This document shows positions 1 to 64,000 of a DNA stretch of 64,000 bases, in pieces. The position numbers and the translations under genes are program-made. This stretch comes from Kiritimatiellia bacterium (GTDB lineage: Bacteria > Verrucomicrobiota > Kiritimatiellia > CAIVKH01). The DNA lies in NCBI GenBank assembly GCA_023953695.1, contig JAMLJG010000003.1, forward strand, positions 106,885 through 170,884. The letters are read 5' to 3'. The notes below the pieces were generated by a model. That model did not search any database and was not told where the DNA came from. It saw only the letters and a list, made by a program, of their open reading frames with translations. The first letter of the stretch is position 1. Every line of letters begins with the position of its first letter.

Positions 1-729
1 ACGCCCCTGCCCCTCGAGTGGAACAGGCCTCAAATCCGGCGGCAACGGAATGGTTCCTGCAGTCTTGGTTGCCAATGGCGCATCGAGCGCGACGGGCGCT
101 ACAGGCTGGGCCGGCGGCAATTCGCTCTGAGGCAGCGCGACCGTCGGGGGCGCCGGTTCGGCGGGCGGCAACATGGGCAATTGACTTGCAGCGGCTGCGC
201 CGAGCGGAGTGGCGGGGGCGACAGGCTCACGCGTGGCTGAAGTTGGCGCAGAAACGACGGGAATCGGCGCTCCGACTGCGGCCACGGGAGAAACGAGGTC
301 CACAAAAGGACGGCTGACCCAAAGCGTCGCATGGGTGGGTGCAACTTTAAGCCACTCGCCGAACTGACCTCGAACCGGGACGGCCTGGCCGCGATCAATA
401 GAGCCGACGACGGAGTAGTTGATTCCGGGGCCCGCCCGCAGATTCAGCTTGTTGGCTGCGCTGAGCCCATCTTTTACAAAATCAACGTGCGCCCACACAT
501 CCACGCTATCGGGTGGCACAATTTCAACCCACTCGTCCTGCGAGCTGACAACCGAAAGGCGGTCTTCCGCATTCGCTTGCGCGACCACTTCGGACGAGGT
601 GTCCGGCTTTGCGCGAAGATTCACCCGGTCCGTCTTAACGCGCGCAACAAGCTCCGCTGCGCCCGAACTTAAGGTCAGCGCGCCGGTAAATAGTGCGATC
701 AATCGCCATGACGAATTGCATCTCTTCAT
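1..729 (-). CDS. Secreted protein with tandem bacterial SH3 (SH3b)-like domains and a Pro/Ala-rich C-terminal region. Partial: the start codon is at 729 and the ORF runs off the window start
   Basis: Hand translation of the minus strand from ATG 727-729: MKRCNSSWRLIALFTGALTLSSG (signal peptide), then two repeats of the type ...VNLRAKPDTSSEVV.../...LNLRAGPGINYSVVGSI...GEWLKV. Not in the ORF track because it has no in-window stop. Confidence 0.5.
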   Translation of the reverse strand, partial: MKRCNSSWRLIALFTGALTLSSGAAELVARVKTDRVNLRAKPDTSSEVVAQANAEDRLSVVSSQDEWVEIVPPDSVDVWAHVDFVKDGLSAANKLNLRAGPGINYSVVGSIDRGQAVPVRGQFGEWLKVAPTHATLWVSRPFVDLVSPVAAVGAPIPVVSAPTSATREPVAPATPLGAAAASQLPMLPPAEPAPPTVALPQSELPPAQPVAPVALDAPLATKTAGTIPLPPDLRPVPLEGQGR

Positions 730-787
730 AAAAGCGATACTATTCACAAACGTTGAGAGAGCGAAGTGTTTTAATAGCAATTTCTGC

Positions 788-2857
788 ATGTTGAACGAAT
801 TGTATCCCAGTAGGCCTTGGCAGCCCGGCGCGCTCATCCTCCCTCCATGGAAAGCCGAGGGTGGGACGCATGTGGCTCCCTCTTGGCAACTCGGCGCGCA
901 GGCGGGCGTACTTTCCGTTCCGTTCGCGAAGTTTCACTGGAATCTCGAATGGGAAGCGAAGCACACAGTTCTCGTGTCGCCGCACGGGGTGTTCGAGCTG
1001 TCGGCCGATCCCCAAGAGCCGCTCCATTTTTGCGCCTTTTGCCCTGAACCGGGAATCCTCATCGGCGAGTCGAACGCCAGCCACACGCCCAACCTTCACA
1101 CCCCGGAAGGTCATGTGGTGGATCGCGAGGATGGCGAAGAATTGGAAACGGCCGATTCGCTGGTCCGACTCTATTGCCGCGAAAGCAATGGCCGCACATT
1201 CTTCGTCGTGGTCGTCCTGCACGATCAGGCTGGCGATCCCTCCGCGCTCCTCTCGCGCTATGCAGAGGTGGATCCGCTCGAATCACTGCGATCTGCGCTT
1301 GCCCCTTATCAATCTTTCGCTCAACGCCAAACGGGACTTGAGCACGATCAGGCGGACCGCCTCCAATCGCACGTCGCTGCGCTCATCTGCGGCCTGCGCA
1401 GCTCGCGTGATGGAGCCCGCCTCTTTGCGGCTCCCGATGAGTCGGGCAGATTTCAGACACGCCACCTCTACGAACTCGTTATCGCTTGGTCTGAAATCCG
1501 CATCGATTTTGCGCGCGCATTGCTGCACACGCTGCTCAATTTTCAACAGCCCGACGGCGCATTGCCGCGCGCGCTTGACGAACTGGGTTCTCCCGGAATC
1601 GAATCTTTGCACATCCCGCTTCTCGCACATTGTTTTGAGCAGGTTTGGCGGCAGGATCCCGATCGCGCGTGGTTTGATTATGCCGCACCTCGGGTGCAGC
1701 GGCACCTCGAGTTCATTGTCCAATCGTTGGATCCCGATCGAACCGGCCGCCCGCTCTGGCCTTCCCAACTCGACTCACTCGCGCCGGAACTTTTTGAGTC
1801 CGACCTCTACACCCCCGACCTCCCCGCCCTCCTCATCCACGAGATTTCAACGCTCGAAAAGATTGCCGATGCGATTGCCATCCGAAGCCTCAATTTGACC
1901 GATCTGCTGCAATACCGCGATTTGCTTTTGGCACAAATGCGGGAAGTCCTCTGGAGCGCCGAAAAGCAGAGCTTCACAGAGCGCTATGTGGATGATCGCC
2001 CACTGATGCGGCAGGCCATCAATACCCTTCTTCCGCTCATCTGCACAGAGTTGACTCACGACGAGGTCGGCGCGCTGACGAATCTCCTACTCAGCCGACA
2101 GCACTTCCTCGGGAGCACCGGCTTCATCGCGTGGATTCCGTGGGGCACCGTGGCCACTTTGCCTCCCGTTTGGCCGGTTCACCAACTCCTGCTTCTCGAA
2201 GCGCTCGAAGCGCGCCATGCCGTCACGGAAGTGGCAACCGTGCGCGGAATCCTCCTTGCCCATCCTCCAGCCGACACCGCCCTTGCTTGGGATGCACTGG
2301 CCATTCATCTCCTCGCCGTGCCATCCGGCAGCCGATTCAATGCGCGGATTATTTCGCCCGCTCTCCATTGGCTCAATCGCCATCGGCGCGCCACCTTCGC
2401 CACCGCCCTCGCCCTTTTTGCTCTCTTCAACGGCCTAGTCTTCCTCTACTCCTGCACCAAGACAACGCTAACCCCCCAGACGATCGAAACAACGGCAGGT
2501 TTGGCGCGACGCTACTACCAAGAGAAAAACTTTGAGGCATCAGAACAACTCCTGATGCGCATCATTGAAAGCAAGCAGCCCTACCCCACGGCCAACATGG
2601 AAATGGGCAACATCCAATATCGAATGGGGAATTTGACAGAGGCGGAACGCTTCTATCGGATCCCCTCCTCCACACCGCTGGTTCAGGCACAAATGCTCCA
2701 GAATCTCGCCGTCCTCCTCTACGAGCAAGGGCGTACAAATGAAGCCCTGGCCGCATGGAAACAAATTCGCGACGAGTTCTCAGTGCCCGCGCCCCAAGTG
2801 ACAGAACGAGCCAACACGGCGCTGAAACTGCTGGGGGAGATCGGTGCAGGCGAATGA
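788..2857 (+). CDS. Large protein with an N-terminal (alpha/alpha)6-toroid glycoside-hydrolase-like region, one predicted transmembrane helix and C-terminal TPR repeats
   Basis: The ORF track frame spans 419..2857. The likely start is ATG 788 (MLNELYPS...), which follows an AT-rich promoter-like stretch. A hydrophobic segment ATFATALALFALFNGLVFLY sits before the TPR-like C-terminus (YYQEKNFEASEQLL...EALAAWKQI). Confidence 0.45.
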   Translation: MLNELYPSRPWQPGALILPPWKAEGGTHVAPSWQLGAQAGVLSVPFAKFHWNLEWEAKHTVLVSPHGVFELSADPQEPLHFCAFCPEPGILIGESNASHTPNLHTPEGHVVDREDGEELETADSLVRLYCRESNGRTFFVVVVLHDQAGDPSALLSRYAEVDPLESLRSALAPYQSFAQRQTGLEHDQADRLQSHVAALICGLRSSRDGARLFAAPDESGRFQTRHLYELVIAWSEIRIDFARALLHTLLNFQQPDGALPRALDELGSPGIESLHIPLLAHCFEQVWRQDPDRAWFDYAAPRVQRHLEFIVQSLDPDRTGRPLWPSQLDSLAPELFESDLYTPDLPALLIHEISTLEKIADAIAIRSLNLTDLLQYRDLLLAQMREVLWSAEKQSFTERYVDDRPLMRQAINTLLPLICTELTHDEVGALTNLLLSRQHFLGSTGFIAWIPWGTVATLPPVWPVHQLLLLEALEARHAVTEVATVRGILLAHPPADTALAWDALAIHLLAVPSGSRFNARIISPALHWLNRHRRATFATALALFALFNGLVFLYSCTKTTLTPQTIETTAGLARRYYQEKNFEASEQLLMRIIESKQPYPTANMEMGNIQYRMGNLTEAERFYRIPSSTPLVQAQMLQNLAVLLYEQGRTNEALAAWKQIRDEFSVPAPQVTERANTALKLLGEIGAGE

Positions 2858-3103
2858 TCGCGGGACGCCCCAAAAAAAAGAGGGCGCGACGCGCCAAGGA
2901 GGTTGGGGTGAGAGGCCCCAATTGGATAACGCATCAACGCCCTCAAAAATGAATAACGGAACTACGCTACGCTTTATTTTGAACAATTCAAATTAATTTG
3001 CGCTCTCAATGAAAAGAATCGTCATTTTAGGAAACGTTGACGCCAAATCCTTGAAGTCTTACGGTGCACCCCGATTCTGATATTCACTACAAAAGGCCCC
3101 TCT

Positions 3104-3436
3104 ATGATTCGACACTACCTCCTTGTTGCCGCATCGCTGCTCGCCCTGCTCGGGACCAGTGCCTGCTTTCGACACGACAACCGGGTGATCCATGTGAACG
3201 TCCCGCAAATGACCTCGCCCGAATGCTATACGCTTATCCAGAACAAGCTCAAAGAGGTTGAAGGCATCACGAGTTCCAACCCCAATTTCGAAGATCACAC
3301 CATCGCCGTGGCCTACAACGCGCTGAAACTCGGCATCAAGAATGTCGAGTTCACCATTGCATCGGCTGGCTTTGATGCCAATGACACACCGGCCTCTGCC
3401 GAAGCGCGCGCTAAACTTCCCGAAGGCTGCCGGTAA
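3104..3436 (+). CDS. Small lipoprotein with a degenerate heavy-metal-associated (HMA)-like fold
   Basis: Signal peptide with lipobox LLGTSAC. The motif VNVPQMTSPECYTLIQNKLKEVEGI resembles an HMA betaalphabeta pattern, but only a single Cys is present. Confidence 0.35.
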   Translation: MIRHYLLVAASLLALLGTSACFRHDNRVIHVNVPQMTSPECYTLIQNKLKEVEGITSSNPNFEDHTIAVAYNALKLGIKNVEFTIASAGFDANDTPASAEARAKLPEGCR

Positions 3437-3444
3437 TCAAAATC

Positions 3445-4938
3445 ATGAAAATCATCAAGCTGAAGTCGGGCACACCCTTGCCGAAGGATGCCGCCCTGGC
3501 CATTCCCCTGTGGTCCGACGAACCATCGGCACGAAACACCCTGTTCTCCACCCTTCCCGACGGCCTTTGGAATGAAGTGGAGGGATGGATCAAACAGATT
3601 CGCTTCAAAGCGACAGAAGGCTCGTTTTCTCATGGGCGCGTTCTCCTGAAGGAACGCCTCTACGATGTCTTCCTGTTCGGCTGCGGTCCCGGCCATCAAG
3701 CACATGCGGGTATTCTGCGCCGAGCGGGCGGGCGTGCAGCAGTCGAGGCGCAGCGACTGGGCGTGTCCACCGTTGCTCCAGTTTTCCCAGAGCGTACCCT
3801 CACCACCTTTCCGAACAAATGGGTGCGCGCTTTCGCCATTGGTTTCTACGAGGGCACCTATCAACTTCGCCCGTCAAAAGATTCCACCTCCAAACCGCTC
3901 CAACTGGCGTTGCAAAGTAGCGCTCCAGCCGCTCTCTCTGAAGACCTCAAGTGGGGCATTTCCATCGGCAGTGCGATCAACAAAATACGCGATATCGCCA
4001 ACCAGCCCGGAAACCAGGCTCCCCCGCGCGTCATCGCGAATCACGCCCAGGCACTTGCGAAGGAACTCGGCATCTCCTGCTCAATCTGGGATCGAGCAGA
4101 GCTGAAAAAACAGCGCTGCCACGCCATTCTCGCAGTCGGCCAGGGTAGCTCAGAAGAGCCTCGTCTCATCCGCTTGACCTATCCCGGTCGCAAGAAAAAT
4201 CTCCGGCCTCTCGTCGTGGTCGGAAAAACAATCACGTTCGACACAGGCGGCATTTCCCTCAAACCCTCCAAGAACATGGAGTGGATGAAGTTCGATAAAT
4301 GCGGGGGCATGACCGTCCTCGCCTTCATGGCAATAGTCGCATCGGTCATCAAACCCGATCGCCCGGTGATCGGAATCCTCACCTCGGCGGAAAATATGCC
4401 GAGCGGAACCGCAACCCGCCCCGGCGATATCATTCAAAGTCGCAGCGGGAAGACCATCGAGGTCCTCAACACGGATGCGGAAGGACGCCTCGTCCTGGCT
4501 GATGCCCTGGACATTGCATCGGAACTCAAACCTCATTGCATCATTGATTTGGCCACTCTGACTGGTGCGGCATCGGTCGCATTGGGTCGGCCAGCCTCGC
4601 CCATCATGGCGAATGACAACAACCTTCTCAAGAGCCTCCAAGAGGCCGGCGATGCCGTTGGCGATCGCGTGTGGCCTTTGCCGCTCTTTCCCGACTATGA
4701 GCGCATGCTCAACTCGCCCTTCGCCGATCTGAAAAACATCGGCGACGGCAGTGCGGGCACCATCATCGGCGGCACCTTCCTCAAGTTCTTCGTACGCCCA
4801 GATATTCCCTGGGCTCACATTGACCTCACCTCCGCATGGGAAGAACGAGCCACCTCGCATGGACCCGCTGGTGCAACACTCTTTGGCGCAGCGCTCCTTG
4901 CTCAATGGCTCGAATCCATCACCACCAAGACACCATGA
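3445..4938 (+). CDS. pepA: Leucyl aminopeptidase (M17 family)
   Basis: Carries the M17 signature NTDAEGRLVLADAL and is 497 aa. Confidence 0.9.
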   Translation: MKIIKLKSGTPLPKDAALAIPLWSDEPSARNTLFSTLPDGLWNEVEGWIKQIRFKATEGSFSHGRVLLKERLYDVFLFGCGPGHQAHAGILRRAGGRAAVEAQRLGVSTVAPVFPERTLTTFPNKWVRAFAIGFYEGTYQLRPSKDSTSKPLQLALQSSAPAALSEDLKWGISIGSAINKIRDIANQPGNQAPPRVIANHAQALAKELGISCSIWDRAELKKQRCHAILAVGQGSSEEPRLIRLTYPGRKKNLRPLVVVGKTITFDTGGISLKPSKNMEWMKFDKCGGMTVLAFMAIVASVIKPDRPVIGILTSAENMPSGTATRPGDIIQSRSGKTIEVLNTDAEGRLVLADALDIASELKPHCIIDLATLTGAASVALGRPASPIMANDNNLLKSLQEAGDAVGDRVWPLPLFPDYERMLNSPFADLKNIGDGSAGTIIGGTFLKFFVRPDIPWAHIDLTSAWEERATSHGPAGATLFGAALLAQWLESITTKTP

Positions 4939-5837
4939 GCGCCCTGCCACCCGTCCTCACAAGCATCGAACTCCCCGGCGTGCCACACCTCTATAGCGGC
5001 AAGGTCCGCGAGGTCTTCGACGCAGGCGAACACCTTCTGTTTGTCGCAACCGATCGGATTTCCGCATTCGACTGCATCCTGCCCACCGGCGTGCCCGCCA
5101 AAGGCCACGTCCTCAATCAGCTCTCCGCCTGGTGGTTCAATCACCTCCGCAACGAAGGCCCCAATCACGTCGTCTCAACCGACATCCGCGATTACCCCGC
5201 CGACCTGCGCCGACATGAAGCCGTCCTCCGCGGCCGTTCCATGCTCGTTCGGAAGGCCACCGTGATCCCCGTCGAGTGCATTGCGCGCGGCTACCTCATC
5301 GGCTCCGGTTGGAAAGACTACACCCGCACAGGCTCTGTCGGCGGAAACACGCTCCGACCCGGATACCAACTGGCGGATCAGTTGGACGAAGCGATCTTCA
5401 CCCCCGCCCACAAAGCCACAACCGGGCACGATGAAAACATCTCCTTCGACGAAATGGTCGAGCGCATAGGCCGCCCGCAGGCCGAAGCGCTTCGCGAATG
5501 GACCTTGCGCCTGTACCGACGAGGCGCCGCTCACGCGGCATCGCGCGGCTTGATCCTTGCGGACACGAAGTTTGAATTCGGGCTGTATAAGGGCGCGCTC
5601 ATTCTCCTCGACGAAGCCCTGACGCCCGACAGCTCACGCTACTGGCCTGCCGACTCGTATGCCCCCGGCTCCTCACCGCCCTCGTTCGACAAACAGTACG
5701 TCCGCGACTACTTGGAATCCCTCGATTGGGACAAGCGCCCTCCCGCGCCCATCCTCCCGTCTGAAGTCGCCGAACGAACCAGCGCAAAATATCTCGAAGC
5801 CTTTGAGCGATTGACCGGATCCACCCTCGCGATCTAG
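4935..5837 (+). CDS. purC: Phosphoribosylaminoimidazole-succinocarboxamide (SAICAR) synthase
   Basis: The start is the internal ATG at 4935 (MSALPPVLTS...), giving an ATGA overlap with pepA. Motifs GKVREVFD and LLFVATDRISAFD match PurC. Confidence 0.9.
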   Translation: MSALPPVLTSIELPGVPHLYSGKVREVFDAGEHLLFVATDRISAFDCILPTGVPAKGHVLNQLSAWWFNHLRNEGPNHVVSTDIRDYPADLRRHEAVLRGRSMLVRKATVIPVECIARGYLIGSGWKDYTRTGSVGGNTLRPGYQLADQLDEAIFTPAHKATTGHDENISFDEMVERIGRPQAEALREWTLRLYRRGAAHAASRGLILADTKFEFGLYKGALILLDEALTPDSSRYWPADSYAPGSSPPSFDKQYVRDYLESLDWDKRPPAPILPSEVAERTSAKYLEAFERLTGSTLAI

Positions 5838-5842
5838 GAAGC

Positions 5843-6730
5843 ATGCAGGTTCTGCTCGACCAGTTTCTCGACTACATCACCCTTGAAAAAGGGCTCACCT
5901 CAAACACCCGTTCCGCCTATGCCTCGGATCTCGTGCGGTTCCTCGCCTTTATTCAGCGCGCGGGCGTGGCCTTGCTCAACAAACTAACGCGACGCCACAT
6001 TCTCGACTATCTGATGTGGGAAAAGGAGCAAGGACTTGCCGCGCCATCTCTTTCGCGCCGCCTCGTTGCGATTCGTGTCTTCCTTCGCTATTTGCAACAA
6101 GAAGGCATGCTCAGCGCCAATGTCACCGAGACCATGGATTCGCCCAAGCTCTGGAAGCTCCTGCCCGCCACGCTGACTACCGCCGAAGTCGAGCGGCTTC
6201 TGCAAACACCACGCCTCGATAAACCCCTCGGCCTCCGCAACCGCGCCCTACTTGAAACGCTCTACGGAACTGGCCTCCGCGTCTCAGAACTCGCCTCCCT
6301 GAAATTGGAAGATATCCAGTTCGATGCCGGCTATCTGCGCTGCCTCGGCAAGGGGCGAAAGGAGCGCGTTGTCCCACTCGGCGGAGCCGCAGCAACCTAT
6401 CTAAAGAAGTATTTGAATGAAGCGCGCGCTCAACTCGATCGCGTCAAGCAATCCGAGTTTGTTTTTCTTTCCACGCGCGGCCAAGCGCTGAGCCGCAAAA
6501 CCATCTGGCAACTCATCCGCCGATGCACGCGAGAAGCCGGAATCACGAAGAATGTGTCACCGCACACCCTTCGCCACTCCTTCGCCAGCCACCTGCTTGC
6601 GAACAATGCGCCGCTCCGCGTCATTCAGGAAATGCTCGGCCATGCCGACATCGCCACCACGCAAATCTACACCCATGTGGACGCCCCTCGTCTTCAGCAA
6701 ATCCACCGCCAATACCATCCCCGCGCATGA
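5843..6730 (+). CDS. Tyrosine site-specific recombinase, XerC/XerD family
   Basis: N-terminal SAM-like domain (TLEKGLTSNTRSAYASDL) and a C-terminal catalytic region (LRHSFASHLL...LGHADIATTQIYTHV). Confidence 0.85.
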   Translation: MQVLLDQFLDYITLEKGLTSNTRSAYASDLVRFLAFIQRAGVALLNKLTRRHILDYLMWEKEQGLAAPSLSRRLVAIRVFLRYLQQEGMLSANVTETMDSPKLWKLLPATLTTAEVERLLQTPRLDKPLGLRNRALLETLYGTGLRVSELASLKLEDIQFDAGYLRCLGKGRKERVVPLGGAAATYLKKYLNEARAQLDRVKQSEFVFLSTRGQALSRKTIWQLIRRCTREAGITKNVSPHTLRHSFASHLLANNAPLRVIQEMLGHADIATTQIYTHVDAPRLQQIHRQYHPRA

Positions 6731-7428
6731 TCCTCCGCAGTCCATATCGAGCGCTTGAAACAGCGCTGGGCTACAAATTCCGCCGCCGCCACTGGCTCGA
6801 ACAAGCCCTCACCCACCCCTCCTACTCCCACGAACACGCCGACGATATCCCCGACAACCAGCGCCTCGAGTTCCTGGGCGATGCCGCGCTCGGGCTCGTC
6901 ACCGCCGCCGTCCTCTACGAGGCGAACCCCGACCTCGCAGAAGGCGAGCTCACCAAAATGCGCAGCCTGCTGAGCAGCACCAAAGCTCTCGCACAAATGG
7001 CGCAGGAAGTCGGACTCGGTCCCTTCTTGCGGCTCGGTCACGGCGAAGAAATCAGCGGCGGCCGCGAACGCGCCTCGATCCTGGCCGATGCTCTCGAAGC
7101 CGTAATCGGAGCGGCCTATCAAGATGGCGCCCTGAAAGCGGTCTCTCGAATCTTCAAGAAGGTCTTCGTCCCTCACATTCCCACCGCCGAAGAAGGCGCA
7201 ACCATGGAGAATCCCAAGGGCCTCTTGCAAGAACATGCCCAGCGATCCGGCAATGGCATACCTCGTTACATTATTACAAAAGAAGAAGGCCCCGCCCATC
7301 AGAAGACCTTCACCATCGAAGTCTATATTAAAGACGAACTCTTAGGTGTCGGCACCGGAAGCACAAAGCGCGAGGCTCAAGTGCAAGCCGCCCTTCATGC
7401 GCTAAAGAAGTTTACAGAGCGCCAATAA
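6727..7428 (+). CDS. rnc: Ribonuclease III
   Basis: Starts at ATG 6727, overlapping the xer stop as ATGA. Has the ERLEFLGDA RNase III signature and a C-terminal dsRBD (STKREAQVQAALHALKKF). Confidence 0.9.
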   Translation: MILRSPYRALETALGYKFRRRHWLEQALTHPSYSHEHADDIPDNQRLEFLGDAALGLVTAAVLYEANPDLAEGELTKMRSLLSSTKALAQMAQEVGLGPFLRLGHGEEISGGRERASILADALEAVIGAAYQDGALKAVSRIFKKVFVPHIPTAEEGATMENPKGLLQEHAQRSGNGIPRYIITKEEGPAHQKTFTIEVYIKDELLGVGTGSTKREAQVQAALHALKKFTERQ

Positions 7429-7542
7429 TTATATTGGCAACATCCCCATCTTCCAGAAGGCCTGAAATCAAATCCTATTGCGCACCCGCAAGAGAACAGT
7501 AGACTCATCTCACTGTTCTTAAGAACATGGAAAAGGAGAACT

Positions 7543-7950
7543 ATGCCAAAGAATAAGTCAAATCTAACTCTCGCAGAACTACTCAACGCGCTGAATCGTC
7601 ATCGCAAGAAGCTTCCCGCCCTTCACAAAAAGGCGGACGCACTTCGCAAGAAACTGGCGGCAGTCGAAGCGGAAATCGCGGCCCTCGGCGGCATCCCTTC
7701 CTCCGGCGCGAAACGCCGCGCGCCAGCCGGATCGAGACGCCCACGCAACAAAACCAATCTGGGCGACGCCATCGTAGCGGTCCTCTCCAAAGACAAGCCG
7801 CTCTCCATTGCGGAGATCATTGCTGCCGTCAAAATGAATGGCTACTCGACCACCTCGGATAACTTCAGCACCATCGTCTACCAAGCCATCGCGCGCGAGA
7901 AGAGGCGCATCGCGAAGGCCAGCCGCGGACTTTATGTCCTCAAAAGCTGA
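7543..7950 (+). CDS. Hypothetical small basic protein, coiled-coil N-terminus plus putative winged-helix C-terminal domain (possible DNA-binding protein)
   Basis: Strong RBS GGAAAAGGAGAACT-ATG. Lys/Arg-rich sequence with a heptad-like N-terminus and an LGDAIVAVL...IAEIIAAV...YQAIARE segment. Confidence 0.5.
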   Translation: MPKNKSNLTLAELLNALNRHRKKLPALHKKADALRKKLAAVEAEIAALGGIPSSGAKRRAPAGSRRPRNKTNLGDAIVAVLSKDKPLSIAEIIAAVKMNGYSTTSDNFSTIVYQAIAREKRRIAKASRGLYVLKS

Positions 7951-8014
7951 AAAATTGATCGCGTTCTCTTGACTTACCGGAGGGGTTGGTTATCTTCGCC
8001 CCTGCCTTAAAGGT

Positions 8015-8089
8015 TCCGGCGTAGCTCAATGGTAGAGCAGGGCGCTGTTAACGCCAAGGTTGTAGGTTCGAGCCCTACCGCCGGAGCCA
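8015..8089 (+). tRNA. tRNA-Asn (anticodon GTT)
   Basis: Cloverleaf by hand. Acceptor TCCGGCG/CGCCGGA, D-arm GCTCAATGGTAGAGC, anticodon loop CTGTTAA, T-arm GTAGGTTCGAGCCCTAC and a 3' GCCA end. Confidence 0.85.
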
Positions 8090-8275
8090 TTTCCTTGGGC
8101 ATCCCCTTCCCCTTCTCGTCAATTGCCCCGCACTCCGCCCTGCATGCGGATGGCTCCATTCCGCCGGAGATGGGGAGAAAATCATGCCGGGCCGCATGAT
8201 CCTCTGCGCTAACCGATTGACCCGATCCACGCATCGCGCTACTCTCCGCCTCTTTCCGCTTAAAGGATAACCGAC

Positions 8276-10042
8276 ATGACGATGTTGATTTCAAAGTTCC
8301 ACAAGCTGATCCAGTCAAAGCTGTTGTGGGCCGCATTTTTGGTGGTGGTCATTTTCTCTTTCGTGATCTGGGGCACTGCGGTCCCCAACAGCGACAAGAA
8401 TGAATATGGAAACTCGCCCGGCATCCTCGATGGGAAGCCGGTTCCGTTCGAGGAGTTTCATCGCGCCTATTCCAGCACCCTTCTCTCGATAGAAATGTCT
8501 CTTGGCCGCGCCATCAATGTGACGCCCGAAATCGAGACGCAGCTTCGCGCCGCTGCCTGGCAGCGCGTTGCCACCCTGCGCTCGGCAGCGCGCATGGGCA
8601 TCGCGGCCAGCGATGACGAAGTGATCGGCGCGATCCAACATCACGAGGCCTTCCGCTATGAGGGCCAGTTCAACCGAATCGTCTATAAATCATTCGTCCA
8701 GAACTACCTCGGCCGCTACGGCTTTAGCGAACGCCACTTTGAAGAGCACGTGCGCGACGAAATTGTCATCCAGAAGGTACGCTCGATCGTGGAGCGCACT
8801 CAGCTCATCACACCCTTGGAGCTTCAGCGCGCGTTCAATCTCACTACCGACCGTTTCACAGCGGACTACGCGCTGCTCGAACCTGCCCTCGTAGAATCGT
8901 CCGTTAAGCTATCAGACGCGGATGTGCGCGCGTTTTTTGACAAGGACCCAGCGGCCTTCACTCTCCCAGAGCAGCTCCAGGTGGATTTTGTCCGAGTTGC
9001 CACGCAGCCCTTCCTTGCCAGCGCCGAAATCACCGATGACGAGGTGCAGGCCTATTACGATGAAAATCTGCGCGATTTCATTGATCACAGCTCCACCACC
9101 AACGCCGCTCAAGACGCGACCAATTTGCTCGAGAACCTCACGCGCTATCGCCCTCTTGAAGATGTAAAAGAGGAAATCTCCACGATTCTTCGCACAGGCA
9201 AGGCGCTCGAAAGCGCACAGGATGCGGCGATGAACTTGGTCGTCGCGCTGACGCCCGACCGCGACGGCAACGCCCCGACCTTCGAAGCCGCAGCGAAGGA
9301 GGCCAAGCTCGCTATTGAGTCCCTTCCCCCATTCTCGGCAACCAGTGACTTGCCCGGCATCCAGGAACCTGCCGCATTCAAGTTCACTGCGTTCGAACTC
9401 GGCGAAGGACCGGAATCCTATTTCAGCAATCCCGTTCGCGGAACGAACGAGGTCTATGTGATTGCGCTGCGCAAACGCATCGAATCGCGCGTTCCCGAGT
9501 TTGCCGAGGTGGAACCGGCCGTCAAAGAGGCAGCCCTCGCGCAAGCTCAGCACGACGCGCTCAAGGAAAAGGCGGAGCAGATCAAGAGCGAGGCCGAGAA
9601 AGCGCTGGGCGAGAATATCTCCTTCGCCGACACCCTCGCCTTCTATGGCCTCAAAGTGAAGACCACGGAACCCTTCTCTGCCACAACCGGCATGCTGGAC
9701 ACCAACGCTCCTTCACGCGCGATCTTCGCCGCCGTCTCCACCCTCAACGCCAACGAAGTGGCCGACCCGCTTCTGCTGGAAGACGGATATCTGCTTGTTC
9801 ACCTCAAGAACCGCGAGCCGGCAGAGTCCACCACCCTCGCCTCCATCCGGCCGCAACTGCTCGAAACCATTCGCCGCCAATCCGGGCGCCTCAGTTTCGA
9901 TAGCTGGCAGAGCGACCAATTGAAGCAGGCCCACTTCAAAGATCTGCGCCCAGCCACCAGCAGCGAGGACTACGACGAAGTCGAAGAAGAGAGCGGCGAG
10001 ACCCAGGACGACGCACCCGTCGAAAATCCAAGCGCCAGCTAA
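8276..10042 (+). CDS. Periplasmic folding chaperone, PpiD-like (N-terminal membrane anchor, SurA-N-like domain)
   Basis: An N-terminal TM helix (LLWAAFLVVVIFSFVIWG) followed by a large periplasmic domain with the PpiD/SurA-type organisation. Confidence 0.55.
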   Translation: MTMLISKFHKLIQSKLLWAAFLVVVIFSFVIWGTAVPNSDKNEYGNSPGILDGKPVPFEEFHRAYSSTLLSIEMSLGRAINVTPEIETQLRAAAWQRVATLRSAARMGIAASDDEVIGAIQHHEAFRYEGQFNRIVYKSFVQNYLGRYGFSERHFEEHVRDEIVIQKVRSIVERTQLITPLELQRAFNLTTDRFTADYALLEPALVESSVKLSDADVRAFFDKDPAAFTLPEQLQVDFVRVATQPFLASAEITDDEVQAYYDENLRDFIDHSSTTNAAQDATNLLENLTRYRPLEDVKEEISTILRTGKALESAQDAAMNLVVALTPDRDGNAPTFEAAAKEAKLAIESLPPFSATSDLPGIQEPAAFKFTAFELGEGPESYFSNPVRGTNEVYVIALRKRIESRVPEFAEVEPAVKEAALAQAQHDALKEKAEQIKSEAEKALGENISFADTLAFYGLKVKTTEPFSATTGMLDTNAPSRAIFAAVSTLNANEVADPLLLEDGYLLVHLKNREPAESTTLASIRPQLLETIRRQSGRLSFDSWQSDQLKQAHFKDLRPATSSEDYDEVEEESGETQDDAPVENPSAS

Positions 10043-10067
10043 TTTTTGCGACTCTTGCCCGCCTTTT

Positions 10068-10106
10068 CAGCGCGCCCACCCCGGTTGGCGCGCTGAATTG
10101 TTTAAT
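10068..10106 (+). terminator. Candidate rho-independent terminator after the ppiD-like gene
   Basis: Nine-bp GC-rich stem CAGCGCGCC/GGCGCGCTG with a 10-nt loop, followed by the T-rich tract AATTGTTTAATCTT. Confidence 0.45.
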
Positions 10107-10107
10107 C

Positions 10108-10154
10108 TTCCAATCCTTGGAAGCCCCAACCCACTCGTTTTCCAATCCTTGGAA
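10108..10154. promoter_or_regulatory. Two copies of the perfect palindrome TTCCAATCCTTGGAA (10108-10122 and 10140-10154), 32 bp centre-to-centre, upstream of the BMC operon
   Basis: Read directly from the sequence. The same dyad (TTCCAATCGTTGGAA) recurs twice with identical spacing at 19524-19570. Confidence 0.5.
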
Positions 10155-10383
10155 GTTGCCGCTGGCGAATCGTCCGATCGCACGGCGCAGCCTCTCAGTT
10201 CTGCGCCCATTGGCGGACCGGAGGGAGAAATGCCGACTTCGCGACTGAAACCGCCCCATTCTCAAAGCGCAAAAACAGGCTGGAATAGACAATTTTCACC
10301 GCAATGCGGTTCTCTTTAAGGAAAATAGTTGCAACGCGGCAATGCACCGTGCAGACTGATTGCGGATTTGTGCGCAACTCAGA

Positions 10384-11640
10384 ATGAAGCATCCTTTGAA
10401 AATAGCGATCGGCTCCGACCACGGCGGATTCGAACTCAAACAGCAACTTATTCCTTATCTCACGAGCCTTGGCCACGCCGTCACGGACGTGGGAACCAAC
10501 AGCAAGGACGCCGTTGATTATCCCCGTTTTGCATACGCCGTGGCGTCCAGCGTGTCGAGCGGCAGAGCCGATGTAGGAATTGTGATTGATGGCGCGGGGA
10601 TTGGATCGGCCATGACGGCCAACAAGGTTCCCGGCGTTCTAGCTGCCGCCTGCTACAACGAAGCGCTGGCCAGGAACTCGCGCGAGCACAACAACGCCAA
10701 CGTCTTGACTTTGGGCAGCGGTCAAATTGACCTTGCCGCTGCGAAACAGATTGCTTACATTTTCTTAACGACCGAGTGCACGGCGGACCGCCACTTGGCG
10801 CGCGTTAAGCTGATAAAGGAAGTAGAAGGCCGATCTATGTCTGGAAATGATTTGTCGCCGGAAGATGTGCAACGGGTAGCAGAGCGAGTGAAGCAGCTCT
10901 TGGGAGGGAAAAGCGGCTCCAGCGCCGCCATAGCGCGCCCCCTTTCGGCTGAACAAGTGGCAAAAATGATTGACCACACCCTGTTGAAGGCCGAAGCGAC
11001 GCCTGCCGATGTGGAAAAGCTCTGTGCGGAGGCCAGGAAACACGGATTTTGGTCGGTCTGCGTCAACTCCGCCTATGTCAAACAGGCCAAGGCGCTGCTC
11101 CGCGACTCCCGCACCAAGGTTTGCGCCGTTGTGGGCTTCCCTCTCGGCGCCATGGAGCCGCAGATCAAATCCCTCGAAACACGCAAGGCGCTGCGCGACG
11201 GCGCGAACGAGATTGACATGGTCATCAACATCGGCGCGCTCAAAGCGCGGGATGATGCCACGGTGCTGCGCGATATTCGCGGCGTAGTGGAAAACTGCAA
11301 GGACAGCCGCGCGATTTGCAAAGTGATTTTGGAGACCTCCCTCCTGAACGACGAAGAAAAGACCCGCGCCTGCCAGTTGAGCATGAAGGCGGGCGCCGAT
11401 TTTGTGAAGACCTCGACGGGATTTTCGACGGGCGGCGCCACGGCGGAAGACATTGCGCTGATGGCGCGCACGGTTGCTTCCCGCAAGTTGGGCGTGAAGG
11501 CTTCTGGGGGCGTTCGGACATACGCGGATATTGTGAAGATGGTCAATGCGGGCGCCACGCGCGTCGGGTGTTCGAATAGTGTGAAAATCATGGAAGAGAT
11601 CAGCACCGGCGTCGCACAGTCCGGTGGCAAGGGATATTGA
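10384..11640 (+). CDS. Fusion protein: ribose-5-phosphate isomerase B (RpiB/LacAB family) joined to deoxyribose-5-phosphate aldolase (DeoC)
   Basis: The N-terminal half matches RpiB ([19 protein letters not shown]...). The C-terminal half matches DeoC ([11 protein letters not shown]...VCVNSAYV...[11 protein letters not shown]...VKTSTGF...[10 protein letters not shown]). The track start at 10360 is TTG; the ATG at 10384 fits the RpiB N-terminus. Confidence 0.85.
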
Positions 11641-11669
11641 ACAGTTCGGGTTAACTGAAGGAGAAGGTC

Positions 11670-12305
11670 ATGGCGGAACTACGGTGCTATGCGTTTATTG
11701 ATAGCTTGCAGCCACAATTTGCCTCGTTTTTGGGAACGGTGGCACAGGGGTTTCTCCCCACAACTCACCAGGCGGCGCTTTTTGTTGAAATCGCGCCCGG
11801 TATGGAGATCAACCGCGTAACGGATGTGGCGCTGAAGGCCACCAATGTGACGCCGGGCATGATGATCGTCGAGCGCTTGTACGGCATGCTCGAGATCCAC
11901 TCGCACTCGCAAGCGGACGTCCGTCAGGCGGGCCAGGCGATTCTCGACGCGCTTGAACTCAAAGAGGATGATCGCATTAAGCCCAAACTGCTGACGAGTC
12001 AGGTGATCCGAAACGTGTCGGACTATCACACGCAGCTCGTCAACCGCATGCGCCATGGCAATATGTTGCTGCCGGGCCACTCGCTCTATGTGATGGAGTG
12101 TGCGCCTGCGGGCTATGCCGCGATTGCCGCCAATGAGGCGGAAAAGGCGGCCAACATCAACATTCTCGAAGTTCGAGCCGTCGGCAGCTTCGGGCGCATT
12201 TATCTCGGTGGCGAAGAGCGCGACGTTGATGTCGGGTATCGCGCAGCCGAAAAGGCCTTGGAGGTCATTTCGGGTCGCGAGGAAAAATCGGGCCGAGGCG
12301 GTTAA
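11670..12305 (+). CDS. BMC shell protein, tandem BMC-domain type (BMC-T), divergent
   Basis: Two BMC-domain-like halves: VTDVALKATNVTPGMMIVERLYGMLEIHSHSQADVRQAGQA and AAIAANEAEKAANINILEVRAVGSFGRIYLGGEERDVDVGYRAAEKA. The RBS is GAAGGAGAAGG. Confidence 0.7.
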   Translation: MAELRCYAFIDSLQPQFASFLGTVAQGFLPTTHQAALFVEIAPGMEINRVTDVALKATNVTPGMMIVERLYGMLEIHSHSQADVRQAGQAILDALELKEDDRIKPKLLTSQVIRNVSDYHTQLVNRMRHGNMLLPGHSLYVMECAPAGYAAIAANEAEKAANINILEVRAVGSFGRIYLGGEERDVDVGYRAAEKALEVISGREEKSGRGG

Positions 12306-12347
12306 TCAACAACAACTCGTTAGCGAACAGAAAAGGGAGATACGCAC

Positions 12348-12647
12348 ATGGCAGAAGCACTAGGCATGATTGAGACGCGGTCATTTCCGGCCGTGGTGGA
12401 AGCGGCGGATGCGGCGGTAAAGGCCGCCAAGGTCGAGCTGGTTTCGTTCGAAAAGACCGGCGGCGGCTACGTCTCCGTTATTATTCGCGGTGATGTCGCA
12501 GCGGTAAAAGCGGCTTGTGACGCAGCGCAAGTTGCCGGCGGTCGCGTCGGTGAAGTTGTGGCTGTCCACGTCATTGCCCGCCCCCACAGCAATGTGGATG
12601 CGGTCTTGCCGTTGGGTCGCCAGGGCGAATCGAAAGCGAAGAAATAA
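12348..12647 (+). CDS. BMC shell hexamer protein (BMC-H, PduA/CcmK/EutM-like)
   Basis: [29 protein letters not shown]...[23 protein letters not shown] is the canonical Pfam00936-type sequence. The RBS is AAGGGAG. Confidence 0.92.
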
Positions 12648-12663
12648 GGCAATTGCGCGATCC

Positions 12664-12688
12664 AATTGCCAGTCGCGCACTGGCAATT
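12664..12688 (+). other. Perfect 10-bp inverted repeat hairpin (AATTGCCAGT-cgcgc-ACTGGCAATT) in the BMC-H/BMC-P intergenic space
   Basis: Read directly. It lies 17 nt after the BMC-H stop codon and 24 nt before the BMC-P start. Confidence 0.6.
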
Positions 12689-12711
12689 TCATCTAGCAAT
12701 TAGCAGATTTC

Positions 12712-13026
12712 ATGCAGCTCGCCCGCATAGTTGGATCGGTCGTCGCCACACGAAAAGAGCCCACGCTGAATGGGCTCCGATTGATGCTGGTTCGACCCTT
12801 GGACGACGCGGGCCGCGAGACGGGATCTGTGCTTGTCGCCGCCGATGCGGTTGGAGCCGGTGTGGAGGAAGTTGTCCTCATCGCCTCCGGCAGCTCGGCG
12901 CGGCAGACGCAGCAGACTGACAAGCGGCCGGTGGACGCCGTGATCATGGCCATCGTGGATTCCTGGGACGTGAACGGCGAAGAGAAATATCGAAAAAGTA
13001 AAGAAGTGAAGGTCGCGGAAGAATAG
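12712..13026 (+). CDS. BMC vertex pentamer protein (BMC-P, EutN/CcmL/PduN family), copy 1
   Basis: [30 protein letters not shown]...[11 protein letters not shown] is a typical EutN/PduN N-terminus. Confidence 0.85.
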
Positions 13027-13114
13027 TGATGTCGAATTGCACGCGATGCACGCGAATCAGCGTGCGCTCGTGTTGAACGATCATCCCCCGCGGCCTTCGA
13101 GTGGAGGCTAGTAC

Positions 13115-14557
13115 ATGGCACGTCTCACGGATGCCGATATTGACGCGATCGCGCGCAGAATTGTCGCGGATTTGGATCAGCGCCCTCTCGAGAGCGTCCC
13201 CGCTCCCGCCGCTGTTGCATCGGCGGACCGCGAGTTGGGCATCTTCCCCACGGTGGATGAAGCCGTCAAAGCGGCGCGCGAGGCACAGCCTGTTTTTGTG
13301 GCGCTTCCGCTCAAGAAGCGAGCGCAGATCATTGCCGCGATTCGATCGGTCATGCTGGAGAACGCGGCGATCCTCGCGAAGGCCGCTCACGAGGAGACCG
13401 GGCTGGGTCGCTTCGAAGACAAGATCACAAAGAATATTCTCGTCACCGAGAAGACGCCCGGCATTGAACACCTGACTCCGGAAGCCATCACGGGTGATCA
13501 CGGGTTGACGCTCATTGAACCCGCCCCCTTTGGCGTCATTGGCGCGATTACGCCCACCACAAACCCGACATCAACGATCATTTGCAACACGATTGGAATG
13601 ATTGCCGCAGGCAACACAGTTGTCTTCAACGTACATCCGGGCGCAAAGAATTGCTCCATGCAGACCGTGGCCTTGATCAACAAGACTATTGTTGCCAGTG
13701 GCGGGCCGCGGAACGTGGTCACATGTATTTCCAACCCCACCATCGAAAGCGCGGGGGCCTTGATGCACCACGCTCATATTCGCCTCGTGGTGGTCACCGG
13801 TGGCGGTGGCGTCGTGAAGGCGGCGATGAAGAGCGGGAAGCGTGCCATTTGTGCAGGCCCCGGCAACCCGCCCGTCGTGGTGGATGAAACCGCCGACATC
13901 GCCAAGGCGGGTCGCGATATCGTGCTCGGCGCCTCGACAGACAACAACATTATTTGCGCTGATGAAAAGCAGGTCTTCGTCGTGGATAAAGTCGCGGATG
14001 ATCTGCTGAAGTCCATGCAGCAAAACAATGCGGTGCTGGTGGATCGCAGCAAGCTGGCGGCTTTGGAAAAGGTCATCTTCACCGAGATGCACGGGCCGCG
14101 GCAGGAGGCGCACATCAATCGCGACCTGATCGGAAAGAATGCCGAGGTGATCCTGAGCAAGATCGGGATCAATGTGCCGAGTTCCTGTCGGTTGGGAATC
14201 GTCGAAGTGGATGAAAACCATCCCCTGCTATGGACGGAGCAAATGATGCCCATTCTCCCCGTCTGCCGCGTCTCGAGCTGCGATTATGCAATTGATCTCG
14301 CGCTCAAGACCGAAGGTGGCAATCGGCACACAGCGGTAATGCACTCCAAGAACCTTGATAAACTCCATCGCATGGCGAAGGAGTCGAACTGCAGTATTTT
14401 TGTAAAGAACGGGCGCTCGCAAGCGGGCTTGGGCTTGGATGGTGAAGGCTATGTCTCCTTCACAATCGCCAGTCCTACCGGTGAGGGGCTGACAGGCCCG
14501 CGCACATTTTCACGCTGGCGGCGATGCGTGCTCGTTGATCACTTTAGGATCACGTGA
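13115..14557 (+). CDS. CoA-acylating aldehyde dehydrogenase (PduP/EutE-like BMC signature enzyme)
   Basis: FGVIGAITPTTNPTSTIICNTIGMIAAGN...ICAGPGNPPVVVD matches the catalytic-Cys region of acylating AldDH. The N-terminal segment MARLTDADIDAIARRIVADL is an amphipathic helix followed by a Pro/Ala linker, which is encapsulation-peptide-like. Confidence 0.9.
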   Translation: MARLTDADIDAIARRIVADLDQRPLESVPAPAAVASADRELGIFPTVDEAVKAAREAQPVFVALPLKKRAQIIAAIRSVMLENAAILAKAAHEETGLGRFEDKITKNILVTEKTPGIEHLTPEAITGDHGLTLIEPAPFGVIGAITPTTNPTSTIICNTIGMIAAGNTVVFNVHPGAKNCSMQTVALINKTIVASGGPRNVVTCISNPTIESAGALMHHAHIRLVVVTGGGGVVKAAMKSGKRAICAGPGNPPVVVDETADIAKAGRDIVLGASTDNNIICADEKQVFVVDKVADDLLKSMQQNNAVLVDRSKLAALEKVIFTEMHGPRQEAHINRDLIGKNAEVILSKIGINVPSSCRLGIVEVDENHPLLWTEQMMPILPVCRVSSCDYAIDLALKTEGGNRHTAVMHSKNLDKLHRMAKESNCSIFVKNGRSQAGLGLDGEGYVSFTIASPTGEGLTGPRTFSRWRRCVLVDHFRIT

Positions 14558-15168
14558 TGAAGAAATACCCGGCCATGGCCGTGGTTGAATTTGGGGAAAT
14601 CGGGAAGGGAATGTTCGCCACGGATAAGATGTTGAAGAAAGCGCCCATCGCTTTCATCCGTTGCGGGACGATCAGTCGCGGCCGCTATCTCACGGCCATC
14701 GGCGGCAGCACGGCGTCCGTTGGAGAGTCGTTTGATGAAGGTCTCTTTTGGGGTGGAGATGCAGTGCTGGACTCGGTCCTCCTCGCTGACGTGCACCCGC
14801 AAGTTCACGATGCAATTCTCGGGCAACATCGCCCGCAAGGGCGCGGTGCGCTGGCAATCGTAGAAACGCAAACTGTCGCGTGCAATGTGCGCGCCGCTGA
14901 GTTGGCGCTGAAAGGGACGCCGGTCAATCTCATGGAACTGCGATTGGCCGATGCCGGCTTGTCCGGGAAGGGCCTCAGCATCTATGAAGGTGAATTGTAC
15001 GACATCGAAGCCGCGATGGACATTGTCAGCGGGTTCTTGGAGGCGGCGGGGAAGGAGTTGAATTATCAAATCATCTCCTCGCCTCACGAAGCATTGGACA
15101 CGCGGATCACCTCGCACAGTCTTTTCGGTACGGCTCGCATGATCGAACTGGAAGGAGAATCCGGCTAA
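14557..15168 (+). CDS. BMC shell protein, tandem-domain BMC-T, PduT-like
   Basis: Aligns by eye along its full length with PduT (…GKGMFATDKMLKKAPIAFIR-C-GTISRGRYLTAIGG… / …LDSVLLADVHPQVHDAI… / …ALAIVETQTVACNVRAAELALKGTPVNL…). A Cys lies near the PduT Fe-S ligand position. The start ATG 14557 overlaps the AldDH stop as TGATG. Confidence 0.85.
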   Translation: MKKYPAMAVVEFGEIGKGMFATDKMLKKAPIAFIRCGTISRGRYLTAIGGSTASVGESFDEGLFWGGDAVLDSVLLADVHPQVHDAILGQHRPQGRGALAIVETQTVACNVRAAELALKGTPVNLMELRLADAGLSGKGLSIYEGELYDIEAAMDIVSGFLEAAGKELNYQIISSPHEALDTRITSHSLFGTARMIELEGESG

Positions 15169-15443
15169 TGCTACTCGGTCGCGTCACAGGCACGGTGGTC
15201 GCTACGATTGTGTACGAAGGCATGAGCGGTGTCCCCCTGCTCCTCGTTCAGCCACTCGACAAAACTGGGCAGCCCAAAGGCAAGGTCCTGGTTGCGGCTG
15301 ACGCCACGCGCATGGCAGGTGTGGGCGAGCTGATCTACTACGAAGGCGGTCGGGAAGCCGCGATGGCGCTCGATCCTTGGTTTGTTCCCGTGGATCACGC
15401 CATCATCGGAATCGTGGATAATTTGAACACTCAGGAATCGTAA
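15168..15443 (+). CDS. BMC vertex pentamer protein (BMC-P), copy 2
   Basis: MLLGRVTGTVVATIVYEGMSGVPLLLVQPL...VLVAADATRMAGVGE. TAATG overlap with the upstream gene. Confidence 0.85.
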   Translation: MLLGRVTGTVVATIVYEGMSGVPLLLVQPLDKTGQPKGKVLVAADATRMAGVGELIYYEGGREAAMALDPWFVPVDHAIIGIVDNLNTQES

Positions 15444-15445
15444 GC

Positions 15446-15727
15446 ATGTTCACCGGACGCGTCATCGGCCATATAGATTCGACCATCAACCATCCGTGGT
15501 ATGACGCGAAGAAGCTGCTCGTCGTCGAAAAAACAGATGCATCTGGAAAAGCAGCCTCCGACTACGTGATTGCAGTGGACACGGTTGGCGCAGGCGTAGG
15601 CGAGCCCGTGCTGGTCCTCGATGAAGGAAATGGCGCACGCCAAATTGTTGCCTCAAGTGACGCGCCCGTTCGCTCCGTAATCGTCGGGATCATAGACGAA
15701 ATTCATTGCCCGAATTCGGGTTCCTGA
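15446..15727 (+). CDS. BMC vertex pentamer protein (BMC-P), copy 3
   Basis: MFTGRVIGHIDSTINHPWYDAKKLLVVEKTD...VIAVDTVGAGVGE. Confidence 0.85.
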   Translation: MFTGRVIGHIDSTINHPWYDAKKLLVVEKTDASGKAASDYVIAVDTVGAGVGEPVLVLDEGNGARQIVASSDAPVRSVIVGIIDEIHCPNSGS

Positions 15728-15740
15728 CTAGACTCGCTTT

Positions 15741-16916
15741 ATGCGTGTATTCCTTATCGTCCTTGATTCCGTCGGGATAGGACACGCGCCAGATGCCGCT
15801 GATTACGGCGACGAAGGTGCGGCCACCCTACCCCACATCGCAGAGGCCGTCGGTGGTTTGCACCTGCCGACTTTTCAGAAACTGGGACTGGGCAATATCC
15901 CGCCCGTAACGCCGCGCCCGTTTCCCATTGATGGCGTTGCTCCCGCCGAAAAACCCTTGGCAAGCTATGGCGCCATGCGCGAGATGTCACAGGGCAAAGA
16001 CACGGTCACCGGACACTGGGAAATAGCGGGCTTGTTGTTGCAGCCGGGGTTTCACTTGTTCCCTCCGGGTCCGCCGTCATTTCCGCCCGAGGTGGTTGCT
16101 GCATTTGAGAAGGAAACCGGTCGCAAGATATTGGGTAACAAGGCCGCCAGCGGCGTTCCGATCATGGAGGAACTCGGCGAGCAGTCTTCGCGCGAGGGCA
16201 AGTGGATCGTCTACACGAGCGCGGACTCCGTCTTTCAGATCGCGGCCAACATTGATTTGATTCCTCTGGAGGAACTCTATCGCGCGTGCGAAGTGGCGCG
16301 AAGGCTGTGCGATCCGCTTCGAGTGGGCCGAGTCATTGCGCGACCCTTCCGAGGATCGGCCGGCGCCTATCAGCGCACAGAAGATCGCCGCGACTACGCA
16401 TTTCAACCGGATGAGCCGACAATTCTCGAGCGCCTCCATTCATCGGGCGTTCCCGTGTATGCCGTCGGCAAGATCGAGGACATCTTCGCGCATCGCGGAA
16501 TTACGAAAACCGATCACACAGGCAATAACCACACTTCGCAAAAAGCGGTCGAACGCTTCGCAGCCGAGATGAAGCGGGGCTTCCTGTTCGCGAACTTCAT
16601 TGATTTCGACATGCTCTACGGTCACCGGCGCGACCCCAAGGGCTATGCAGAGTCTTTGGTTCAAACCGATCAGTGGCTGGCCTCATTTTTGCCAACGCTG
16701 AAGTCGAGCGATACGCTCATCATTACCGCCGATCACGGCAACGATCCCACTTACAAGGGAACGGATCATACCCGCGAGGTGGTCCCCCTGCTGGTTTATC
16801 AACCCGGACAAGTGGCACAGAATCTGGGGTTGCGAGAGGGTTACTACGACATCGCACAATCGGTCGCCTCGCAATTCGGAATAGATTCACTCCCGCGAGG
16901 TCAATCTTTTCTCTAA
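15741..16916 (+). CDS. deoB: Phosphopentomutase
   Basis: Collinear with E. coli DeoB: VLDSVGIGHAPDAADYGDEGAATLPHIAE...TGHWEIAGL...YTSADSVFQIAA...GRVIARPF...ITADHGNDPT..GTDHTRE. Confidence 0.9.
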   Translation: MRVFLIVLDSVGIGHAPDAADYGDEGAATLPHIAEAVGGLHLPTFQKLGLGNIPPVTPRPFPIDGVAPAEKPLASYGAMREMSQGKDTVTGHWEIAGLLLQPGFHLFPPGPPSFPPEVVAAFEKETGRKILGNKAASGVPIMEELGEQSSREGKWIVYTSADSVFQIAANIDLIPLEELYRACEVARRLCDPLRVGRVIARPFRGSAGAYQRTEDRRDYAFQPDEPTILERLHSSGVPVYAVGKIEDIFAHRGITKTDHTGNNHTSQKAVERFAAEMKRGFLFANFIDFDMLYGHRRDPKGYAESLVQTDQWLASFLPTLKSSDTLIITADHGNDPTYKGTDHTREVVPLLVYQPGQVAQNLGLREGYYDIAQSVASQFGIDSLPRGQSFL

Positions 16917-16940
16917 ACGCTAATAGAAAGAGGTGTCCAG

Positions 16941-18263
16941 ATGCTTCCTCAATGGATAATCGAAAAGAAACGCGATGGGCAAACGCTTACGGAAGAGGAG
17001 ATTCGCTTCTTCATTGACGCCTACGCGAAAGAAAAGTTGCCCGATTATCAGATGGCGGCTATGGCCATGGCGATCTTCATTCGCGGCATGAATCCGAAGG
17101 AAATTGCGATTCTTACCGATGCCATGATGCGGTCGGGCGACCTGATCAATACCTCCTCCATCAAGAAACCCAAGGTGGACAAGCACTCGACCGGCGGGAT
17201 TGGCGACAAGGTCTCGCTCATTCTGGCCCCCCTTGTTGCCGCGTGCGGGTTGGCGGTGCCGATGATTTCCGGGCGCGGCCTCGGCATCACCGGCGGCACG
17301 TTGGACAAACTCGAGTCCATTCCCGGCTATCGCACCAATTTGAGTGATGCGGAGCTGATCCGGGTAATCAAGAAAATCGGCTGTTCCATCATCGGTCAGA
17401 CCAAACAACTCGCACCGGCCGATAAGAAACTCTACGCGCTCCGCGATGTCACGGGGACCGTCGCTTCTATTCCCCTGATCACGGCCAGCATCATGTGCAA
17501 GAAGCTCGCAGAAGGCCTTGATGGACTGCTTCTCGATGTGAAGTGCGGCAAGGGTGCGTTCATGCGCACGCAAAAAGATGCGCGCGCACTCGCGCTGACC
17601 ATGGTGCGTGTGGGAAATGCCATGGGCAAGCGCATGGCTGCGGTAATAACCGATATGAACCAAACATTGGGCAACACAGCGGGCAACGTCCTTGAAGTCG
17701 TGGAGTCCATTGAAACCCTGCAAAACCGGGGACCGAAGGATCTCACGGAACTCACCCTCGTTTCCGCTGAAGAAATGCTGATCCTGGGGCGAATCACCAA
17801 GTCGCGCGCCACCGCGCGCGCCATGGCAGAAAAGGCGCTCGCAGACGGATCGGCATTCAGGATATTCCGCAAAATGGTGGAGCTGCAAGGGGGCGACGTC
17901 CGCACCATTGACGATCCCTCGCGCTTGGCACAGGCCAAATTCAAAGTTCCGATGCCCGCTCCAGCATCCGGGTTTGTCTCGCTCGCGGATGCGGAATCCG
18001 TCGGCAAAGCTTGCGTAGTCTTGGGCGCTGGGCGCACACGCACGGACGAAGCAGTAGATCCTGCCGTAGGTATATCGCATATCCTGCACATCGGCGATGC
18101 CGTCACCAAAGGCGCTCCGCTCTTGGTGATTCATGCGAACGACAAGAAGCGATTGGCGGCTGCTCAAGAACTCTTGAAAGGCGCCTTCAAGATAGCGAAG
18201 TCCAAGCCGAAGACACCGAAGCTGATTTTGGAACGTATCAACGGCGAAACGATTGGGAAATAA
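16941..18263 (+). CDS. deoA: Thymidine/pyrimidine-nucleoside phosphorylase
   Basis: The KHSTGGIGDKVSL signature, with the N-terminal helical domain and alpha/beta domain typical of DeoA/Pdp. Confidence 0.9.
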   Translation: MLPQWIIEKKRDGQTLTEEEIRFFIDAYAKEKLPDYQMAAMAMAIFIRGMNPKEIAILTDAMMRSGDLINTSSIKKPKVDKHSTGGIGDKVSLILAPLVAACGLAVPMISGRGLGITGGTLDKLESIPGYRTNLSDAELIRVIKKIGCSIIGQTKQLAPADKKLYALRDVTGTVASIPLITASIMCKKLAEGLDGLLLDVKCGKGAFMRTQKDARALALTMVRVGNAMGKRMAAVITDMNQTLGNTAGNVLEVVESIETLQNRGPKDLTELTLVSAEEMLILGRITKSRATARAMAEKALADGSAFRIFRKMVELQGGDVRTIDDPSRLAQAKFKVPMPAPASGFVSLADAESVGKACVVLGAGRTRTDEAVDPAVGISHILHIGDAVTKGAPLLVIHANDKKRLAAAQELLKGAFKIAKSKPKTPKLILERINGETIGK

Positions 18264-18265
18264 TC

Positions 18266-19102
18266 ATGATAGACCGCACAATTCTCGACCAGGCGCTCTC
18301 CCACGTTCGCGGAAAGTGGCCCCATGCCCGCCCACGCCTTGGCATGATTCTCGGTTCCGGATGGAGCGAGGTCATTGGCTCTTTCAACGTCAAGGACGCG
18401 ATTTCCTACGAGGATATTCCGGGCCTGGGCAAGACCGGAGTCGTGGGTCACGCAGGTCGCCTCGTACTCGCGGAATCGGCTGGATTGGAGTTGCTCGTCT
18501 TTCAGGGGCGACGCCACTTCTACGAAGGCGTGGGTTGGACTCCCATTGCGCTCCCGATCTTTCTTCTTAAATCGCTCGGCGCCAAGACACTCCTCGTGAC
18601 CAATGCCGCAGGCGGGGTTAGGAAAGACCTCGTTCCGGGGACACTGATGATCATTTCCGATCACATCAACTTTCTCGGAGCCAACCCGCTGGTCGGCGCA
18701 CACGACAGTTTTTGGGGGCCGCGATTCCCGGATCAGAGCGAAGTGTACAACGCGTCGCTTCGCAAATTGATTGTCCAAGCAGGACAGAACGCGGGCGAGA
18801 CGCTTGCCGAAGGCGTCTATCTGGCGGACTCGGGGCCGACCTACGAATCGCCCGCTGAAATACGCGCGTTTGCCGCGCTTGGAGCTGACGCCGTTGGAAT
18901 GTCCACCGTTCCCGAAGCCCTGCTGGCCAATGCTGCGGGCTTGCGCGTGGCAGGACTCTCCTGCATCACGAATAGCGCGGCTGGCATTAGCGAGAATCCG
19001 CTCAGTCACGAGGAAGTGACCGAGACCACTCGTCTTGCAATGGAGCGCATGAAGAAGGTGCTTCTCAACTTTGTCGAGGAGGTGGCTCGTGAGCGCCGCT
19101 AA
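18266..19102 (+). CDS. Purine nucleoside phosphorylase (PNP/MTAP family, PunA-type)
   Basis: The start is the internal ATG 18266 (MIDRTILDQ...). Family motifs: GSGWSE, TNAAGG, GADAVGMSTVPE. Confidence 0.85.
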   Translation: MIDRTILDQALSHVRGKWPHARPRLGMILGSGWSEVIGSFNVKDAISYEDIPGLGKTGVVGHAGRLVLAESAGLELLVFQGRRHFYEGVGWTPIALPIFLLKSLGAKTLLVTNAAGGVRKDLVPGTLMIISDHINFLGANPLVGAHDSFWGPRFPDQSEVYNASLRKLIVQAGQNAGETLAEGVYLADSGPTYESPAEIRAFAALGADAVGMSTVPEALLANAAGLRVAGLSCITNSAAGISENPLSHEEVTETTRLAMERMKKVLLNFVEEVARERR

Positions 19103-19508
19103 ATCCGCTCTCCCGCGCAGTCAGGCGTTGAAACTTCTCCGCGCCGCCGCCCAGGTATCGCGCAACGCACACGCGCCCTACTCTGCGTTTCAGGTGGGTG
19201 CGGCCCTGTTGACGGATACGGGCGCAGTCATCTCGGGTTGCAATGTCGAGAATGCCTCATACGGACTCACCATTTGCGCCGAGCGCAACGCGATTTTTCA
19301 TGCGGTCGCTGTGAAGAAGCGAAAGTTCAAGGCGGTGGCCATCGTTGCGAGCGGAAAGCAAATGCCTTTCCCGTGCGGCGCCTGCCGTCAGGTCCTCGCC
19401 GAATTCGGATCGCCGGAGATGGTGGTCCTCGTCGCGCCGCGCGCAAAGTTGGCCGATTATATGGAGCTAACGCTCGGCGAACTCCTGCCCCATTCCTTCA
19501 AGTTTTGA
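19071..19508 (+). CDS. cdd: Cytidine deaminase
   Basis: CAERNAI...PCGACRQ zinc-ligand motifs. The start is either ATG 19071 (overlapping the PNP 3' end) or GTG 19089. Confidence 0.85.
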   Translation: MSRRWLVSAAKSALPRSQALKLLRAAAQVSRNAHAPYSAFQVGAALLTDTGAVISGCNVENASYGLTICAERNAIFHAVAVKKRKFKAVAIVASGKQMPFPCGACRQVLAEFGSPEMVVLVAPRAKLADYMELTLGELLPHSFKF

Positions 19509-19523
19509 TCCCGCGCAGGCAAC

Positions 19524-19570
19524 TTCCAATCGTTGGAAAGCCCTCGCGATAGAACTTCCAATCGTTGGAA
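19524..19570. promoter_or_regulatory. Two copies of the perfect palindrome TTCCAATCGTTGGAA (19524-19538 and 19556-19570), 32 bp apart, in the convergent gap between cdd and gspF
   Basis: Read directly. Same dyad arms and same 32-bp spacing as the pair at 10108-10154. Confidence 0.5.
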
Positions 19571-19571
19571 A

Positions 19572-20768
19572 TTAGCGGGCGAGTTGGTTGAGCGAGAGGA
19601 TGGGCTGCAGAATGGCGAGGGCCACGAGAAGCACTACGGCGCCGACTGCGACAATTAGAATGGGCTCGACGAGTCGAATAAAGCGCTGGAGAAGTGTCTC
19701 CCATTGTTCTTGGAACCGACGCGCCGCCTGATCGAGAAGCCCCGTCAAATCGCCACTCGCCTCGCCCGCTCGGTACCACGCGGGTAGCCGGGTTCCGATC
19801 CACGGACTCTCCGCCAAGACATCCGGAACAGAGCGCCCTTGGCGAACGGCTTCGCTGCCTTGCTGCATCTGGCTGGCGAGCCACTCGCTCCCACTCGCGC
19901 GTGCGGCGAGCGGCAAGGCTTCCACGAGTGCAATCCCGCCGCGCAGCAGCATGACAAGCGTGCGCACAAACCGAATGGTCACCACGAGGCAATAGCCGCG
20001 GCGAAAGAGAGGTATCCGATTGAAATGTCGCTCCCAATATGCGCGTCGGGTGGATCGCCTCAAACGAAACGCGACCCACACGCAAAAAAGGATCATGAAT
20101 GCAATCGCGAGGCTGGCTGGCAAACGCCCTGCCCCGCCGAACCAGATGAGCACTTTTGTGGTCGTGGGCAGTGCCACGCCCGATTCTGCAAAGAGTCCGG
20201 CCAATCGCGGCAAAATCGCAGTGACCATAATAACTGCAACGATAAAGGCCAGCGCGATGACCAATAGTGGATAGAGAAGCGCTGAGAGAATCCCTTCGCG
20301 AAGGCGCGTCTCTTCTTCCAAATAGCTCGCCATCTGATTGAACATTTCGCCCAGTTGCCCCGTGCGCTGACCGCCCTGCAGAAGCGCCACCTCGAATGGG
20401 CTGGTTTCTGGGGCGAGCTGTGGCAACGCTTCGGCAACGCTCTCACCCTCCCGAATTCGATCGCGCAGGCCGGCAAGGATTCCGTTGAGCTGCGAATCGG
20501 GGTGCGCCTCCAACAAGAGATCCAGAGCGGCTACGGCAGGGACTCCCGCGCGCAGCAACGCGCCGAGTTCGCGATAGAGCGCGGCTCTTCTTTCTGTTGA
20601 AAAGCGGCGGCGAACCAAGCTGCTCCGGTCCGATGCGGCGACAACGTCTTCGGCCAAAATGCCGCGCGCAGCAAGTTTCTCTCTCGCTTCTTTTGGATGA
20701 AGGGCCTCGACCATACCCCGGGCGCGCCCGCCCAATTTGTCAAACCCTCGATACGCAAAGGTCTTCAT
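19572..20768 (-). CDS. gspF: Type II secretion system inner-membrane platform protein GspF (PilC family)
   Basis: GspF/PilC-family repeats, 398 aa, with TM segments (LLYPLLVIALAFIVAVIMV). Confidence 0.85.
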   Translation of the reverse strand: MKTFAYRGFDKLGGRARGMVEALHPKEAREKLAARGILAEDVVAASDRSSLVRRRFSTERRAALYRELGALLRAGVPAVAALDLLLEAHPDSQLNGILAGLRDRIREGESVAEALPQLAPETSPFEVALLQGGQRTGQLGEMFNQMASYLEEETRLREGILSALLYPLLVIALAFIVAVIMVTAILPRLAGLFAESGVALPTTTKVLIWFGGAGRLPASLAIAFMILFCVWVAFRLRRSTRRAYWERHFNRIPLFRRGYCLVVTIRFVRTLVMLLRGGIALVEALPLAARASGSEWLASQMQQGSEAVRQGRSVPDVLAESPWIGTRLPAWYRAGEASGDLTGLLDQAARRFQEQWETLLQRFIRLVEPILIVAVGAVVLLVALAILQPILSLNQLAR

Positions 20769-22462
20769 GTTGATGTCGGTTGAGGGGCGCTTCCCACCAC
20801 GCGCAATATCTCTTCGAGTGAGGTCAGTCCTTTCCGGACTTTGTCGAGACCATCATCCAAGAGCGATGCGACGTTCAACTCCTGCACACGCTTGCGCAAT
20901 GCCGAGCCATCGCTATCCGCGCGAAGCGTCGCTTCCCAGTCCGGACCCAAATGCAGCCACTCATAAACACCGACTCGCTCGCAATAGCCCCCCATGCACT
21001 CGGAGCAGCCGACGGGACGCCAGATGATCTTTCCATCCATCTCTCTCGCGCGAGATCCCAACGCGCGCAGCTCGTGCTGCGTTGGGATGGACGCCTTCCG
21101 ACATTTCGTGCAGAGCTGACGCACGAGGCGCTGGGCCAGGCAACCGCGAAGTGCGGAGGCCAATAGATACGCCGGAATACCCATGTCCAGGAGGCGAACA
21201 ACAGCGGAAAGCGCATCGTTGGTGTGCAGCGTACTGAAAACGAGATGGCCCGTGAGCGATGCGCGGATAGCGATTTCTGCGGTTTCGGCATCGCGGATCT
21301 CGCCGACAAGAATCACGTCGGGGTCTTGCCGCAAGATGTGGCGCAAGCCTTGGGCAAAGGTGAGGCCGATTTTGGGCTTCACCTGTATTTGGGCGATGCC
21401 GGGCAACTGATATTCAATGGGGTCCTCGATCGTCATCACATTCAGGTGTTCGGTATCGAGACCCTGAAGGGCGGCGTAGAGTGTGGTTGTCTTTCCGCTT
21501 CCTGTCGGGCCTGTGACGAGGATGACCCCATTCGGTTCAGAGAGAACTCGGCGAAAATCCGCCTCAACGGGCCCCGACATTCCCAGAGCGCTCAGCGGTC
21601 GGACGAGACTCTCCTGGTTGAGAAGTCGAAGGACCACGCGCTCCCCTTCGGCCACCGGCACGGTGGATACGCGGATATCAAACTCGCGTGCGCCGATCCG
21701 CACCTTTGCCATGCCGTCTTGGGGAAGACGCCGCTCGGCAATATCGAGCCGCGCCATCACCTTCAGGCGGGAAATCAGGGCGAGTTCCAATGACTTCGGA
21801 GGCGGCGGCTGGGCATAGAGAAAGCCATCCACCCGAAACCGGACCTGCAGCTTGGACTCAAATGGCTCAACGTGGATATCCGAAGCCCTGCGACGAACTG
21901 CATCGAGGAGCAATCCACTGACATACTGGGCGACCGGCGCTTCATCGCCTGAGCGCAGGAGGTCCTCCGTTTGCGTGAGGGGTATTTCTTCGCTCGGCTT
22001 TCCCGCCCGTGCCGCATTGGCCCACTGAGGCGCCTGGCGTTGCGAATAGCACGTGTCAATCGCGCGCTGCAATTCTTCTGCCGTGGTGAGCAATGGATAG
22101 AGATCGCTGCCGAGCAGGAGGGAGAGTTCATCGAGGCGGGACACGGCATCAGGATTCGACGTGAGGGCAAACAGGCCGCTCTCGCGCTCGACGGGAAGAA
22201 GCGAATGCGTTCGAGCCCAATCCACCGGCAGCTTTTCAATCAGGCGCGGCTGAAGCCACGCCGGGTCAAATTCTGAGACAAAGGGCAAATCGTAGGCGGC
22301 GGACAGCGCTTCCAACCACTGTGCGGCACTGAGGTGTTGATGTCGCAACAGCCATTCTCCAAGGGCTGTAGGCGATGCCTGCGCGCCGATTTCACGATGG
22401 GCCTGCTCTACCTGCGTCTTGTCGCAAAGGCCTTTCTGCAGCAATACCTGATCTAGTTTCAC
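20765..22462 (-). CDS. gspE: Type II secretion system ATPase GspE
   Basis: Walker [18 protein letters not shown], a C-terminal tetra-Cys region (CTKC...CSEC) and an N-terminal GspE-N domain. Confidence 0.9.
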   Translation of the reverse strand: MKLDQVLLQKGLCDKTQVEQAHREIGAQASPTALGEWLLRHQHLSAAQWLEALSAAYDLPFVSEFDPAWLQPRLIEKLPVDWARTHSLLPVERESGLFALTSNPDAVSRLDELSLLLGSDLYPLLTTAEELQRAIDTCYSQRQAPQWANAARAGKPSEEIPLTQTEDLLRSGDEAPVAQYVSGLLLDAVRRRASDIHVEPFESKLQVRFRVDGFLYAQPPPPKSLELALISRLKVMARLDIAERRLPQDGMAKVRIGAREFDIRVSTVPVAEGERVVLRLLNQESLVRPLSALGMSGPVEADFRRVLSEPNGVILVTGPTGSGKTTTLYAALQGLDTEHLNVMTIEDPIEYQLPGIAQIQVKPKIGLTFAQGLRHILRQDPDVILVGEIRDAETAEIAIRASLTGHLVFSTLHTNDALSAVVRLLDMGIPAYLLASALRGCLAQRLVRQLCTKCRKASIPTQHELRALGSRAREMDGKIIWRPVGCSECMGGYCERVGVYEWLHLGPDWEATLRADSDGSALRKRVQELNVASLLDDGLDKVRKGLTSLEEILRVVGSAPQPTST

Positions 22463-22466
22463 CGGA

Positions 22467-24389
22467 TCACCTCCGGGGCACAGGCGTATTCAAATCCAAC
22501 GCGCTGTCAGTGAGACGTGTTTGTGCCTGCAGCTTCTCTTTGAGGTCCTGTGCCATCTTGATATCGGTCACGATGTGCGGGGTCACAAAAATCAGCAAAT
22601 TGGTCCGCTGAGTTTGATCGCGCTTGCTGCGGAAAAGGAAACCGATCAGCGGGATATCGCCGAGAATGGGCACTTTATTGACGACCTGGATGCGATCCTC
22701 GCGAATGAGGCCACTGATCACTACGGTTGCCTTGTTCGGGACGGTGATTGTGGTGCTAACCTCGCGCTTGGCAATGGTGGGGGCGAATTGAGTCCCGCTC
22801 GGCCCCTGATCAGTAATGGCTTCGATGCTGGGATTGAGGTTCAACGTGACCTCGCCATCTGGATTGACGTGTGGAGTGAGCTTGAGCTTTATGCCAACAT
22901 CCAGCCGGTCAATATTCTGAATTACATCTCTCGCGGTGCCTGAGCCGCCCTCAATAGTGGAGCGCAGAATCGGGATATTATCCACCACGCTCACCACGGC
23001 TTCCGAGTTGTTTTGGGCCCAGAGCGGAACATTCGAAAGAATCTTCACATCTCGATTCTGAGCCAAGGCTTCGACCAAAATCGGCAGATTGGGGACAATA
23101 CTTCCCGAAATCGGGTCGGTATAGGTTCCATGGGCAACCCCAAACGCTAAACCTTGCGGAAAGGCCCCCGATTTAATGAAGTCTGCCACCGAATCCGACG
23201 CGCCGGGTCGGCTGGTTCCGAGAGCCGTTGTGGATCCATCTTTAGGTTGATCCACCGTTTGCAGACGGACCCCGAGATCAATCGCTCGCCCCACTGCTAC
23301 CTCAGCCAGCAGGACTTCAACCATCACCTGCTGGGGGATTTGATCGAGCTGCTCCACCAACTTCCGGAGATATTCAAAATCCTGCTGTGTGGCATCAACG
23401 ATCAGCGCATTATTGGCCGTGTTATGCTCGATCGCAATGGGTGAGCGCTTTTCTTTATCCGATTTTGCCAACAGCGCATTCAGACTCTTGGCCGCGTCCT
23501 CTGCCGATAGATAACGCAAGAATATCGCATTCAAACGGCCATATCCCGTTGGGGACTCCACATCCATGCGGGCGATGATGTCTCGCATTTCGTTGAGCTG
23601 AACTGGGGTGCCCACCAAAATGATGCTATTGGCGCGCGGCGATGGAACGACGACGACTTCGGAAGGTAACGAGGACAGACCATCGCCCACCTGCTGCAGA
23701 TGACGAGACACCTTATCACCGGACGTTTCCGATCCACGCATCGCAGCAACAAGCTGGCGAGCCAAATCATCCGGCGAGGCGTGTTTGAGAGGAACGACAT
23801 CAACCAGGCGCGCAGCGCCGGGTTTGTCCAACTCCGCGATAATGCGCTCCAGATTGCGAACACTTTCCGCGGTATCGGTAACGATCAGATGATTCGTCGG
23901 CGGGAAGGCGGCCAATGCGCCGGACTTTCCACCCCGAACGAGCGGCTCCAACAGGCGCCTCAATTCGGCCACATTCACGTGGTTCACATGAATCAACCGG
24001 GTGACCAAGCCCACGGATTCTTTCGACGCCTCGACCGACGTCACGACAGCGGCGCCTGCCACAGCTCGCTCTGGCAGGAGGATCACCTGGCTCACCCCAC
24101 CCTGCTCCACCACGGTGATCCCACGCGATTCAAGGATGGACAACAGCAAGGGATAGGCTTCCTTCACGGGGATGCGCTGCGGGGTGACCACGGTAACGCG
24201 CCCCACAATATCGTCGCCAACAACAAACCGGCGGCCGGTCATTTCGCCGACGAGTTTGATCAGAACCGGGATCTCAACCTGATCAAAATTGAAGTTCACA
24301 GAGGCATCACTGGGCGCTACCGCTCGAGCGCCGAACGAAGGGCCGAGCGCCAAGGCCGCAATCAATATCCAGTGACCGATTTTGCTCAC
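22467..24389 (-). CDS. gspD: Type II secretion system secretin GspD
   Basis: Signal peptide, N0-N3 domains (VVTDTAESVRNLERIIAELD) and a C-terminal secretin domain (VVISGLIRED...IPLIGFLFRSK...LLIFVTPHIV). Confidence 0.85.
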   Translation of the reverse strand: MSKIGHWILIAALALGPSFGARAVAPSDASVNFNFDQVEIPVLIKLVGEMTGRRFVVGDDIVGRVTVVTPQRIPVKEAYPLLLSILESRGITVVEQGGVSQVILLPERAVAGAAVVTSVEASKESVGLVTRLIHVNHVNVAELRRLLEPLVRGGKSGALAAFPPTNHLIVTDTAESVRNLERIIAELDKPGAARLVDVVPLKHASPDDLARQLVAAMRGSETSGDKVSRHLQQVGDGLSSLPSEVVVVPSPRANSIILVGTPVQLNEMRDIIARMDVESPTGYGRLNAIFLRYLSAEDAAKSLNALLAKSDKEKRSPIAIEHNTANNALIVDATQQDFEYLRKLVEQLDQIPQQVMVEVLLAEVAVGRAIDLGVRLQTVDQPKDGSTTALGTSRPGASDSVADFIKSGAFPQGLAFGVAHGTYTDPISGSIVPNLPILVEALAQNRDVKILSNVPLWAQNNSEAVVSVVDNIPILRSTIEGGSGTARDVIQNIDRLDVGIKLKLTPHVNPDGEVTLNLNPSIEAITDQGPSGTQFAPTIAKREVSTTITVPNKATVVISGLIREDRIQVVNKVPILGDIPLIGFLFRSKRDQTQRTNLLIFVTPHIVTDIKMAQDLKEKLQAQTRLTDSALDLNTPVPRR

Positions 24390-25159
24390 TTAACAATTCC
24401 GCGTTCGGACGATCGAATGAAGCGCACCAAGTGTTGCACTTCAGACGTTTGAGGGACTTCCGCCTCAATTCGCGCGAGTGCATCGCGCGTTCCCAACTCA
24501 CTGCGATAGAGCAGCCGGTGTGCGAGCTTGAGAGCCTTTTGCGATTCTTCCGAGACGCCCGCCCGCGTCAGGCCCACTGAATTGAGGCCGGGGACGCGCA
24601 GAGGGTTTCCATCTGCCATTACGAAGGGCGGAACATCCTGGACGACTTTCGCGCATCCACCGATGATACAATTCCGCCCAAGACGCACAAACTGATGCAC
24701 CGCACTCAATCCGCCGAGAATGACCCGATCCTCAACCGTCACGTGCCCCGCAAGCGTTCCCACATTGGCAATAATTACATGATTGCCCACTACACAATCG
24801 TGAGCGATGTGCGCATAGGCCATGATGTGGCAATGGGAGCCGACACGCGTGACATCTCCATCGGCGGTTGCCGCATTGATGGTGACGGATTCGCGAATCG
24901 TTGTGTTGTCGCCAATGGAAACACCCGGGCGCCCCCCCTTATACTTGAGGTCCTGCGTTTGCAGACCCACGCTCGCAAAGGGAAACACCGTGCATCCCGC
25001 TCCGAGCTGTGTGAAGCCGTCAACGACAACGTGAGAGATGAGACGGGTCTTATCCCCAAGTGTTACATCGGGGCCAACGAAACAGAACGGGCCGATAACA
25101 ACTTGATCTCCGAGTTTGGCATTCGGCGAAACGATTGCAGTTGGATGGATTTCAGACAT
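24386..25159 (-). CDS. lpxA: Acyl-ACP--UDP-N-acetylglucosamine O-acyltransferase
   Basis: Left-handed beta-helix hexapeptide repeats with the LpxA N-terminus MSEIHPTAIVSPNAKLG and a C-terminal helical domain. Confidence 0.9.
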   Translation of the reverse strand: MSEIHPTAIVSPNAKLGDQVVIGPFCFVGPDVTLGDKTRLISHVVVDGFTQLGAGCTVFPFASVGLQTQDLKYKGGRPGVSIGDNTTIRESVTINAATADGDVTRVGSHCHIMAYAHIAHDCVVGNHVIIANVGTLAGHVTVEDRVILGGLSAVHQFVRLGRNCIIGGCAKVVQDVPPFVMADGNPLRVPGLNSVGLTRAGVSEESQKALKLAHRLLYRSELGTRDALARIEAEVPQTSEVQHLVRFIRSSERGIVK

Positions 25160-25162
25160 GGA

Positions 25163-25597
25163 TCAAGTATCCCCGTAACCGAACATGATGTCGGCTTCGC
25201 ATGCCAATTCATCACCGACATAGACTTTCCCGCTCATCTTGGACATTCCGAGGCGGGCGCGCTGGAATTCCACCTCGATCCTGAGTTGGTCGCCCGGACG
25301 AACGATGCGGCGGAATCGTGCTCTATCTACGGCCAGGAAATAGGCGATTCGGCCTTCGCCGCCAAATGCCTTGTTTGCCAATATCCCACCGACCTGCGCA
25401 ATCGCTTCCAATTGAAGAACGCCTGGGAAAACCGGATCGCCGGGAAAGTGCCCCTGAAAACAGGGCTCCGCAATCGTGAGGTTCTTGATTCCCACAATTC
25501 GCTGCTTCATATCGCACTCAATCACGCGATCCACCAATAGCATGGGATAGCGGTGCGGAAGAATCTGTAGAATCTCTTTGCTCGAAATCTCCGACAT
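25163..25597 (-). CDS. fabZ: 3-hydroxyacyl-ACP dehydratase
   Basis: ILPHRYPMLLVDRV...GHFPGDPVFPGVL hot-dog fold motifs. The likely start is at 25597 (MSEISSKE), with GGAGG 9 nt upstream. Confidence 0.9.
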   Translation of the reverse strand: MSEISSKEILQILPHRYPMLLVDRVIECDMKQRIVGIKNLTIAEPCFQGHFPGDPVFPGVLQLEAIAQVGGILANKAFGGEGRIAYFLAVDRARFRRIVRPGDQLRIEVEFQRARLGMSKMSGKVYVGDELACEADIMFGYGDT

Positions 25598-25669
25598 GAA
25601 GTCAAACCTCCGGTTACAACAGCCCGACATTGTGGAGGAAGAGGGCTTTGCTGTCAGCCAAAAACCGGG

Positions 25670-26305
25670 CTACATTGTGGTAATCAGAACCCCTTGCGGA
25701 GTGAACCGGAGCAGCTCTCGCGAGTCAAAAATTTCCACCCCCAACTCCGCCCTTCCAAGGAAGGTAAGTCGCTGCGCCACCTTGAATACTTGGAAACTGT
25801 TGTCGCGCACAACCAGCACAACTCGCTGATTCTCGACATCCATCTTATTGAGCAGGCGGACCATATAGTTGTCGGTAGCGAAGGTTGAGCGCTCTTCCAA
25901 TTCAAATCCTCGCGCCGTGGCATCAGCGCGCGGCTTCAGAACGAGCTGTCCCAGCATATAGTACGACAGATCCACTTCATAATAGTCATTCGTCACACGC
26001 AACGTTGAGAGAGCCTGCATCATCTGTATCTGGTCGGTGTTCTGCTGGCTGATATTCATCATCTGAATACGGGCTTGGCGGCCCAATTCTGCGGGCTCCA
26101 AGGGAAAGAGCAGATTGTCGCGACACTCGAGATAGATGGGCTGCTTTGTGCTTTGTCGCTCAATGGGAGTCGGAATCAGCACTTTGGTTTGCGCCGCATC
26201 AATCCCTGTCGCGATGATCACGAGCATCAGGATGCCCTGAAGACAGGTCAAGACGTCCAAAAAGGAGTCGAGATTGATTGCACCTGTAGCGTCTTTCTTT
26301 CCCAT
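25670..26305 (-). CDS. ExbD/TolR-family protein (longer than usual, 211 aa)
   Basis: N-terminal ExbD motif INLDSFLDVLTCLQGILMLVII. Confidence 0.55.
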   Translation of the reverse strand: MGKKDATGAINLDSFLDVLTCLQGILMLVIIATGIDAAQTKVLIPTPIERQSTKQPIYLECRDNLLFPLEPAELGRQARIQMMNISQQNTDQIQMMQALSTLRVTNDYYEVDLSYYMLGQLVLKPRADATARGFELEERSTFATDNYMVRLLNKMDVENQRVVLVVRDNSFQVFKVAQRLTFLGRAELGVEIFDSRELLRFTPQGVLITTM

Positions 26306-26317
26306 CGAAGTTGCGCC

Positions 26318-26836
26318 CTATTGATTCTCGCGTTCCGCTGCTCGCTCCTGAGCCTCATTGATATTGCGCAGCAGGACGGTATCACCTGCATTAAGAAGAT
26401 CCATCCCGATATCAATCTTTCGATCCCGGATCACCTTCTTGAGCTTGCGCGCCACAGATGCCCCGTTTTCTCGGACCAGCAACACAATGTATTGACTTGA
26501 GCTGCGCGCTTCCACGCGATCCAAGAACTGTTCGAACTTGTTATTCTTGTCCTCCAAGTCGTGCACGGCGACTTCCTCTTCACCAGGATGGATAATCATG
26601 CGGTCGCGGTAGACCTCCAAATACCACGGGCTCTTAAGCACATTGCCCTTGGGGTCCACAACCTCTTTGTCTAGGGCCGGATCCATTCCCTGCGGGATGA
26701 TGGACGTGATCTGCACGTTTTCCGGGTTGGCAGAGATCACGATAATATTGCTGATCATGATGGTCACCAAGCAACCCGTGAGCATCAAGATGACGCACAT
26801 GAAGGACGAAAAGTCTGTTTTTGTCTCCGTTGCCAC
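26318..26836 (-). CDS. ExbD/TolR-family protein
   Basis: A single N-terminal TM segment (DFSSFMCVILMLTGCLVTIMI) with a periplasmic ExbD-like C-terminal domain. Confidence 0.5.
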   Translation of the reverse strand: MATETKTDFSSFMCVILMLTGCLVTIMISNIIVISANPENVQITSIIPQGMDPALDKEVVDPKGNVLKSPWYLEVYRDRMIIHPGEEEVAVHDLEDKNNKFEQFLDRVEARSSSQYIVLLVRENGASVARKLKKVIRDRKIDIGMDLLNAGDTVLLRNINEAQERAAERENQ

Positions 26837-26856
26837 AGCGGCTCGCTTTTTGGCTT

Positions 26857-28347
26857 CTATTCTTCGCGCAGCGTAATTACGCGCGGCTTGCTTAGCCGTG
26901 CGCAGAAATCCGTCGTCGTAGTTAGATGCTTACGCAAATCATCGAGCGTGGCGCGGAATTGTTCCGATCCCGCCACAGCGCTCATGTTCTGATCGATAGA
27001 TTGGCTGACCTTGAGCAAGTTTTCGATATTGGCCGCTAGTTTGGAGACTTCCTGCATGCGCGCCGCGAGGTCGCGGGCTGCACTCAGGGTGTTTTCAGCC
27101 ACTTGCTGCGTATTTGTTTGGATCGCCTCCGCCCCCTCTTTATAGGACCTGGCGATTCGCTCTGTTGTCGCATTGATATCCGTGACGACTTCCTTGAAGC
27201 GATTGACCTCTTCCATGCCGGCTTTGTGACGCGCTTCGAGCGTCAGATCATCCTGTTTGCGGATCTCATCCGCGATTCCGCGCAAACTCTGTTCAACGGA
27301 CGCCCCCGCTCCCTGCAGATTTTCGGCCAGTCGCTGGCTCAAGTCGCGCAGGGTCGTTTCATAGCGCGTTGAGAGTCCGCCAAAGCGCTCCTCGACAGCC
27401 GACGCGGCTTTGTCAATTGAGCGAGTGAAAACTTCATCATACCGGTCCGGATCGGGGATATAGCGGCGAAACGCGGATTCAATTGAATCTTCGAGATTCT
27501 CAATAACGATCGGCTTCTGCTCGGGGGATGGGAGTCGCGCCAAAAGGACGTCGTCCAGATAATTATCAAGCTCGCCGAAGAGATTTTCTTCGCGTCGCTG
27601 GAAGGATGTGAGAGGGAACATGAGAAGGGTTGTCAGCACCAACGCAAGCAGCGTCGTGTCGAATGCGACACCGAGACCGACCGTCACTTGTCCGATGGCT
27701 TCCTTAATCGCGCCCACATCCGCAGAGCCACCCAAGACGCCGAAGCCCGCTACGGCGACGCCCAGTCCTTGCACCGTGCCGATAAACCCGAGAATTGGAA
27801 TGGCCCACATGAGCACGCGAGAGAGTGCGTACGAGGAGTCTGAATTACCCTGGTCGCGTGCGGATTCAGACTGCAAGTATGTAGAAACACGAGAGACGTC
27901 TTTGCTGGCAAGCCATAGCGCCAATGCGCGGTCCATGCGATTCAGCAGGATGCTCCACGAGAACTCCTCGTGCTGAGGCAACGTGTCGCGAAACGCTTGA
28001 AGCGCCTGGTCATCGTTCAAATCCATTTCGGGAGGGATTGGATTAGCCGCTATAACGCGCGCGTTTCGATTCACGATGCGGCTCTTGAGAAAAATCTGCG
28101 CGCAAACCATGAACGCCATGAACAGCTCCAAGTACTGCACAGGGCCTCGGGCATTAACGATGCCATAGAGGTAGTCCGCTTTGGTGCCTTTCAGGGGAAT
28201 TACCGCGACGGAAATGAGAACCGTGCCGACAATACCGGCGAGGAGCTGAATAAATACGTTCGCATCGGTGCCAGGCCTCGCGCCTCGAAGTGATTGATAG
28301 TCCTCGGTCTGAACGTCCATTACCAGTTCAGTATTCTCGTCTTCCAT
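26857..28347 (-). CDS. MotA/TolQ/ExbB-family proton channel protein with a roughly 230-aa C-terminal coiled-coil extension
   Basis: Channel core MWAIPILGFIGTVQGL...TTLLALVLTTLLMFP. A long, E/R/Q-rich, heptad-like C-terminus. Confidence 0.65.
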   Translation of the reverse strand: MEDENTELVMDVQTEDYQSLRGARPGTDANVFIQLLAGIVGTVLISVAVIPLKGTKADYLYGIVNARGPVQYLELFMAFMVCAQIFLKSRIVNRNARVIAANPIPPEMDLNDDQALQAFRDTLPQHEEFSWSILLNRMDRALALWLASKDVSRVSTYLQSESARDQGNSDSSYALSRVLMWAIPILGFIGTVQGLGVAVAGFGVLGGSADVGAIKEAIGQVTVGLGVAFDTTLLALVLTTLLMFPLTSFQRREENLFGELDNYLDDVLLARLPSPEQKPIVIENLEDSIESAFRRYIPDPDRYDEVFTRSIDKAASAVEERFGGLSTRYETTLRDLSQRLAENLQGAGASVEQSLRGIADEIRKQDDLTLEARHKAGMEEVNRFKEVVTDINATTERIARSYKEGAEAIQTNTQQVAENTLSAARDLAARMQEVSKLAANIENLLKVSQSIDQNMSAVAGSEQFRATLDDLRKHLTTTTDFCARLSKPRVITLREE

Positions 28348-28476
28348 GGGACCCCCTGAGTGCGTAACAACACATGTACTTTTGCAGCGCGTTTGCTTGA
28401 ACGCACCTGCGATATTGAATAATCGTTGGCGGAGGTCGGGAAGTCAATATCTCTCTACAAGAAACGAGTGGATTCG

Positions 28477-29439
28477 ATGAAGTTCGATATTTTTTTCTAC
28501 GAAGCATTCGAAGAAGAGCAGGTCGCGCTCAGACGGATTTTGCCCGGCGACATCCGAGCCGGGTATTCCGCTGAGACCATTCAGCGCTCCGGCCACAACG
28601 CTCCCCCCGCTTCCCTTCTCAGCATCCGAACGCAATCTGATTTACCTATTGACTGGCATCCAGCAGTTCATGGGGTTCTCGCTCGCTCCACAGGCTACGA
28701 CCATCTCCTTCCGATCCGAGAGCGAGTGCATGCCCCGCTCCTGGCGAGCTTACCTGAATACTGCAGCAGAGCGGTCGCCGAACAAGCTGCGCTTCTCTGG
28801 ATGGCGCTTCTGCGGAAACTTCCAGCTCAGCAGCGCCAGTGGGCTCACTTCAATCGCGACAATTTGACGGGCGGCGAAAATGAGGGGCGCACGCTACTGG
28901 TCGCTGGTGTGGGGCGAATCGGACATGAAGTGGCTCGGATTGGGCGCGGTCTGGGCATGCGTGTGCGCGGGGTGGACATCACACCGCGCCATAAAGACAT
29001 TGACTATGTTTCTTTGGAAGAAGGCATTGCGGATGCAGACGTCGTCGTCTCCTCCATGAATCTCACTCCGGACAATCGAGGCATATTTGCCTATTCGCTG
29101 CTGCGTCACGCCAAACGAGGCTGTATTTTTGTCAATGTAGCGCGGGGCGAACTGGCCATCATCTCCGATCTGGCGCGCCTCCTCGCTGAGGGAATATTGG
29201 GCGGCGTTGGCTTGGATGTCTTTAATGATGAGATTCACGTAGCGGACGCACTTCGACAGGACTCACCCCACCCCGAGGCAGAGCGACTGCGCTCGCTCGC
29301 GCTCAACCCGAATGTGATTCTCACCCCCCACAATGCCTTCAATACCACCGAAGCGGTATGGCGAAAGGCTGACCTCAGCTCGAGTCAAGTCCTCCACTTC
29401 CTGCAGCATGGCGTTTTTGCGTGGCCGCTCCCGGGCTAA
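28477..29439 (+). CDS. D-isomer-specific 2-hydroxyacid dehydrogenase family protein
   Basis: Rossmann motif LVAGVGRIGHEVARIG and catalytic region VARGELAI...GLDVF..E...PNVILTPH. The track start at 28426 is TTG; the first ATG is at 28477. Confidence 0.8.
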   Translation: MKFDIFFYEAFEEEQVALRRILPGDIRAGYSAETIQRSGHNAPPASLLSIRTQSDLPIDWHPAVHGVLARSTGYDHLLPIRERVHAPLLASLPEYCSRAVAEQAALLWMALLRKLPAQQRQWAHFNRDNLTGGENEGRTLLVAGVGRIGHEVARIGRGLGMRVRGVDITPRHKDIDYVSLEEGIADADVVVSSMNLTPDNRGIFAYSLLRHAKRGCIFVNVARGELAIISDLARLLAEGILGGVGLDVFNDEIHVADALRQDSPHPEAERLRSLALNPNVILTPHNAFNTTEAVWRKADLSSSQVLHFLQHGVFAWPLPG

Positions 29440-29514
29440 AACTCCCTTTACAGCGCATTTGACAGGTGCCTCCTCGTCCTGCACCATCCCCCTCCTAACT
29501 AAGAAAGGCCCTCC

Positions 29515-30567
29515 ATGTCCTCCTCTCATCTGATCACACTTTCAACGGCCGCCCTCCTGGCGCTCTCCACGGTGGGTTGCAAACAGGAATCTATAGCCCC
29601 GCAACGACCCACAACAGGTGAAAACCAGATGTCTTCAATTTTTGAAAAACCCGTCCCCTCTGCCCCATCACACCTTCCGACAACGGGTGTGGTCGCTACG
29701 GTCAATGGAGTGGAAATTTCGGCAGAAGCGGTCGCTAAAGAAGTAAATACCGCTCTGGCACGCATGCAGCGTCAACTTCCCCCTGAACAACTGGCGCAGA
29801 TGGCGCCCCGCATTCAGCAGGAAGTTCGCGACCAATTGATTGCTCGCCAACTTCTTCTCCAAGAAGCCGACCGCCAGCAGATCGCTTTGAGCGACGAAGA
29901 ATTCGGTGCAGCGCGGGCTAAGCTGGAAGCCTCCCTCCCTCCCGGCATGACACTGGCCCATATCCTTGAGCAGCGCGGTCTTTCGGAAGAACAGTTCAAG
30001 AAGGATTTCGGCGATGAAATGCGTATTAGCCAGTTGATCGAAGCGGCCACATCAAACAAGGTTCAGGTGTCCGATGAAGAAGTGAATGCGTTCTACAAAG
30101 AAAACGCTGACAAATTTGAACAGCCAGAGACCGCAACAGCCCGCCACATTCTTATCGCGGTCCAAGACGGCGATAACAAAGACGAGAAGAAGGCCAAAGC
30201 CGAGGGCATTCGCGAGCGTCTGCTCGCCGGTGAAGATTTCGCAACGGTTGCCGCTGCTGAAACCGATGATCCGGGCAGCAAGGCAACAGGCGGCGAATAT
30301 ACCTTCCCGCGCGGCCGCATGGTCCCCGCCTTCGAAGAAGCCGCATTTACGCAAGACATCGGCGCTGTGGGCCCGCTCGTCGAAACACAATTTGGCTATC
30401 ACATCATCAAGGTGGAGAAACGCGAAGATGCGCGCGTGATTCCTCTCGAGGAAGCACACAGCAATATCGCGCAATTTCTTCGCTCCCGCAAAATGCCCGC
30501 GCTCGTGCAGGAATATATCTCCTCCCTTCGTTCGAACGCAGACGTATCGGTTGTCGGCGAGGATTAA
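29515..30567 (+). CDS. Parvulin-type peptidyl-prolyl cis-trans isomerase lipoprotein (PrsA/SurA-like)
   Basis: Lipobox LSTVGC and a SurA-N-like helical region, plus the parvulin domain RHILIAV...FGYHIIKVE. Confidence 0.75.
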   Translation: MSSSHLITLSTAALLALSTVGCKQESIAPQRPTTGENQMSSIFEKPVPSAPSHLPTTGVVATVNGVEISAEAVAKEVNTALARMQRQLPPEQLAQMAPRIQQEVRDQLIARQLLLQEADRQQIALSDEEFGAARAKLEASLPPGMTLAHILEQRGLSEEQFKKDFGDEMRISQLIEAATSNKVQVSDEEVNAFYKENADKFEQPETATARHILIAVQDGDNKDEKKAKAEGIRERLLAGEDFATVAAAETDDPGSKATGGEYTFPRGRMVPAFEEAAFTQDIGAVGPLVETQFGYHIIKVEKREDARVIPLEEAHSNIAQFLRSRKMPALVQEYISSLRSNADVSVVGED

Positions 30568-30593
30568 TCGCCCAAGCACTCGCGGAGCCATGC

Positions 30594-31376
30594 ATGAATC
30601 TCGGACTTGAAGGTCGGCATGCATGGCTCGGCGCCGCGAGCGATGGCCTTGGCTACGCTTGCGCTCACGCCCTCGTTGAGGAAGGCTGCCACGCCACCCT
30701 TGTGGCACGGCGACTCGATCAACTGGATCGCGCGCGCAATCAACTAGCCGCTGCCGAAAGGGTCCGCACCCTCTCTCTGGACTTGGGCACGATGGAGGGC
30801 CAAGTTGCGGCATGCGCAGACATCGAGCGAACCGAGCCGGATATTCTATTGCTCAATACGGGTGGGCCCCCGCCCGGCGGGACCACAGAACACAGCGAAG
30901 AAGCGTGGGAGCATGCCCAGCAGTTGATTCTGGCATCGGCCCGCAAACTCACTGCTGCGGCGTTGCCAGCGATGCGAAGAAGGCGCTGGGGCCGCATCAT
31001 TGCCATCGCCTCCTTCACTGTAATTGAACCTGCTGAGCGCTTGGCGCTCAGCAACGTCTTTCGAACCGCGCTAGTCGCTTACCTCAAAACGCTGTCGCGC
31101 GAAGTGGCGGCAGAGGGCATCACGGTGAATTGCGTTTTGCCGGGCAATTTTCTCACCAGCCGCCTACGGCAACTGATTGCAGATCGCGCAAAGCGCGAGG
31201 GAAAATCGGACAACGAAATTGAGGATGCCATGCGGGCCGCATTGCCGCAGCGCAGATTCCAAGACACCGCCGACCTCGCAGCCCTCGTCGCCCTTCTCTC
31301 CTCGGAGCGCGGCGCGTCCATCACGGGCACGGCTATTCCCGTTGATGGCGGAATGTCCCGATTCCTGTTGGGCTAA
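30594..31376 (+). CDS. Short-chain dehydrogenase/reductase (SDR) family oxidoreductase
   Basis: Gly-rich NAD(P)-binding N-terminus GAASDGLG and an SDR C-terminal pattern. Confidence 0.75.
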   Translation: MNLGLEGRHAWLGAASDGLGYACAHALVEEGCHATLVARRLDQLDRARNQLAAAERVRTLSLDLGTMEGQVAACADIERTEPDILLLNTGGPPPGGTTEHSEEAWEHAQQLILASARKLTAAALPAMRRRRWGRIIAIASFTVIEPAERLALSNVFRTALVAYLKTLSREVAAEGITVNCVLPGNFLTSRLRQLIADRAKREGKSDNEIEDAMRAALPQRRFQDTADLAALVALLSSERGASITGTAIPVDGGMSRFLLG

Positions 31377-31387
31377 CCCAACTGCAG

Positions 31388-33889
31388 CTAACTCGTTCCG
31401 GCGAGCTGACTGAACTTCAGGCGATCGCCATCGGCCGTCACTTCAATCGTTTCCACGTTCGACAAGTTGCCGCGCAGAATCTCCTCTGCCAGCGGGTCCT
31501 CAAGATGGCGCTCCACTGCGCGACGCAGCGGGCGCGCTCCGTACGCCGTGTCGAATCCTTTGGAAAGGAGGAACTCGCGTGCAGAATCCGCCAAGTGGAG
31601 TTCCACCTTGCGAGCCGCCAGACGCGACTTCACCTTCTTGACCTCAAAATCGAGGATGCGCATGACATCTTCCCGCACCAACTGGCGAAAAACGATGATG
31701 TCGTCAATTCGGTTCAACAACTCCGGCTTGAACGAGCGCTTGGCCTCTTCCAGCATCTGTGTCTTGAGGCGCTCATAATCGGCAGCTGCCGTCACCTCGC
31801 CGAAGCCCAGGCCACTCCCCTTCCGAATCAATTCTGCCCCGATGTTGGAGGTCATAATGACCACTGTATTGCGGAAATCTACGGTTCGCCCAAGGCTATC
31901 GGTCAGCTTACCTTCTTCCAAAATCTGCAGAAGAATGTGCATGACATCGGGATGCGCCTTTTCGATTTCGTCGAAGAGGACAACGGAATAAGGACGGCGG
32001 CGGACTTTCTCGGTGAGTTGTCCGCCTTCGTCATAACCCACATAACCCGGGGGAGAACCGACCAATCGCGAGACCGCAAACTTCTCCATGTATTCCGACA
32101 TGTCTATTTGAATCAGCGCATCGGAATCGTTGAACATGAACTCCGCCAGCGCCTTCGCCAGCAAGGTCTTTCCAACACCAGTGGGACCCAGGAAGACAAA
32201 GGAGCCGATGGGGCGCTTCGGATCCCGCAGATCCGCTCGCGAACGTCGCAAGGCTTTTGAAATGGAACTGACGGCGGCGGGCTGACCGATCACTGTTTTC
32301 TGGAGTTCGTCCTCCATGAGGAGCAAGCGCGCGGTCTCCGCCTCCTCCATGCGGGCGAGGGGAATGCCCGTCCACTTGGAAATAATCGTCATGATATCTT
32401 CCGCGCCGACCGTCACGACGGTTTCATCACGCGATTTGCGCCAATCGGCTAGCAATTTCTCAACTTCCTCAGTGGCCTTGCGCTCTTGATCTCGAAAAGC
32501 GGCGGCCTCTTCAAACTGTTGTGACCGACTGGCGTCTTCCTTTCTCTTGCGGATATCTTCGATCTGGGCTTCCTTTTCTTTGATGTCCGGTGGCCGGGTC
32601 ATCGCAGAAATTCGCGCGCGCGCGCCAGCCTCATCCATCACGTCAATGGCCTTGTCCGGAAGAAAGCGATCATTCAGGTATCGAGCAGATAGCTCAACCG
32701 CCGTTGTCAGCGCCTCATCCGAAATCTTCGCGTGGTGGTGCGCCTCATAGCGCGGGCGCAATCCGCGCAGGATTTCGATCGCCTCTTGGATCGTCGGCTC
32801 CTTGACCATAACGGATTGGAATCGCCGCTCCAACGCCGCATCCTTTTCAATGAATTTGCGATACTCTGTCATCGTCGTTGCACCGATGCACTGCATCTCG
32901 CCGCGCGAGAGCGCGGGCTTGATGATGTTCGACGCATCCATGGCGCCTTCGGCAGAGCCCGCGCCGACAATGGTGTGAAGCTCGTCAATGAAGAGGATGA
33001 TGTTCTTGGCTCGCTTGATTTCATCCATTACCGCTTTGATTCTCTCCTCAAACTGACCGCGGTATTTTGTCCCCGCCACCATCAAGGCCAGGTCCAAGGT
33101 CACCACGCGCTTGCCGCGCAACAACTCCGGCACATCGCCGCGCGCGACTTGCTGCGCCAATCCTTCGACAATCGCGGTCTTTCCGACGCCCGCTTCGCCC
33201 AACAAGACCGGATTGTTTTTGCTGCGGCGACACAGAATCTGGACCACGCGTTCGATTTCATTCGCACGGCCGATAACCGGGTCCAACTCTCCCTTGCCTG
33301 CCAGCTCCGTCAGATCGCGACCAAATGCGCTCAGCGCCGGAGTCTTCGGGTCTTTCGATTGCGCGCTGGCAGGGCCACTCGAAGAAGAACTCGATCCTTC
33401 ACCCGCGCCTTCATCCGGCGCCTCTTCCGCCCCTTGACTCGGGTTGCCTTCGTAGTTCGGGTCCAACTCTTTCATGATCTCAACGCGCGTTTTTTCTAAA
33501 TCGAGGCCGAGATTTCGCAAGACCCGCGAGGCAACTCCTTCGCCTTCGCGCAGGAGACCGAGCAAGATGTGTTCGGTTCCCACGTAGGCGTGATTTAGCG
33601 CGTGGGCCTCGCTCCCGGCTAACGTCAAAACTTTCTTCACGCGAGGCGTGAACGGCAAATTTCCCATGGCGATGGTTTGCGGTCCCGTTCCAACTGCCTT
33701 CTCAACTTCAAGGCGAACCGCTTCCAAGTTCACTCCCATTCGCTGTAGGACGTTAACGGCAACGCCCTGGCCGAGAACGATGATTCCCAACAAGAGGTGC
33801 TCGGTGCCGACATAAGCATGGTTGAACCGATCCGCCTCTTTGCGAGCGAGCTGCAAGACCTGTTGAGCGCGTGGAGTAAAATTATTCAT
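31388..33889 (-). CDS. clpC: ATP-dependent Clp protease ATP-binding subunit ClpC (class I Clp/Hsp100)
   Basis: Two Clp_N repeats, two AAA+ modules ([15 protein letters not shown] and [15 protein letters not shown]) and a UVR-like linker. Confidence 0.9.
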
Positions 33890-34946
33890 TCGCTGTCCGA
33901 CTCCCGCGTCGCTTCGGGGGTGCGCTTAGCTTTTCTCTAACCAAGCGAGCCCTGTGGCGATCGCGTTCTTTCGGTTTTAATGCCTTATCTTCAATTTGTT
34001 GGAGATGTCCGGGCTGAGTCAATAGCAACAGCTCGTCCACGACCCGGCCACTCACTGAGGTCAATATACCCAAATCAATCCCCAAACGCAAACCCGACAG
34101 GAGGTCCATGGCCTCTTTCGATGTCAAAACATGTGCGTTCGCAAGGATTCCAAATGCCCGACCTACATGATCACGCAAGATGGTCTCGCGGCGCTCCAGG
34201 AGTCGCTCGCGCGCGTTCCGCTCATGATCAATCAACTCGAGAACAATCTGATCAATGACGGTCAAAATCTGTTCTTCGGAATCGCCGAGGGTCATTTGGT
34301 TCGAGATCTGGAACATATTGCCCGCTGCCTCGGTCCCCTCGCCCCACAGGCCGCGAACAGCCAGGCCAATCTTGCCCATGCCCTTGATCACGGGGCCGAT
34401 CTCATTCATCAGCACCATGCCCGGCAAATGCAGCATAACACTCGCGCGCATTCCTGTTCCCACATTGGTCGGACACGCAGTCAAATAGCCAAGTTTGGGG
34501 GAAAACGCATAGCGCAACTGCTCTTCCACCTCATTATCGAGCTGGTTCACTTCTTCCCAAATGGCCCGGAGGCTCAAACCTGGACGCATTCCTTGCAGAC
34601 GAAGATGATCCTCTTCGTTAACCATGGCGGAGAGTGTTTCATCGCCGCGAAAAACGAGGCCACTGCCCTTCTTCTTTTCCGCGTGCTCCCGACTGATCAA
34701 ATGACGCTCAAACAGAATCTGCTTCTGAAGTTCATCCAACGACTCCATCGCGAGACTGAAGGATGGTTTCAGGCAAGGCAACGATTCCACGATCGGCTGG
34801 ATACCCTTCCAGAGACGGTCGCATTCCTCTTCGCCGGCCCACCCCGGAAACGCAGTGTCGCGGACATTGCGCGCGAGACGAATGCGGCTACTGACCACAG
34901 GTCCTTCACCTCCGCCCACTGCCAGCCAAGCGCTCGGTTGCTTCAT
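33882..34946 (-). CDS. mcsB: Protein-arginine kinase McsB (ATP:guanido phosphotransferase family)
   Basis: SRIRLARNV...CPTNVGTGMRASVMLHLPG phosphagen-kinase active-site motifs. The likely start is at 34946 (MKQPSAWLA); the track ORF extends to 35012. Confidence 0.8.
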   Translation of the reverse strand: MKQPSAWLAVGGGEGPVVSSRIRLARNVRDTAFPGWAGEEECDRLWKGIQPIVESLPCLKPSFSLAMESLDELQKQILFERHLISREHAEKKKGSGLVFRGDETLSAMVNEEDHLRLQGMRPGLSLRAIWEEVNQLDNEVEEQLRYAFSPKLGYLTACPTNVGTGMRASVMLHLPGMVLMNEIGPVIKGMGKIGLAVRGLWGEGTEAAGNMFQISNQMTLGDSEEQILTVIDQIVLELIDHERNARERLLERRETILRDHVGRAFGILANAHVLTSKEAMDLLSGLRLGIDLGILTSVSGRVVDELLLLTQPGHLQQIEDKALKPKERDRHRARLVREKLSAPPKRRGSRTANE

Positions 34947-34960
34947 CAAGTCGGTGATCG

Positions 34961-35485
34961 TCACGACTTCCCTCGCGATTCGGATTCGGCATCCTCCAAA
35001 CGCTTCCGGCACTCGTTGATGCGGTCGCGAAGGGTGGCTGCCTCCTCGAACTTCTCAGCTGCAATAGCCTTATCCATTTTTCTCTGCAACGCAGATAGCT
35101 CCGCGCCCACTGTCACACGCGCGCCCTCGCGCTTGGGAATCTTGCCCGTATGCTGATCCGAGCGATGCATGGCCTTCAGCAAGGGCGGAAGCTCTTCTGC
35201 AAAGGCCTCGTAGCATGAGGCGCAGCCGAATCGTCCGGTCTTCTTAAAATCCGTCCTCCGCATGTGGCAACGCGGGCAGGCCCGTTCCACTTCTGGCTCC
35301 TCTTTCGATTTGCCCATGCCCATGCCCAACAAAAGGTCGGTCATGGAGAGCGGTTCCTTCGCATCAAAGCCTTGTTTCGCGGCACAGCCCTCGCACAGGT
35401 GCAGTTTTTTCACTGCACCATCAGCCACCTGGGTGAGGTGGACCGTCGCTTCACGCTCCTTGCAGGACTCGCACAACATGGCCAC
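34961..35485 (-). CDS. mcsA: McsA-like protein (Cys4 zinc-finger pairs plus UVR motif)
   Basis: CESC...CEGC and CPRC...CASC pairs, then a UVR-like EEAATLRDRI. Sits immediately upstream of mcsB. Confidence 0.65.
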   Translation of the reverse strand: MAMLCESCKEREATVHLTQVADGAVKKLHLCEGCAAKQGFDAKEPLSMTDLLLGMGMGKSKEEPEVERACPRCHMRRTDFKKTGRFGCASCYEAFAEELPPLLKAMHRSDQHTGKIPKREGARVTVGAELSALQRKMDKAIAAEKFEEAATLRDRINECRKRLEDAESESRGKS

Positions 35486-35488
35486 TAC

Positions 35489-36358
35489 TCACTTGATGGG
35501 CGCTCCGCTGCTGCGCGCAAAGGCCTTGAAGGCCTCCGCGAGCTCGCGCGTCTTCGCGCCGGGTTTGCCGTCGCCGATAGGGCGGCGATCTGCGTTCACC
35601 ACGCTGATGATTTCCGCCGCAGTGCCGGTCAAGAAGACTTCGTCTGCCGTGTACACATCGTAGCGCGTCAGAACCTCTTCGCGAACATCCATTCCGCGCT
35701 CGGCAGCGAGTTCCATCACCACGGCGCGCGTGATGCCTTCGAGCGAGCCGCACCATGGCGGCGGCGTCAAGAGGGTGTCTCCACGGATGACAAACACGTT
35801 ATCTCCTGAGGCCTCGGCGATATAGCCTTGGGGATTGAGCATCAAACACTCCATCACCCCGGCATTGATCGCTTCGATCTTCGCCAACACGTTGTTCAGA
35901 TAGTTCAGGCTCTTGATGCGCGGATTCACCGCCTCCACGTGGTTGCGGATCGTGCCGACCGTGATCACGGACAAACCCGTCTCATACAACTTGCGGGGAT
36001 ATAGCTGAATGGCCGCCGCGATGATGATTACCTGCGGCGTTTTGCAGAGATAGGGATTCAAGCCGAGGCTCCCCACTCCGCGCGTCACCACGAGGCGGAT
36101 ATAGCCATCCTTGATCTTGTTGGCCGCACAGGTCTTCACAACGGCCCGCGCCATTTCAGCCTTGGTCATGGGAATGTCCAAGGCGATCGCGCGCGCAGAG
36201 CGATAGAGGCGCTCGATATGCTCATCCAGCATGAACACGCGCCCGTTGTAGGCGCGAATCCCCTCGAACACCCCGTCGCCATACAGCAAGCCGTGGTCAA
36301 AGACAGAAACCGTTGCAGCCTTTTCAGGCACCAATTTCCCGTTCAAATAGATCTTCAT
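35489..36358 (-). CDS. ilvE: Branched-chain amino acid aminotransferase (class IV)
   Basis: FDHGLLYGDGVFEGIRAY...ECLMLNPQGYIAEASGDNVFV. The likely start is at 36358 (MKIYLNG) with GAGGAAG upstream. Confidence 0.85.
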   Translation of the reverse strand: MKIYLNGKLVPEKAATVSVFDHGLLYGDGVFEGIRAYNGRVFMLDEHIERLYRSARAIALDIPMTKAEMARAVVKTCAANKIKDGYIRLVVTRGVGSLGLNPYLCKTPQVIIIAAAIQLYPRKLYETGLSVITVGTIRNHVEAVNPRIKSLNYLNNVLAKIEAINAGVMECLMLNPQGYIAEASGDNVFVIRGDTLLTPPPWCGSLEGITRAVVMELAAERGMDVREEVLTRYDVYTADEVFLTGTAAEIISVVNADRRPIGDGKPGAKTRELAEAFKAFARSSGAPIK

Positions 36359-36404
36359 AGTTCTTCCTCGGTTCGTTGACCAAATCATTCAATGGGGGCC
36401 CATT

Positions 36405-37089
<685 letters not shown>

Positions 37090-37097
<8 letters not shown>

Positions 37098-38316
37098 ATC
37101 GCAGTGCCCGCACAGGATCCAAACGCGCCGCTCGATACGCGGGAATGACACCCGCCAGCGTGCAAATGACCATCGCAGATAGCGCAACGATCACAATGTC
37201 TGCGACAGACACGGTCGCCGGGATTTCGCTCAGGTGATAGAGCTCTTTGGGAAACAGCTCCATATTGAAACGGTAGGACAACAGGCGCAGCAGGTCGTTC
37301 CGAAAATGGAGAATCAAGAGCCCCGACCCCACGCCCAAGAGCGTGCCCAATGTCCCTTCGATCCAGCCTTGCCAAATAAAGACACCCATCACGCTCCGAT
37401 TCGAAAATCCCAAGGCCTTGAGGAGCCCAATCTCTCGCGTTTTTTGAACGGCCACGGTAATCAGCGTGTTGGTGATTCCAAACGCGGCCACAATCGTGAT
37501 GATGATCAGGAGAAAGAACATCATGTTCTTCTCAACGCGCAGCGTCGCAAACAACTGGCGATTCTGCTCCATCCACGTTGTGATGTGATAATGCGGAGGC
37601 AGTTCCTCCTGGAGGCGTTGCTTCACCTCTTCGACCCGAAAAGGATCGTCCGTCATCACTTGAATCCCGTGCACGCCCTCCTCGAGTTTGTAGAGGTCGC
37701 GCGCCTTGTCGAGAGAGGTCAAAACAAATCCCGCGTCAAACTCCCACATGCCGAGATCATAGAGGCCCGAGACGGTGAACTCTTCCGGCAAATACACCTC
37801 ATCGCCCGAGGCAAAGCTCTGCGGGGAATAGACCAGAATCTTGTCGCCCACGGTGGCGCCAAGCTGCATCGCAAGGTCGCGCCCCATCACCAAGTGATCG
37901 TCCTCCACATCAAAGGATCCGAGGACCATGTGCTCGGGAATGCGGCTGACTTTCTTTTCATGCTCGGGATCAATGCCCCGGGCGATAGGCGTCTGCACGC
38001 GCTCGCCCTTCTGGAGGAAGACCAGCCCCTGGACGAGTGGCGCGGCGCCCTTGACGCCGGGTGTCTTCTCGATGATTTCGATGAGTCCATCCACATCGTC
38101 AATCACCTCATAGCCCGCCACGGTGATGTGAGCGTTGAAGCTGAGGATTTTATCGCGCCACATGTCATCAAATCCGCTCATCACCGAGAGAACGATCACG
38201 AGCACGGCCACGCCCAGCAAGACGCCCAACACGGAAATAATCGTAATGATGGACTGAAACGTGCGCTTGGGGCGCATGTACTTCAATGCCAAGAATAGTG
38301 AAAACGGCAGTTGCAT
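37090..38316 (-). CDS. Lipoprotein-releasing system permease (LolC/LolE, FtsX-like family)
   Basis: Four TM helices and a large periplasmic loop. N-terminus LFLALKYMRPKR. The start is uncertain: 38316 or 38373. Confidence 0.7.
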
Positions 38317-38430
38317 ACAGCCGCCTGTTATACGGGGAAGCATCCCCGTGAGCAAATAGCGAAAGAGCCGCACGGCGAAAAAAGAGCGGAACCTTCTCTC
38401 CGAGAAGCTCAGAGCGCCCGCACGAGCGAC

Positions 38431-41400
38431 TCAAGGGGTTAGGGAAACCCTGATTTGATAGGCCCTATATGTGGCCCCGTTTGTATCAACAATGGTCAGG
38501 GGTCCACTGCCCGTTAATCCAGCAAAAGGCGGCAGGGCGGAAAAGGCCGAGCTGCTGGGCAGATTTGAGGAGTAGAAGACTTGGTAGTAGCGGCCGGAAA
38601 CCGCATTCCAAGTGACACGAATGCCACCCGTCGGATCCCATGCATGCGCCGTGAGGGCAAAATAGTCCTCGGGATCAACCGGTCGCGTCCCAGCCACATA
38701 TTCGCTCCCATTCGCGACCCAATCTCCATCCAAATCGCTCGACGCATCTCCCGAAGCAAGTGGATTCAGTCCGTAGGCCAGTTCCCAAGCATCGTCCATT
38801 CCATCTCCATCGCTATCCACCATCGAAGCGAAGTCCACCCGATAGACGCGCGTGGACTCATTGAAACGGAACGTGTACGCGCCGGCGAGGAGATTGGAAA
38901 TGACGATATTGGGGGCATTCGGAGTATCGCCAATCTGTGCGAGTGGAACGCTAAACACGGTTTGCGTGTTGATCCCCCAGTTAGCGGCGCTCCAGGAATT
39001 ATTGGCCACAAACTTGAACTCGAACGTTGATGCGGCTTTGAGCGGCAGAACGCATGCCCACTGGGATGTCGCGACAAGACGCATATTTTGCGCCGCTTCA
39101 TTCCAGAGGTTGAAGAGCCCGGCAACCGCCATGCTAGTGTAGGCTGATGGGAAGGACGACGGCAGCGGGAAATCGCCATTCGCCGTCAGCTCCAGCATGC
39201 GCAGCGTTCCGGAATCAGCAATCTTGATCGTCGCAATCCGCGTGGCCGTGTCATACGCCCACCCTTCGCCCAGATAGTTCGTCAGATCGCTTCGGCTTGC
39301 GCGCCGCGCAAGGGCGTTGCCATTGGCCTTCACCTCAACAACGTTTGACATCGCGTGCGCCACCACGAAGAAGTCGCGCGAGCCGGGATTGTAGGAGCCG
39401 CTTCTCGGATGTATGGTGAACGTCAGCGAAGTGGCGCTTCCCGAAACGGAGAGCGGCGTGCGGGCAACCACACCCGCGAGATAGTTCGTGGTCAACCCAT
39501 CATCTTCAATCAGCGCGAATTGATTATTCGCGCCCGGCCAGACATGAATGTCCAATTCATGCGGCTGAAACTCGTTCGCATAGTTCATCGCGGGCCCCAT
39601 TGGAATGATGGCCCCTGCGCGCGCAAAGAGCGGCAGATGCGAGAGGGATGCGGGCACGGTCGCGGTCAAGCCGCCTGGATAGACTTGATCGGTATCCCAG
39701 TGAAACCACACAGAGCCCGCAGGCAAATAGACAGAGCGCGCGGTCGCCCCTGACTCTACCACCGGCGCGGCCAATAAGTGAGTGCCCGCCATCAAGTCAT
39801 ATTCGTTTTGCAACCAGGTGTTCGTGTCACTCGTGAAGAAGAACGCGGTGGGCACATTCATCGGAAGTCCGTTAGTCGCTGCGTTGTGCGCGAGGCTATA
39901 GAGATACGGCATGATGCGATATCGAAATTGGATCCAATGTCGATTGAACGCAGTTTCTGCGTCCCCAAAGGCCCAGGGCTCCTGATTCGTCGTTCCGAGC
40001 GCTTGGTGGTTTCGATAGAACGGGGCGAGAACGCCGGCCTGCAGCCAGCGCGTGAGAAGAGGTCCATTGGCGTCGTCAACAAACCCGCCTATGTCATTCC
40101 CAAAGTGCGCCTGCCCCGAGATCATCACGCTGAGCGCAAGGCGGCTGTTGTAGCGCAAATGGTCATAAGAAGAGCCGTTGTCGCCGCTCCATCCAATCGC
40201 ATATTGCTGAACTCCCGGCCAGCCCGACCGCGTCAGCACAAAGGGACGAAGGGACGGATTTTGCACTTTCAACGCATCGCGAGTGACGCGCCCCTGCCAC
40301 ACGTTGTAGGTATTCCGATTGAGAGCCGTCCACTTGCGTGTGTCATTGGTTGAATAGAGCCCACCATAGCGCCCATCGAGATACCAAATTGTGTCCAACG
40401 GGAGACCATTTTCATTGGGCTCCGTCAAATCGTTCCAAATCCCTTTGAAGCCATTGGTCGCCAAGTAATTCGTCAGCAAACCTTGCCACCATCCACGCGT
40501 CGCCTCGATGGACCAATCGAGCCACGAAACCCCGCCGAGAAAGTTCGTTCCAATGTGGTTCGCCAAAGAACGGTCTTTGATAAAGAAAAGGTTCGATGCG
40601 GCCACGGAGTGGAGCGGGTCATTGGTGGTTAAGAGCGGCTCGACAATCGGAATCAATTGCACACCATTACTCACGGCGAATGAGACCAAGGCCGCAGGAT
40701 TGCTGAAGCCTGACGCGAATGAGAGCTGGTGCGGCTGGCCATCATTCTTTTGATGGCCGATATCCAGATAGACCGCATCGCAAGGGATGTCGAGCCTGCG
40801 AAAGGTGCTGATCAAATTGGTTACTTCCACGGCAGTGAAATAGCTGTGCCGAGACTGCTGGTAGCCATACCCCCACTTCGGAAGGAGCATCGGCCGCCCT
40901 GTCAGCTCCGAGAACCGATCAATGATCGCGGACATGGAGTTGGAGGAGCCGCCGCCAAAGAAGAAATAATCAATCTGATCATCTCCCGCTTCAAATGTGT
41001 AGGTTCCATTGGTGAGAGACAAATCCACCACCGGTCGCGCAGGGTTATTGAAAAATATCCCATAGGCAAAGGTCGCCCGACTTGTTGTCGCGGGCTGAAC
41101 GCCATACCAAAATGGGAACGCCGTATATTTGGGATTCAGATATTCCCCAAAATTGTACGTGTCCTGAGTCCAGAACTGGAAATAGCGGCCGCGCCGATTC
41201 AGAGGACCCGCTTCGTCGCCCAGCCCAAAAAAGCCCGCGCCAGCGGGCATCTCTTTCACCGCTCGCACCTTGAAACCAGTCGGATGGTTTGTGGCGGATC
41301 CGTCCGGATAGTTCTTGGCATAGCCGACTGTGTCGCCCAGCATGGAGTAGTCGCTGTCCCATTCCAGGCGGCGATCGCGGAGCAGGTCGCGGCCCGCAGA

Positions 41401-41832
41401 ATCTTTGAAATTCACAAGGAAGCGATTGCTGAACACCACCTGAATGCGAAGTTGATCCGTTTGGATCAGATAATTTGTCGGACTCACTGCCGTGAACGTC
41501 GAGAGGAACGACGGCCACTCCGCCAGAGGTTTGGCGATCGAGACTTCCTCGCGATCCGCGAAGTTTGTTGTGCCGAGAAAATGAAAACGCACACGCACGA
41601 CATCGGGTGCAAAGGGAGTGATCTCCGCAATTCCGTTTGTTGCCAGGTTCAGAAAAAGACTCTTGTGCCCGGCTTCATTAGTTCGAACCGTCCACGCCTG
41701 AACCGAGCCATTCGTCCGAACGGCCGCGTAAGCGCCGTTGGATGGCGCCAGTAGCGATGCCACTACAAAAGCAATGATGGCGATGAACTTGCACATTCTG
41801 AGCAATGGCCCCAAAGGGGCGAATATATCCAC
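38431..41832 (-). CDS. Secreted glycoside hydrolase family 31 protein (alpha-glucosidase/alpha-xylosidase-like) with a C-terminal extension carrying Asp-rich calcium-binding-like repeats
   Basis: Signal peptide. GH31 motifs GFKGIWNDLTEP (catalytic nucleophile region) and GNDIGGF. C-terminal DSDGDGMDDAWE repeat. Confidence 0.8.
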   Translation of the reverse strand: MDIFAPLGPLLRMCKFIAIIAFVVASLLAPSNGAYAAVRTNGSVQAWTVRTNEAGHKSLFLNLATNGIAEITPFAPDVVRVRFHFLGTTNFADREEVSIAKPLAEWPSFLSTFTAVSPTNYLIQTDQLRIQVVFSNRFLVNFKDSAGRDLLRDRRLEWDSDYSMLGDTVGYAKNYPDGSATNHPTGFKVRAVKEMPAGAGFFGLGDEAGPLNRRGRYFQFWTQDTYNFGEYLNPKYTAFPFWYGVQPATTSRATFAYGIFFNNPARPVVDLSLTNGTYTFEAGDDQIDYFFFGGGSSNSMSAIIDRFSELTGRPMLLPKWGYGYQQSRHSYFTAVEVTNLISTFRRLDIPCDAVYLDIGHQKNDGQPHQLSFASGFSNPAALVSFAVSNGVQLIPIVEPLLTTNDPLHSVAASNLFFIKDRSLANHIGTNFLGGVSWLDWSIEATRGWWQGLLTNYLATNGFKGIWNDLTEPNENGLPLDTIWYLDGRYGGLYSTNDTRKWTALNRNTYNVWQGRVTRDALKVQNPSLRPFVLTRSGWPGVQQYAIGWSGDNGSSYDHLRYNSRLALSVMISGQAHFGNDIGGFVDDANGPLLTRWLQAGVLAPFYRNHQALGTTNQEPWAFGDAETAFNRHWIQFRYRIMPYLYSLAHNAATNGLPMNVPTAFFFTSDTNTWLQNEYDLMAGTHLLAAPVVESGATARSVYLPAGSVWFHWDTDQVYPGGLTATVPASLSHLPLFARAGAIIPMGPAMNYANEFQPHELDIHVWPGANNQFALIEDDGLTTNYLAGVVARTPLSVSGSATSLTFTIHPRSGSYNPGSRDFFVVAHAMSNVVEVKANGNALARRASRSDLTNYLGEGWAYDTATRIATIKIADSGTLRMLELTANGDFPLPSSFPSAYTSMAVAGLFNLWNEAAQNMRLVATSQWACVLPLKAASTFEFKFVANNSWSAANWGINTQTVFSVPLAQIGDTPNAPNIVISNLLAGAYTFRFNESTRVYRVDFASMVDSDGDGMDDAWELAYGLNPLASGDASSDLDGDWVANGSEYVAGTRPVDPEDYFALTAHAWDPTGGIRVTWNAVSGRYYQVFYSSNLPSSSAFSALPPFAGLTGSGPLTIVDTNGATYRAYQIRVSLTP

Positions 41833-41897
41833 TTCTGCACCTCGTGGATAGGAAACATCGCAACCTCAACCCGACAGAATGAGGAAGCACCCAACGA

Positions 41898-42395
41898 TCA
41901 GAGGGGTTTGGGCGCAAGCGCCGCGATTACCGTTTGCGCCTGTGCATGGCAAATAGCGATGGCGAGGGCATCGGCGGAGTCCTCCTGAGGCGTTTCAGAG
42001 AGCCCTAAGAGACGAATCACCATGAGAGCCACCTGCTCCTTGCTGGCCTCCCCGTGTCCCACCAGCGCCTGCTTCACACGGCGTGGCGGATATTCGAAAA
42101 CAGGCAGCCCGGCCCTCGCACATGCCGCGATGGCCACCCCTCTCGCTTGACCCAATGTCACCGCTGTCTTGACGTTCTTACAATAGAAGATTCCTTCCAC
42201 CGCCGCGGTCTCAGGACTGTACGTCCCAATTAGGTTCGCCAGCTCTCGGTCAATGCGCCGTAGACATTCCGATACGGGTCGCCCTGCGGGAATCGTCAGT
42301 GTGACAGCCTCCACCAATCGAATCTTTGATCCCGAGACCTCGATGATTCCCACCCCGGTGGAACGCAGCGATGTGTCTATGCCCAGGATGCGCAC
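41898..42395 (-). CDS. ruvC: Holliday junction resolvase RuvC
   Basis: MRILGIDTSLRSTGVGIIE, with the RuvC catalytic D/E pattern. Confidence 0.9.
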   Translation of the reverse strand: MRILGIDTSLRSTGVGIIEVSGSKIRLVEAVTLTIPAGRPVSECLRRIDRELANLIGTYSPETAAVEGIFYCKNVKTAVTLGQARGVAIAACARAGLPVFEYPPRRVKQALVGHGEASKEQVALMVIRLLGLSETPQEDSADALAIAICHAQAQTVIAALAPKPL

Positions 42396-42417
42396 AAAGG
42401 AAACAATCTCGCTGGCA

Positions 42418-43170
42418 TCAGGCCTGTGCCTTGGCCATTACCTCGTCGGAAATATCGAAGTTGGTGTACACGTTCTGCACGTCATCCAAATCCTCAAGCG
42501 CCTCAATGAATCCGATCAACTGCTTGGCCTTATCCGCATCGGTCACCGGAACCGTCGAATCGGGCAGCATCGTCAACTCCGAGGTTCCCGGGGTCAGAGA
42601 AGCTGCCGCCAACGCGTCACTGACAGCGCCATACTGAGAAGGTTCACAGATGACTTCGAACAGGCTCCCATCGCGCTGAACATCTTCCGCGCCAGCCTCC
42701 AAGGCAATATCGAGCAGGCGATCCTCCTCGACCAATTCTGCAGAAATCGCGAAATAGCCACGGCGTCGAAAATTGCGCAGCACACTCCCTGCTCCCGCCA
42801 GGTTTCCGCCGTGCTTGGAAAATGCGTGGCGTACCTCGGCAGCCGTGCGGTTTTTATTGTCGGATAGCGTCTGGACAATGACCGAGACTCCGCCTGGCGC
42901 ATACCCCTCATAGAGAATCTCTTCAAAAACGAGACCATCAACCTCGCCCGTGCCGCGCTTGATCGCGCGCTCAATGTTGTCGGACGGCATATTTACGCCA
43001 CGCGCCTTTTGGACCAAGGCGCGCAGGCTGATATTTGCGGCGGGATCGCCTCCGCCAATACGTGCCGCCACCATGATCTCCTTAGCGATCTTGCTGAAGA
43101 CCTTGCCTTTGACAGCGTCCGCAGCCGCTTTCTTATGCTTGATGTTTGCCCATTTACTATGTCCAGCCAT
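42418..43170 (-). CDS. yebC: YebC/PmpR family DNA-binding transcriptional regulator
   Basis: Hallmark N-terminus MAGHSKWANIKHKK. Confidence 0.9.
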   Translation of the reverse strand: MAGHSKWANIKHKKAAADAVKGKVFSKIAKEIMVAARIGGGDPAANISLRALVQKARGVNMPSDNIERAIKRGTGEVDGLVFEEILYEGYAPGGVSVIVQTLSDNKNRTAAEVRHAFSKHGGNLAGAGSVLRNFRRRGYFAISAELVEEDRLLDIALEAGAEDVQRDGSLFEVICEPSQYGAVSDALAAASLTPGTSELTMLPDSTVPVTDADKAKQLIGFIEALEDLDDVQNVYTNFDISDEVMAKAQA

Positions 43171-43258
43171 GCGTTTTCGGGGGGTTGTGGGTTATCGTGC
43201 TAGTTACTCAACGGATTTCACCTCCAAGATGAACCTGTTCGGCGCGGAAAACCTCGCT

Positions 43259-43816
43259 CTAGTGTTCAGCGAGCAAGGCGTCCAAATCCGATTTCAGTTC
43301 ATCCACGGGTAAATCGCCTGGGTACTGCTTGCGCACGGCCCCACGGTCATCCAACAGCAAGACAGTTGGGAGTGCGCGAACTTTCGCCACTTCGCTCACA
43401 TAGTCGGGGACAGCAACCGCTAAGGGAAATGAGACGGAGACATCCTTCACGACAAGGGTCGGTTCTTCGCCATTCGCAAAGGCGGTCAAAAGTCCGACAA
43501 CCGCAAGGCCCTTCGTCGCCCACTCCCTGTTGATAGAATCAAGCTCGCGCAATTGCTCCTCCCAATAGGGAGTTCCAACGCCCTGAATTGAAATCAGCAA
43601 AGGTTTCCCATTGAAGGAATCCAAGGCGAAATCGCCGTCCTGCCCGACGATATAATGTGGCGACGGAATCTCGGGTCGCGCAGCTTCCTGTGGAGCCGCC
43701 GGCTTGGTCTCCGAAGGCCGCACCCGACATCCCGACGAAAACACGCTACCGAGCGCTGCGAACACACTCGCCACAATGGCAATGCGCCTCAAAAGCTGAA
43801 GATGCTTGTTATTCAC
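43259..43816 (-). CDS. Hypothetical lipoprotein, possibly a thioredoxin/redoxin-like fold without a CxxC motif
   Basis: Lipobox FSSGC. The region ISIQGVGTPYW sits where redoxins carry WCxPC, but no Cys pair is present. Confidence 0.3.
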   Translation of the reverse strand: MNNKHLQLLRRIAIVASVFAALGSVFSSGCRVRPSETKPAAPQEAARPEIPSPHYIVGQDGDFALDSFNGKPLLISIQGVGTPYWEEQLRELDSINREWATKGLAVVGLLTAFANGEEPTLVVKDVSVSFPLAVAVPDYVSEVAKVRALPTVLLLDDRGAVRKQYPGDLPVDELKSDLDALLAEH

Positions 43817-43873
43817 GCAAATATTTCACAGTATGGGCTGAATTGCAGCCGATGTTGTCGCGAATGGACCGTT

Positions 43874-44791
43874 ATGAGCAAGAATAAAACTTGGACACCT
43901 TCACGTTGGCCCTGGGAGATGGATGTGCTCACCCTGCTCTTTGTGATCGCTGCACTCGTCATCCCCTACTACTACTTCAGCGAGGGCACGGGAAACGATG
44001 TCGCATGGACGCTCAAAGAACAGCAACACGTCCTCTGGGCAATTGGCATCGTGGTTTTGTTTGTTATGCACCTAGCGGTGGCCGGCGCAACACTGGAGAT
44101 GATTTCGACGCCAATTTTGCACCTGCTGAGTCCCACAATCTTCGCCCTTCTCGCCTACTTTCGGATTCACACTGCCATTCAAGAGGCTCAGCAACCGTCC
44201 ATCCTCACCGGGTCGCTTCTTCAGTATTTACTGGTAGCCGTAAGCGTCTTTACTCTGACGCTTGTAATGGCCCGGATTCGCATGGCGCGCCATCTTCTTC
44301 GCTATCGTCATATTCAGTGGGATATTGCCTGCAAATCGCCCTACGACAGCACCTATTTCCAACTGATGACGCAGCTCAAACCTCTAATTTACCCGCCTCA
44401 TCTCATTCGCGCCTGCTCAGAGGGCGTTTTGCTCGAAGGCTGGTTCTACCTAATGCCCCTCCCTTTTGAAATGTTCCAGGGCATCGCGGCCGTTCACCAT
44501 ATGCCGTATAGTACGAGCGGGCGCTTCTTTGCCTCCTCTACAAAATCTCTCGTCCGCATTGAACTACTCGATGCCTCAAGACCCGTGTTCGTCTCGCCGG
44601 AGAACCGCCCCGAATTCGTCTCCTACTGCGTTCAGCACCTCACCGCCTTGCGCGGCCCAAGCGCGGGCAGAACATCTGCGGGAACCCGCGCTGGAGGCAC
44701 CGCGCGAGGCACACGATCAAACCACCCCGCGAACCGAACATCCAACGGCACCGCGCACGGATCCTTCTACTCTAACTCCGAGGGCCCTTGA
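43874..44791 (+). CDS. Hypothetical integral membrane protein
   Basis: Multiple hydrophobic helices. The first ATG of the track ORF that avoids overlap with the opposing gene is at 43874. Confidence 0.45.
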   Translation: MSKNKTWTPSRWPWEMDVLTLLFVIAALVIPYYYFSEGTGNDVAWTLKEQQHVLWAIGIVVLFVMHLAVAGATLEMISTPILHLLSPTIFALLAYFRIHTAIQEAQQPSILTGSLLQYLLVAVSVFTLTLVMARIRMARHLLRYRHIQWDIACKSPYDSTYFQLMTQLKPLIYPPHLIRACSEGVLLEGWFYLMPLPFEMFQGIAAVHHMPYSTSGRFFASSTKSLVRIELLDASRPVFVSPENRPEFVSYCVQHLTALRGPSAGRTSAGTRAGGTARGTRSNHPANRTSNGTAHGSFYSNSEGP

Positions 44792-46216
44792 TTGTCCCTT
44801 GCCCCAATCTCGGCTGCGACTTTTGATCCGCGTGCAACCCGCATTGCACAACGTCTGCAAGAGGCCGGATTCCAAACCGTCTTCGCCGGTGGCTGTGTTC
44901 GCGACGCACTTCTGGGTCGGCCGCCTCAAGACATAGATATCGCGACCAGCGCCAAACCCGAAGAAGCAGCCACGCTCTTTCCCAAAGCTCGCTTCATCGG
45001 CAAGGCATTCGGCGTCACCCTGATTTCACAGGAAGGTGCGCATTTCGAAGTTGCCACTTTCCGTCGCGATGTCGGCTCTCGCGACGGACGCCGACCGGAA
45101 CGCATTGAATATGCCCCCGCCGAGCAAGATGCCCGACGGCGCGATTTCACCATTAACGGAATCTTCTTCGACCCCATACACGAGAAGGTCTTGGATTTCG
45201 TCGAAGGCATCAGCGACTTGCAGCAGCGGATCATCCGCGCAATCGGCGATCCCCTCTCCCGCTTCGAAGAAGACCACCTCCGCTTGCTTCGTGCCGTCCG
45301 CTTCGCCGCCACGCTGCAATTTAAGATTGATCCCCAGACGCTCGCCGCCATGCGCACTTCGGCGCCACAAATTCAGCGCATCAGCGCCGAGCGCATTCTT
45401 CAGGAACTCACTCGCATCTGGACAGAATCCGTCCCGCCAGGAACGGGACTTCGCCTCTTGCAGAGCAGCGGTTTGCTTCGCGAAATCCTGCCCGAAATCG
45501 AGGCGATGGTGGGTGTTGTCCAACCCCCGGAATACCACCCCGAAGGCGATGTCTTTATCCACACGGCGCTCGCACTCGATCAGTTGCACGAACCCGACCC
45601 TGCCCTCGCCTGGGCCACTCTCCTCCATGATGTCGGAAAGCCGCCGACCTATCGCGAAGTGCAGGAAGATGGCAAATTGCGCATCCGCTTTGACAGGCAC
45701 GCCGCAGTAGGAGCCGAAATTGCCGATGCCCTATTGCGCCGTCTCCGCGCATCTAACGAACTGCGCGAAGCTGTAGTTCATGCCGTTCGCCAACACATGC
45801 GATTCTTGGATTGGCCCAATATGAAGGTGAGCACGCGGCGAAAGATTGTGGCGCACCCGCTCTTTTTGCTCGATCTGGGTCTGCATCGCGCGGATTGCCT
45901 CGCCAGCAACGGGTTTTTGGACACGCATGAAAAGGCAAAGCGCGAATATGAGCAACTGTGTGCCGAACGACCCTTACCAGTTCCCTGGATCAACGGAAAC
46001 GACATCATGCAACGCGGTATCCCGCCGGGCCCCCGCGTTGGATATTGGAGACAACGCGCGTTCGATGCCCAACTGGAAGGCCAGTTCGCCAGTCGCGAGG
46101 AGTTGCTCGATTGGCTAACCGAAACAATCAAGCAGAATCCAGACATGAATCCGGCGGCTGACGAAGCATCACCCAACCCGCCACGCCCAACGCCAAAATC
46201 AGATTCATCAGCATGA
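44792..46216 (+). CDS. CCA tRNA nucleotidyltransferase / poly(A) polymerase family enzyme with HD domain
   Basis: GGCVRDALLGRPPQDIDIAT...RRDFTINGIF head domain and an HD region (HDVGK). No in-frame ATG near the N-terminus, so a TTG start at 44792. Confidence 0.75.
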   Translation: MSLAPISAATFDPRATRIAQRLQEAGFQTVFAGGCVRDALLGRPPQDIDIATSAKPEEAATLFPKARFIGKAFGVTLISQEGAHFEVATFRRDVGSRDGRRPERIEYAPAEQDARRRDFTINGIFFDPIHEKVLDFVEGISDLQQRIIRAIGDPLSRFEEDHLRLLRAVRFAATLQFKIDPQTLAAMRTSAPQIQRISAERILQELTRIWTESVPPGTGLRLLQSSGLLREILPEIEAMVGVVQPPEYHPEGDVFIHTALALDQLHEPDPALAWATLLHDVGKPPTYREVQEDGKLRIRFDRHAAVGAEIADALLRRLRASNELREAVVHAVRQHMRFLDWPNMKVSTRRKIVAHPLFLLDLGLHRADCLASNGFLDTHEKAKREYEQLCAERPLPVPWINGNDIMQRGIPPGPRVGYWRQRAFDAQLEGQFASREELLDWLTETIKQNPDMNPAADEASPNPPRPTPKSDSSA

Positions 46217-47381
46217 ATATCTCTCCGTCCCCGAAGTTATATTCTACCAACCCGTTGAGATGCAGCGTGAGGAATGCGACCAAGAGCCCCAACGCGGGGC
46301 CGCGATAGCTCGGCCACTGCCTTTCCGCACACCTCCACGCGCGCGTCAAATAGACAAATCCGACTCCCATCCAGAGGAGCCACGAGACCTCGCCCAGCCA
46401 GCCCAACTCCAAGCGCACTTGCATGGCATTGTTGTGCAGATGATTGAGCTTCTTCTGCACCGGAACCCTGTGCTTCGCCATGTCCTCATGAAGAACCGAA
46501 CGCCACCCCATCCCCAGTGGATACTCCTCAAATAGCGCGGGGGCCACATGGGTCCATAAAGAATAGCGGCCACCGCTGCGCACAGAAAACTCATCTCGCA
46601 ACTGCCCCACACGCGCCCGCACGGATGGGACAAATGACGCAGCAATGCCCAGGGCTAAGAGAAGAACCACCACGCGACGCCGATTCGTCAACAAGCTCAG
46701 CACCAGCACCGCGGCAACAGCAGAAAACCATGCGCCACGCTTGAAATGTAAGAGCAAGGCCAAAGCCGCAACGGCGAGCACGGCCAAAAGGAAAAGCGGG
46801 CGAAAACCCGGCGCGCGAACCAGCCAGAGGGCCAAAGCCAAGGCAATCGCAATGGCATAAAACTGCGGGTCTCGCATATTTCCCGCATCGAAAAGACTCG
46901 GGGGCACGTCAGATGTCGTCAGCGCTCCAGCCGACAACCCCGCATGATACGCGCGCAACTCCAAGAGATGACTAACGGGAATCCGAACACAATCGTAGGC
47001 CGCTTTGCTCGCGCAGCCGATGAGGAAGAGGAGGATCAACTTCCTCAGCAACACTTCTGAGGTCGTCGCGTCGCGCTTTCCCAAAAGGAGCGGAAAGACG
47101 AGCGGCACAGCAAGGAGAAGCAACCGATCCGTCTTGTGCAACCCCAGCGAGGGACGCACGCCAACAAATAGGCTGGCGAAAACCGCTACGGCGAACAAGG
47201 CAAGAACTGTAAACAGCGGCGCCCGAGTCACCGAGCCAAGCGATCCTCTCCCGCAGCCGATGATTGCGATCAGGGCGAACAGATAGGCCCAAATCTGGCC
47301 TGCCGCAATCGAGATGGGCAGCAGCGCTGCATGAATAAGCAGCAAAATCTCCAGGCTTCGGCTCTCCCAAGCTCGCTTCAC
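46128..47381 (-). CDS. O-antigen ligase/polymerase (Wzy_C)-like polytopic membrane protein
   Basis: Around 10 predicted TM helices with a periplasmic loop region. Overlaps the CCA gene 3' end by 89 nt, convergently. Confidence 0.5.
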   Translation of the reverse strand: MKRAWESRSLEILLLIHAALLPISIAAGQIWAYLFALIAIIGCGRGSLGSVTRAPLFTVLALFAVAVFASLFVGVRPSLGLHKTDRLLLLAVPLVFPLLLGKRDATTSEVLLRKLILLFLIGCASKAAYDCVRIPVSHLLELRAYHAGLSAGALTTSDVPPSLFDAGNMRDPQFYAIAIALALALWLVRAPGFRPLFLLAVLAVAALALLLHFKRGAWFSAVAAVLVLSLLTNRRRVVVLLLALGIAASFVPSVRARVGQLRDEFSVRSGGRYSLWTHVAPALFEEYPLGMGWRSVLHEDMAKHRVPVQKKLNHLHNNAMQVRLELGWLGEVSWLLWMGVGFVYLTRAWRCAERQWPSYRGPALGLLVAFLTLHLNGLVEYNFGDGEIFMLMNLILALGVAGWVMLRQPPDSCLDSA

Positions 47382-48979
47382 GGCGACTCCAAAAGCGCAT
47401 CCGCATACAAAGGCGAATGTTTCTTCACATAGGTCAAAACTGCTGTCCGCGTGTCCAGATCGAGAAGCTTAGTCCGTGTTTCCGGTCTCTCTGCAATTTC
47501 TCTCAACTTCTTGTATCGGCCCCCACCCGAGGCAAGCGCGTAGGAATTAATGGCCACTTTCAAGCGCTGGCGAGGATGGGGAATCTTCCCGTCCTTCAGC
47601 GTCAAATTGACGGGTTTGCGCGCGCCACCGTCCACAGTCTTCCACTGATACCGCGCACCGAAGAGGCCCATAAACGACATGGGTGAACGGACCGCGCCAT
47701 TTTCTTCGAGAATCTCCAACAACTCGCCGGGCGTCACCTGCAGAATGGCAACGCGATTTTCATACGGAACAATCCGCCAAATATCGGCCATCGAAAGATC
47801 GCCCGACGGCAGATCGTGCTCATCTAGCACGCCATGCAGCACCAAATCAGCGCCACTCGCCACAGCGAGCGCCCGAGCGATGAGCGACTGTATGGGCGAA
47901 CTCCCATACTCATCCGTCTTCCAAGCAATCCGCCCCTTCGCAGTGCCCACGCGCTGCGCCAGATAGGACTCCGCCCGCTTCAGATCCGATGAAAACTCGG
48001 CCTCCATCTCGGCATCGCGCGGCACCGCTTCATCAATCGCATGCAACTGGGCCGATTTGCGCGTTACGCGTTTGGCGACTGTGTCATAAACCAAATCCAA
48101 CTGACCCAACCACGCGCCATAATATCCCGCTTGGGTGTAGAGAACCCGATCCTCAAGCCAGATTTCCGGAATCGGCTGATGGGTATGCCCCCCAATAATA
48201 ACATCGAACTCGGGAAACGCTCGGGCAACGGCATTGATCTCGTTGGCGTGATCATCGCCACGGCGTTTGCATCCTTGGTGGGCAGCCAACAACAAAACGT
48301 CGGGCCTTTCAGCGCGAACGGCCGGCATCACACGCTTCAAAGCATCAATGGAGCGTTCAAACATCGCATCGCCGAGCAAATCGGGTGTGGACCATGTGGG
48401 AACACCGGGTGTAATCAGGCCCACAATTGCAACTTTGATTCCGTCCACCTCGCGAATCAAAAACGGCTGTACGCGAGGAAATGGATGGGGCCGACCCGGC
48501 CTCGAAACGATGTTGGCCGCCAGCATCGGGGTGCTCGATGCATGGAGCAGACGCTGCATCTTTTCCAACCCCCAGTCAAACTCATGATTGCCCAGAATCC
48601 ACGCGTCGTAGCGCAACCAATCCAGCGCGCGAATCATGATGCGCCCTTGTGTCAAATAGCTCTCGGCTCCCCCCTGGTAGAGATCGCCACAGTCGAGGAG
48701 CAAGGTGTTGGGGCGCGTGTCTCGGAGTTGGCGAATTTGCGTAGAGGCGCGCAACAATCCGCCCACGTTTTCACGCCCATCATAGTCCGTTGTGGGCAAG
48801 ATGTGCCCATGCAGATCCGTCGTGTGTAAAATCGTCAGCTCGACCTGGCGAGCATTACTGGCAAATGAGCACGCGCCGAAAATGCAGATCGTCGCAACGC
48901 GAAGAGCGAAACGCCAACGACTATGCAATCTTGAGGTGATCGTCTGGAATACCCAAGGCATGGCGATGTGCAGCCACAA
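47378..48979 (-). CDS. Secreted bifunctional metallophosphatase/5'-nucleotidase (UshA-like)
   Basis: Signal peptide. Metallophosphatase motifs [13 protein letters not shown] and GNHEFD. The C-terminal 5'-nucleotidase domain is present. Confidence 0.8.
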
Positions 48980-50180
48980 CAGACTTGGTGATGCGAAACT
49001 CTTTCAAATCCCCCTTCAGGGGCGCTTCATACATCACATCCAGCATGATGTGTTCAAGAATCGCCCGGAGGCCGCGCGCGCCTGTCCCCTTCAGAAGGGC
49101 AATTCGCGCAAGTTCCTTCAAGGCGGTGTCCGTAAAGCTAAGCTCCACGCCCTCCATTTGAAGCAACTTTGCATATTGCTTGGTCATCGCATTCTTCGGT
49201 TCTGTGAGAATGCGGATCAAATCTGCCTCGTCCAACGCATTGAGCATCGCCACAACCGGCAAGCGTCCGATGAACTCGGGAATCAGGCCAAATTCAACGA
49301 GGTCCTCCGGCTCAATGCGAACCTGCGATTGGTTGCTGGCAGCAGTCGAAGCTGACACCTCCGTCCCAAAGCCCAACGCCCCGCGCCCCGCGCGTCGTTT
49401 CAGAATTTGCTCCATGCCTATGAACGCTCCGCCGCAAATGAATAGGATATTCTGCGTATTCAGCTTTAGGTATTCCTGTTGAGGGTGTTTGCGGCCGCCC
49501 TGCGGAGGAATGCTGGCGATTGTCCCTTCCAACACCTTCAACAGCGCCTGCTGAACGCCCTCACCCGACACATCGCGTGTAATGGAAACATTCGCGCCTT
49601 TCTTGGCGATCTTATCAATTTCATCAATGTAGATGATGCCCATCTCGGCGCGAGCCAAGTCGTAGTCCGCGGCCTGCACCAGGCGAAGGAGAATGTTTTC
49701 CACATCCTCGCCCACGTACCCGGCCTCCGTCAGAGTCGTCGCGTCAGACATGCTAAACGGGACATCCAGCGCTTTGGCCAACGTCTTTGCCAAAAGCGTC
49801 TTCCCGCTGCCCGTGGGCCCGATCAGGAGAATGTTGCTCTTCTCGATTTCCACATCGGCAAGGGGGCCTGATAGGTTGCCGCGATTGGCACGCGCGGAAA
49901 TTCGCTTGTAATGATTGTGAACGGCAACAGAGAGAACTTTCTTGGCAAGGTCCTGGCCAATTACGTGCTCGTCCAAAGTCGCTTTGATTTCGTGCGGCTT
50001 GGGGACAGCGAGCTTGGGGCTCCGAGCCTGTTCCGGGAGAGGTTCGCGAGTGATCAGCGAATGGCAAAGCTCAACGCACTGATTGCAAATATGAACGCCA
50101 GGACCGGCAATGAGGCGCATCACCTCCGATTGCGATTTCCCGCAAAACGAACATTTCGCTGTTTCCTGACGCGGCGGCAT
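48921..50180 (-). CDS. clpX: ATP-dependent Clp protease ATP-binding subunit ClpX
   Basis: N-terminal zinc-binding C4 motif (CSFCGK...CNQC) and AAA+ GPTGSGKT. Confidence 0.9.
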
Positions 50181-50184
50181 ATTG

Positions 50185-50802
50185 CTACTTCCCCTTGGTT
50201 GGAGCCTTGCGGCTTCCGGTCACATCATCCACGAGACCATACACGCGCGCTTCCTCCGCGGACATAAAGAAATCGCGATCGGTATCCCGAGCGATCGCTT
50301 CAACGGTCTTGCCCGTGTGGTGGGCGAGGATTTCATTCAGCCGGTCGCGCAGGCGCAAAATTTCTTTTGCCTGAATACTGATGTCGCTCGCCTGTCCCTG
50401 TGCGCCACCCCATGGCTGGTGAATCATGATTCGCGCGTTGGGCAAGGCATGGCGCTTTCCAGCGGCTCCGGCGGCCAAAAGAACGGCCCCCATGCTGGCC
50501 GCCTGTCCGACACAATACGTCGCCACATCGCATTTGAGGTATTGAATCGTGTCGTAGATTGCCAGTCCTGCCGTCACCGATCCACCCGGGGAATTGATGT
50601 AGAGACTAATGTCCTTTTCCGCGTCCTCGCCTTGGAGAAACAACATCTGCGCAATAATCAGATTGGAGACATCATCGTTGATCCCTGTCCCCAAGAAAAT
50701 GATCCGCTCCTTCAAAAGGCGCGAATAAATGTCAAAAGCCCGCTCGCCGCGGCCCGTTTGCTCAATCACCATCGGAACCAGGATTTGAGAGAATTCACTC
50801 AT
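50185..50802 (-). CDS. clpP: ATP-dependent Clp protease proteolytic subunit
   Basis: Catalytic-Ser region GQAASMGA (Ser-His-Asp triad context) and IIAQMLFLQ. Confidence 0.95.
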
Positions 50803-52118
50803 GTTGCCGCCACTTCCTTCTCAGAGACCGCGGCGTTCGCCAAGACGTGAGAAATCACCTTCTTGGTCAACACCTCTTCGCGGATCCGCTTGATCGCGTC
50901 GTTCTTTTCCAAATCGGCGCGTAGCTTGTCGAAAGGCATTCCATAGGCCATGGCCAAAGCGCGAATGCGGTTGCTCACATCCTGCTCTGTGACCGACACC
51001 TTCTCTTCGGCCGCAATACGCTGCACAATGAAGCGAAGTTTCACTCGTTCTGTGGCCGAACGTGTAGCCGTTTCAAACAACTCCTCTTTTCGCCCCTCAA
51101 TTTCCTCTGCGCTCACACCGCGATTTTGCGTGCGCTGAACCAGGCTATACACCTCCTGGCGAGTCTCTTCTTCGAGAAGCGACTGCGGCGCATCGAATGT
51201 CGCGGCGTCCAATAGCTGGCGCACAATCACTTGCTCCAGACGCTGGTCTTCAGAAATCTTGCGCATTTCGCCCATTTCACTCCGGATCCGCTCGCGAAGC
51301 GCTTCTAGCGAATCCACGCCGACACCCTCAAGAAATGCTGCATCAATTTCCGGCAGCACTTTCTTGCGAATGGCTTTCACCGTGGCCGTATAGCTCGCCG
51401 TCTTTCCTGCGAGCGCGTCCTCAGAGAAATTAGCGCGAAACGTCGAAGAAATCTGGCGCGTCTCGCCAATGGATGCCCCCGTCAAGCCTTCCGAAAAACC
51501 GGGCATGAACTCATTTTGAGCATCCGCCAAGAGCCAGAAATTCTCGCCCTTTCCGAGGCCCTTGGCATTGGGGAACAGCGTCTCGATAGACTGTCCTTCG
51601 AAGGTCCCTTCGTAGTCAATCTGGACAACGTCCCCAATTTGCACCGGACGATCCGTGACTTCGGCATAGGAAACCTGCTGTTCGCGCACTTCGAGCAAGG
51701 CCGAATCAATATCGGATTCCGTCACCGGATGAATCTCGCGAGTCAAGGAAATCCCTTTATAGCCAGGGAGTTCAAAATCGGGCGCGACATCCACAATCAC
51801 GGAGAACGCAAAGGGCTGACCTTCCTCCAACTTCTCCTCGCGCACATCGAGCACGGCGATGGTCGAAAGTTTCTCTTGCTTCACGGCAGCCTGGTAGCCC
51901 TCCGGCACCAAGCGCTCCTTCACGTCGTCCACAATTTCCTTCTGATAACGGCGACGGATCATGTCGCGCGGCGCGCGTCCCGGGCGAAACCCCGGAACCC
52001 GCGCGGCATTCATATAGGACGCCGTGACTTCGGCAAAAGCAGACTGCACGCGCTCGGCCGGCATTTCCACGTGGACTTCGCGGCGGCACGGACCGGACGA
52101 TTCAATACGGATGTTCAT
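50799..52118 (-). CDS. tig: Trigger factor
   Basis: Ribosome-binding N-domain, FKBP-like middle domain and C-terminal arm domain. Sits at the head of the tig-clpP-clpX operon. Confidence 0.9.
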
Positions 52119-52178
52119 TCAGCTAATCTCCCAGAAAAGAAACGGTCTACAATAAATATCCATCCGGCGCTCGTCAAT

Positions 52179-53927
52179 CTACCAACGCGGAAGGCTTTCA
52201 CTATATCCATAGGGAACAGTCAACCCATAGCGAGCAGCCGTGGACCGTATAACGGGTATCAGGGCCGCATCGCCGGTGCGTGTGTGCTCGCCAATCAAAT
52301 AGTAGATCCGATGCCACGCCCAGCGTTTCCGCAGGTCCTCATCACCCGGTGTCGCGCGGGACAAATCGAGCGGGAAAATGAGATCGCGCGTTTCGCCCCC
52401 ACTCTGCCCGACCACTTGGAAGGCAATCTCGGCCTGCGGATTCTCCGCGCGACCATAGAGCAAGAGCGGCCGGTCGAGGAAAAGAGGAGTCAAGGCGCGC
52501 GGATAAATGTCCTGTTCGCTCAGACCGGCAAACCGATAGCGCAAATCAGTGAGGACTGGACGATGCGTCTCTTGAGCCCATCGATCCATCGCCGAAGGCA
52601 AGAGAGAGTCATCGGCAACCACGAGCGAATCGCCGCGATTCCGATAGCTGAGCAGGTCCAAGAGGAACCGATTGGCGCGGCGTCCTGCCCCAACGGAAAA
52701 CACCGACTGGCGCCCTGCGCTTTCGGCAGAAAAGCGATCGATGATGTCCGGACTGCCCGTCACACCCGTGGTCGGGCGTCCATCGGTGATCAGAACAATT
52801 AGAAAGGGGCGAGCCGGATCCTTTGGCAGCGCCGCCGCCGATGCCAGAGAGCCATAAACATCCGTGTTGCCCACGGCGCGCAGCGAATCAATGAAGTGCA
52901 ACGCCTGTTGACGCGTCTCGCCGTTCAGCGGCTGCCAAGCATCGTCAAAACAACGCTGAGTCCGATCGCTAAATCCAATGATCTGGAAGCGATCCTCAGG
53001 TCCGATCCAATCGAGCCAGCGCCGAAGACCCCGCTTGCACTCAGCCAATTTTGCCGGCGTAATGCTTTCCGAACAGTCCTGCAACAAGAGAATATCCTTG
53101 GGAATCACCGGCAACGCATCTTCGCCATACCGCATAATCTGGATGCGAAAATAGACGGCTCCTTCTTCATCTGCGGCCTTAAACGACTGTACGTCAAGCG
53201 CCAGATATTGCTCTGTGGCTGGCAGCACAACCCGCTCAGGATCCAGATGATTCGCGAACGAAGTCGCTTCGGGCAGAAAATCGGTCTGGGGCTCCAGCGC
53301 GCCCATGAGATTGGCGCCCCACCCCTCCGGCCACTCAACCTCGCGACTCAGCGCCTCCACCCCCTGCGCGCCCGCGCCACTGACCACCGATGAAAAATAG
53401 GCGGCATCTTCGCGCGGCAATGTCACATCCGGCACGCGAACGGTTCTCGCTATCGCTTCCGTGTAGCGGCGCGGCAATACACTCGCCTGCTCATCGGCAG
53501 ATTTCCGCTCAATCTGAATGATCTCTTCGCGCGGATCCCAAATCGCACGCGGTTCCGGAGCCGCCGGTTCCGCCAACGCCTGTGCTTCACCCTGAATTAT
53601 GCCAAGCGACACCTCGGGCGCAGAGGGCACCGGTATATCGAATCCCGACTTCAACGCCTGTGCTTCGCTGGCATCCAACGCATTGAGAACCTCCTTCGGG
53701 TTCTCCGGCCGAAAGCGAGCGGGTGGATGCTCAACCGGAGGCGGCTCCACCTGCACAGCGCCCAGCGCTAACGAGGGATAGTCAACCCAGCGCGAATGAT
53801 CAACCGGTCGGCCCAACGCCATCGGCGGCAGGCTTTCCAACAACGCAGCATGAAAGAGGAGTGAGAGTGCGGCGGCAATCGCTGCCCACAAAATTCGCCC
53901 TCCTCGCTTCATTGTCTGCACAGCCAT
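52179..53927 (-). CDS. von Willebrand factor type A (VWA) domain protein with N-terminal membrane anchor/signal
   Basis: VWA/MIDAS region DCSESI...ITDGRPTTG in the C-terminal half. Confidence 0.55.
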   Translation of the reverse strand: MAVQTMKRGGRILWAAIAAALSLLFHAALLESLPPMALGRPVDHSRWVDYPSLALGAVQVEPPPVEHPPARFRPENPKEVLNALDASEAQALKSGFDIPVPSAPEVSLGIIQGEAQALAEPAAPEPRAIWDPREEIIQIERKSADEQASVLPRRYTEAIARTVRVPDVTLPREDAAYFSSVVSGAGAQGVEALSREVEWPEGWGANLMGALEPQTDFLPEATSFANHLDPERVVLPATEQYLALDVQSFKAADEEGAVYFRIQIMRYGEDALPVIPKDILLLQDCSESITPAKLAECKRGLRRWLDWIGPEDRFQIIGFSDRTQRCFDDAWQPLNGETRQQALHFIDSLRAVGNTDVYGSLASAAALPKDPARPFLIVLITDGRPTTGVTGSPDIIDRFSAESAGRQSVFSVGAGRRANRFLLDLLSYRNRGDSLVVADDSLLPSAMDRWAQETHRPVLTDLRYRFAGLSEQDIYPRALTPLFLDRPLLLYGRAENPQAEIAFQVVGQSGGETRDLIFPLDLSRATPGDEDLRKRWAWHRIYYLIGEHTRTGDAALIPVIRSTAARYGLTVPYGYSESLPRW

Positions 53928-53954
53928 ATCCGCGCTGTGTCCTTTCTCGTGCGG

Positions 53955-55472
53955 CTAACCCTGCAAGGTCATCAAGAACTCGGCATTGCTCTTGGTCTTC
54001 TTCAGGCGATTCACAATCAGCTCCATCGCCTCAACCGCAGGCACGCCATTCAAAGCCTTGCGCAGAATCCATATCTTGGCCAGCTCGTCGGGATGGAGCA
54101 AGAGCTCTTCCTTACGCGTGCCCGATTTTTCCACATTGATTGCGGGGAATATCCGTTTATCAACCAAGTGGCGGTCCAGCGCCAACTCCATGTTGCCCGT
54201 GCCTTTGAATTCTTCGAAAATGACTTCGTCCATGCGACTGCCCGTATCCACGAGCGCCGTCGCAACAATCGTCAGACTGCCGCCGCCCTCGATATTGCGC
54301 GCTGCGCCAAAAAAGCGTTTCGGCTTGTGAAGCGCATTGGCGTCCACGCCGCCTGACAGGATCTTCCCGCTGTGAGGCGCAATGGTGTTGTAGGCGCGGG
54401 CCAAGCGGGTGATGCTGTCCAAAAGGATGATCACATCGCGGCCGCACTCCACCATGCGCTTCGCCACTTCGATAACGATCTCAGCGACCTGAACATGGCG
54501 CTCCGGTGGCTCATCGAAAGTTGAGCTCAACACCTGCGCCTTCGTGTTTCGCTCCATGTCCGTCACTTCTTCAGGTCGCTCATCAATCAGCAGGACGATC
54601 AGATGCGCGTCGGGATGATTGGCTGAAATGCTGTTGGCAATTTTCTGCAAAAGCACCGTCTTTCCCGTGCGCGGTGGCGCCACAATCAAACCGCGCTGGC
54701 CAAATCCGATCGGCGTCAAAATATCCATCACGCGCATGGAAACTTCATCCTGCTTCGTTTCAAGATTGATGCGGCGATCCGGGAACAGCGGAGTCAGGTT
54801 TTCGAACGGAACTTTGGACCGCTGTTTTTCAGGAGGGGCGCCGTTGATATGATCCACCTTCTGCAGGGCAAAGAAGCGCTCCTTCTCCTTCGGCGAACGA
54901 ATCTCCCCCTCGACATAGTCGCCCGTCCGAAGCGCAAAACGGCGAATTTGCGACGGCGAGACATAGAGATCTTCGGGACACGGCAGATAGTTGTTCAGCG
55001 GCGAGCGGAGAAAGCCAAACCCATCGGGAAGAATCTCGAGCACGCCTCGGCCGAACATCTGCCCGCCCAATCGTGCGTTGGCTCGGAGGATCTCGAAAAT
55101 CAATTCATGCTTGCGCAGTGCGCCCAGCTCAACCAGCCCATAACTATCCGCCACCGTCTTGATTTCAGGCACGGAAAGCGTCTGCAACTCGAACAGCTTG
55201 AGGAGTCGCGCCTCACCCTGCGGCCGGGGCGCTGGCGGCAATTCACCCACATTGCCATCCGCATTCGGATTCATCTCGGGCAAAGCACCCGGCGCGCCTG
55301 CGACATTTCCCGACTCGCCAGTCGGCTGTTCGTCGAAATCAGCGCCAGCGGGCGGCGACCAGGAATCCTGCTGCATATTCGGGCCATTGCGGCGCCCGCC
55401 ATGATGCCGATGGTGACGTCCCGAACGGCGTCCGCGACGATGCCTCATATTATTCTGTTGTTCATCCGCCAT
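53955..55472 (-). CDS. rho: Transcription termination factor Rho with an Arg/Gly/His-rich N-terminal extension
   Basis: Rho N-terminal and CSD-like regions, then the RecA-type ATPase ([14 protein letters not shown]) and canonical C-terminus. About 100 extra N-terminal residues of low complexity. Confidence 0.9.
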
Positions 55473-56076
55473 GATCTCTGCTCCTTTTCACAAATTGATT
55501 CCAACTCTCCAAGACTGTCGCTCGCAGGGCCTCGCGCGATCCGTCATTTTGAATCACCACATCAGCCCGCTTCACCTTTTCTTTCAACGACCACTGTGCG
55601 CGACGACGCTGTTCAATATGCTCCGAACTCCAGCCGCGTTCCCGAAGGCGCTCATTCACAACCTCATCCGATGCCGCCACACACCAAATAGAGTCCCACC
55701 CCTCCGCTAACCCCGCCTCATAGAGCAGAGGGATCAGCGCAGCGCTGGGCCCGGACGACCTCTTCTCCTCGCGCCAATCGCAAATGACGCTCCAGATTCG
55801 CGGGTGCAAAATGGCTTCCAGCGCCACCCTCATTTTCTCATCGGCGAAAACATGCGCCGCAATCCTTTTGCGATCCAAGTCGCCCTGGCTGTTCACAACG
55901 CCAGCGCCAAACAGGCTCAACACCGCGTTGCGCGCATCGCCATCGCACTTCAAGAGATCATGCGACACCGCGTCTGCATCAAGAATTTCCACACCCAACT
56001 CTGCCAAGATGCGCCCTACCTCACTCTTTCCACAGCCCACTCCACCCGTCACCGCAAGTGCTGGAAACCTGTTCAC
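55462..56076 (-). CDS. coaE: Dephospho-CoA kinase
   Basis: Walker [15 protein letters not shown] and the CoaE fold. Confidence 0.85.
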
Positions 56077-58100
56077 CGCAGCGCGCGCTCCCCTTGAAAT
56101 CCCTCGGCCTGGAGTGTTCCCGCCACCCGCAATATCTCCACGGCCCGCGGCTGACGCGGAAAAGACTCCAACGCCGCGGCCGCAAATTGTGAAGCCGCCT
56201 TCAAATCGCCGCGCTCCAACGCCGCTTCCGCCCGCTTCACATCCTGGCCCGCCCTCACTTCATCGGCCGGCGAGATAATTCGATACGCCGAATATTTCAT
56301 ATTGCGCCAGAGCGGAACAAACCAAGTGGTGTCATCGGGATGAAACTCAAACCCTCGAGCCGCTGCATGGTCTGGGGGATTCAGCGCATTCACAAAATAG
56401 CGCATCTGGAGCTCGGGATGAACCGAGGAGAACTCCCCAAACGCATAAACATAATAGCGCGCCCCATGGGCAACCGCCCAATCGCGAAATGACTTCTCGT
56501 CCTTCAAGAACAACTCTTCTCCATATTCCTTCACGCGCTGTCGAAGCGCGGTATTTTCAAACTTGGGATGCAGAACAATCGCGCACTTCCCGTATGCAGC
56601 GATGGACGCGCTAGTCCCGAAATTTGCCAGCACCGCCTCCGGCGCCACATGGCGACTGAGCCAAGCTGTCAGTTCACTGATTTCCTTAAAATACACATTA
56701 ACGCGGCCCCACTGCTCTGGCCGGCGCAAGGTGTGCACACCCTCAACCAAAAGCCCTGCTCCCAACGCGAGCCCAACCAGAATCTTCATCCCGCGCCGCG
56801 GCGACGGGAGGAGAGACCAGCCCACACCGATCAACATGCAACTAAAGAGAGAAAGATAAACGTGGAAGCGCGTAAAGAGCCAGAAGGCTGCCACGGAGAC
56901 CGCCCACGCGAACAACAGCTCGCCGATTCGAAAGTCGAATCCTCTCCTTGCGTGAACCAACGCTAGGAGAACTGCGGGAATTGTCAATAGCAATAGCGTA
57001 GGAAAAAGCATCGCAGCCAATCGCCAGTCCGTGGAGTTCAAAGCCGGAACCCATAAAATCCGTTGTGCAAAAGTCAGGCGCGCAGGATCGGCGGGTTTCA
57101 TGTTGAAATAGCGCAACTTCGCCCACAACAGCTCGGCAAAATGCCCATAGGCGCCCGACGCAGGGAGGAGAAAGTGAGCACCCCAAACAGCAAGAAATCC
57201 GAAGACCACAATCCCGAGGCGCACGCGGACCCCATTCCACCCCCCCCCCGGTTTATCGAGCCAACACCGAGCTATTCTCAGCAAAACAATCGCGTGGGCC
57301 AACCCCATGGTCGGTGAAAGCAGCCATCCTTGTTCGCGATGATAGGGATTGAACAGCCCCACGGCGATCAAGGCTGCGTATTCTAACCACCACCCTTCTC
57401 GGATCAGCGATGGGCGAACCGAAGCGCGTACCTCGCGCCACACCCGAAGGAGAAGGCGGAGCGCGATGTAAAACTGAACCATATCCCATGAACAAAGAGC
57501 CCACCCCAAAAGCAGCGCTGCGAGAGATTGCCCCCCCACGCGAAGCCACCTCGATCGAACCTCAGGACTCCAGACGAGGAGAGCCCAGTGCCCAATGAGA
57601 AACGGCAGTGCAAAATTCTCGTGCGAAAGCTCCTGCCCAGTTGAACGAATCACGCTCGATAGCGAGATCGCGTAAAAGAGGGATCCCCACACCGCTGCGC
57701 CAAGATTTCTGCGCCATCCATAGAGGCCCAGTGCGAGAAACGGAATCCCCAGCGAAAACCACCCCGCCTCCAGAATGCGAACTCGCGTTGGAACCGGAAT
57801 ATGCGACGGAAAATACTTCGCTAAAGCCGCATAAAAATACTCCGCACCGAGTGTATAGGTCGTTCGAGGGTCAATCCCTTCCGGAAACTGCACCATCGCG
57901 TCGTGCGCCTGAATGCGTCCCGTGTCATAGACCATTTTCACCCGCCGATAATGGAGCGCGCTTTCAAGGGTGAACGGCAACTCGTCGCCAAAACGCTTAT
58001 ATTGAGCCTCCAAAATTGCCATCCGCGCCCCCATCGCGAGGGTGAACAGAAATAGGAGGCCGAGAGCCAATAGGACGATGCGTTGAACGGTCGAGCTCAT
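56073..58100 (-). CDS. Polytopic membrane protein, possibly a GT-C-fold glycosyltransferase, with a C-terminal soluble domain
   Basis: More than 10 hydrophobic helices and an early DE-containing periplasmic loop (GDELPFTLESALHYRR). The assignment is weak. Confidence 0.35.
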   Translation of the reverse strand: MSSTVQRIVLLALGLLFLFTLAMGARMAILEAQYKRFGDELPFTLESALHYRRVKMVYDTGRIQAHDAMVQFPEGIDPRTTYTLGAEYFYAALAKYFPSHIPVPTRVRILEAGWFSLGIPFLALGLYGWRRNLGAAVWGSLFYAISLSSVIRSTGQELSHENFALPFLIGHWALLVWSPEVRSRWLRVGGQSLAALLLGWALCSWDMVQFYIALRLLLRVWREVRASVRPSLIREGWWLEYAALIAVGLFNPYHREQGWLLSPTMGLAHAIVLLRIARCWLDKPGGGWNGVRVRLGIVVFGFLAVWGAHFLLPASGAYGHFAELLWAKLRYFNMKPADPARLTFAQRILWVPALNSTDWRLAAMLFPTLLLLTIPAVLLALVHARRGFDFRIGELLFAWAVSVAAFWLFTRFHVYLSLFSCMLIGVGWSLLPSPRRGMKILVGLALGAGLLVEGVHTLRRPEQWGRVNVYFKEISELTAWLSRHVAPEAVLANFGTSASIAAYGKCAIVLHPKFENTALRQRVKEYGEELFLKDEKSFRDWAVAHGARYYVYAFGEFSSVHPELQMRYFVNALNPPDHAAARGFEFHPDDTTWFVPLWRNMKYSAYRIISPADEVRAGQDVKRAEAALERGDLKAASQFAAAALESFPRQPRAVEILRVAGTLQAEGFQGERALR
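57240..57249. repeat. Homopolymeric tract: 10 consecutive C on the + strand, which is G10 on the coding strand of the 56073..58100 gene (encodes PGGGW)
   Basis: Counted directly from the sequence (ccac + ccccccccc + g). Confidence 0.9.
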
Positions 58101-58130
58101 TGAAGTCTAATCCAAGGAATGCACTCTTCT

Positions 58131-59012
58131 TTACAAAAGCTCCATCTGTGTGGGCGCGACGGCCTCCGGCACTAAAGATGACATTCCGAGGGGAACCAAC
58201 AATGCGCGAAGCTCCGCTATGCGCGGAGGGCGAACGACCAGGTCGCTTAGCTCAGGCATGGGTGTTACAGCCGTATCCAGTGTCGTCATCGCAAGATTGC
58301 GCGCCACAATATCGCGATGCGCCAGCAATGATTCACGGAGTTTATCGCTCTTCACTTCATTCAAATGGCTCCACATATCCTCAAGCGATCCAAATTGCTG
58401 CAGCAGTTTGGACGCTGTCTTGGGACCGATGCCAGGCACACCCGGGATATTGTCCACAGTATCACCTGTCAATGCCAGCCATGCAGGGATCAATCTCGGT
58501 GGAACACCTGTCTTTTCCTCAATCGCGACTTCATCCAGAGCGGGCGCATCTTTCACAGGCGCCACGAGGTGAATCGCTGGATCAACGAGTTGGAAAAGGT
58601 CTTTGTCATTCGTCGCAATGACAGCGGAGAGTCCGCGCTCCGACGCCTTCTTGGCTAACGTCGCAAGGACATCGTCCGCCTCCTGCCCCGCCACCCGAAT
58701 TCGGGGAATTGATGACGCATCAAGATAGGCATCCAAGAGGGGAAGCTGTTTTGCAAGCTCCTCGGGCATTTCCGCGCGCTGAGCCTTGTATTCCGGAAGG
58801 AGATTCAATCGTGTTGCAGGCAAGCCGCCGTCAAAAACCACGGCGATGTGCGATGGCGCGAAGCGATCAACCATGTGCCGCTGTGATTTCATGAAGCCCA
58901 TCAGCGCATTTGTCGGCGTCCCATCTTTCGACGAGAGCGGTGGAATGGCATGAAAAGCGCGATAAGCCAGCGACATCGCGTCAATAAGAAGGAGGCATGG
59001 AGTGTGAGACAT
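58131..59012 (-). CDS. 5'-3' exonuclease / flap endonuclease (Pol I N-terminal-domain-like)
   Basis: MSHTPCLLLIDAMSLAYRAFHA (PIN-like 5' nuclease N-terminus), a GIPGVPGIGPKTA helix-hairpin-helix motif and no polymerase domain. Confidence 0.85.
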   Translation of the reverse strand: MSHTPCLLLIDAMSLAYRAFHAIPPLSSKDGTPTNALMGFMKSQRHMVDRFAPSHIAVVFDGGLPATRLNLLPEYKAQRAEMPEELAKQLPLLDAYLDASSIPRIRVAGQEADDVLATLAKKASERGLSAVIATNDKDLFQLVDPAIHLVAPVKDAPALDEVAIEEKTGVPPRLIPAWLALTGDTVDNIPGVPGIGPKTASKLLQQFGSLEDMWSHLNEVKSDKLRESLLAHRDIVARNLAMTTLDTAVTPMPELSDLVVRPPRIAELRALLVPLGMSSLVPEAVAPTQMELL

Positions 59013-59184
59013 GAATTATGATTGCCCGGCAAACGAGCTATACTCAACTCCGCGCGCCGAGCATGAGGGCACCATCCCTCAGTGCTGTTCTCGTCCGAGC
59101 AATGTGATCTGACGAGCCAAAACGCCTTGACCCCATGCACAACGTGAAGCGAGCGGTCGCTCGCTCCGCGTTGCAGAGACTGGA

Positions 59185-62100
59185 CTAAGGCGCTGCTGTA
59201 GCTGTGGCTTCGGCCGCAGTCAGGGCCTCGCCGCGATTGAGCGGCTTGCCCGCCGGATCCACCAAACGCGCGGTCACGAAAATCAATAGATTCTTCTTCT
59301 TGCTGTATTCGCCTTCCGAACGGAAGAGCCGTCCGATCAGCGGAATATCGCCCAGCCCGGGAATCTTGTCCTTGACCTTGATCAAGTCCTCACGAATGAG
59401 GCCGCCCATGACGACGGTCTGGCCATCCCAGATCACAATACTGGTCGTCACGTTGCGACTGGCGAAGACGGGCTGCGGGATGTTGAATGTGAAGGTCTGA
59501 TCCGGAGTAAAGAGCTCATCAATCGCACCCGTGCTGCGCGGAATCGTGATGGTTGAACCATACTGAATCCAATCCACCAACTCTGACACTTCCGGAGCCA
59601 TCACGAGGTCAATCGTGTAGCCATCAGGTCCGACTGTAGGCGTCACGTTGAGGATAACCCCCGTCTCACGCTTTTCAAAGGTACCCGGCGTCACTACGGG
59701 TGGCGTCGTGATTCGGCCCGTATCATTAAATTGAGGCTGGGTCGTATCAAACTCGGTGGGATAGATGATCTCGCGGACCACTTGAATCTGCGCATTCACA
59801 CCGCTGCGCGTGGTCACGCGCGGAGCCGATAGGAGGTCTGTGCCACCATGTTGCGAGAGCGCCTGAACAACAATCGTCACCTCGGGATTCGTTAGGACGC
59901 TCGCAAAGGTCGCAATACCACCCAATGGGGTGATATTGGAGCCGAATTGTTGGCGCGTCGCCGGCTCGAGCACACCCGTCGTCGTATTGCGCCCAAAGAA
60001 CCGGAGGCCCTTTGTCATACCCTCGCTGTCGGCATTCATTTGCACGCGTTCGGCGCTTCCCGCTCCGAACGGGCCTGTTCGCTGTGCGATTTCCCAATTG
60101 TCCGTTAGAAGCCACTGGAAGCCCAACTCTTCCAGATCATCCTGCGAAATCTCAACAAAGCGCGCCTCGATTTCAACCTGGTTGGGAATGACGTTGAGAC
60201 GCGCAAGAATCTTCTCAAAGGTTTCGAGATTTTCGGGTGTGTTCGCGACGATCAATTGGCTGATCGCGGAATTATAGGCAATTGAGGTCCCCGCAGGGAA
60301 TGGAACACCTGCTTTCTCAAAGAAGTCTTTCACATCGCTCTTCTTGAACGAGGCGGATTTGGCGCCAAGCTCAACAAAGCCAGCCTGCTGGGGAGCCTCC
60401 TCCTTCTCGACTATGACATCAAGAATTGACGGCTGCACAGGGTAGAGGCGCGTGAGAACGCGACCCGAAACGACGCCCTCAGGCGTGATCATCACCGCAT
60501 TTTCTTCCAAGCGATACTTCAGGCGCGCAACCTCCGTGATGTATTTGATGGCATCAAGAAGAGAAATGCGGCGAAGGTTGAGTGTAATGGTAGGGATAGA
60601 AGAATCTACGGACGGAGCCGAAAAGGACTGCGCTGGCGGCGCAGAGAAATCGGAGCCGAAGTCGCCGAATCCGAAGTCTGCGGCGGGAGCAGCAGCCGGT
60701 TGCGCAGCAGGAGCCGATACGGCCGAGCCGCCCGGCACATTGAGGTTGAGGATGATATTGACACCGCTCTTCTCCGGATCGCCGGCGATGCTTGCCTCAA
60801 CCAAGAAATTCACGACATCCGTGATATTTGCCTGTCGGAACTCAATTGATGGAATGATGATCTTCTCCATCTTCTCCTGTAACTTTTGCGCGGATGACTG
60901 CGTCTCAACTGCACCGCGATTGACGACGGCCTGGGGTGCGGTGGCATCGCTGCGAACCGGACTGTTCCACCCATCGCGAACTTTCTGAATCAGCTCAGCC
61001 GCCGTCGCCTCGCGCTCCTGCGAGCGGATTTTGTAGCGCACTTCGTCAATTCGGCGAAGGAAGCGCATCGCCTCGACATTGTACTCATCCTGTAGAAGGA
61101 CCCGCTCGAAAATGGCTTCCGCCGAGTTGTAATCGCGCACGTCAAAGAACTGACGCCCTTCGCGAATCAATTCAGCGATGGATTTTTGCTGCGCAACAAT
61201 TTCGGGTCGCTTGGCAACGGGAACGGGTCGAGATTTGAGGTCGGCCTCGCGCTTTTCTGCTGCGGTGAGCTTTTTCTCGAACTGGCGGACATCTGCTCCG
61301 GCAGCTTGTGCACGGACAAATGACTCTCTAGCGCCCTTCAACTCATTGCGTGAAAGTTGCTGCTCTGCGCGGCCCAAATAGGATTGCCCCAGCGCTGCAG
61401 AAATCTCATCAAGACGGGCCTTGTTCGCGGGACGCGCAGGCAATTTCTCTTGCGCGCTGAGCAACGCCGGAATGGCTACATCAAAATTGCCAGCATGTGC
61501 AGCCGCCACGCCCTTGTCGGCGGCGGCCTTGGCTTCGACCTCGCTCGCCTGCCGGCGAACTTCTTCCTGCTGGGCAACCAGTGCGGGACTCAAGCCGGAC
61601 GCATTGGGATCCAGCGGAGCCACAGCGCCAGTTGCTTCCTCGACCGGAACCGCCTCAGGCTCGATTTCGGACTCGGAGTCGGGAGTGGCAGAAACACTCG
61701 ATTCGTCCGTCGCGTCACCGAAATCGCCAAAGATATCTAATGCGTTCGTGACATTGGCGTCGATGGAAACATCGCCCGTCTCCGCCTGTACCTCTGGTTC
61801 GGGAGCGGGCTGCTGTTCCGAAGCAACCGGCTCGGAATCGCCAAAGAAATCATCAGATGCTGTGTCCTCAATTGGGCTCGGCGCAGGCACTTCATCAGAG
61901 GCGGGAGCCACAGACTCTTCGGGCGCGGGTGTAACCTGTTCAGCACCTTCGCTTGCCTGTGCATCGTCTGGGCCTGGGTCCAGACCAAAATCATCCGTGG
62001 CCACCGAGACAACGTCGGTGGTTGAATCAGATTCCTGCGCCTCTGGCTGATTCGGCTCCACAATTGAGTCCGAGGCAGCATCGACAGATTCAGCGATCGC

Positions 62101-62322
62101 CTCTACGCCCGAATCAACTGAGTCAGCAGCTTCTTCCACAGCATCGGTAGCAGCCTCTGCCACAGGTTCCACCGCCGCACCTGCCTCCGTGACCAGCGTC
62201 GTTGGAGACGGAAGTGACAAGTCGTCAAGCAACGAGTCAAAGTCTTGTCCTCGCGCAACGGTAAACGCCACTAAGCTAACGGCGACCAGCAATCCTGTAT
62301 AGCGGCTCTTGATGACGCTCAT
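59185..62322 (-). CDS. Secretin-family outer-membrane channel protein (PilQ/GspD-like, 1045 aa) with a long acidic low-complexity N-terminal region and a TPR-like segment
   Basis: C-terminal secretin domain (VVMGGLIREDLIKVKDKIPGLGDIPLIGRLFRSEG...LLIFVTARLV). The N-terminal roughly 250 aa are D/E/S/A/P-rich. The RBS is AAGGAG. Confidence 0.75.
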   Translation of the reverse strand: MSVIKSRYTGLLVAVSLVAFTVARGQDFDSLLDDLSLPSPTTLVTEAGAAVEPVAEAATDAVEEAADSVDSGVEAIAESVDAASDSIVEPNQPEAQESDSTTDVVSVATDDFGLDPGPDDAQASEGAEQVTPAPEESVAPASDEVPAPSPIEDTASDDFFGDSEPVASEQQPAPEPEVQAETGDVSIDANVTNALDIFGDFGDATDESSVSATPDSESEIEPEAVPVEEATGAVAPLDPNASGLSPALVAQQEEVRRQASEVEAKAAADKGVAAAHAGNFDVAIPALLSAQEKLPARPANKARLDEISAALGQSYLGRAEQQLSRNELKGARESFVRAQAAGADVRQFEKKLTAAEKREADLKSRPVPVAKRPEIVAQQKSIAELIREGRQFFDVRDYNSAEAIFERVLLQDEYNVEAMRFLRRIDEVRYKIRSQEREATAAELIQKVRDGWNSPVRSDATAPQAVVNRGAVETQSSAQKLQEKMEKIIIPSIEFRQANITDVVNFLVEASIAGDPEKSGVNIILNLNVPGGSAVSAPAAQPAAAPAADFGFGDFGSDFSAPPAQSFSAPSVDSSIPTITLNLRRISLLDAIKYITEVARLKYRLEENAVMITPEGVVSGRVLTRLYPVQPSILDVIVEKEEAPQQAGFVELGAKSASFKKSDVKDFFEKAGVPFPAGTSIAYNSAISQLIVANTPENLETFEKILARLNVIPNQVEIEARFVEISQDDLEELGFQWLLTDNWEIAQRTGPFGAGSAERVQMNADSEGMTKGLRFFGRNTTTGVLEPATRQQFGSNITPLGGIATFASVLTNPEVTIVVQALSQHGGTDLLSAPRVTTRSGVNAQIQVVREIIYPTEFDTTQPQFNDTGRITTPPVVTPGTFEKRETGVILNVTPTVGPDGYTIDLVMAPEVSELVDWIQYGSTITIPRSTGAIDELFTPDQTFTFNIPQPVFASRNVTTSIVIWDGQTVVMGGLIREDLIKVKDKIPGLGDIPLIGRLFRSEGEYSKKKNLLIFVTARLVDPAGKPLNRGEALTAAEATATAAP

Positions 62323-62409
62323 AAAGTCACTCCTTCACAATATCCTGCAACTTGAAACCAGCCTAATTCCCTCAATCCAAACAAAACCAATACACACCGT
62401 CTATTTCCC

Positions 62410-63459
62410 TCAAGGAAAGGACGGAGCGACCGGCTCCGGGGTCGCCGAAGAGCCACCCTGCAGCGCAGTCCGTTCCGCTGTCGTAAGCAGCCCAACGCTC
62501 GTTTGCTTACCCGTTTGCTGTTCGCGTATTACGACACGATCCTCCCTGATGTCAACGACTTTATACACGAGATCCTTTAGGCGAACATCGTCGCGGATCT
62601 GAACTCTAAACCGGCTGCCGTCTACGAGGAAAATGAGTAGCGCCGTGCGCGCATCCTGATCAATGACTCGACCCTGGATCAAACGAATGACACTGCCGTC
62701 TTTCTCCAGCGTGAGCGTGGGGCCTTCCGTCGCCTTATCGTCGTACGAAAGCACATTGAAGCCATCCACAACTTCTCCGACACGAGCAAAATAGGTTCTT
62801 TCGAGCGTCCGAAGGTTGAGCTGATATCGGTCGCCATCGGGCAACCGCGATATGCCGAGGAAACGAAGTTTGAAGGGATTGACAACCGTCCTCACAAGGC
62901 GAAGCTTTGCCGCGGGCGGCGGGAAGGATGCGGGATCGCGGGGGTCCGTGCCCGCTTGATATTCTTCCAAGTTTGAATAGCCATCGCCATCCAAATCCGC
63001 GCGCGCATCTGTAGGATCGGCCGGATTCAAGCCTATTTGCGTTTCGGCTTTGTCGGGAATGCCATCGCCATCACTATCAGGATCATAATCCACAGATGGC
63101 TGCTCTGTTCCGCTGAATGGATCCACAGTAGCCTTGAACGGAATTGGGGCACCACTGGGAATGCTTGCGACCCGTTCCTCGCCCACCATAAAGCTCCGGT
63201 TGACCAATTGGACCTGGAAGGGATTGGATAAGCGAGAAAGCAAATTACTTACCAGCGATACATCCAGCGGCTTGGCGGTAGCACCCTCCATAGAGGTTTC
63301 CTGGCTGTAACGCGCATCAAACTCTTTGCGCTCCCCTCCTATCTTGAGGACCAAAAGCAAAGCGGAAAGCAGCAAAACTACGAGTATGACCACGAGAGCA
63401 AGCTTGTCGTAGTTCTGCTCGAACCAAGAACCGCCGGGTCTCTTTGCACTGCCCATCAC
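62410..63459 (-). CDS. Hypothetical membrane-anchored protein with thrombospondin-type-3-like calcium-binding repeats (DxDGDG); possible secretin/pilus assembly partner
   Basis: N-terminal TM (LALVVILVVLLLSALLLVL) and repeats DPDSDGDGIPDKAE / DLDGDGYSNLEEY. Lies immediately upstream of the secretin gene. Confidence 0.4.
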   Translation of the reverse strand: MMGSAKRPGGSWFEQNYDKLALVVILVVLLLSALLLVLKIGGERKEFDARYSQETSMEGATAKPLDVSLVSNLLSRLSNPFQVQLVNRSFMVGEERVASIPSGAPIPFKATVDPFSGTEQPSVDYDPDSDGDGIPDKAETQIGLNPADPTDARADLDGDGYSNLEEYQAGTDPRDPASFPPPAAKLRLVRTVVNPFKLRFLGISRLPDGDRYQLNLRTLERTYFARVGEVVDGFNVLSYDDKATEGPTLTLEKDGSVIRLIQGRVIDQDARTALLIFLVDGSRFRVQIRDDVRLKDLVYKVVDIREDRVVIREQQTGKQTSVGLLTTAERTALQGGSSATPEPVAPSFP

Positions 63460-63974
63460 GGCGAGTCCTCCTTGATTTCGCGTACAAGGCGATATACATC
63501 AAGCACCAAAGTCACCTGAACCAACTCGCGACCCGCGATCACGCGCTCTTCATGCGAGGGGTAGCGTGCGGGTAATACCAGTGCACCCGGCGGCGCTGCG
63601 GAAGCCCGCTCGCCGCCTATGGGTGTCAATGGCGTGGCGCGGCCGATCTTGTCTGCGGCTGTGTTCTGAAGCTGAACATCCGAAACCGAAACCAACAATT
63701 GTGAGCGAGCAAGCTGATTGAGGGCCTCCCAGACATTCATGTCGCGCGCTTGAAACACAACGCGAAAGCGCTCCACCTCGTAGAGGGTATTGCTGGCGGG
63801 CATGGGGATCGCCGTCAAGGCAACGGTGGGCTGCGATTCCTGAACCAATTGGCGACGGCGCAGCATGGGCTGCTCTTCAGCCGAGGATGTGCCGCCAGAC
63901 TCAAACTCTTGCCGCTCAATGCTGACGATGGATGAAATATGTGATTGGAGCAAAATCTGGCCGATGGCTTCCAT
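63456..63974 (-). CDS. Hypothetical protein, possible PilO/PilN-like assembly component (may extend beyond the window)
   Basis: Assigned from gene order (upstream of a PilP-like gene and the secretin) and a coiled-coil/mixed alpha-beta composition only. Weak. Confidence 0.3.
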   Translation of the reverse strand: MEAIGQILLQSHISSIVSIERQEFESGGTSSAEEQPMLRRRQLVQESQPTVALTAIPMPASNTLYEVERFRVVFQARDMNVWEALNQLARSQLLVSVSDVQLQNTAADKIGRATPLTPIGGERASAAPPGALVLPARYPSHEERVIAGRELVQVTLVLDVYRLVREIKEDSP

Positions 63975-64000
63975 GGTCTTGAGCTGAATAACCAGTCGCG

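Follow-up and report, generated by a model that had tools for sequence, protein, structure and literature searches.

The window analysed here, a 64,000-nucleotide stretch of DNA from an uncultured Verrucomicrobiota/Kiritimatiellia-like metagenome-assembled genome (MAG), contains twelve genes that very probably encode, in one operon, an SPU3-type bacterial microcompartment (BMC) and a cytosolic nucleoside feeder pathway, which together would break down deoxyribose-5-phosphate (dR5P). SPU3 is a subtype of the sugar-phosphate-utilising BMCs (Sutter 2021, Supplementary Data 2; Dwyer 2024). The initial annotation of this DNA had proposed a metabolosome centred on deoxyribose-5-phosphate aldolase (DERA) and receiving its substrate by way of Cdd, the nucleoside phosphorylases and DeoB. 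This proposal was borne out by HMM identities, catalytic residues, the 13-nt spacing from the third BMC-P gene to deoB, where the shell genes meet the deo-type genes, and joint inheritance in five other species. The twelve co-directional genes that it had described are all present as plus-strand ORFs between the fusion ATG at 10384 and the cdd stop at 19508. They are listed below in their order, with the palindromes on either side:

10108–10154, no strand assigned: palindrome pair (C)TTCCAATCCTTGGAA(G), 32 bp apart (motif matches in the window)
10384–11640, plus strand: RpiB-like/DERA fusion, 418 aa (PF02502 and PF01791, above curated cut-offs)
11670–12305, plus strand: BMC-Tdp, CcmP-like, 211 aa, E68-R69 pore motif (PF00936, CsoS1D_N and CcmP model)
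12348–12647, plus strand: BMC-H hexamer shell protein, 99 aa (PF00936, 97 bits, single domain)
12712–13026, plus strand: BMC-P pentamer protein 1, 104 aa (PF03319, 108 bits)
13115–14557, plus strand: CoA-acylating aldehyde dehydrogenase (AldDH), 480 aa (PF00171; PRK15398, 652 bits)
14557–15168, plus strand: BMC-Ts tandem-domain shell protein, 203 aa (two PF00936 stretches)
15168–15443, plus strand: BMC-P pentamer protein 2, 91 aa (PF03319, 73 bits)
15446–15727, plus strand: BMC-P pentamer protein 3, 93 aa (PF03319, 84.5 bits)
15741–16916, plus strand: phosphopentomutase DeoB, 391 aa (PRK05362, 501 bits against a cut-off of 256, aligned over residues 2–391)
16941–18263, plus strand: NP-II pyrimidine-nucleoside/thymidine phosphorylase (DeoA), 440 aa (three Pfam domains)
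18266–19102, plus strand: purine nucleoside phosphorylase PNP-I, trimeric type, inosine/guanosine family, 278 aa (PRK08202, 312 bits against a cut-off of 218)
19089–19508, plus strand: cytidine deaminase Cdd, homotetramer type (PRK05578, 145 bits against a cut-off of 74)
19524–19570, no strand assigned: second pair of the same palindrome (TTCCAATCGTTGGAA, 32 bp apart; motif matches in the window)

Intergenic distances across the unit range from −14 to +88 nt. The earlier description of genes with almost no spacing is roughly true, as the 1-nt overlaps are genuine (TGATG at AldDH/BMC-Ts and TAATG at BMC-Ts/BMC-P2); it does not hold everywhere, the remaining gaps being 2, 2, 13, 24, 29, 42, 64 and 88 nt. 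PNP and cdd overlap by 14 nt provided that cdd, whose start is ambiguous (TTG 19071, GTG 19089 or TTG 19128), begins at the GTG. Promoter and terminator scans of the region performed no better than on shuffled sequence, and it is thus spacing and synteny that argue for a single transcript and for treating the twelve genes as one operon. The upstream palindromes lie 66 nt past the stop of a PpiD/SurA-like gene and 230–276 nt before the fusion ATG. Their motif matches four times in the window against 0.21 expected, recurs at other intergenic 3′ positions in the related loci L087 and L002, and is likely a REP- or terminator-like element that bounds the transcription unit upstream. The second pair, in the 63-nt gap from the cdd stop to the stop of the convergent gspF, marks the downstream edge. 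The upstream flank codes for RNase III, an unknown 135-aa protein, tRNA-Asn and the PpiD/SurA-like protein, and the downstream flank consists of T2SS genes. Neither flank yielded a DeoR- or CytR-type regulator, a difference from classical deo operons, and an Rfam search returned no riboswitch.

DERA is the signature enzyme of the locus. The fusion is built of an RpiB-like domain (residues 1–152), an isolated amphipathic helix (159–174) and a DERA/DeoC domain (186–410). The last of these scores 269 bits against a deoC equivalog cut-off of 117, and its catalytic D278, K342 and K372 are invariant among 134 homologues. They correspond to the catalytic D102, K167 and K201 of E. coli DERA, and the residue letters of the reference sequence at these three positions were checked. 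The RpiB-like domain keeps D9, H10, H99, N100, R133, H134 and R137, with its phosphate-binding residues intact. At the positions of catalytic Cys66 and Thr68 (E. coli numbering) it has D69 and A71, the Asp occurring in 134 of 134 homologues and the Ala likewise invariant. It passes only subfamily models, scoring 134.4 bits on the rpiB equivalog model, below the cut-off of 138.65. An identity as a functional RpiB isomerase was rejected because both catalytic residues are absent and the equivalog cut-off is missed. The call of an RpiB-DeoC fusion therefore stands as far as PF02502 and PF01791 in one ORF are concerned, and fails for an RpiB domain with its catalytic Cys and Thr. Judged by these replacements, the domain is probably not a canonical isomerase, and is most likely a scaffold or sugar-phosphate-binding partner of DERA. 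Asp at the Cys66 position has been reported for all SPU RPIs (Dwyer 2024, PMC11585597).

Both enzymes predicted to occupy the lumen have helices that resemble encapsulation peptides (EPs). No other 14-mer in the fusion is as amphipathic as that of helix 159–174 (muH 2.38; mean 0.83). The helix is conserved in relatives and appears in an AlphaFold2 model (pLDDT 86.5) as a lone helix in a low-confidence, flexible linker; this EP-like sequence has a putative role in encapsulation. In AldDH, the initial annotation had singled out the catalytic Cys and an encapsulation peptide as points to check. The Cys is retained in NNIICADEK, where it aligns with the non-standard residue (X) that 5JFN carries in place of the 5JFL Cys. 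The EP-like feature is an N-terminal extension of ~38 aa (RLTDADIDAIARRIVADL plus a Pro/Ala linker), the helix of which is conserved in relatives. Among PDB entries, the aldehyde dehydrogenase of R. palustris, 5JFL, matches best (456 bits); the extension aligns with the N-terminal region of full-length 5JFL, and alignment to the shorter chains 4C3S/5DBV starts only at query residue 39. Sequence similarity between the AldDH and fusion helices was not significant in an unbiased BLOSUM scan.

The three PF00936 and three PF03319 shell proteins all exceed gathering scores, so that every shell ORF passes the BMC and EutN HMMs. The first BMC-T was correctly recognized as such and can be refined to a CcmP-like double-stacking BMC-Tdp: its best PDB matches are CcmP 5LSR/4HT5 (262 bits), it scores 318 bits on the CcmP model, just under the equivalog cut-off of 340, and it contains CsoS1D_N, with PF00936 matching the C-terminal domain only. 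The second had been called PduT-like, which is right for the fold and wrong for the Fe–S pore cysteine. Alignment to PduT structures places a Ser at the position of PduT Cys38, and a neighbouring Cys is not conserved. With this replacement and a score of 66.6 bits, far under the PduT cut-off of 250.3, an assignment as PduT (a 4Fe–4S BMC-T) was rejected.

The earlier identification of DeoB, DeoA, PNP and Cdd holds for all four, each above curated Pfam/NCBIfam cut-offs. DeoA scores 577 bits on the thymidine phosphorylase model and 566 bits on Y_phosphoryl, and the PDB structures closest to it are PyNPs (413 bits), followed by E. coli TP (375 bits). The match supports a pyrimidine/thymidine call at the family level, which does not fix ribo versus deoxy specificity. 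HMM alignments of the four proteins run near end to end with no EP-like terminal extensions, and they are therefore probably located outside the shell. The nucleoside set had been termed complete; the four enzymes are indeed there, and neither an adenosine deaminase nor a nucleoside transporter was found in the operon or the 64 kb window. A 5′-nucleotidase is encoded elsewhere in the window. The locus thus brings together DeoC, phosphopentomutase, pyrimidine NP and purine NP, the set of a deo-type cluster, in what its spacing suggests is one transcription unit.

From these families a pathway can be proposed. Cdd would deaminate (deoxy)cytidine, and NP-II and PNP-I would phosphorolyse pyrimidine and inosine/guanosine (deoxy)nucleosides to (deoxy)ribose-1-phosphate, which DeoB would convert to the 5-phosphate, these four enzymes probably remaining outside the shell. 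dR5P would then enter a shell of one BMC-H, three BMC-P, BMC-Ts and a gated CcmP-like BMC-Tdp. [quoted passage not shown] The direction of flux is assumed, because the DERA equilibrium favours condensation. No PTAC, AlcDH or PduS was detected among ORFs scanned across the 64 kb window (PF01512-type PduS, PF06130, PF01515 and PF00465). Acetyl-CoA/CoA and NAD(H) would therefore have to cross the shell, with the Tdp pore as the presumed passage, in line with what has been published on SPU3.

The complete unit was found in other genomes. Four other species have the identical 12-gene order (L086, L087, L088 and L002, with fusion identities of 85, 77, 73 and 67% among them), and a fifth (L089, 70%) has the same order plus two inserted genes. 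These carriers of the feeder module comprise four species of the Verrucomicrobiota/Kiritimatiellia-like clade and one Lentisphaerae-labelled MAG. Feeder-protein identities track core-protein identities across module-bearing loci. The recurrence of the order across species with differing flanks shows that the adjacency is not due to chance. Of the 40 non-redundant SPU loci flanked by 4 kb or more of sequence, 34 are without the feeder module. SPU function therefore does not depend on the module, and its linkage could go back to one ancestral event within a single clade. An independent linkage is seen in an unrelated lineage, a Cytophagia MAG (L077) in which a PGM/PMM mutase, BMC-P, N-extended DERA and pyrimidine nucleoside phosphorylase are linked. 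Another is seen in L090, where a nucleoside hydrolase, phosphoribosyltransferases and an amidohydrolase lie upstream of an SPU3 core.

Item by item, the locus matches the published SPU3 description: it is a member of this catalogued type and reveals no new system. Shared features are AldDH and a pfam02502/pfam01791 fusion with pfam02502 N-terminal, an EP at the N terminus of AldDH and an EP-like stretch between the domains of the fusion (the EP role here being predicted), one BMC-H, a BMC-P triplet, a CcmP-like BMC-Tdp, a BMC-Ts with neither pore cysteine nor PduS partner, and the absence of PTAC. Published SPU3 hosts include Verrucomicrobia and Lentisphaerae (Sutter 2021). What differs is that deoB, the NP-II phosphorylase, PNP-I and cdd lie directly downstream in the same operon. 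The words nucleoside, mutase and phosphorylase are absent from the main texts and text-searchable supplements of the SPU papers, and the appended deoB-deoA-PNP-cdd module goes unmentioned in the SPU literature searchable as text.

The statement that no DeoC-containing BMC had been characterized experimentally is outdated, as SPU6 DERA and RPI of Chloroflexi bacterium GWB2_54_36 were assayed in vitro, DERA being active on dR5P and RPI essentially inactive on R5P (Dwyer, Sutter, Kerfeld 2024; PMC11585597). The SPU6 system has the same signature enzyme, the catalytic D/K/K of which is conserved here, and the same Cys66-to-Asp change in RPI. Its DERA and RPI are separate proteins in a physical complex, whereas here they form one polypeptide. 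In SPU6, AldDH bears its EP at the C terminus and falls on another branch, the Tdp belongs to a different clade, and the locus has a GntR/UTRA regulator with no nucleoside genes reported there. Classical deo operons (E. coli deoCABD and the Firmicutes clusters L054 and L075) share DeoC, pyrimidine NP, phosphopentomutase, purine NP and often cdd, and follow the same path from nucleoside to G3P and acetaldehyde. In contrast to these, seven genes (six shell and the acylating AldDH) here separate deoC from deoB, DeoC shares one polypeptide with an RpiB-like domain, and PNP is of the trimeric PNP-I rather than hexameric DeoD type. Eut and Pdu metabolosomes likewise pair an aldehyde-making signature enzyme in a shell with an EP-bearing CoA-acylating AldDH (encapsulation here being predicted), and AldDH here is PduP/EutE-like. 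However, this locus has as its signature enzyme an aldolase with a sugar-phosphate substrate, it has neither PTAC nor AlcDH to recycle cofactors internally, and its shell has a carboxysome-like Tdp. SPU-type microcompartments of Hodarchaeales also have a DERA and AldDH core, and the route proposed for them, from DNA through deoxynucleoside and dR1P to dR5P by nucleoside phosphorylase and phosphomutase, is the one proposed here (bioRxiv 2025.11.08.687404). Their feeder enzymes were inferred genome-wide instead of from an operon, DERA is fused to a flavoprotein domain, and PTAC and MNdh are present.

Three other explanations were weighed against a dR5P-degrading organelle with its own nucleoside supply. 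That the locus joins two independent modules, an SPU3 organelle with another substrate supply and an ordinary deoB-deoA-PNP-cdd salvage set adjoining it through one rearrangement, is improbable. The junction stays at 3–93 nt in six species with otherwise diverged flanks while feeder identities track the core, the substrate of DERA is exactly the product of DeoB, the same enzymes cluster with DeoC in the classical deo operons L054 and L075, and the unrelated L077 lineage ties a mutase and nucleoside phosphorylase to BMC-P and N-extended DERA. Such a juxtaposition would nevertheless agree with the use of the four feeder enzymes for base salvage in many bacteria, with the lack of such genes within 10 kb of most SPU3-like loci, including those at 64–68% identity, and with the possibility that all module-bearing loci trace back to one event within one PVC clade.

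Slightly less probable again is the processing of some other sugar phosphate, for example first by the RpiB-like domain, with DERA as a promiscuous aldolase and deoxynucleosides not the main input. The universal retention of that domain, with intact phosphate-binding His/Arg and, where the catalytic base would be, an invariant Asp, would suit this idea, and Dwyer et al., who see no obvious role for RPI in dR5P chemistry, leave room for other rare sugar phosphates (Dwyer 2024, PMC11585597). However, the DERA domain is a deoC equivalog with full catalytic residues, the DeoB and phosphorylases of the operon indicate pentose-1-phosphate from nucleosides, and it is dR5P on which SPU6 DERA works, its RPI partner being essentially inactive on R5P (PMC11585597). 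Least probable, and very unlikely, is an anabolic route in reverse, in which AldDH would reduce acetyl-CoA to acetaldehyde in the shell, DERA would condense it with G3P to dR5P, and DeoB and the reversible phosphorylases would yield deoxynucleosides. Cdd, a catabolic/salvage deaminase, has no part in synthesis, the 5′-nucleotidase suits scavenging and nothing points to a missing ribonucleotide reductase in the organism, even though all steps except Cdd are reversible with DERA equilibrium towards condensation, the shell would raise the local acetaldehyde concentration and an aldehyde-condensing role was reportedly once proposed for Atribacteria BMCs.

The preferred reading thus remains an SPU3 organelle supplied with dR5P from nucleosides. 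As the initial annotation had stated, surveys predicted sugar-phosphate BMCs containing DeoC, and both the SPU3 type and a function in dR5P/DNA degradation had been proposed in print (Axen 2014, Sutter 2021; PMC4207490, PMC8217296, PMC11585597). The linkage of the SPU3 core to nucleoside enzymes in this lineage supports that hypothesis.

Twelve ORFs on the + strand make up the 9.1-kb operon, and their families were assigned with Pfam and NCBIfam.

Genes of the operon (10384-19508, + strand), in order
Fusion: 418-aa RpiB-like/DERA (DeoC) protein with the RpiB-like domain at 10384-10840; PF02502 + PF01791; deoC equivalog, 269 bits against a cut-off of 117
BMC-Tdp: CcmP-like shell protein, 211 aa; CcmP model, 318 bits against a cut-off of 340; Pfam CsoS1D_N; best PDB matches CcmP 5LSR/4HT5
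BMC-H: shell protein; PF00936, 97 bits
BMC-P 1: shell protein; PF03319
AldDH: acylating aldehyde dehydrogenase, PduP/EutE-type; PRK15398, 652 bits
BMC-Ts: shell protein with tandem domains
BMC-P 2 and BMC-P 3: shell proteins; PF03319
DeoB: phosphopentomutase; 501 bits
NP-II phosphorylase (DeoA): pyrimidine-nucleoside/thymidine phosphorylase; 577 and 566 bits
PNP-I: purine nucleoside phosphorylase, inosine/guanosine-type; 312 bits
Cdd: cytidine deaminase, tetramer-type; 145 bits

The ORF calls and family assignments bear out the twelve co-directional genes of the initial annotation, and the TGATG and TAATG overlaps that it quoted are real. Among the junctions, the extremes are an overlap of 14 nt and a gap of 88 nt; 13 nt separate BMC-P 3 from deoB. 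All shell ORFs passed the bacterial microcompartment (BMC) and EutN HMMs. The second trimer, described initially as PduT-like, has the PduT fold but carries Ser at the position of PduT Cys38 and reaches only 66.6 bits against the PduT model cut-off of 250; a Cys near that position is not conserved. For the NP-II enzyme, NCBIfam scores and PDB similarity were ambiguous between thymidine and pyrimidine-nucleoside phosphorylase, two types for which a Met/Lys difference at 'PMISGRG' can serve as discriminator. GC content was unremarkable over the operon region. GC skew (positions 1-20000) lies between about -0.11 and -0.17 ahead of 10 kb and between +0.03 and +0.07 over the operon, despite + strand genes on either side of the change.

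The locus belongs to a known kind of compartment. DeoC-containing BMC loci were named SPU (sugar-phosphate-utilising) in 2014, when a role in deoxyribose-5-phosphate (dR5P) or DNA catabolism was proposed (PMC4207490), and by 2021 the type comprised more than 280 loci from 26 phyla in seven subtypes (PMC8217296). The published description of subtype SPU3 (Supplementary Data 2, PMC8217296) is a near parts list of the present locus: an AldDH with pfam02502 and pfam01791, which form a single protein in 12 loci, pfam02502 being N-terminal; an N-terminal encapsulation peptide (EP) on the AldDH, with another possibly internal to the fusion; a shell of one standard BMC-H, a BMC-P triplet and a CcmP-like Tdp; a Ts protein without pore cysteine or PduS partner; and hosts that include Verrucomicrobia and Lentisphaerae (PMC8217296). 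Verrucomicrobia ADurb.Bin018 is a published host of the SPU3 chimera. The SPU6 DERA was found in 2024 to be active on dR5P and to form complexes with its RpiB-type protein (RPI) (PMC11585597), so the initial statement that no such system had been characterised experimentally is out of date. Archaeal SPU-type compartments, with the same route from nucleosides through dR1P to dR5P, appear in a 2025 preprint (bioRxiv 2025.11.08.687404). The mechanism first proposed for this operon is thus already the prevailing hypothesis for a BMC type on record.

The two enzymes expected inside the shell were examined at residue level. Pairwise phmmer alignment with E. coli DeoC mapped D102, K167 and K201 to D278, K342 and K372 of the fusion, none of which varies among 134 homologues of the fusion. 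AlphaFold2 modelled the fusion (mean pLDDT 86.5) as two confident domains (residues 1-152 and 186-410) joined by a low-confidence linker, within which an isolated helix (159-174) is the most amphipathic 14-mer of the protein and is kept in relatives, consistent with the 'internal EP' of published SPU3 fusions. The AldDH retains its catalytic Cys: that of NNIICADEK aligns with the X (non-standard residue) of 5JFN that replaces the Cys of 5JFL. Its N-terminal extension of ~38 residues, a putative EP, begins to align at the N-terminal part of 5JFL, the full-length R. palustris aldehyde dehydrogenase, and contains a conserved helix (RLTDADIDAIARRIVADL) with a Pro/Ala-rich linker after it. The pattern L[ST]xx[DE][IV]xx[IV]AxR[IV] occurs in both the AldDH and fusion helices and is suggestive only, as their likeness in an unbiased BLOSUM62 scan (score 17, versus 19-26 for chance matches) was not above background. 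Since HMM alignments cover DeoB, DeoA, PNP and Cdd almost end to end, these four lack EP-like extensions, and from their sequences they are most simply read as cytosolic. PTAC, iron-type alcohol dehydrogenase and PduS were not found among the ORFs scanned over the whole 64 kb.

The distribution of deoB, deoA, PNP and cdd, the feeder module, was then surveyed in 170 related loci gathered from species-representative genomes, metagenomes and exact-protein look-ups and scored with the twelve proteins of the window. SPU cores with at least five shell matches and AldDH, and with at least 4 kb beyond the core, were present in 42 loci, or 40 non-redundant ones once three copies of the window's contig were counted once. 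Among these 40, the four feeder genes were carried only by the window's clade (L086, L087, L088 and L089; fusion identity 85 to 70%) and by one Lentisphaerae-labelled MAG (L002; 67%). They were absent from the other 34 of the 40 SPU loci with at least 4 kb of flank, including Acidobacteriota loci of 64-68% identity with identical core order, and Pfam scans detected no nucleoside-related genes in their flanks. The fusion itself is deposited as MCO6400383.1 ('Verrucomicrobia bacterium'), and a protein from a Kiritimatiellae MAG falls in the same 90%-identity cluster.

Within the carriers, gene order is fixed and the core/feeder junction measures 3-93 nt, with outer flanks that vary by species. 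Feeder identities track core identities (84/81/80/77% versus 85/89% in L086; 65/65/61/63% versus 67/69% in L002). In L089, the relative at 70% identity, two FG-GAP/fibronectin-III repeat proteins (430 and 444 aa; 16826-19627) lie between deoB and deoA in an otherwise conserved operon. Ordinary Firmicutes deo clusters in the data set read DeoA-DeoC-Cdd or DeoA-DeoB-PNP-DeoC, so that the present operon may be seen as a deo operon in which shell and AldDH genes are inserted after deoC.

Two further loci connect SPU genes with nucleosides by other means. Directly upstream of an SPU3 core of 67% identity that has no phosphorolytic module, L090 encodes (5844-9713) a uracil phosphoribosyltransferase, an amidohydrolase, an inosine-uridine nucleoside hydrolase and a second phosphoribosyltransferase, a different nucleoside link to the same core. 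The Cytophagia MAG locus L077 (27-3715; contig cut at its 5' end) encodes a PGM/PMM-family mutase, BMC-P, a DERA with a ~70-aa N-terminal extension and then a pyrimidine nucleoside phosphorylase; this independent in-operon link employs a mutase without homology to DeoB. The ORFs of ~877 aa downstream of three other SPU3 loci share no homology with one another. No paper discussing linkage of the feeder module to SPU was found in a literature search, and the terms 'nucleoside', 'phosphorylase' and 'mutase'/'phosphopentomutase' are absent from the key SPU main texts where searched and from the searchable Sutter 2021 supplements (PMC8217296).

A palindrome, TTCCAATC[C/G]TTGGAA, with exactly four occurrences in the window where 0.21 would be expected, brackets the operon. 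The copies form two pairs (10108-10154 and 19524-19570; 32 bp apart within each pair), one after the upstream PpiD/SurA-like gene and one after cdd, with none inside the 12-gene unit. An operator was set aside as the first choice, because the pairs sit where transcription units end on either side of the operon. In L087 and L002 the motif turns up at other, unrelated intergenic 3' positions too, which makes a lineage-specific element of REP or terminator type, and not an operator, the probable reading. Consensus promoter and terminator scans of 9900-19800 gave counts no better than shuffled sequence and therefore say nothing about operon boundaries. Rfam at the gathering threshold returned tRNA-Asn only and no riboswitch.

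In the window, as in L086-L089, the operon is immediately preceded by the PpiD/SurA-like chaperone gene (8276-10042, + strand), the flanks otherwise differing; this may reflect simple synteny or some functional link. On the downstream side, type II secretion genes run in convergent orientation. A 5'-nucleotidase-type protein (Metallophos + 5_nucleotid_C; 47378-48979, - strand), encoded 28 kb away next to clpX/clpP/tig, could yield nucleosides from external nucleotides, which would fit scavenging. Elsewhere, a ClpC-like AAA+ protein adjoins an ATP:guanido phosphotransferase (31388-35012, - strand), the pairing of a McsB-like protein arginine kinase. Three mid-window proteins gave no match in exact-sequence look-ups; this region was annotated by Pfam scans. 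A secretin gene and a TSP3-repeat protein occupy 59185-63459 (- strand) and beyond, followed in the matching contig L085 by an Amuc_1100-like protein and PilM, a pilus-like cluster consistent with Verrucomicrobiota origin.

From what the sequences show, namely the genes present, their catalytic residues, the EP-like segments and the linkage conserved among relatives, we consider it likely that nucleosides are converted to dR5P in the cytosol and that DERA and AldDH act inside the shell. The twelve genes would be co-transcribed and flux would run in the catabolic direction. Nucleosides would be deaminated and phosphorolysed in the cytosol, with DeoB supplying dR5P, which would pass into the shell; there the DERA domain would make G3P and acetaldehyde, and the co-encapsulated AldDH would capture acetaldehyde as acetyl-CoA. 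G3P and acetyl-CoA would then exit. As the locus encodes no enzymes to recycle them, cofactors may cross the shell by way of the CcmP-like gated trimer.

Other readings were weighed against the same data. That salvage genes merely happen to adjoin organelle genes is improbable: the absence of the feeder module from most SPU loci speaks for this reading, but in the carriers its order and its identities are those of a unit with the core. The RpiB-like domain bears on another reading, in which a different sugar phosphate is the substrate. In essentially all of the 134 homologues examined, Cys66 is replaced by Asp and Thr68 by Ala, and the domain keeps D9, H10, H99, N100, R133, H134 and R137 (active-site and phosphate-binding residues); only subfamily models were passed, and the rpiB equivalog failed. 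All SPU RPIs share this substitution pattern, and the SPU6 RPI is essentially inactive on R5P (PMC11585597). The residue pattern suggests selection for sugar-phosphate binding without canonical isomerase chemistry. A different sugar-phosphate substrate handled by this domain seems quite improbable beside the invariant DERA residues, and operation of the pathway in reverse, as an anabolic route, highly improbable.

We also give a small chance to a broader proposal, in which the SPU3 organelle is the core of a self-contained 'deo operon with an organelle' in this clade and the universally retained RpiB-like domain, with Asp at the base position and phosphate-binding residues intact, is no relic. 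It might process or bind ribose-5-P that DeoB and the phosphorylases of the operon make from ribonucleosides, or might gate pentose-phosphate delivery to DERA. The compartment would then be a general nucleoside-pentose processor, serving RNA as well as DNA, and the enigmatic SPU RPI would be assigned a role.

The operon leaves the current picture of BMC biology unchanged. SPU is reported to rank among the BMC types with the broadest distribution, yet no in vivo work has shown which substrate it natively uses, and the dR5P/DNA-scavenging idea has so far drawn on DERA being present and on a single in vitro assay. A conserved operon uniting shell, DERA and AldDH with the enzymes that lead from nucleosides to dR5P provides independent genomic-context support for that idea, to which the independent Cytophagia linkage adds. 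The compact 12-gene unit is a construct suited to heterologous tests of substrate, encapsulation and acetaldehyde retention, and what it adds is an operon architecture, specific to its clade, in which the substrate hypothesis already in print becomes more explicit.

Follow-up and report, generated by a model that had tools for sequence, protein, structure and literature searches.

A conserved amphipathic helix joining the RpiB-like and DeoC domains of a microcompartment fusion protein is a putative internal encapsulation peptide

The window analyzed here is a 64,000-nt stretch of contig JAMLJG010000003.1 from a Kiritimatiellia bacterium (assembly GCA_023953695.1). It carries a sugar-phosphate-utilising (SPU, SPU3-like) microcompartment (BMC) locus of about 11 genes at positions 10384-19508, the first of which encodes an RpiB-like (RPI) domain fused to deoxyribose-5-phosphate aldolase (DERA/DeoC). 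The features of the locus are as follows (AldDh, aldehyde dehydrogenase; EP, encapsulation peptide).

10384-11640, plus strand: rpiB-like/deoC fusion gene, opening the BMC locus; 418 aa plus stop (translation, Pfam, homologues)
10396-10833, plus strand: RPI domain, aa 5-150 (Pfam; alignment to solved RpiB 3HE8/3PH3; invariant columns)
10834-10851, plus strand: upstream spacer, aa 151-156; poorly conserved and modelled as disordered
10852-10902, plus strand: conserved amphipathic helix, putative internal EP, aa 157-173 (hydrophobic moment, AF2, conservation, homology to N-terminal helices of unfused DERAs)
10903-10941, plus strand: downstream Gly/Ser/Ala/Pro-rich spacer, aa 174-186; poorly conserved, variable in length and modelled as disordered
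10942-11637, plus strand: DERA domain, aa 187-418 (Pfam; solved DERA 8QPS; invariant columns)
11670-12305, plus strand: CcmP-like double-stacking tandem shell protein (BMC-T dp); E = 2e-77 to CcmP 5LSR/4HT5
12348-12647, plus strand: BMC-H hexamer shell protein (PF00936, E = 6e-28)
12712-13026, plus strand: BMC-P pentamer shell protein 1 (PF03319, E = 3e-31)
13115-14557, plus strand: AldDh, 480 aa, with N-terminal extension (PF00171, E = 1.4e-36)
13124-13174, plus strand: EP-like helix at the AldDh N-terminus, LTDADIDAIARRIVADL, followed by a Pro/Ala-rich linker (sequence, motif, profile)
14554-15168, plus strand: PduT-like tandem shell protein (BMC-T s); PF00936 twice, E = 4e-27 to PduT-type chains
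15168-15443, plus strand: BMC-P pentamer shell protein 2 (PF03319)
15446-15727, plus strand: BMC-P pentamer shell protein 3 (PF03319)
15741-16916, plus strand: phosphopentomutase-like enzyme (DeoB-type, Metalloenzyme superfamily)
16941-18263, plus strand: pyrimidine-nucleoside (thymidine) phosphorylase, DeoA-type
18266-19102, plus strand: member of the purine-nucleoside phosphorylase family (PNP_UDP_1); translation is likely to begin at the ATG at 18266, just past the deoA stop, the mechanical ORF opening at 18011
19071-19508, plus strand: cytidine deaminase

The locus brings together a DeoC-type aldolase (pfam01791), AldDh and shell genes, the combination that marks SPU loci. Its RpiB-type pfam02502 protein is fused to DERA as in the published SPU3 chimera loci, and its triplet of BMC-P proteins, BMC-T s, CcmP-like BMC-T dp and AldDh with an N-terminal helix are those of SPU3, so that we call it SPU3-like by gene content only. 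PTAC, PduS and alcohol dehydrogenase were not found among the window ORFs scanned, the 30-64 kb part being scanned in part. The phosphopentomutase-like enzyme is presumably cytosolic because it has no EP-like extension. The gene order of fusion, BMC-T dp, BMC-H, BMC-P, AldDh, BMC-T s and two BMC-P is kept across related loci that carry the fusion. The CcmP-like gene lies downstream of the fusion in 53 of the 59 fused loci, and in five of the remaining six the contig breaks off at or close to the end of the fusion gene; this gene adjoins shell genes wherever the contig allows.

The fusion gene is translated without interruption into 418 aa, in which Pfam recognizes LacAB_rpiB (PF02502) at aa 7-144 (E = 7.5e-48) and DeoC (PF01791) at aa 192-390 (E = 8e-19). 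Because homologues begin with MKHPLKIA and the frame remains open for only eight more codons upstream, translation is likely to begin with the ATG at 10384. An N-terminal EP masked by a wrong start was ruled out on the same grounds. An identical protein is on record as MCO6400383.1, from six contigs; a 90% cluster-mate of this entry is labelled Kiritimatiellae. Both Pfam domains are present in 120 of the 120 listed homologue clusters (at least 65% identity). Among the 80 best species-level genome loci, 59, distributed over more than ten phyla, have the two domains in one uninterrupted frame, and the remaining 21 have RPI and DERA as adjacent separate genes with RPI directly upstream. This adjacency makes an artefactual join by frameshift, mis-assembly or read-through of neighbouring genes conceivable in principle, but such an origin is next to impossible given the identical protein on six contigs, the recurrence in every listed cluster and in 59 independent genomes, and a linker that is both in frame and conserved. 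Translation, Pfam and homologue clusters therefore confirm the RpiB-DeoC fusion proposed in the first-pass annotation.

The C-terminal domain aligns with the solved DERA 8QPS (E = 7e-74), which together with the PF01791 match places it in the DERA family with its TIM-barrel fold, and it is modelled by AF2 at a pLDDT of ~90. D278 (EIDMVIN), K313 (CKVILET) and K342 (FVKTSTG) are invariant, and solved DERAs have the same residues at the aligned positions; they match D102, K167 and K201 of E. coli DERA, its catalytic Asp and Lys and the Schiff-base Lys (roles as in PMC11585597), as in a class I aldolase. The C-terminal tail ends in GKGY.

The N-terminal domain belongs to the RpiB fold and sequence family, with a match over the full PF02502 model and an E value of 3e-38 to solved RpiB 3PH3/3HE8. 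The catalytic base of RpiB (Cys66 in E. coli) is missing: 'givi C gtglg' in 3HE8/3PH3 reads 'givi D gagig' in the fusion, where Asp69 stands opposite the C. thermocellum RpiB Cys in the alignment and is invariant across 32 fused homologues. The alternative base of M. tuberculosis, a Glu, is also absent, its position being Ser75 by motif reading. On the other hand, the remaining residues of the RpiB site, D12, H13, H102, N103, R136, H137 and R140, do not vary within the family; from the alignment and published RpiB structures, we take these to be the equivalents of E. coli Asp9, His10, His99, Asn100, Arg133, His134 and Arg137. With the other active-site and phosphate-binding residues in place, the domain may still bind a ligand or have altered catalysis. 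An SPU6 RPI orthologue with the same Cys-to-Asp change has negligible ribose-5-phosphate isomerase activity (PMC11585597), which, with Asp69 at the catalytic position, weakens the earlier suggestion that the domain channels ribose-5-phosphate. Judged by its residues, the RPI domain is less likely to be a ribose-5-phosphate isomerase than a partner in packaging or in a complex, or an enzyme with a non-canonical activity.

The first-pass annotation had placed an 18-aa amphipathic helix and a GGKSGSSAA spacer at about nt 10830-10950 between the two enzymes. Both lie there, the helix at nt 10852-10902 and GGKSGSSAA at aa 174-182 (nt 10903-10929); the helix is amphipathic as claimed, but it comprises 17 aa by sequence (aa 157-173) and aa 159-173 in the AF2 model. 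Its mean hydrophobic moment of 0.63 (16 residues, Eisenberg scale, 100 degrees) was attained in 87 of 10,000 shuffled versions of this stretch, and V162, V165, A166, V169, L172 and L173 line up on one face. In the AF2 model, both domains of the fusion are confident and the helix stands isolated (pLDDT ~50-56) between flanks of pLDDT <50 (aa 153-158 and 174-183). The pTM of 0.54 fits two modelled domains without a fixed mutual orientation, and at this pLDDT the model says nothing on the contacts of the helix. The segment has the size of an EP, an amphipathic α-helix of ~15-20 residues. Its position departs from the terminal location of EPs, with 156 residues before the helix and 245 after it.

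Conservation sets the helix apart from the spacers and puts it level with the catalytic domains. In the alignment of the 32 fused homologues (65-91% identity), the mean top-residue fraction is 0.75 for the helix against 0.36 and 0.35 for the upstream and downstream spacers, and 0.78 and 0.83 for the RPI and DERA domains; L157, D161, R164, I165, R168 and V169 are each at least 94% conserved. The spacers, of variable length, thus resemble the poorly conserved flexible linker of an EP. The same helix motif occurs in all fused linkers of the 59 loci. Ordinary DERAs of 220-235 aa, from the representative library and the PDB, lack the helix and align only from ~aa 189 of the fusion, as expected of a feature absent outside BMCs, these short DERAs being taken by length and not by individual BMC context.

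The unfused loci show where the helix came from. In all 21, the N-terminal extension of DERA begins with an equivalent amphipathic helix, and independent unfused DERAs in the 50% representative library also carry an N-terminal helix, for example MNERDALIERITREVLARLQG. Such terminal helices on separate-gene orthologues had been named as a point against the first-pass reading; they were indeed found, but they point to the origin of the internal helix and not against its being an EP. On the unfused RPIs, too, an N-terminal helix is present and is followed by a linker (MTMITDAELKALVEKVVQRTM, for instance). Fused RPI domains have no such extension and begin ~0-7 residues from the first ATG; in many cases a stop codon precedes this ATG by 1-7 codons. 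RPI is therefore without its own helix exactly in the fused genes, as one shared targeting signal would predict. Relatives with long linkers have a Cys-rich segment (a 4-Cys cluster in many) and, behind it, a G[AV]xR[hydrophobic] element, both of which are absent from the window protein.

A similar helix lies on a second cargo candidate of the locus. The AldDh N-terminus reads MARLTDADIDAIARRIVADL, and its helix and that of the fusion have the pattern L-[ST]-x-x-[DE]-[IV]-x-x-[IV]-A-x-R-[IV] in common. The AldDh N-terminal motif is conserved in 46 related loci. When an HMM built from these N-termini was run on 58 fused proteins, the best hit fell within the linker in 41 of them; the linker makes up ~19% of their length, and the loci are related and non-independent. 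Run against the window, the same HMM gave a significant match only to AldDh, and the fusion helix ranked second among 721 six-frame ORF fragments with E = 1.8. The pattern, which was derived afterwards from both helices, hit three sites in the six-frame translation of the window: the fusion, the AldDh N-terminus and 17340-17390. The last site was rejected as another EP; it lies inside the folded thymidine phosphorylase and is regarded as a chance or fold-internal match.

Both the fusion and the EP reading of its helix are already published. Axen et al. 2014 (PMC4207490) were the first to report the RPI-DERA fusion, in Marinimicrobia, and Dwyer, Sutter & Kerfeld 2024 (Commun Biol 7:1562; PMC11585597), whose SPU3 chimera is represented by Verrucomicrobia bacterium ADurb.Bin018, viewed the internal helix as an EP. 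Like that chimera, the window fusion has an N-terminal RPI without an N-terminal EP, a C-terminal DERA, Asp at the catalytic Cys position of RPI and an interdomain helix derived from the DERA extension and proposed as an EP; the loci are alike in their CcmP-like BMC-T dp, BMC-T s, BMC-P triplet and AldDh with an N-terminal EP (PMC11585597). The window fusion comes from another organism and has another sequence (MCO6400383.1), and it is likened to the representative by published description. Its locus carries deoB, deoA, PNP and cdd directly downstream, an arrangement common to only 1-3 of the 59 fused loci. Against the 20 SPU3 loci in PMC11585597, the fused loci counted here number 59 of the 80 best species-level loci in more than ten phyla.

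The unfused DERA of SPU6 (Chloroflexi bacterium GWB2_54_36, PMC11585597) likewise has an extension that starts with an amphipathic helix absent from non-BMC DERAs and homologous in position and motif. That extension is terminal, spans ~70 aa and includes, besides a longer helix, an additional element modelled in the paper as two strands, whereas in the window protein the helix is internal and only the helix and a 13-aa spacer are kept. The classical EPs, as summarized in PMC11585597 from Kinney et al. 2012 and Aussignargues et al. 2015, are found at the N-termini of PduP, PduD and EutC and the C-terminus of CcmN. They share with the window helix an amphipathic stretch of ~15-20 aa, a poorly conserved flexible linker, absence from homologues outside BMC loci and related motifs on several cargo proteins of one locus; they differ in being terminal, and several have been found experimentally necessary or sufficient for targeting, whereas the window helix is putative and lies between folded domains. 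The RPI domain recalls catalytically impaired cargo organizers such as the γ-carbonic-anhydrase domain of CcmM and the EP-bearing inactive AldDh copies in GRM loci (PMC11585597). Its canonical catalytic Cys is missing, but the domain is strictly conserved and physically joined to the signature enzyme; in contrast to these organizers, all its other RpiB active-site and phosphate-binding residues are invariant.

On balance, we think it likely that the gene encodes the signature enzyme of an SPU (SPU3-like) compartment, with DERA behind an RpiB-like domain and a formerly N-terminal DERA helix joining the two and acting as an internal EP. Judging from sequence, the conserved amphipathic helix probably targets both RPI and DERA to the BMC. 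One signal for both domains, as the first-pass annotation had proposed, is supported by the conservation and amphipathicity of the helix, its isolation in the predicted structure and its homology to N-terminal DERA helices, and further by the loss of the RPI helix in fused genes, the AldDh motif and the absence from ordinary DERAs; what does not agree with the usual picture of an EP is the internal position.

From these observations, we infer how binding, encapsulation and metabolic flow might follow. In-frame fusion of an upstream rpiB-like gene would have made the former N-terminal extension of DERA internal, and all that would remain of this extension in the window lineage is a 17-aa amphipathic helix with a flexible spacer on either side. 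As an EP, the helix may turn its hydrophobic face toward the shell, the AldDh N-terminal helix or both, so that RPI-DERA and AldDh would condense together and be enclosed by the shell. [quoted passage not shown]

Alternatively, the helix could be a structural or interdomain element only, which packs on DERA or sits at an RPI-DERA or oligomer interface, while encapsulation is achieved in another way, such as hitchhiking on AldDh with its EP or contacts made by the surfaces of the folded domains. The strong conservation of the helix would suit any binding role and not shell targeting specifically. We nevertheless consider this unlikely. The window lineage has kept the helix alone and dispensed with the Cys-rich segment and the G[AV]xR[hydrophobic] element; AF2 gives a low-confidence helix between disordered spacers with no confident docking; and the missing N-terminal helix of fused RPIs is as a shared signal predicts. 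A similar motif on the AldDh N-terminus is, moreover, hard to square with a structural role specific to DERA.

The motif common to the fusion and AldDh would also agree with a helix that drives cargo-cargo condensation, with the AldDh N-terminal helix or with itself, and leaves the shell to join via another contact. According to PMC11585597, EPs not only bind shell tiles but also cause core proteins to aggregate and render proteins insoluble, and it is the extension that makes full-length SPU6 DERA insoluble. Condensation without shell binding seems to us very unlikely; sequence data do not separate the two, and it is more a sub-mechanism of an EP than an alternative to one.

Within the preferred reading of the helix as an internal EP, RPI might be a working partner of DERA, a role that would need the sugar-phosphate site and not the Cys base, and the fusion with its single internal EP would load a fixed 1:1 two-enzyme module. 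RPI could, for instance, open the furanose ring of deoxyribose-5-phosphate or otherwise present this substrate to the aldolase. We hold a working RPI partner of this kind to be rather improbable.

SPU compartments are among the most widespread BMCs, and their presumed role is the recycling of deoxyribose from DNA debris. To judge from the counts given above, most loci of this family in many phyla seem to have the fused form. To our knowledge, the EPs tested experimentally so far are terminal, and our literature search on internal EPs gave nothing relevant. If the internal helix is a working EP, targeting signals need not be terminal; this would account for the loading of a two-domain fusion by one signal and be useful for engineering multi-enzyme cargo, points on internal targeting that have already been raised in print, and the helix would be the first case of a natural EP demonstrated to function internally. 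The window adds another clean example, which combines the shortest form of the linker with a complete deoxynucleoside-catabolic gene set beside the shell genes and would for that reason be a convenient test system.

The first-pass annotation's claim of an RpiB-DeoC fusion at 10384-11640 on the plus strand is borne out by an uninterrupted open reading frame of 418 aa, in which Pfam recognizes a complete RpiB/LacAB domain (RPI; aa 7-144, E = 7.5e-48) and a DeoC aldolase domain (DERA; aa 192-390, E = 8e-19). An identical protein is on record from a Verrucomicrobiota MAG (MCO6400383.1), and its 90% cluster-mate is labelled Kiritimatiellae. Both domains were present in all 120 homologue clusters listed (at least 65% identity), and therefore an artefactual fusion was ruled out. 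The catalytic positions of the aldolase domain (D278, K313 and K342) are invariant. In E. coli DERA, catalysis depends in part on a C-terminal Tyr carried by a flexible tail. The fusion terminates in GKGY (aa 415-418, window 11626-11637), and a Gly-Lys/Ser-Gly-Tyr tail is found in about half of the aligned homologues and missing from the others.

Alignment to solved RpiB structures places the end of the C-terminal helix of this domain at about aa 150, and canonical DERAs start at the position equivalent to about aa 189. The interdomain region consists of a 6-aa spacer, a 17-aa helix and a 13-aa Gly/Ser/Ala/Pro spacer, and contains both strings quoted in the first-pass annotation:

10852-10902, plus strand: 17-aa helix, aa 157-173 (from the sequence)
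10903-10929, plus strand: GGKSGSSAA, aa 174-182 (from the sequence)

The helix is amphipathic: its hydrophobic moment is 0.63, a value that 87 of 10,000 shuffles attained, and one face is formed by V162, V165, A166, V169, L172 and L173. Among 32 fused homologues, its conservation is close to that of the catalytic domains (mean top-residue fraction 0.75 vs 0.78 and 0.83), and the two spacers vary both in sequence (0.36 and 0.35) and in length. An AlphaFold2 model built with a 32-sequence alignment was confident for both domains (mean pLDDT 84.9; pTM of the fusion 0.54), assigned residues 159-173 to a low-confidence helix (pLDDT ~50-56) and gave pLDDT <50 for the flanking segments 153-158 and 174-183. 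This model fits the picture expected of two domains linked by a tethered helix that would have no fixed position.

We compared the best 80 species-level loci, one genome per species. A single open frame encodes both domains in 59 of the 80, from phyla including Acidobacteriota, Verrucomicrobiota, Kiritimatiellae, Lentisphaerae, Planctomycetota, Marinimicrobia, Calditrichota, Fibrobacterota and Elusimicrobia. In the remaining 21 loci the genes are separate, with RPI directly upstream of DERA in 19 and the contig beginning within DERA in the other two. Every fused linker carries the helix motif, roughly L-S-x-x-D-h-x-R-I-A-x-R-V-x-x-L-L. The N-terminal extension of unfused DERAs opens with an equivalent amphipathic helix, which is also found on independent unfused DERAs in a 50% representative library. 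Unfused RPIs have their own N-terminal amphipathic helix and linker; fused RPI domains begin at the protein N-terminus, in many cases a few codons after a stop.

Linker lengths are bimodal, with a short class of 33-65 aa, to which the Cys-free linker of the window fusion belongs, and a long class of 80-186 aa. Most long linkers keep the G[AV]xR[hydrophobic] element seen in the extensions of unfused DERAs, and roughly one in three also contains a four-Cys cluster. This cluster occurs in 22 of the 80 DERA linkers or N-terminal extensions (e.g. CTDLACTFCQVC and CTEECADGICVHTC; outside the window, L025 8418-8690, L072 8440-8688 and L041 4494-4754), is followed in related loci by the conserved G[AV]xR[hydrophobic] element, and could be a metal, Fe-S or disulfide site; where the main text of PMC11585597 mentions cysteines, it deals with different points. 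Among loci L001-L023, the fusion is closest at species level (63-69% identity) to proteins from Thermoanaerobaculia/Acidobacteriota, Holophagales, Lentisphaerae and Kiritimatiellae, and identity falls to 54-59% for Verrucomicrobiia and Opitutales. This distribution suggests a Kiritimatiellae-like PVC source, horizontal movement of the locus, or both.

The aldehyde dehydrogenase (AldDh) of the same locus starts with MARLTDADIDAIARRIVADL (LTDADIDAIARRIVADL at window 13124-13174) followed by a Pro/Ala-rich linker, and this N-terminus is a predicted encapsulation peptide (EP). For the sugar-phosphate-utilising (SPU) microcompartments, N-terminal EPs have been predicted on AldDh in all subtypes but SPU6 (Dwyer et al., PMC11585597). 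The motif M-x-R-L-T-D-x-E-I-x-x-I-A-R-R-I is conserved at the AldDh N-terminus in 46 related loci, and the pattern L-[ST]-x-x-[DE]-[IV]-x-x-[IV]-A-x-R-[IV] is common to AldDh and the fusion helix. An HMM of AldDh N-termini had its best match inside the linker, ~19% of the length, in 41 of 58 fused proteins, a count that overstates independence because the loci are related. In the window fusion the HMM matched the helix, ranking 2 of 721 six-frame fragments at a non-significant E of 1.8. An EP-like pattern derived afterwards from the fusion and AldDh helices also matched LSDAELIRVIKKIGCSI (17340-17390), which was taken as a chance or fold-internal match because it lies within the folded domain of pyrimidine-nucleoside phosphorylase.

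The fusion gene opens a cluster of 11 genes, identified by sequence matches:

10384-19508, plus strand: whole cluster; 5′ part, in order: RPI-DERA, CcmP-like BMC-T dp (E = 2e-77 to CcmP), BMC-H, BMC-P, AldDh, PduT-like BMC-T s, two BMC-P
3′ part, plus strand: phosphopentomutase-like protein, pyrimidine-nucleoside phosphorylase, purine-nucleoside phosphorylase family protein, cytidine deaminase

Both flanks carry housekeeping genes: PpiD-like, RNase III, XerC/D-like and PurC genes lie upstream, and type II secretion genes lie downstream on the opposite strand. By gene content, the cluster matches an SPU bacterial microcompartment (BMC), specifically as described for SPU3 (PMC11585597). Related fused loci keep the order from the fusion to the last BMC-P; the CcmP-like gene is downstream of the fusion in 53 of 59, and in five of the six others the contig breaks off at the end of this fusion gene or close to it. 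The full deoxynucleoside-catabolic set (15741-19508) lies downstream of the last BMC-P gene, also on the plus strand, and none of its four enzymes has an EP-like extension. Among the 59 fused loci, all four genes are downstream only in L003 (Lentisphaerae), with partial sets in L011 (deoB only) and L031 (deoA and PNP). A 5′-nucleotidase-like protein (47378-48979, minus strand; Metallophos and 5_nucleotid_C), encoded ~28 kb away from the BMC cluster, could release nucleosides from nucleotides. Phosphotransacylase (PduL), PduS and alcohol dehydrogenase were found neither in 10384-19508 nor among the other ORFs scanned, which covered 30-64 kb in part, and thus a route for CoA and NAD+ recycling is not evident. 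Dwyer et al. suggest that acetyl-CoA leaves such compartments via the BMC-T dp pore (PMC11585597).

In the RPI domain, Asp69 occupies the position of the catalytic Cys (Cys66 in E. coli) and is invariant in the fusion family, as are the remaining RpiB active-site and phosphate-binding residues. All SPU RPIs share this substitution, and the SPU6 orthologue had negligible R5P isomerase activity and formed a stable 1:1 complex with DERA that brought DERA no kinetic benefit (Dwyer et al., PMC11585597). The proposal that RpiB channels ribose-5-P is therefore weakened by Asp69 and the SPU6 activity data. The domain may serve in packaging or have a non-canonical activity; that the Asp variant is truly catalytic or presents substrate, in a role coupled to DERA through the fusion, seems improbable.

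The RPI-DERA fusion with an internal helix is already known: an aldolase-isomerase fusion was noted in Marinimicrobia SPU loci (Axen et al., 2014; PMC4207490), and the chimera was reported in 20 SPU3 loci with a Verrucomicrobia representative modelled (Dwyer, Sutter & Kerfeld, 2024; PMC11585597). The internal EP proposed in the first-pass annotation is thus an independent rediscovery of a published hypothesis, and computational support for this interpretation is good. Our analysis adds that the fusion occurs much more widely than in those 20 loci, that its linkers fall into short and long classes, and that AldDh and the fusion share a helix motif, none of which changes its already-known status.

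The helix is most likely an EP that once stood at the DERA N-terminus and became internal after the upstream rpiB-like gene joined, so that it would now serve both domains. We infer shell or cargo binding by the helix, which together with the similar AldDh peptide would bring cargo into the shell. Deoxyribose-5-P would presumably be made in the cytosol by the nucleoside phosphorylases, deaminase and phosphopentomutase encoded downstream; inside the compartment, DERA would cleave it to glyceraldehyde-3-P and acetaldehyde, and AldDh would turn the acetaldehyde into acetyl-CoA.

Follow-up and report, generated by a model that had tools for sequence, protein, structure and literature searches.

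Sugar phosphate utilisation metabolosomes of subtype 3 (SPU3), which would degrade deoxyribose phosphate, have been described in a catalogue of BMC loci (Sutter 2021, PMC8217296). In the catalogue's description of this type, the shell consists of one BMC-H, a BMC-P triplet of the colours green/grey/orange, one CcmP-like BMC-Tdp and one BMC-Ts without a pore cysteine or a PduS partner. The enzymes given there are AldDh, a pfam01791 protein and a pfam02502 protein, the latter two being fused in some loci with pfam02502 at the N-terminus, and the hosts are Verrucomicrobia, Lentisphaerae, Planctomycetes, Acidobacteria and others. Fusion of RpiB to DERA was confirmed for one Verrucomicrobia SPU3 locus (Dwyer et al. 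2024, PMC11585597). The biochemistry of SPU enzymes comes from SPU6 only. The catalogue's type descriptions (PMC8217296, Suppl. Data 2) name PVM as the first type with a characterised BMC-P triplet. The shell of Haliangium ochraceum (HO; PDB 5V74 and related) is a regular 40 nm icosahedron made of 60 hexamers, 20 trimers and 12 pentamers.

We looked at a 64-kb stretch of DNA (the window) from a Kiritimatiellia MAG, a PVC bacterium. The species representative closest to it, likewise a Kiritimatiellia MAG, has an AldDh that is 96% identical. Twelve genes, all on the forward strand and separated by gaps of -1 to 88 nt, extend from 10384 to 19508 and are, as judged from the sequence, a single transcription unit with the order RpiB-DERA fusion, Tdp, H, P1, AldDh, Ts, P2, P3, deoB, deoA, PNP and cdd (Table 1). 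Every ORF of the operon is intact, with tight or translational coupling: neighbouring frames share 1 nt where AldDh stops and Ts starts and again where Ts stops and P2 starts, and deoB begins 13 nt downstream of P3. The six shell genes within 11670-15727 are real, and Pfam assignments confirmed the counts of one BMC-H, two distinct BMC-T and three BMC-P that a preliminary description had given. The AldDh gene in the same interval encodes cargo and is not a shell gene. A phmmer comparison of the six shell proteins with the six-frame segments of the complete 64 kb detected no further BMC or EutN domain. Nor was there a shell gene among the genes called in the neighbouring DNA, which amounts to about 16 kb (about 10 kb to the right of the window and about 6.5 kb to its left).

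Table 1. Genes of the operon and palindromes at its borders; positions refer to the window.
Feature	Position	Strand	Length	Assignment or remark
Palindrome pair TTCCAATCCTTGGAA	10108..10154			32 nt apart; in the gap that separates the operon from the ppiD-like gene upstream
RpiB-DERA fusion, signature cargo enzyme	10384..11640	+	418 aa	Pfam PF02502 and PF01791
BMC-Tdp, CcmP-like double-stacking permuted tandem-BMC trimer	11670..12305	+	211 aa	Pfam BMC; PF27545 CsoS1D_N (precomputed annotation)
BMC-H, single copy	12348..12647	+	99 aa	PF00936, one BMC domain, E 6e-28
BMC-P1, standard vertex pentamer type	12712..13026	+	104 aa	PF03319 EutN_CcmL, E 3e-31
Acylating (CoA-dependent) AldDh, cargo	13115..14557	+	480 aa	PF00171
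BMC-Ts, PduT-like single-layer tandem-BMC trimer	14557..15168	+	203 aa	Two BMC stretches (Pfam)
BMC-P2, divergent triplet member	15168..15443	+	91 aa	PF03319, E 2e-20
BMC-P3, divergent triplet member	15446..15727	+	93 aa	PF03319, E 7e-24
Phosphopentomutase DeoB	15741..16916	+	391 aa	NCBIfam equivalog, 501 bits (cut-off 256)
Thymidine / pyrimidine-nucleoside phosphorylase DeoA	16941..18263	+	440 aa	PF02885, PF00591, PF07831; NCBIfam, 577 bits (cut-off 269)
Purine nucleoside phosphorylase (PNP)	18266..19102	+	278 aa	PF01048; NCBIfam PRK08202, 312 bits (cut-off 218)
Cytidine deaminase (cdd), last operon gene	19128..19508	+	126 aa	PF00383; NCBIfam, 145 bits (cut-off 74)
Palindrome pair TTCCAATCGTTGGAA	19524..19570			32 nt apart; directly 3' of the cdd stop

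The palindrome occurs four times in the 64 kb (0.02 expected), and all four copies flank the SPU3-type operon. The pair behind cdd folds with -21.2 kcal/mol (z = -2.1). Similar intergenic palindrome arrays were seen in the related loci L007, L044 and L064.

The best natural PDB match of the BMC-H is HO-5815 from H. ochraceum (E 1e-37), and the alignment runs through the C-terminal tail (...RPHxNVDAxLPLGR), which is present as quoted in the preliminary description. Its motifs KAAK (residues 25-28, 61/71 orthologues) and ARPH (residues 77-80, 63/71) are the usual ones. From what is known of the family, this single BMC-H would tile the facets as the predicted major facet hexamer. The two BMC-T differ in class, Tdp being double-stacking and permuted and Ts single-layer. 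Tdp matched CcmP (5lsr/4ht5, E 2e-77, residues 2-209) and then HO-5816 (5v74, 4e-72), and it is 75% (BWX54) and 80% (A2Y78) identical to catalogued SPU3 Tdp proteins. Its Glu68-Arg69 pair lies in VERLYG, which corresponds to IERLYG in the CcmP alignment, and by family likeness Tdp may form trimers that stack and enclose a large, gated pore, which would pass bulky phosphorylated metabolites or cofactors. For Ts, gene callers chose ATG 14557 (203 aa) and not GTG 14554 (204 aa). Ts matched PduT structures (E 4e-27 to 8e-26) with a Ser aligned to position 38 of PduT chain 3n79, and it has no pore cysteine. We take position 38 of wild-type PduT to be the [4Fe-4S] cysteine and 3n79 to be the C38S mutant. 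A PduT-like Ts without the Fe-S cysteine is probably a structural or small-pore facet tile.

P1 matched the HO BMC-P of the 5v74 shell (E 3e-30) and is 61% identical to BWX54_01118 and 72% to A2Y78_07075, both labelled 'viridian3, P_viridian3_mixed-spu, SPU3 main' in the catalogue. By orthology, P1 is assigned to the green clade of the catalogue, and it would cap the twelve vertices. P2 is 44% identical to P1 and 32% to P3, and its best matches to solved structures were distant (2.5e-11 with the single sequence, 1.6e-16 with a profile). P3 is 35% identical to P1 and 32% to P2, and its profile matched EutN (2e-20) and MSM0273 (1e-4). Each of the three has orthologues at 46-96% identity across phyla, with a median of 71% for P2 in 77 other loci and of 64% for P3. 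Since the median identity between orthologues (64-71%) is far above that between paralogues (32-44%), the three BMC-P are ancient paralogues. P2 has the most divergent motifs, yet no other copy of the triplet is as well conserved across its orthologues.

The fusion protein starts at ATG 10384 according to the gene callers, while the ORF list offers TTG 10360. It comprises an RpiB-like part (residues 6-148), an encapsulation-peptide-like amphipathic helix (around 157-173) and DERA (190-404), and it scored 269 bits against the NCBIfam deoC equivalog (cut-off 117) and E 4e-73 against DERA structures. Among 60 aligned sequences (the window's and 59 orthologues), the linker motif dLs..D.eRIa.RV.eLl is conserved and Asp69 is invariant. 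The RpiB domain has an Asp at the expected catalytic Cys position. AldDh scored 652 bits against PRK15398 of NCBIfam (cut-off 403), and its alignment begins with a conserved N-terminal helix, MARLTDxDIEAIARRIVADL, followed by about 17 variable residues and the conserved core. Both cargo proteins thus bear predicted encapsulation-peptide-like helices, at the N-terminus of AldDh and in the linker of the fusion. Taken with the downstream genes, a pathway can be proposed in which cytidine deaminase, thymidine phosphorylase and PNP would convert deoxynucleosides to deoxyribose 1-phosphate, and DeoB would turn this into deoxyribose 5-phosphate. Inside the shell, the DERA domain would then yield glyceraldehyde 3-phosphate and acetaldehyde, and the encapsulated AldDh would convert the latter to acetyl-CoA. 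Because neither a phosphotransacylase, an alcohol dehydrogenase nor a PduS-like gene was found in the 64-kb window, acetyl-CoA/CoA and NAD(H) are presumably exchanged through the Tdp pore, as proposed by Dwyer et al. 2024 (PMC11585597).

We then compared the locus with 80 related loci from distinct species, 49 of which are complete. The exact inventory of one H, one Ts, one Tdp, P1, P2 and P3 was found in 46 of the 49 complete loci, and the window's order Tdp-H-P1-AldDh-Ts-P2-P3 is kept in 41. Among the three exceptions, only the split locus L064 is missing some of the shell genes. Loci with the same inventory include Kiritimatiellia, Verrucomicrobiota, Acidobacteriota and Planctomycetota, and the same locus was also found in Marinimicrobia, Ignavibacteria, Alphaproteobacteria and others. 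The catalogue trees label two members of the set, L057 (BWX54) and L012 (A2Y78), as SPU3. Because the operon carries the SPU3 signature enzymes and exactly the catalogued shell set, 11670-15727 very probably holds all the shell genes that are standard for an SPU3-type metabolosome. The inventory, which had been called unusual, is an ordinary one: it is the widespread and already catalogued SPU3 parts list, and SPU3 is not PVC-specific.

The preliminary description had linked the three BMC-P to the PVM type and to a PVC origin, and had suggested a small or non-canonical shell geometry from the odd one H/two T/three P stoichiometry. The link holds insofar as PVM was the first characterised locus with such a triplet and the host is a PVC bacterium. 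However, the PVM type combines two BMC-H with a class II aldolase (pfam00596), and no BMC-T is in its listed shell set. The window, in contrast, encodes DERA, RpiB, Ts and Tdp but neither a pfam00596 nor a pfam06130 protein. Membership of the PVM type was therefore rejected. Nor is the triplet a consequence to be expected of PVC ancestry, since the identical inventory is present in many non-PVC phyla. P1 belongs with green-clade pentamers, whereas the PVM triplet is purple/grey/orange. As for geometry, recombinant shells of the closest solved homologues are just 40 nm across, which would agree with a small shell, but H, Tdp and P1 (Ts less closely) have their nearest solved homologues among the HO tiles, and in the HO shell tiles of these classes form a regular icosahedron. 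A PVM-like, PVC-specific shell of odd geometry is thus very improbable. We consider it still less credible, indeed barely so, that the locus is a decaying relic whose extra BMC-P are redundant recent duplicates: twelve pentamers suffice per shell, so that three paralogues look redundant, but this is at odds with the intact, coupled ORFs, the divergence between paralogues and the conservation of P2 described above. Moreover, exactly one copy each of P1, P2 and P3 is found in 46/49 complete loci, and loss of P2 or P3 was not seen in the complete set, L064 missing H, Tdp and P1 instead.

The SPU3 reading would also have to be completed if a satellite locus elsewhere added BMC-H or other shell genes to the same shell. 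Many BMC types have satellite loci, the catalogue's SPU3 description mentions two genomes with a EutL-type 'EUT module' and some split loci (PMC8217296), L064 is itself split, and our search for shell genes covered about 80 kb of the genome. On the other hand, the same description calls satellites uncommon in SPU3 (PMC8217296), SPU loci seldom co-occur with other BMC types, and neither the 64 kb with its flanks nor, by profile search, the 10 kb to the left and right of each of the 80 related loci contained a further shell gene or a second BMC-H, respectively. An incomplete inventory is therefore unlikely, though the least so of the alternatives. Finally, an anabolic, carboxysome-like compartment could be suspected, as the best NCBIfam matches are to beta-carboxysome CcmP (318 bits, Tdp) and CcmL (106.5 bits, P1), and CcmP is also the top PDB match of Tdp. 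Both scores are under the curated cut-offs (340 and 125), no RuBisCO, carbonic anhydrase or CcmM/N is found among the window's ORFs, and AldDh and DERA in one operon are metabolosome hallmarks, making this reading hardly tenable.

With the beta-carboxysome, the SPU3-type locus shares a Tdp homologous to CcmP over its full length, including the Glu-Arg pair in ERLYG, and a P1 resembling CcmL, while differing in the sub-threshold equivalog scores of both proteins and in its catabolic context. The Planctopirus limnophila pvm locus likewise has PVC hosts and a triplet including grey and orange clades, but its third pentamer is purple, it includes PTAC and it degrades fucose and rhamnose. H. ochraceum provides the closest solved structures for H and P1 and the second closest for Tdp, and HO T1 (5dih) matches Ts more distantly. 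It resembles the window further in having a single BMC-H, a BMC-P triplet and BMC-T of the Ts as well as the Tdp class. However, HO shells have three BMC-T (T1, T2, T3) against one Ts and one Tdp here, and according to the catalogue's HO description pfam01791 is found in just some of the genomes and then only away from the BMC locus (PMC8217296), whereas our locus carries the SPU signature enzymes. The nearest systems are the SPU3 examples of Verrucomicrobia bacterium ADurb.Bin018 (BWX54_01116-01122) and Acidobacteria bacterium RBG_13_68_16 (A2Y78_07065-07085). The window operon differs from them by its additional deoB, deoA, PNP and cdd, genes that are unmentioned in the text of Dwyer 2024 (PMC11585597) and occur in a minority of the 80 related loci (18, 13, 11 and 6, respectively), mostly PVC. 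They agree in other respects: RpiB is fused N-terminally to DERA, AldDh has a predicted N-terminal encapsulation peptide, Tdp (211 aa) and Ts (204 aa) of the BWX54 locus have lengths as in the window, and the same six shell genes stand in the same order around AldDh, with 46-86% identity protein by protein.

Genes in the window were identified by listing open reading frames (ORFs) and scanning them with Pfam, and the six shell genes and the aldehyde dehydrogenase (AldDh) gene lying among them are collected in the table below. Pfam confirmed the count made in the preliminary description, which was one BMC-H (H), two BMC-T (a CcmP-like protein, Tdp, and a PduT-like protein, Ts) and three BMC-P paralogues (P1, P2 and P3). 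No further BMC or EutN domain was detected when the six shell proteins were searched by phmmer against all six-frame segments of the 64 kb, and no shell gene was present among the genes called in about 10 kb to the right and about 6.5 kb to the left of the window; the inventory therefore holds for about 80 kb. The preliminary description had left room for an extra BMC-H gene just outside the window, and none was found in about 16 kb of flank. Two start codons are ambiguous: the RpiB-DERA fusion gene that opens the operon starts at a TTG (10360) in the ORF listing and at an ATG (10384, 418 aa) in the public gene calls, and Ts starts at a GTG (14554) in the former and at an ATG (14557, 203 aa) in the latter.

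Shell genes and aldehyde dehydrogenase gene of the operon (window coordinates)
Feature	Coordinates	Strand	Product	Supporting match
Tdp	11670-12305	+	211-aa BMC protein	one BMC match (Pfam); PF27545 CsoS1D_N (precomputed annotation)
H	12348-12647	+	99-aa single-domain BMC-H	PF00936, E 6e-28
P1	12712-13026	+	104-aa EutN/CcmL protein	PF03319, E 3e-31
AldDh	13115-14557	+	aldehyde dehydrogenase, 480 aa	PF00171
Ts	14557-15168	+	203-aa tandem-BMC protein	two BMC stretches
P2	15168-15443	+	91-aa EutN/CcmL protein	PF03319, E 2e-20
P3	15446-15727	+	93-aa EutN/CcmL protein	PF03319, E 7e-24

As far as sequence comparison goes, matches to solved shell proteins are decisive for the predicted class of H, Tdp, Ts and P1. 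The best natural match of H is the BMC-H of Haliangium ochraceum (HO; E 1e-37, about three quarters identical), and since the alignment extends through ...RPHxNVDAxLPLGR, the C-terminal tail that had been pointed out earlier is indeed present and is common to the best-studied model hexamer. The motifs of H are usual among its orthologues (KAAK in 61 of 71, ARPH in 63 of 71). Among solved structures, Tdp is best matched by CcmP (E 2e-77 over the full length) and then by HO-5816 of H. ochraceum, and it is 75-80% identical to catalogued SPU3 (sugar phosphate utilisation subtype 3) Tdp proteins labelled 'lightLightGreen ccmPlike'. Its Glu68-Arg69 pair lies within VERLYG, which aligns to IERLYG of CcmP; according to the catalogue (Sutter 2021, PMC8217296), all BMC-Tdp conserve the gating residues. 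The best relatives of Ts are PduT structures (E about 1e-26); residue 38 of PduT chain 3n79 aligns with a Ser of Ts. We take 3n79 to be a C38S mutant, wild-type PduT presumably having its [4Fe-4S] cysteine at that position. No PduS-like gene was found by Pfam in the operon or in other window ORFs of at least 150 aa. P1 is closest to the pentamer of the HO shell structure 5V74 (E 3e-30) and is orthologous to the catalogued green-clade 'viridian3' pentamers, and PDB searches with P2 and P3 gave distant solved relatives only. The grey-clade representative MSM0273 was not matched by P2 or P3 in single-sequence PDB searches; in profile searches it was matched by P2 at 0.44 and P3 at 1e-4, but P1 by itself gives 2e-5, so that it does not discriminate between grey and orange.

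The shell genes are part of a compact operon of 12 genes (10384-19508; -1 to 88 nt between genes) that runs in the order RpiB-DERA fusion, Tdp, H, P1, AldDh, Ts, P2, P3, phosphopentomutase (DeoB), thymidine phosphorylase (DeoA), purine nucleoside phosphorylase (PNP) and cytidine deaminase (Cdd). Curated NCBIfam cut-offs are exceeded by the DERA domain and by each of the four nucleoside enzymes. The DERA signature enzyme was recognized by PF01791 (E 8e-19) and by the NCBIfam deoC equivalog (269 bits, cut-off 117), and the fusion matched DERA structures of the PDB at E 4e-73; the ORF with DeoC also carries the RpiB-type domain PF02502, at residues 15-152. AldDh belongs to the PRK15398 aldehyde dehydrogenase subfamily (NCBIfam, 652 bits against a cut-off of 403). 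Alignments revealed a conserved amphipathic helix at the AldDh N-terminus, followed by about 17 variable residues, and a conserved helix of the pattern dLs..D.eRIa.RV.eLl in the linker of the fusion. Upstream of the operon no riboswitch or other RNA regulator was found, an Rfam scan of the entire window at gathering thresholds yielding only a tRNA (8015-8086), and between 9900 and 19800 the counts from promoter and terminator scans were not above those of shuffled sequences.

In the RpiB-like domain (10384-10830), residue 69 is an Asp, invariant in 60 of 60 aligned sequences (that of the window and 59 orthologues), at the position that we take to be the catalytic Cys site of RpiB enzymes. The fusion scores 134.4 against the NCBIfam RpiB equivalog, just under the cut-off of 138.65. 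Both the Asp and this score fit the finding of an SPU RPI that lacks the cysteine of the active site and shows little activity as an isomerase (Dwyer 2024, PMC11585597). The Asp69 form is predicted to be inactive as a ribose 5-phosphate isomerase.

SPU metabolosomes are defined by a DERA (pfam01791), an RpiB-type pfam02502 protein and an AldDh (PMC8217296; PMC11585597). For SPU3, Supplementary Data 2 of PMC8217296 gives AldDh, pfam01791 and pfam02502, the last two being fused in some loci with pfam02502 N-terminal, and the catalogue describes an encapsulation peptide at the AldDh N-terminus, an encapsulation peptide-like sequence between the two fused domains, and hosts among the Verrucomicrobia, Lentisphaerae, Planctomycetes, Acidobacteria and others (PMC8217296). 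Its shell set is one BMC-H, a BMC-P triplet (green, grey and orange clades), a CcmP-like Tdp, and a Ts lacking both a pore cysteine and a PduS partner. In the window we found the DERA, the RpiB fusion, the AldDh, a single BMC-H, three mutually divergent BMC-P, a CcmP-like Tdp, and a Ts with neither pore cysteine nor PduS. Judged from the encoded proteins, the inventory is that of the SPU3 description, the clade match of the BMC-P triplet being seen for P1 (green).

Related loci were sought by scanning a single genome of each species with an alignment of AldDh homologues; this gave more than 556 matches, of which the 80 best loci were retained. These are distributed over Kiritimatiellia, Verrucomicrobiota, Lentisphaerae, Planctomycetota, Acidobacteriota, Marinimicrobia, Calditrichaceae, Zixibacteria, Ignavibacteria, Sumerlaeota and Alphaproteobacteria. 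The flank was long enough for 49 of these 80 to be counted as complete, and exactly one each of H, Ts, Tdp, P1, P2 and P3 was present in 46 of the 49, with the gene order of the window in 41 of those 46; the RpiB-DERA fusion was seen in 59 of the best 80 of more than 556. A profile search detected no extra BMC or EutN ORF within 10 kb on either side in any of the best 80 loci. The exceptions were an Ignavibacteria locus with two tandem Tdp genes (L085, 2055-3438), a split locus of a sheep-rumen Kiritimatiellae with AldDh-Ts-P3-P2 only, H, Tdp and P1 being elsewhere or lost (L064, 6723-9473), and a Verrucomicrobiae locus (L072, 12347-12668) in which P2 consists of two overlapping ORFs, probably split through a frameshift. 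Two of the related loci are catalogue entries labelled SPU3, BWX54 (L057, Verrucomicrobia ADurb.Bin018) and A2Y78 (L012, Acidobacteria RBG_13_68_16), with Tdp as 'lightLightGreen ccmPlike', P as 'viridian3' and Ts as 'fern'; their proteins are 46-86% identical to those of the window, AldDh being 68% identical in the former and 74% in the latter. Among species representatives, the nearest is a MAG of the Kiritimatiellia (AldDh identity 96%), and exact copies of the window proteins are found in MAG GCA_024102575.1 (contig JAGFJQ010000018.1). The shell inventory had been described as unusual; this has to be withdrawn, as the set is already published for SPU3 and shared by 46 of the 49 complete loci. 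As a discovery it carries little weight, the parts list being the published SPU3 definition and recurring almost unchanged in dozens of species; the locus is nonetheless a compact, single-operon candidate of 12 genes for heterologous reconstruction.

Identity among the three BMC-P proteins is 32-44%, against medians of 64-71% between each of them and its orthologues, which indicates that they are old paralogues. P2 and P3 are each retained as a single orthologue across at least 8 phyla, and P2 is better conserved than the canonical vertex protein P1. Moreover, among the best 80 of more than 556 matches, Ts, P2 and P3 are grouped downstream of AldDh in nearly all loci. In the window (14554-15448), the AldDh stop and the Ts start, as well as the Ts stop and the P2 start, overlap by 1 nt, and P2 and P3 are 2 nt apart, suggesting translational coupling from AldDh to P3. 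AldDh-Ts-P2-P3 is a strictly conserved, closely linked module within the operon, and its conservation and coupling sharpen the question of the function of the extra BMC-P paralogues. One reading, to which we give a rather low probability, is that P2 and P3 are not redundant vertex caps and have a distinct conserved role; they could then, for example, link cargo to shell as an adaptor, form a mixed or alternative vertex that sets shell size or permeability, or be partners of the Ts tile. If true, such a role would be general, holding for all triplet-bearing BMC types, and not peculiar to this window.

The deoB, deoA, PNP and cdd genes follow directly after the shell genes in the same operon (15741-19508). 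Adjacent deoB was seen in 18 of the best 80 of more than 556 related loci, adjacent deoA in 13, PNP in 11 and cdd in 6; most of these loci are from Kiritimatiellia, Verrucomicrobiota and Lentisphaerae. These enzymes go unmentioned in the main text of Dwyer 2024 (PMC11585597). Deoxyribose 5-phosphate has been argued as the substrate mainly from DERA itself, and the in-operon nucleoside genes add support from genomic context for a nucleoside-derived origin. In such a pathway, cytosolic Cdd, DeoA and PNP would deaminate and phosphorolyse deoxynucleosides, DeoB would deliver deoxyribose 5-phosphate, and encapsulated AldDh would trap as acetyl-CoA the acetaldehyde released by DERA. The shell, with facets of H and Ts, vertices of P1 and a gated Tdp pore, would keep acetaldehyde in and let sugar phosphates through. 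Nearby, the Pfam-scanned window ORFs include no phosphotransacylase (PTAC), alcohol dehydrogenase or PduS, so that CoA and NAD+ turnover probably needs the large Tdp pore, as suggested by Dwyer et al. for SPU types without PTAC (PMC11585597). A 5'-nucleotidase-type protein (Metallophos and 5_nucleotid_C; 47378-48979, minus strand), encoded 28 kb from the operon, could be a nucleoside feeder of the pathway.

The operon is flanked by a palindrome, TTCCAA-N3-TTGGAA, that occurs exactly 4 times in the 64 kb against 0.02 expected, as two pairs (10108-10154 and 19524-19570) both with 32-nt spacing. The first pair is just upstream of the operon, past the stop of a ppiD-like gene at 10042, and the second comes right behind the stop codon of cdd (19508). 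Between genes of three related loci (L007, L044 and L064), similar arrays with 2-5 copies were seen. An SPU-specific operator was rejected as the main reading, since in L044 and L064 the same motif is arrayed beside unrelated genes. In the window as in L044 and L064, a plus-strand ORF ends upstream of the palindromes, which for this reason resemble REP-like hairpins at 3' ends in Kiritimatiellia and Lentisphaerae. Elsewhere in the window, a secretin and a TSP3-repeat protein are encoded on the minus strand (59185-63974), with Amuc_1100-/Amuc_1102-like and PilM-like genes just past its end; this Akkermansia-type pilus-associated cluster, located at these coordinates and at L087 (6720-11050), is consistent with a PVC-group host. 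A ClpC-type AAA+ chaperone gene adjoins one for an ATP:guanido phosphotransferase (31388-35012, minus strand), a pair that in our view resembles the McsB-ClpC pairing and has no relation to the shell finding.

The BMC-P triplet had previously been taken as a feature of the Planctomycetes-Verrucomicrobia microcompartment (PVM) fitting a PVC origin. The triplet is present and the host, as a member of the Kiritimatiellia, does belong to the PVC group, but the inventory occurs in many non-PVC phyla and a PVM-type locus is ruled out. Indeed, the PVM signature class II aldolase (PF00596) was not found in the operon or in other scanned window ORFs of at least 150 aa, and the PVM shell has two BMC-H alongside three BMC-P with no BMC-T listed (PMC8217296), whereas one BMC-H and two BMC-T are encoded in the window. 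As to the beta-carboxysome, RuBisCO, CcmM/CcmN and carbonic anhydrase were absent from the Pfam-scanned window ORFs, and the NCBIfam CcmP and CcmL scores were under the cut-offs. The HO-type has three BMC-T (T1, T2 and T3), and from its main locus no signature enzymes of SPU are reported (PMC8217296; PMC12090211); in contrast, the window has one Tdp only and carries the RpiB-DERA fusion inside the operon. A small or non-canonical shell geometry had also been proposed for the window. This does not follow from an inventory with one BMC-H, because H. ochraceum tiles of the same classes (a single BMC-H, trimers of the Ts and Tdp kinds, a single BMC-P) form a regular icosahedron, 40 nm in size, from 60 hexamers, 20 trimers and 12 pentamers (PMC12090211).

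Follow-up and report, generated by a model that had tools for sequence, protein, structure and literature searches.

The spacer between the genes of the hexameric shell protein (BMC-H) and the pentameric vertex protein (BMC-P) in a microcompartment (BMC) operon of an uncultivated Kiritimatiellia lineage holds a strong hairpin that is preserved through compensatory changes in close relatives, and strong hairpins are specifically enriched at the same BMC-H to BMC-P junction (H→P), and not at the BMC-T to BMC-H junction (T1→H), in at least ten phylum-level groups. Such a position-specific, selected RNA hairpin after the major shell gene is most likely a dosage element. A shell is built from hundreds to thousands of hexamer subunits and just 60 vertex subunits, with enzymes required in intermediate quantities, and one operon encodes them all. 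With slightly more confidence than doubt, we infer that the hairpin is an intercistronic 3' stabiliser of the mRNA, and in some lineages a partial terminator, which raises the dosage of BMC-H; it would act at the RNA level, via differential stability or attenuation.

The window (i.e., the whole stretch of 64,000 nucleotides that was analysed) contains one co-directional, tightly spaced operon in which the hairpin is embedded (Table 1). The sugar-phosphate utilisation (SPU) microcompartment was defined by Sutter et al. 2021 (PMC8217296) as a locus in which shell genes for BMC-H, BMC-T, and BMC-P are accompanied by an acylating aldehyde dehydrogenase, a DeoC-type aldolase (PF01791) and an RpiB-type isomerase (PF02502); hairpins, terminators or stoichiometry are not mentioned in that work. 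The window locus has the whole of this set and is thus an SPU-type (sugar-phosphate/nucleoside) microcompartment, with the gene order RpiB-DeoC fusion, BMC-T, BMC-H, BMC-P, acylating aldehyde dehydrogenase, BMC-T, and two BMC-P, and with phosphopentomutase, pyrimidine and purine nucleoside phosphorylases and cytidine deaminase as later genes, the last of these closing the operon. Pfam recovered three PF00936 and three PF03319 shell domains, and the aldehyde dehydrogenase shares 96% identity with proteins named by their sources as Kiritimatiellia MAG proteins. That BMC-H is a single gene, as the preliminary description had it, is correct within the window, where one copy was found by tblastn and Pfam. 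Its stop codon, TAA, was read at 12645–12647. The start of BMC-P is ATG 12712, as an in-frame stop at 12694 leaves no earlier start possible, and its homologues align from residue 1, matching this start. The BMC-P leader has no Shine-Dalgarno motif, unlike BMC-H, which is preceded by a Shine-Dalgarno-like GGGAG.

Table 1 Coordinates of the features discussed, given as window positions except for the last line
Feature	Position	Strand	Basis or description
SPU-type BMC operon containing the hairpin	10360–19508	+	Pfam; gene order kept in 179 related loci
RpiB-DeoC fusion	10360–11640	+	PF02502 and PF01791
BMC-H (hexameric shell protein), 99 aa	12348–12647	+	PF00936, E 6e−28
Intercistronic spacer BMC-H to BMC-P, 64 nt	12648–12711	+	Sequence read
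Full nested hairpin, about 21 bp, −22.4 kcal/mol	12649–12704	+	RNA folding; outer helix partly covaries in relatives
Core hairpin, 10-bp stem and pentaloop CGCGC	12664–12688	+	Sequence, fold, compensatory changes in L161 and L163
BMC-P leader 3' of the core	12689–12711	+	A/U-rich; the outer and middle helices take up no more than its first 16 nt (to 12704)
BMC-P (pentameric vertex protein, EutN/CcmL family), 104 aa	12712–13026	+	PF03319, E 3e−31
Aldehyde dehydrogenase	13115–14557	+	PF00171
eutM→eutN spacer, E. coli K-12 (L180)	16052–16157	−	106 nt; 10-bp hairpin, U-rich run, second hairpin; z −3.0

Upstream of the operon, right after a SurA-like gene, a G+C-rich hairpin of 11 bp, whose tail is T-rich (TTGTTTAATCTT), is found at 10066–10097; it is a convincing intrinsic terminator separating the SurA-like gene from the BMC operon, and served as the local reference for terminators. 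The entire operon is also bracketed by two pairs of a 15-bp palindrome, TTCCAA-N3-TTGGAA, which occurs four times in the window (0.16 expected), both pairs having a 32-nt spacing. One pair (10108–10122 and 10140–10154) is placed after the upstream terminator, ahead of the first gene of the operon, and is kept in two close-relative contigs (L161 and L162), while the other (19524–19538 and 19556–19570) follows right after the stop of the cytidine deaminase gene. These pairs are candidates for an operator pair or a locus-boundary repeat.

A perfect 10-bp inverted repeat had been described in the spacer, and this was confirmed, with the arms AATTGCCAGT (12664–12673) and ACTGGCAATT (12679–12688) enclosing the loop CGCGC (12674–12678). 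Only four of the ten pairs of the core stem are G-C, with A-U pairs at its base; the stem starts 16 nt past the BMC-H stop and ends 23 nt before the BMC-P AUG. RNA folding gave −12.6 kcal/mol for the core (z −4.2), and −26.9 kcal/mol for the region 12640–12720 (z −4.1), a value that none of 200 shuffles equalled. In the full fold the core is nested within a middle helix (12659–12661 with 12691–12693) and an outer helix (12649–12656 with 12696–12704, one bulge), with ensemble pair probabilities of 0.9–1.0 for the core and 0.8–1.0 for the nested helices overall. The spacer had also been called unusually rich in CAATT; four copies are indeed present (12650, 12663, 12684, and 12697), but they are no independent oddity, because they are the arms of the nested outer and inner helices, and direct and inverted copies look alike because AATT is self-complementary. 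As dispersed motifs, GCAATTGC and GGCAATT occur in the window at chance frequency only.

Perfect hairpins with a stem of at least 10 bp and a loop of 3–10 nt number four in the 64 kb, compared with 0–1 (mean 0.3) per composition-preserving shuffle, and only two of them are intergenic, i.e., the one between BMC-H and BMC-P and the terminator after the SurA-like gene. The other two perfect 10-bp hairpins (31031–31053 and 45060–45088) are located inside long plus-strand ORFs (30594–31376 and 44792–46216, respectively). The pattern of the BMC-H to BMC-P hairpin is single-copy in the window even with three mismatches allowed (0 expected). A search of positions 11500–14000 against Rfam 15 with E up to 10 returned no relevant match, only two chance snoRNA-like ones.

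Other pairings are possible in the same spacer. A call made by the terminator scan on the minus strand (12670–12648) was rejected: there the first and second CAATT motifs simply pair with each other instead, and the run behind them is complementary to the A-rich BMC-H end. Two helices compete with the core, an 8-bp hairpin at 12648–12670 (−8.5 kcal/mol) and an 8-bp G+C-rich helix of 12654–12661 with the loop region of the core (12672–12679), the latter being favoured over the core (−14.1 vs. −12.0 kcal/mol) as long as the transcript reaches no further than 12688. A ribosome terminating on BMC-H would open both, and both could be due to chance, GCGCG being a low-complexity sequence.

Genome and metagenome scans with BMC-H and BMC-P recovered no near-identical genome (best amino-acid identities 85% and 75%), and tblastn of BMC-H against plasmids gave no match. 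Close relatives were instead obtained by a protein search with the aldehyde dehydrogenase together with contig look-ups, which provided contigs L161–L179, whose aldehyde dehydrogenases are 81–96% identical to that of the window. All of them have the gene order of the window and an H→P spacer of 54–84 nt that is dominated by a long hairpin (−21 to −45 kcal/mol). The hairpins of L161 and L163 are clearly homologous to the one in the window: stem pair 9 has changed from G-C to A-T in L161, while L163 differs by three substitutions in each arm, all of them mutually compensatory, and has two pairs added. The loops (CGCGC, TTCAC, and CTTCCC) are unrelated. Across an alignment of five sequences 84% of the cells were paired, compared with 74% in shuffles (1 of 500), seven pairs were altered on both sides against 2.9 expected (4 of 500), and slid registers were only 17–50% paired; these pair counts were not taken from a MAFFT alignment of the spacers alone, as this mis-aligned L163. 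In L167–L170 and L176–L179, which are about 89–90% identical to the window in the enzyme, a different hairpin sequence is present at the same position, and therefore the sequence turns over fast while the hairpin persists.

Two observations on individual relatives may be added here. The public gene call in L161 starts BMC-P at 3642 (86 aa), while it is ATG 3588 (gene 3588–3902, 104 aa) that matches the first residue of the window protein and of its homologues, so that the deposited start looks too far downstream and inflates the apparent spacer. The more distant Kiritimatiellae MAG L004 has a 12-bp perfect hairpin after BMC-H (approximately 4601–4629) with the same pentaloop and closing pairs as in the window (..GGT CGCGC ACC..), a shared tip that may be a remnant of common hairpin ancestry or a coincidence.

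In order to look beyond close relatives, 160 further loci from many phyla were gathered from the genome scan with BMC-H and the metagenome scan with BMC-P. Their gene order is almost invariant (RpiB/DeoC, BMC-T, BMC-H, BMC-P, aldehyde dehydrogenase, BMC-T, BMC-P, BMC-P). The junction analysis covered 165 non-identical orthologous H→P junctions, with structure statistics computed on gaps of 40–200 nt and z-scores taken against dinucleotide shuffles. The gap lengths are bimodal, with 69 gaps of 30 nt or less, 10 of 31–49 nt, 78 of 50–200 nt, and 8 longer ones. A hairpin at this junction is present in about half of the related operons, and is absent, with a gap of at most 30 nt, in about 42% of the orthologous loci; because of the latter, we regard it as an optional tuning device that is dispensable for a working SPU locus.

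In the H→P gaps (n = 81) the median z was −2.66, with 65% below −2 and an uninterrupted helix of at least 8 bp in 80%. The corresponding values for the T1→H gaps of the same operons (n = 105) were −0.07, 12%, and 16%, and those for the gaps between BMC-P and the aldehyde dehydrogenase (P→ALD, n = 50) were −0.66, 30%, and 42%. H→P and T1→H gaps differed with p = 1.7e−16 (Mann-Whitney) and, when length-matched at 50–100 nt, with p = 3e−11, both values being without phylogenetic correction, for which the clustering of gap sequences is a partial remedy. The 81 H→P gaps fall into 71 clusters that have no detectable sequence similarity to each other, therefore structure and position are kept and sequence is not. 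According to their record names, hairpin-bearing loci belong to Verrucomicrobiota, Kiritimatiellia, Planctomycetota/Phycisphaerae, Elusimicrobia, Calditrichaeota, Chloroflexota, Actinomycetota, Acidobacteria, Eisenbacteria, and Myxococcales/Deltaproteobacteria. The distance from the stop codon to the helix has a family median of 16 nt (IQR 11–24), and that from the helix to the next start codon a median of 23 nt (IQR 17–36). Strong hairpins are also present after the first BMC-P in some orthologous loci, and a few loci have one after the second BMC-T, at the BMC-T to BMC-P junction (n = 8, median z −3.2), so that there may be several expression steps in some lineages.

In 50 of 80 gaps the fold of the sense strand is better than that of the antisense strand (Wilcoxon p = 0.005), and G-U pairs are more numerous in it (227 vs. 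183), an asymmetry that favours a transcript-level role with modest support. In the window itself antisense folds slightly better than sense (−25.9 vs. −23.8), and the perfect palindrome there is compatible with action on either strand.

Next to an mRNA-stabilising hairpin, a partial terminator had been proposed. In this reading the hairpin would be a leaky Rho-independent terminator at which the polymerase stops in some rounds so that fewer transcripts reach BMC-P and the enzymes. The position is right, some U follows the stem (AAUUUCAUCU, spanning the stem end), a canonical hairpin with at least 5 T in 8 nt is found in 8 of the 81 H→P gaps compared with 1 of the 105 T1→H and none of the 50 P→ALD gaps (L001, with GCCCCGGGGC...GCCCCGGGGTTTTTCG, is an example), and in E. 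coli the eutM→eutN hairpin is followed by UCUCUCCUUUUUCAUUUU. In the window, however, the base of the stem is A-U-rich, and the tail TCATCTAGCAAT, which had been described as moderately U-rich, scores 1.37 against 3.13 for the terminator at 10066–10097, so that this wording was generous and the U-tract is a poor one. Of the G+C-rich stem and the U-tract directly 3' of it that mark an intrinsic terminator, the stem is borderline (four G-C pairs in 10 bp, −12 kcal/mol) and the tract is lacking, and the consensus terminator scan made no plus-strand call at this place. About 90% of the orthologous hairpins are likewise without a U-tract, and U content past the longest helix shows no enrichment family-wide (1.58 T per 8 nt vs. 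1.42 expected from composition). The terminator proposal is thus weak for the window, where we consider it unlikely and the hairpin more likely a stabiliser than a canonical terminator; leaky termination would still be compatible with the stabiliser reading, because a terminator hairpin also stabilises the 3' end that it makes. Less probable still is a translational insulator or occluder, which would uncouple BMC-P from the ribosome traffic on BMC-H and partly bury the BMC-P initiation region, keeping the vertex protein scarce and leaving genes further downstream unaffected. The full fold extends over the entire spacer, and in its outermost helix GAAAU, at the stop of BMC-H (12641–12645), pairs with AUUUC (12707–12711) right before the AUG. 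The window BMC-P lacks a Shine-Dalgarno motif. In E. coli the level of EutN is about 100-fold below that of EutM, yet EutE, encoded further downstream, recovers to 27% (PMC11334477), from which it follows that the scarcity of EutN is largely translational. The reach of the outermost helix to the bases before the AUG makes the insulator plausible for the window itself, but the geometry of the family as a whole suits it poorly: 23 nt stay free between the core stem and the AUG, as in the median family member, a good unpaired GGAGG is present between hairpin and start in many other phyla, the outermost helix consists of invariant coding-flank bases with almost no covariation, and the outer helices would in any case be melted by ribosomes that terminate on BMC-H.

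The fast turnover of the hairpin sequence, even among relatives with 89–90% identical enzymes, its absence from many loci, and a spacer that resembles duplicated arm motifs are what a neutral palindrome without any expression role would show, whether it arose as a REP/MITE-like insertion or by slippage or duplication in a permissive spacer. We judge this improbable, as compensatory substitutions keep the pairing and the enrichment is confined to H→P and missing from equally long T1→H spacers. Moreover, no second copy (up to three mismatches) exists in the 64-kb window, and none of 57 orthologous hairpins is repeated in its own locus, a comparison of limited power at about 7 kb per locus; whole hairpins were used for this test, a single arm with one mismatch being uninformative in GC-rich DNA. 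Membership in a REP/MITE family, which requires many near-identical intergenic copies, was rejected, given one copy in 64 kb. The perfect dyad symmetry would also suit a DNA-level operator, i.e., the site of a dimeric transcription factor inside the operon that acts as a roadblock or controls an internal promoter, and a TTGCC...GGCAA core is partly conserved in the window, L161, and L166, and degenerate in L163 (ATGCC...GGCAT) and L164. Against this, the arms covary rather than conserve their sequence, arms and loops are unrelated in other relatives, the spacer has no plus-strand promoter-like site, and the motif is not repeated elsewhere in the window, which makes an operator the most remote of the explanations considered. 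A sigma-54 (−24/−12) reading of TGGCAA...AGCAAT was dismissed as well, since by eye the GG-to-GC spacing is 2–3 nt too long in both the window and L161.

Taken together, the placement, strand, U-tract, and repeat results favour a generic, ribosome-proof 3' barrier to exonucleases. A stable stem-loop is located immediately 3' of the more-required cistron in what is one transcription unit, judging from the tight co-directional genes and from a spacer free of plus-strand promoter-like sites, and it has been selectively maintained in orthologous operons (compensatory changes, junction enrichment across 165 loci). Because a ribosome that terminates on BMC-H reaches not quite as far as the start of the core stem, this stem can stay folded on a heavily translated mRNA, and because it ends well before the AUG, it does not bury the next ribosome-binding region. 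In the proposed stabiliser mechanism, the whole operon would be transcribed as one mRNA, which an endonuclease would cut in an A/U-rich, weakly translated region 3' of the hairpin, the leader at 12689–12711 being the candidate cleavage site. The 3'→5' exonucleases would then degrade the downstream part and stall at the hairpin, such that the surviving upstream segment ending with BMC-H would be more stable, and BMC-H message and protein would accumulate in excess of the vertex protein and the enzymes. In the minority of lineages with a hairpin and a U-tract at the same position the element is probably a leaky terminator, with an equal net effect. The original suggestion that this hairpin sets shell stoichiometry thus stands in so far as a real, conserved hairpin is enriched at exactly the H→P junction, as predicted for a dosage-setting element, while its terminator component is weak and the hairpin itself optional.

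Intercistronic hairpins that protect 3' ends and thereby set the stoichiometry of complexes, a mode of control known as selective RNA processing and stabilisation (SRPS) or differential operon decay, have been described for malE-malF and genome-wide in E. coli (PMC5927463), and also for the cip-cel cellulosome operon (PMC4423207). A position that is retained between orthologues despite sequence drift is documented in both papers. As in malE-malF with its REP hairpin, in the Rhodobacter puf operon, and in cip-cel of Ruminiclostridium cellulolyticum, the BMC stem-loop is located directly 3' of the most-needed cistron, in a co-directional operon for a multi-subunit assembly, mostly without a U-tract, and with its position kept while its sequence drifts. 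Unlike the malE-malF element, it is single-copy and no member of a REP family. With intrinsic terminators that act as intra-operon attenuators it shares the hairpin past a stop codon and, in about 10% of the orthologues and in eutM→eutN, a U-rich tail, but it differs from them in the A-U-rich stem base and poor U-tail of the window hairpin and in the missing U-tract of most orthologues.

Analogous elements had been claimed for other BMC operons as well, and here the outcome was mixed. The E. coli K-12 eut operon is tightly packed except for a 216-nt eutH→eutG gap, yet the eutM→eutN spacer measures 106 nt and holds a terminator-like 10-bp hairpin that starts 10 nt past the stop codon; the eutM-eutN region had no Rfam match. 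This locus (EUT1) has the same order of hexamer, pentamer, and aldehyde dehydrogenase as the window and an unusually long spacer in both, while the two sequences are dissimilar and the E. coli element is set apart by its clear U-rich tail and an additional hairpin. Proteomics of the E. coli Eut system gave values of 96 for EutM, 1 for EutN, and 27 for EutE, with the hexamer EutM as the most abundant shell protein (PMC11334477), which fits a moderate mRNA-level step after eutM plus a separate translational repression of the vertex protein. The claim failed for the E. coli pdu operon, in which pduA/pduB and pduJ/pduK overlap and no such hairpin follows pduA or pduJ, i.e., this operon reaches its shell stoichiometry without one. 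Regulatory RNA hairpins between microcompartment genes are also found in the EUT2 loci of Firmicutes as terminators controlled by ANTAR (EutV). These are ligand- and regulator-controlled, each terminator being preceded and overlapped by two tandem short hairpins whose hexaloops have A in position 1 and G in position 4. The window element has a single hairpin with the pentaloop CGCGC, no dual-hairpin motif, and no Rfam match. A search of the accessible literature for a hairpin or terminator after a BMC shell gene, eutM→eutN included, found no description. For the cso operon of Halothiobacillus a transcript study reportedly exists.

Hairpins that tune operons are already well known as a kind, and it is their recurrence across phyla in SPU BMCs that appears not to have been reported before. 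It is conceivable, although we would put it at somewhat less than an even chance, that placing a hairpin behind the major hexamer gene, barely outside the ribosome footprint, is a recurrent and independently re-evolved design rule that sets the shell-to-cargo stoichiometry at the mRNA level. The basis for this tentative rule, which would be new for BMCs, is given by the SPU loci of at least ten phylum-level groups together with the E. coli eut operon. In a bolder variant, the alternative helices could make the formation of the core depend on the translation of BMC-H, an attenuation-like coupling of dosage to translation. Apart from the Pdu and carboxysome models, little is understood of how operons encode this stoichiometry, a gap that limits BMC engineering. 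SPU is the most widespread uncharacterised BMC type, for which a simple, portable hairpin at the hexamer/pentamer junction, with a counterpart at eutM/eutN in E. coli, offers a testable handle, and the hairpin would also serve as a design part for synthetic shells. More generally, regulatory elements of uncultivated lineages can be recovered by a positional comparison of intergenic structures that does not depend on sequence homology.
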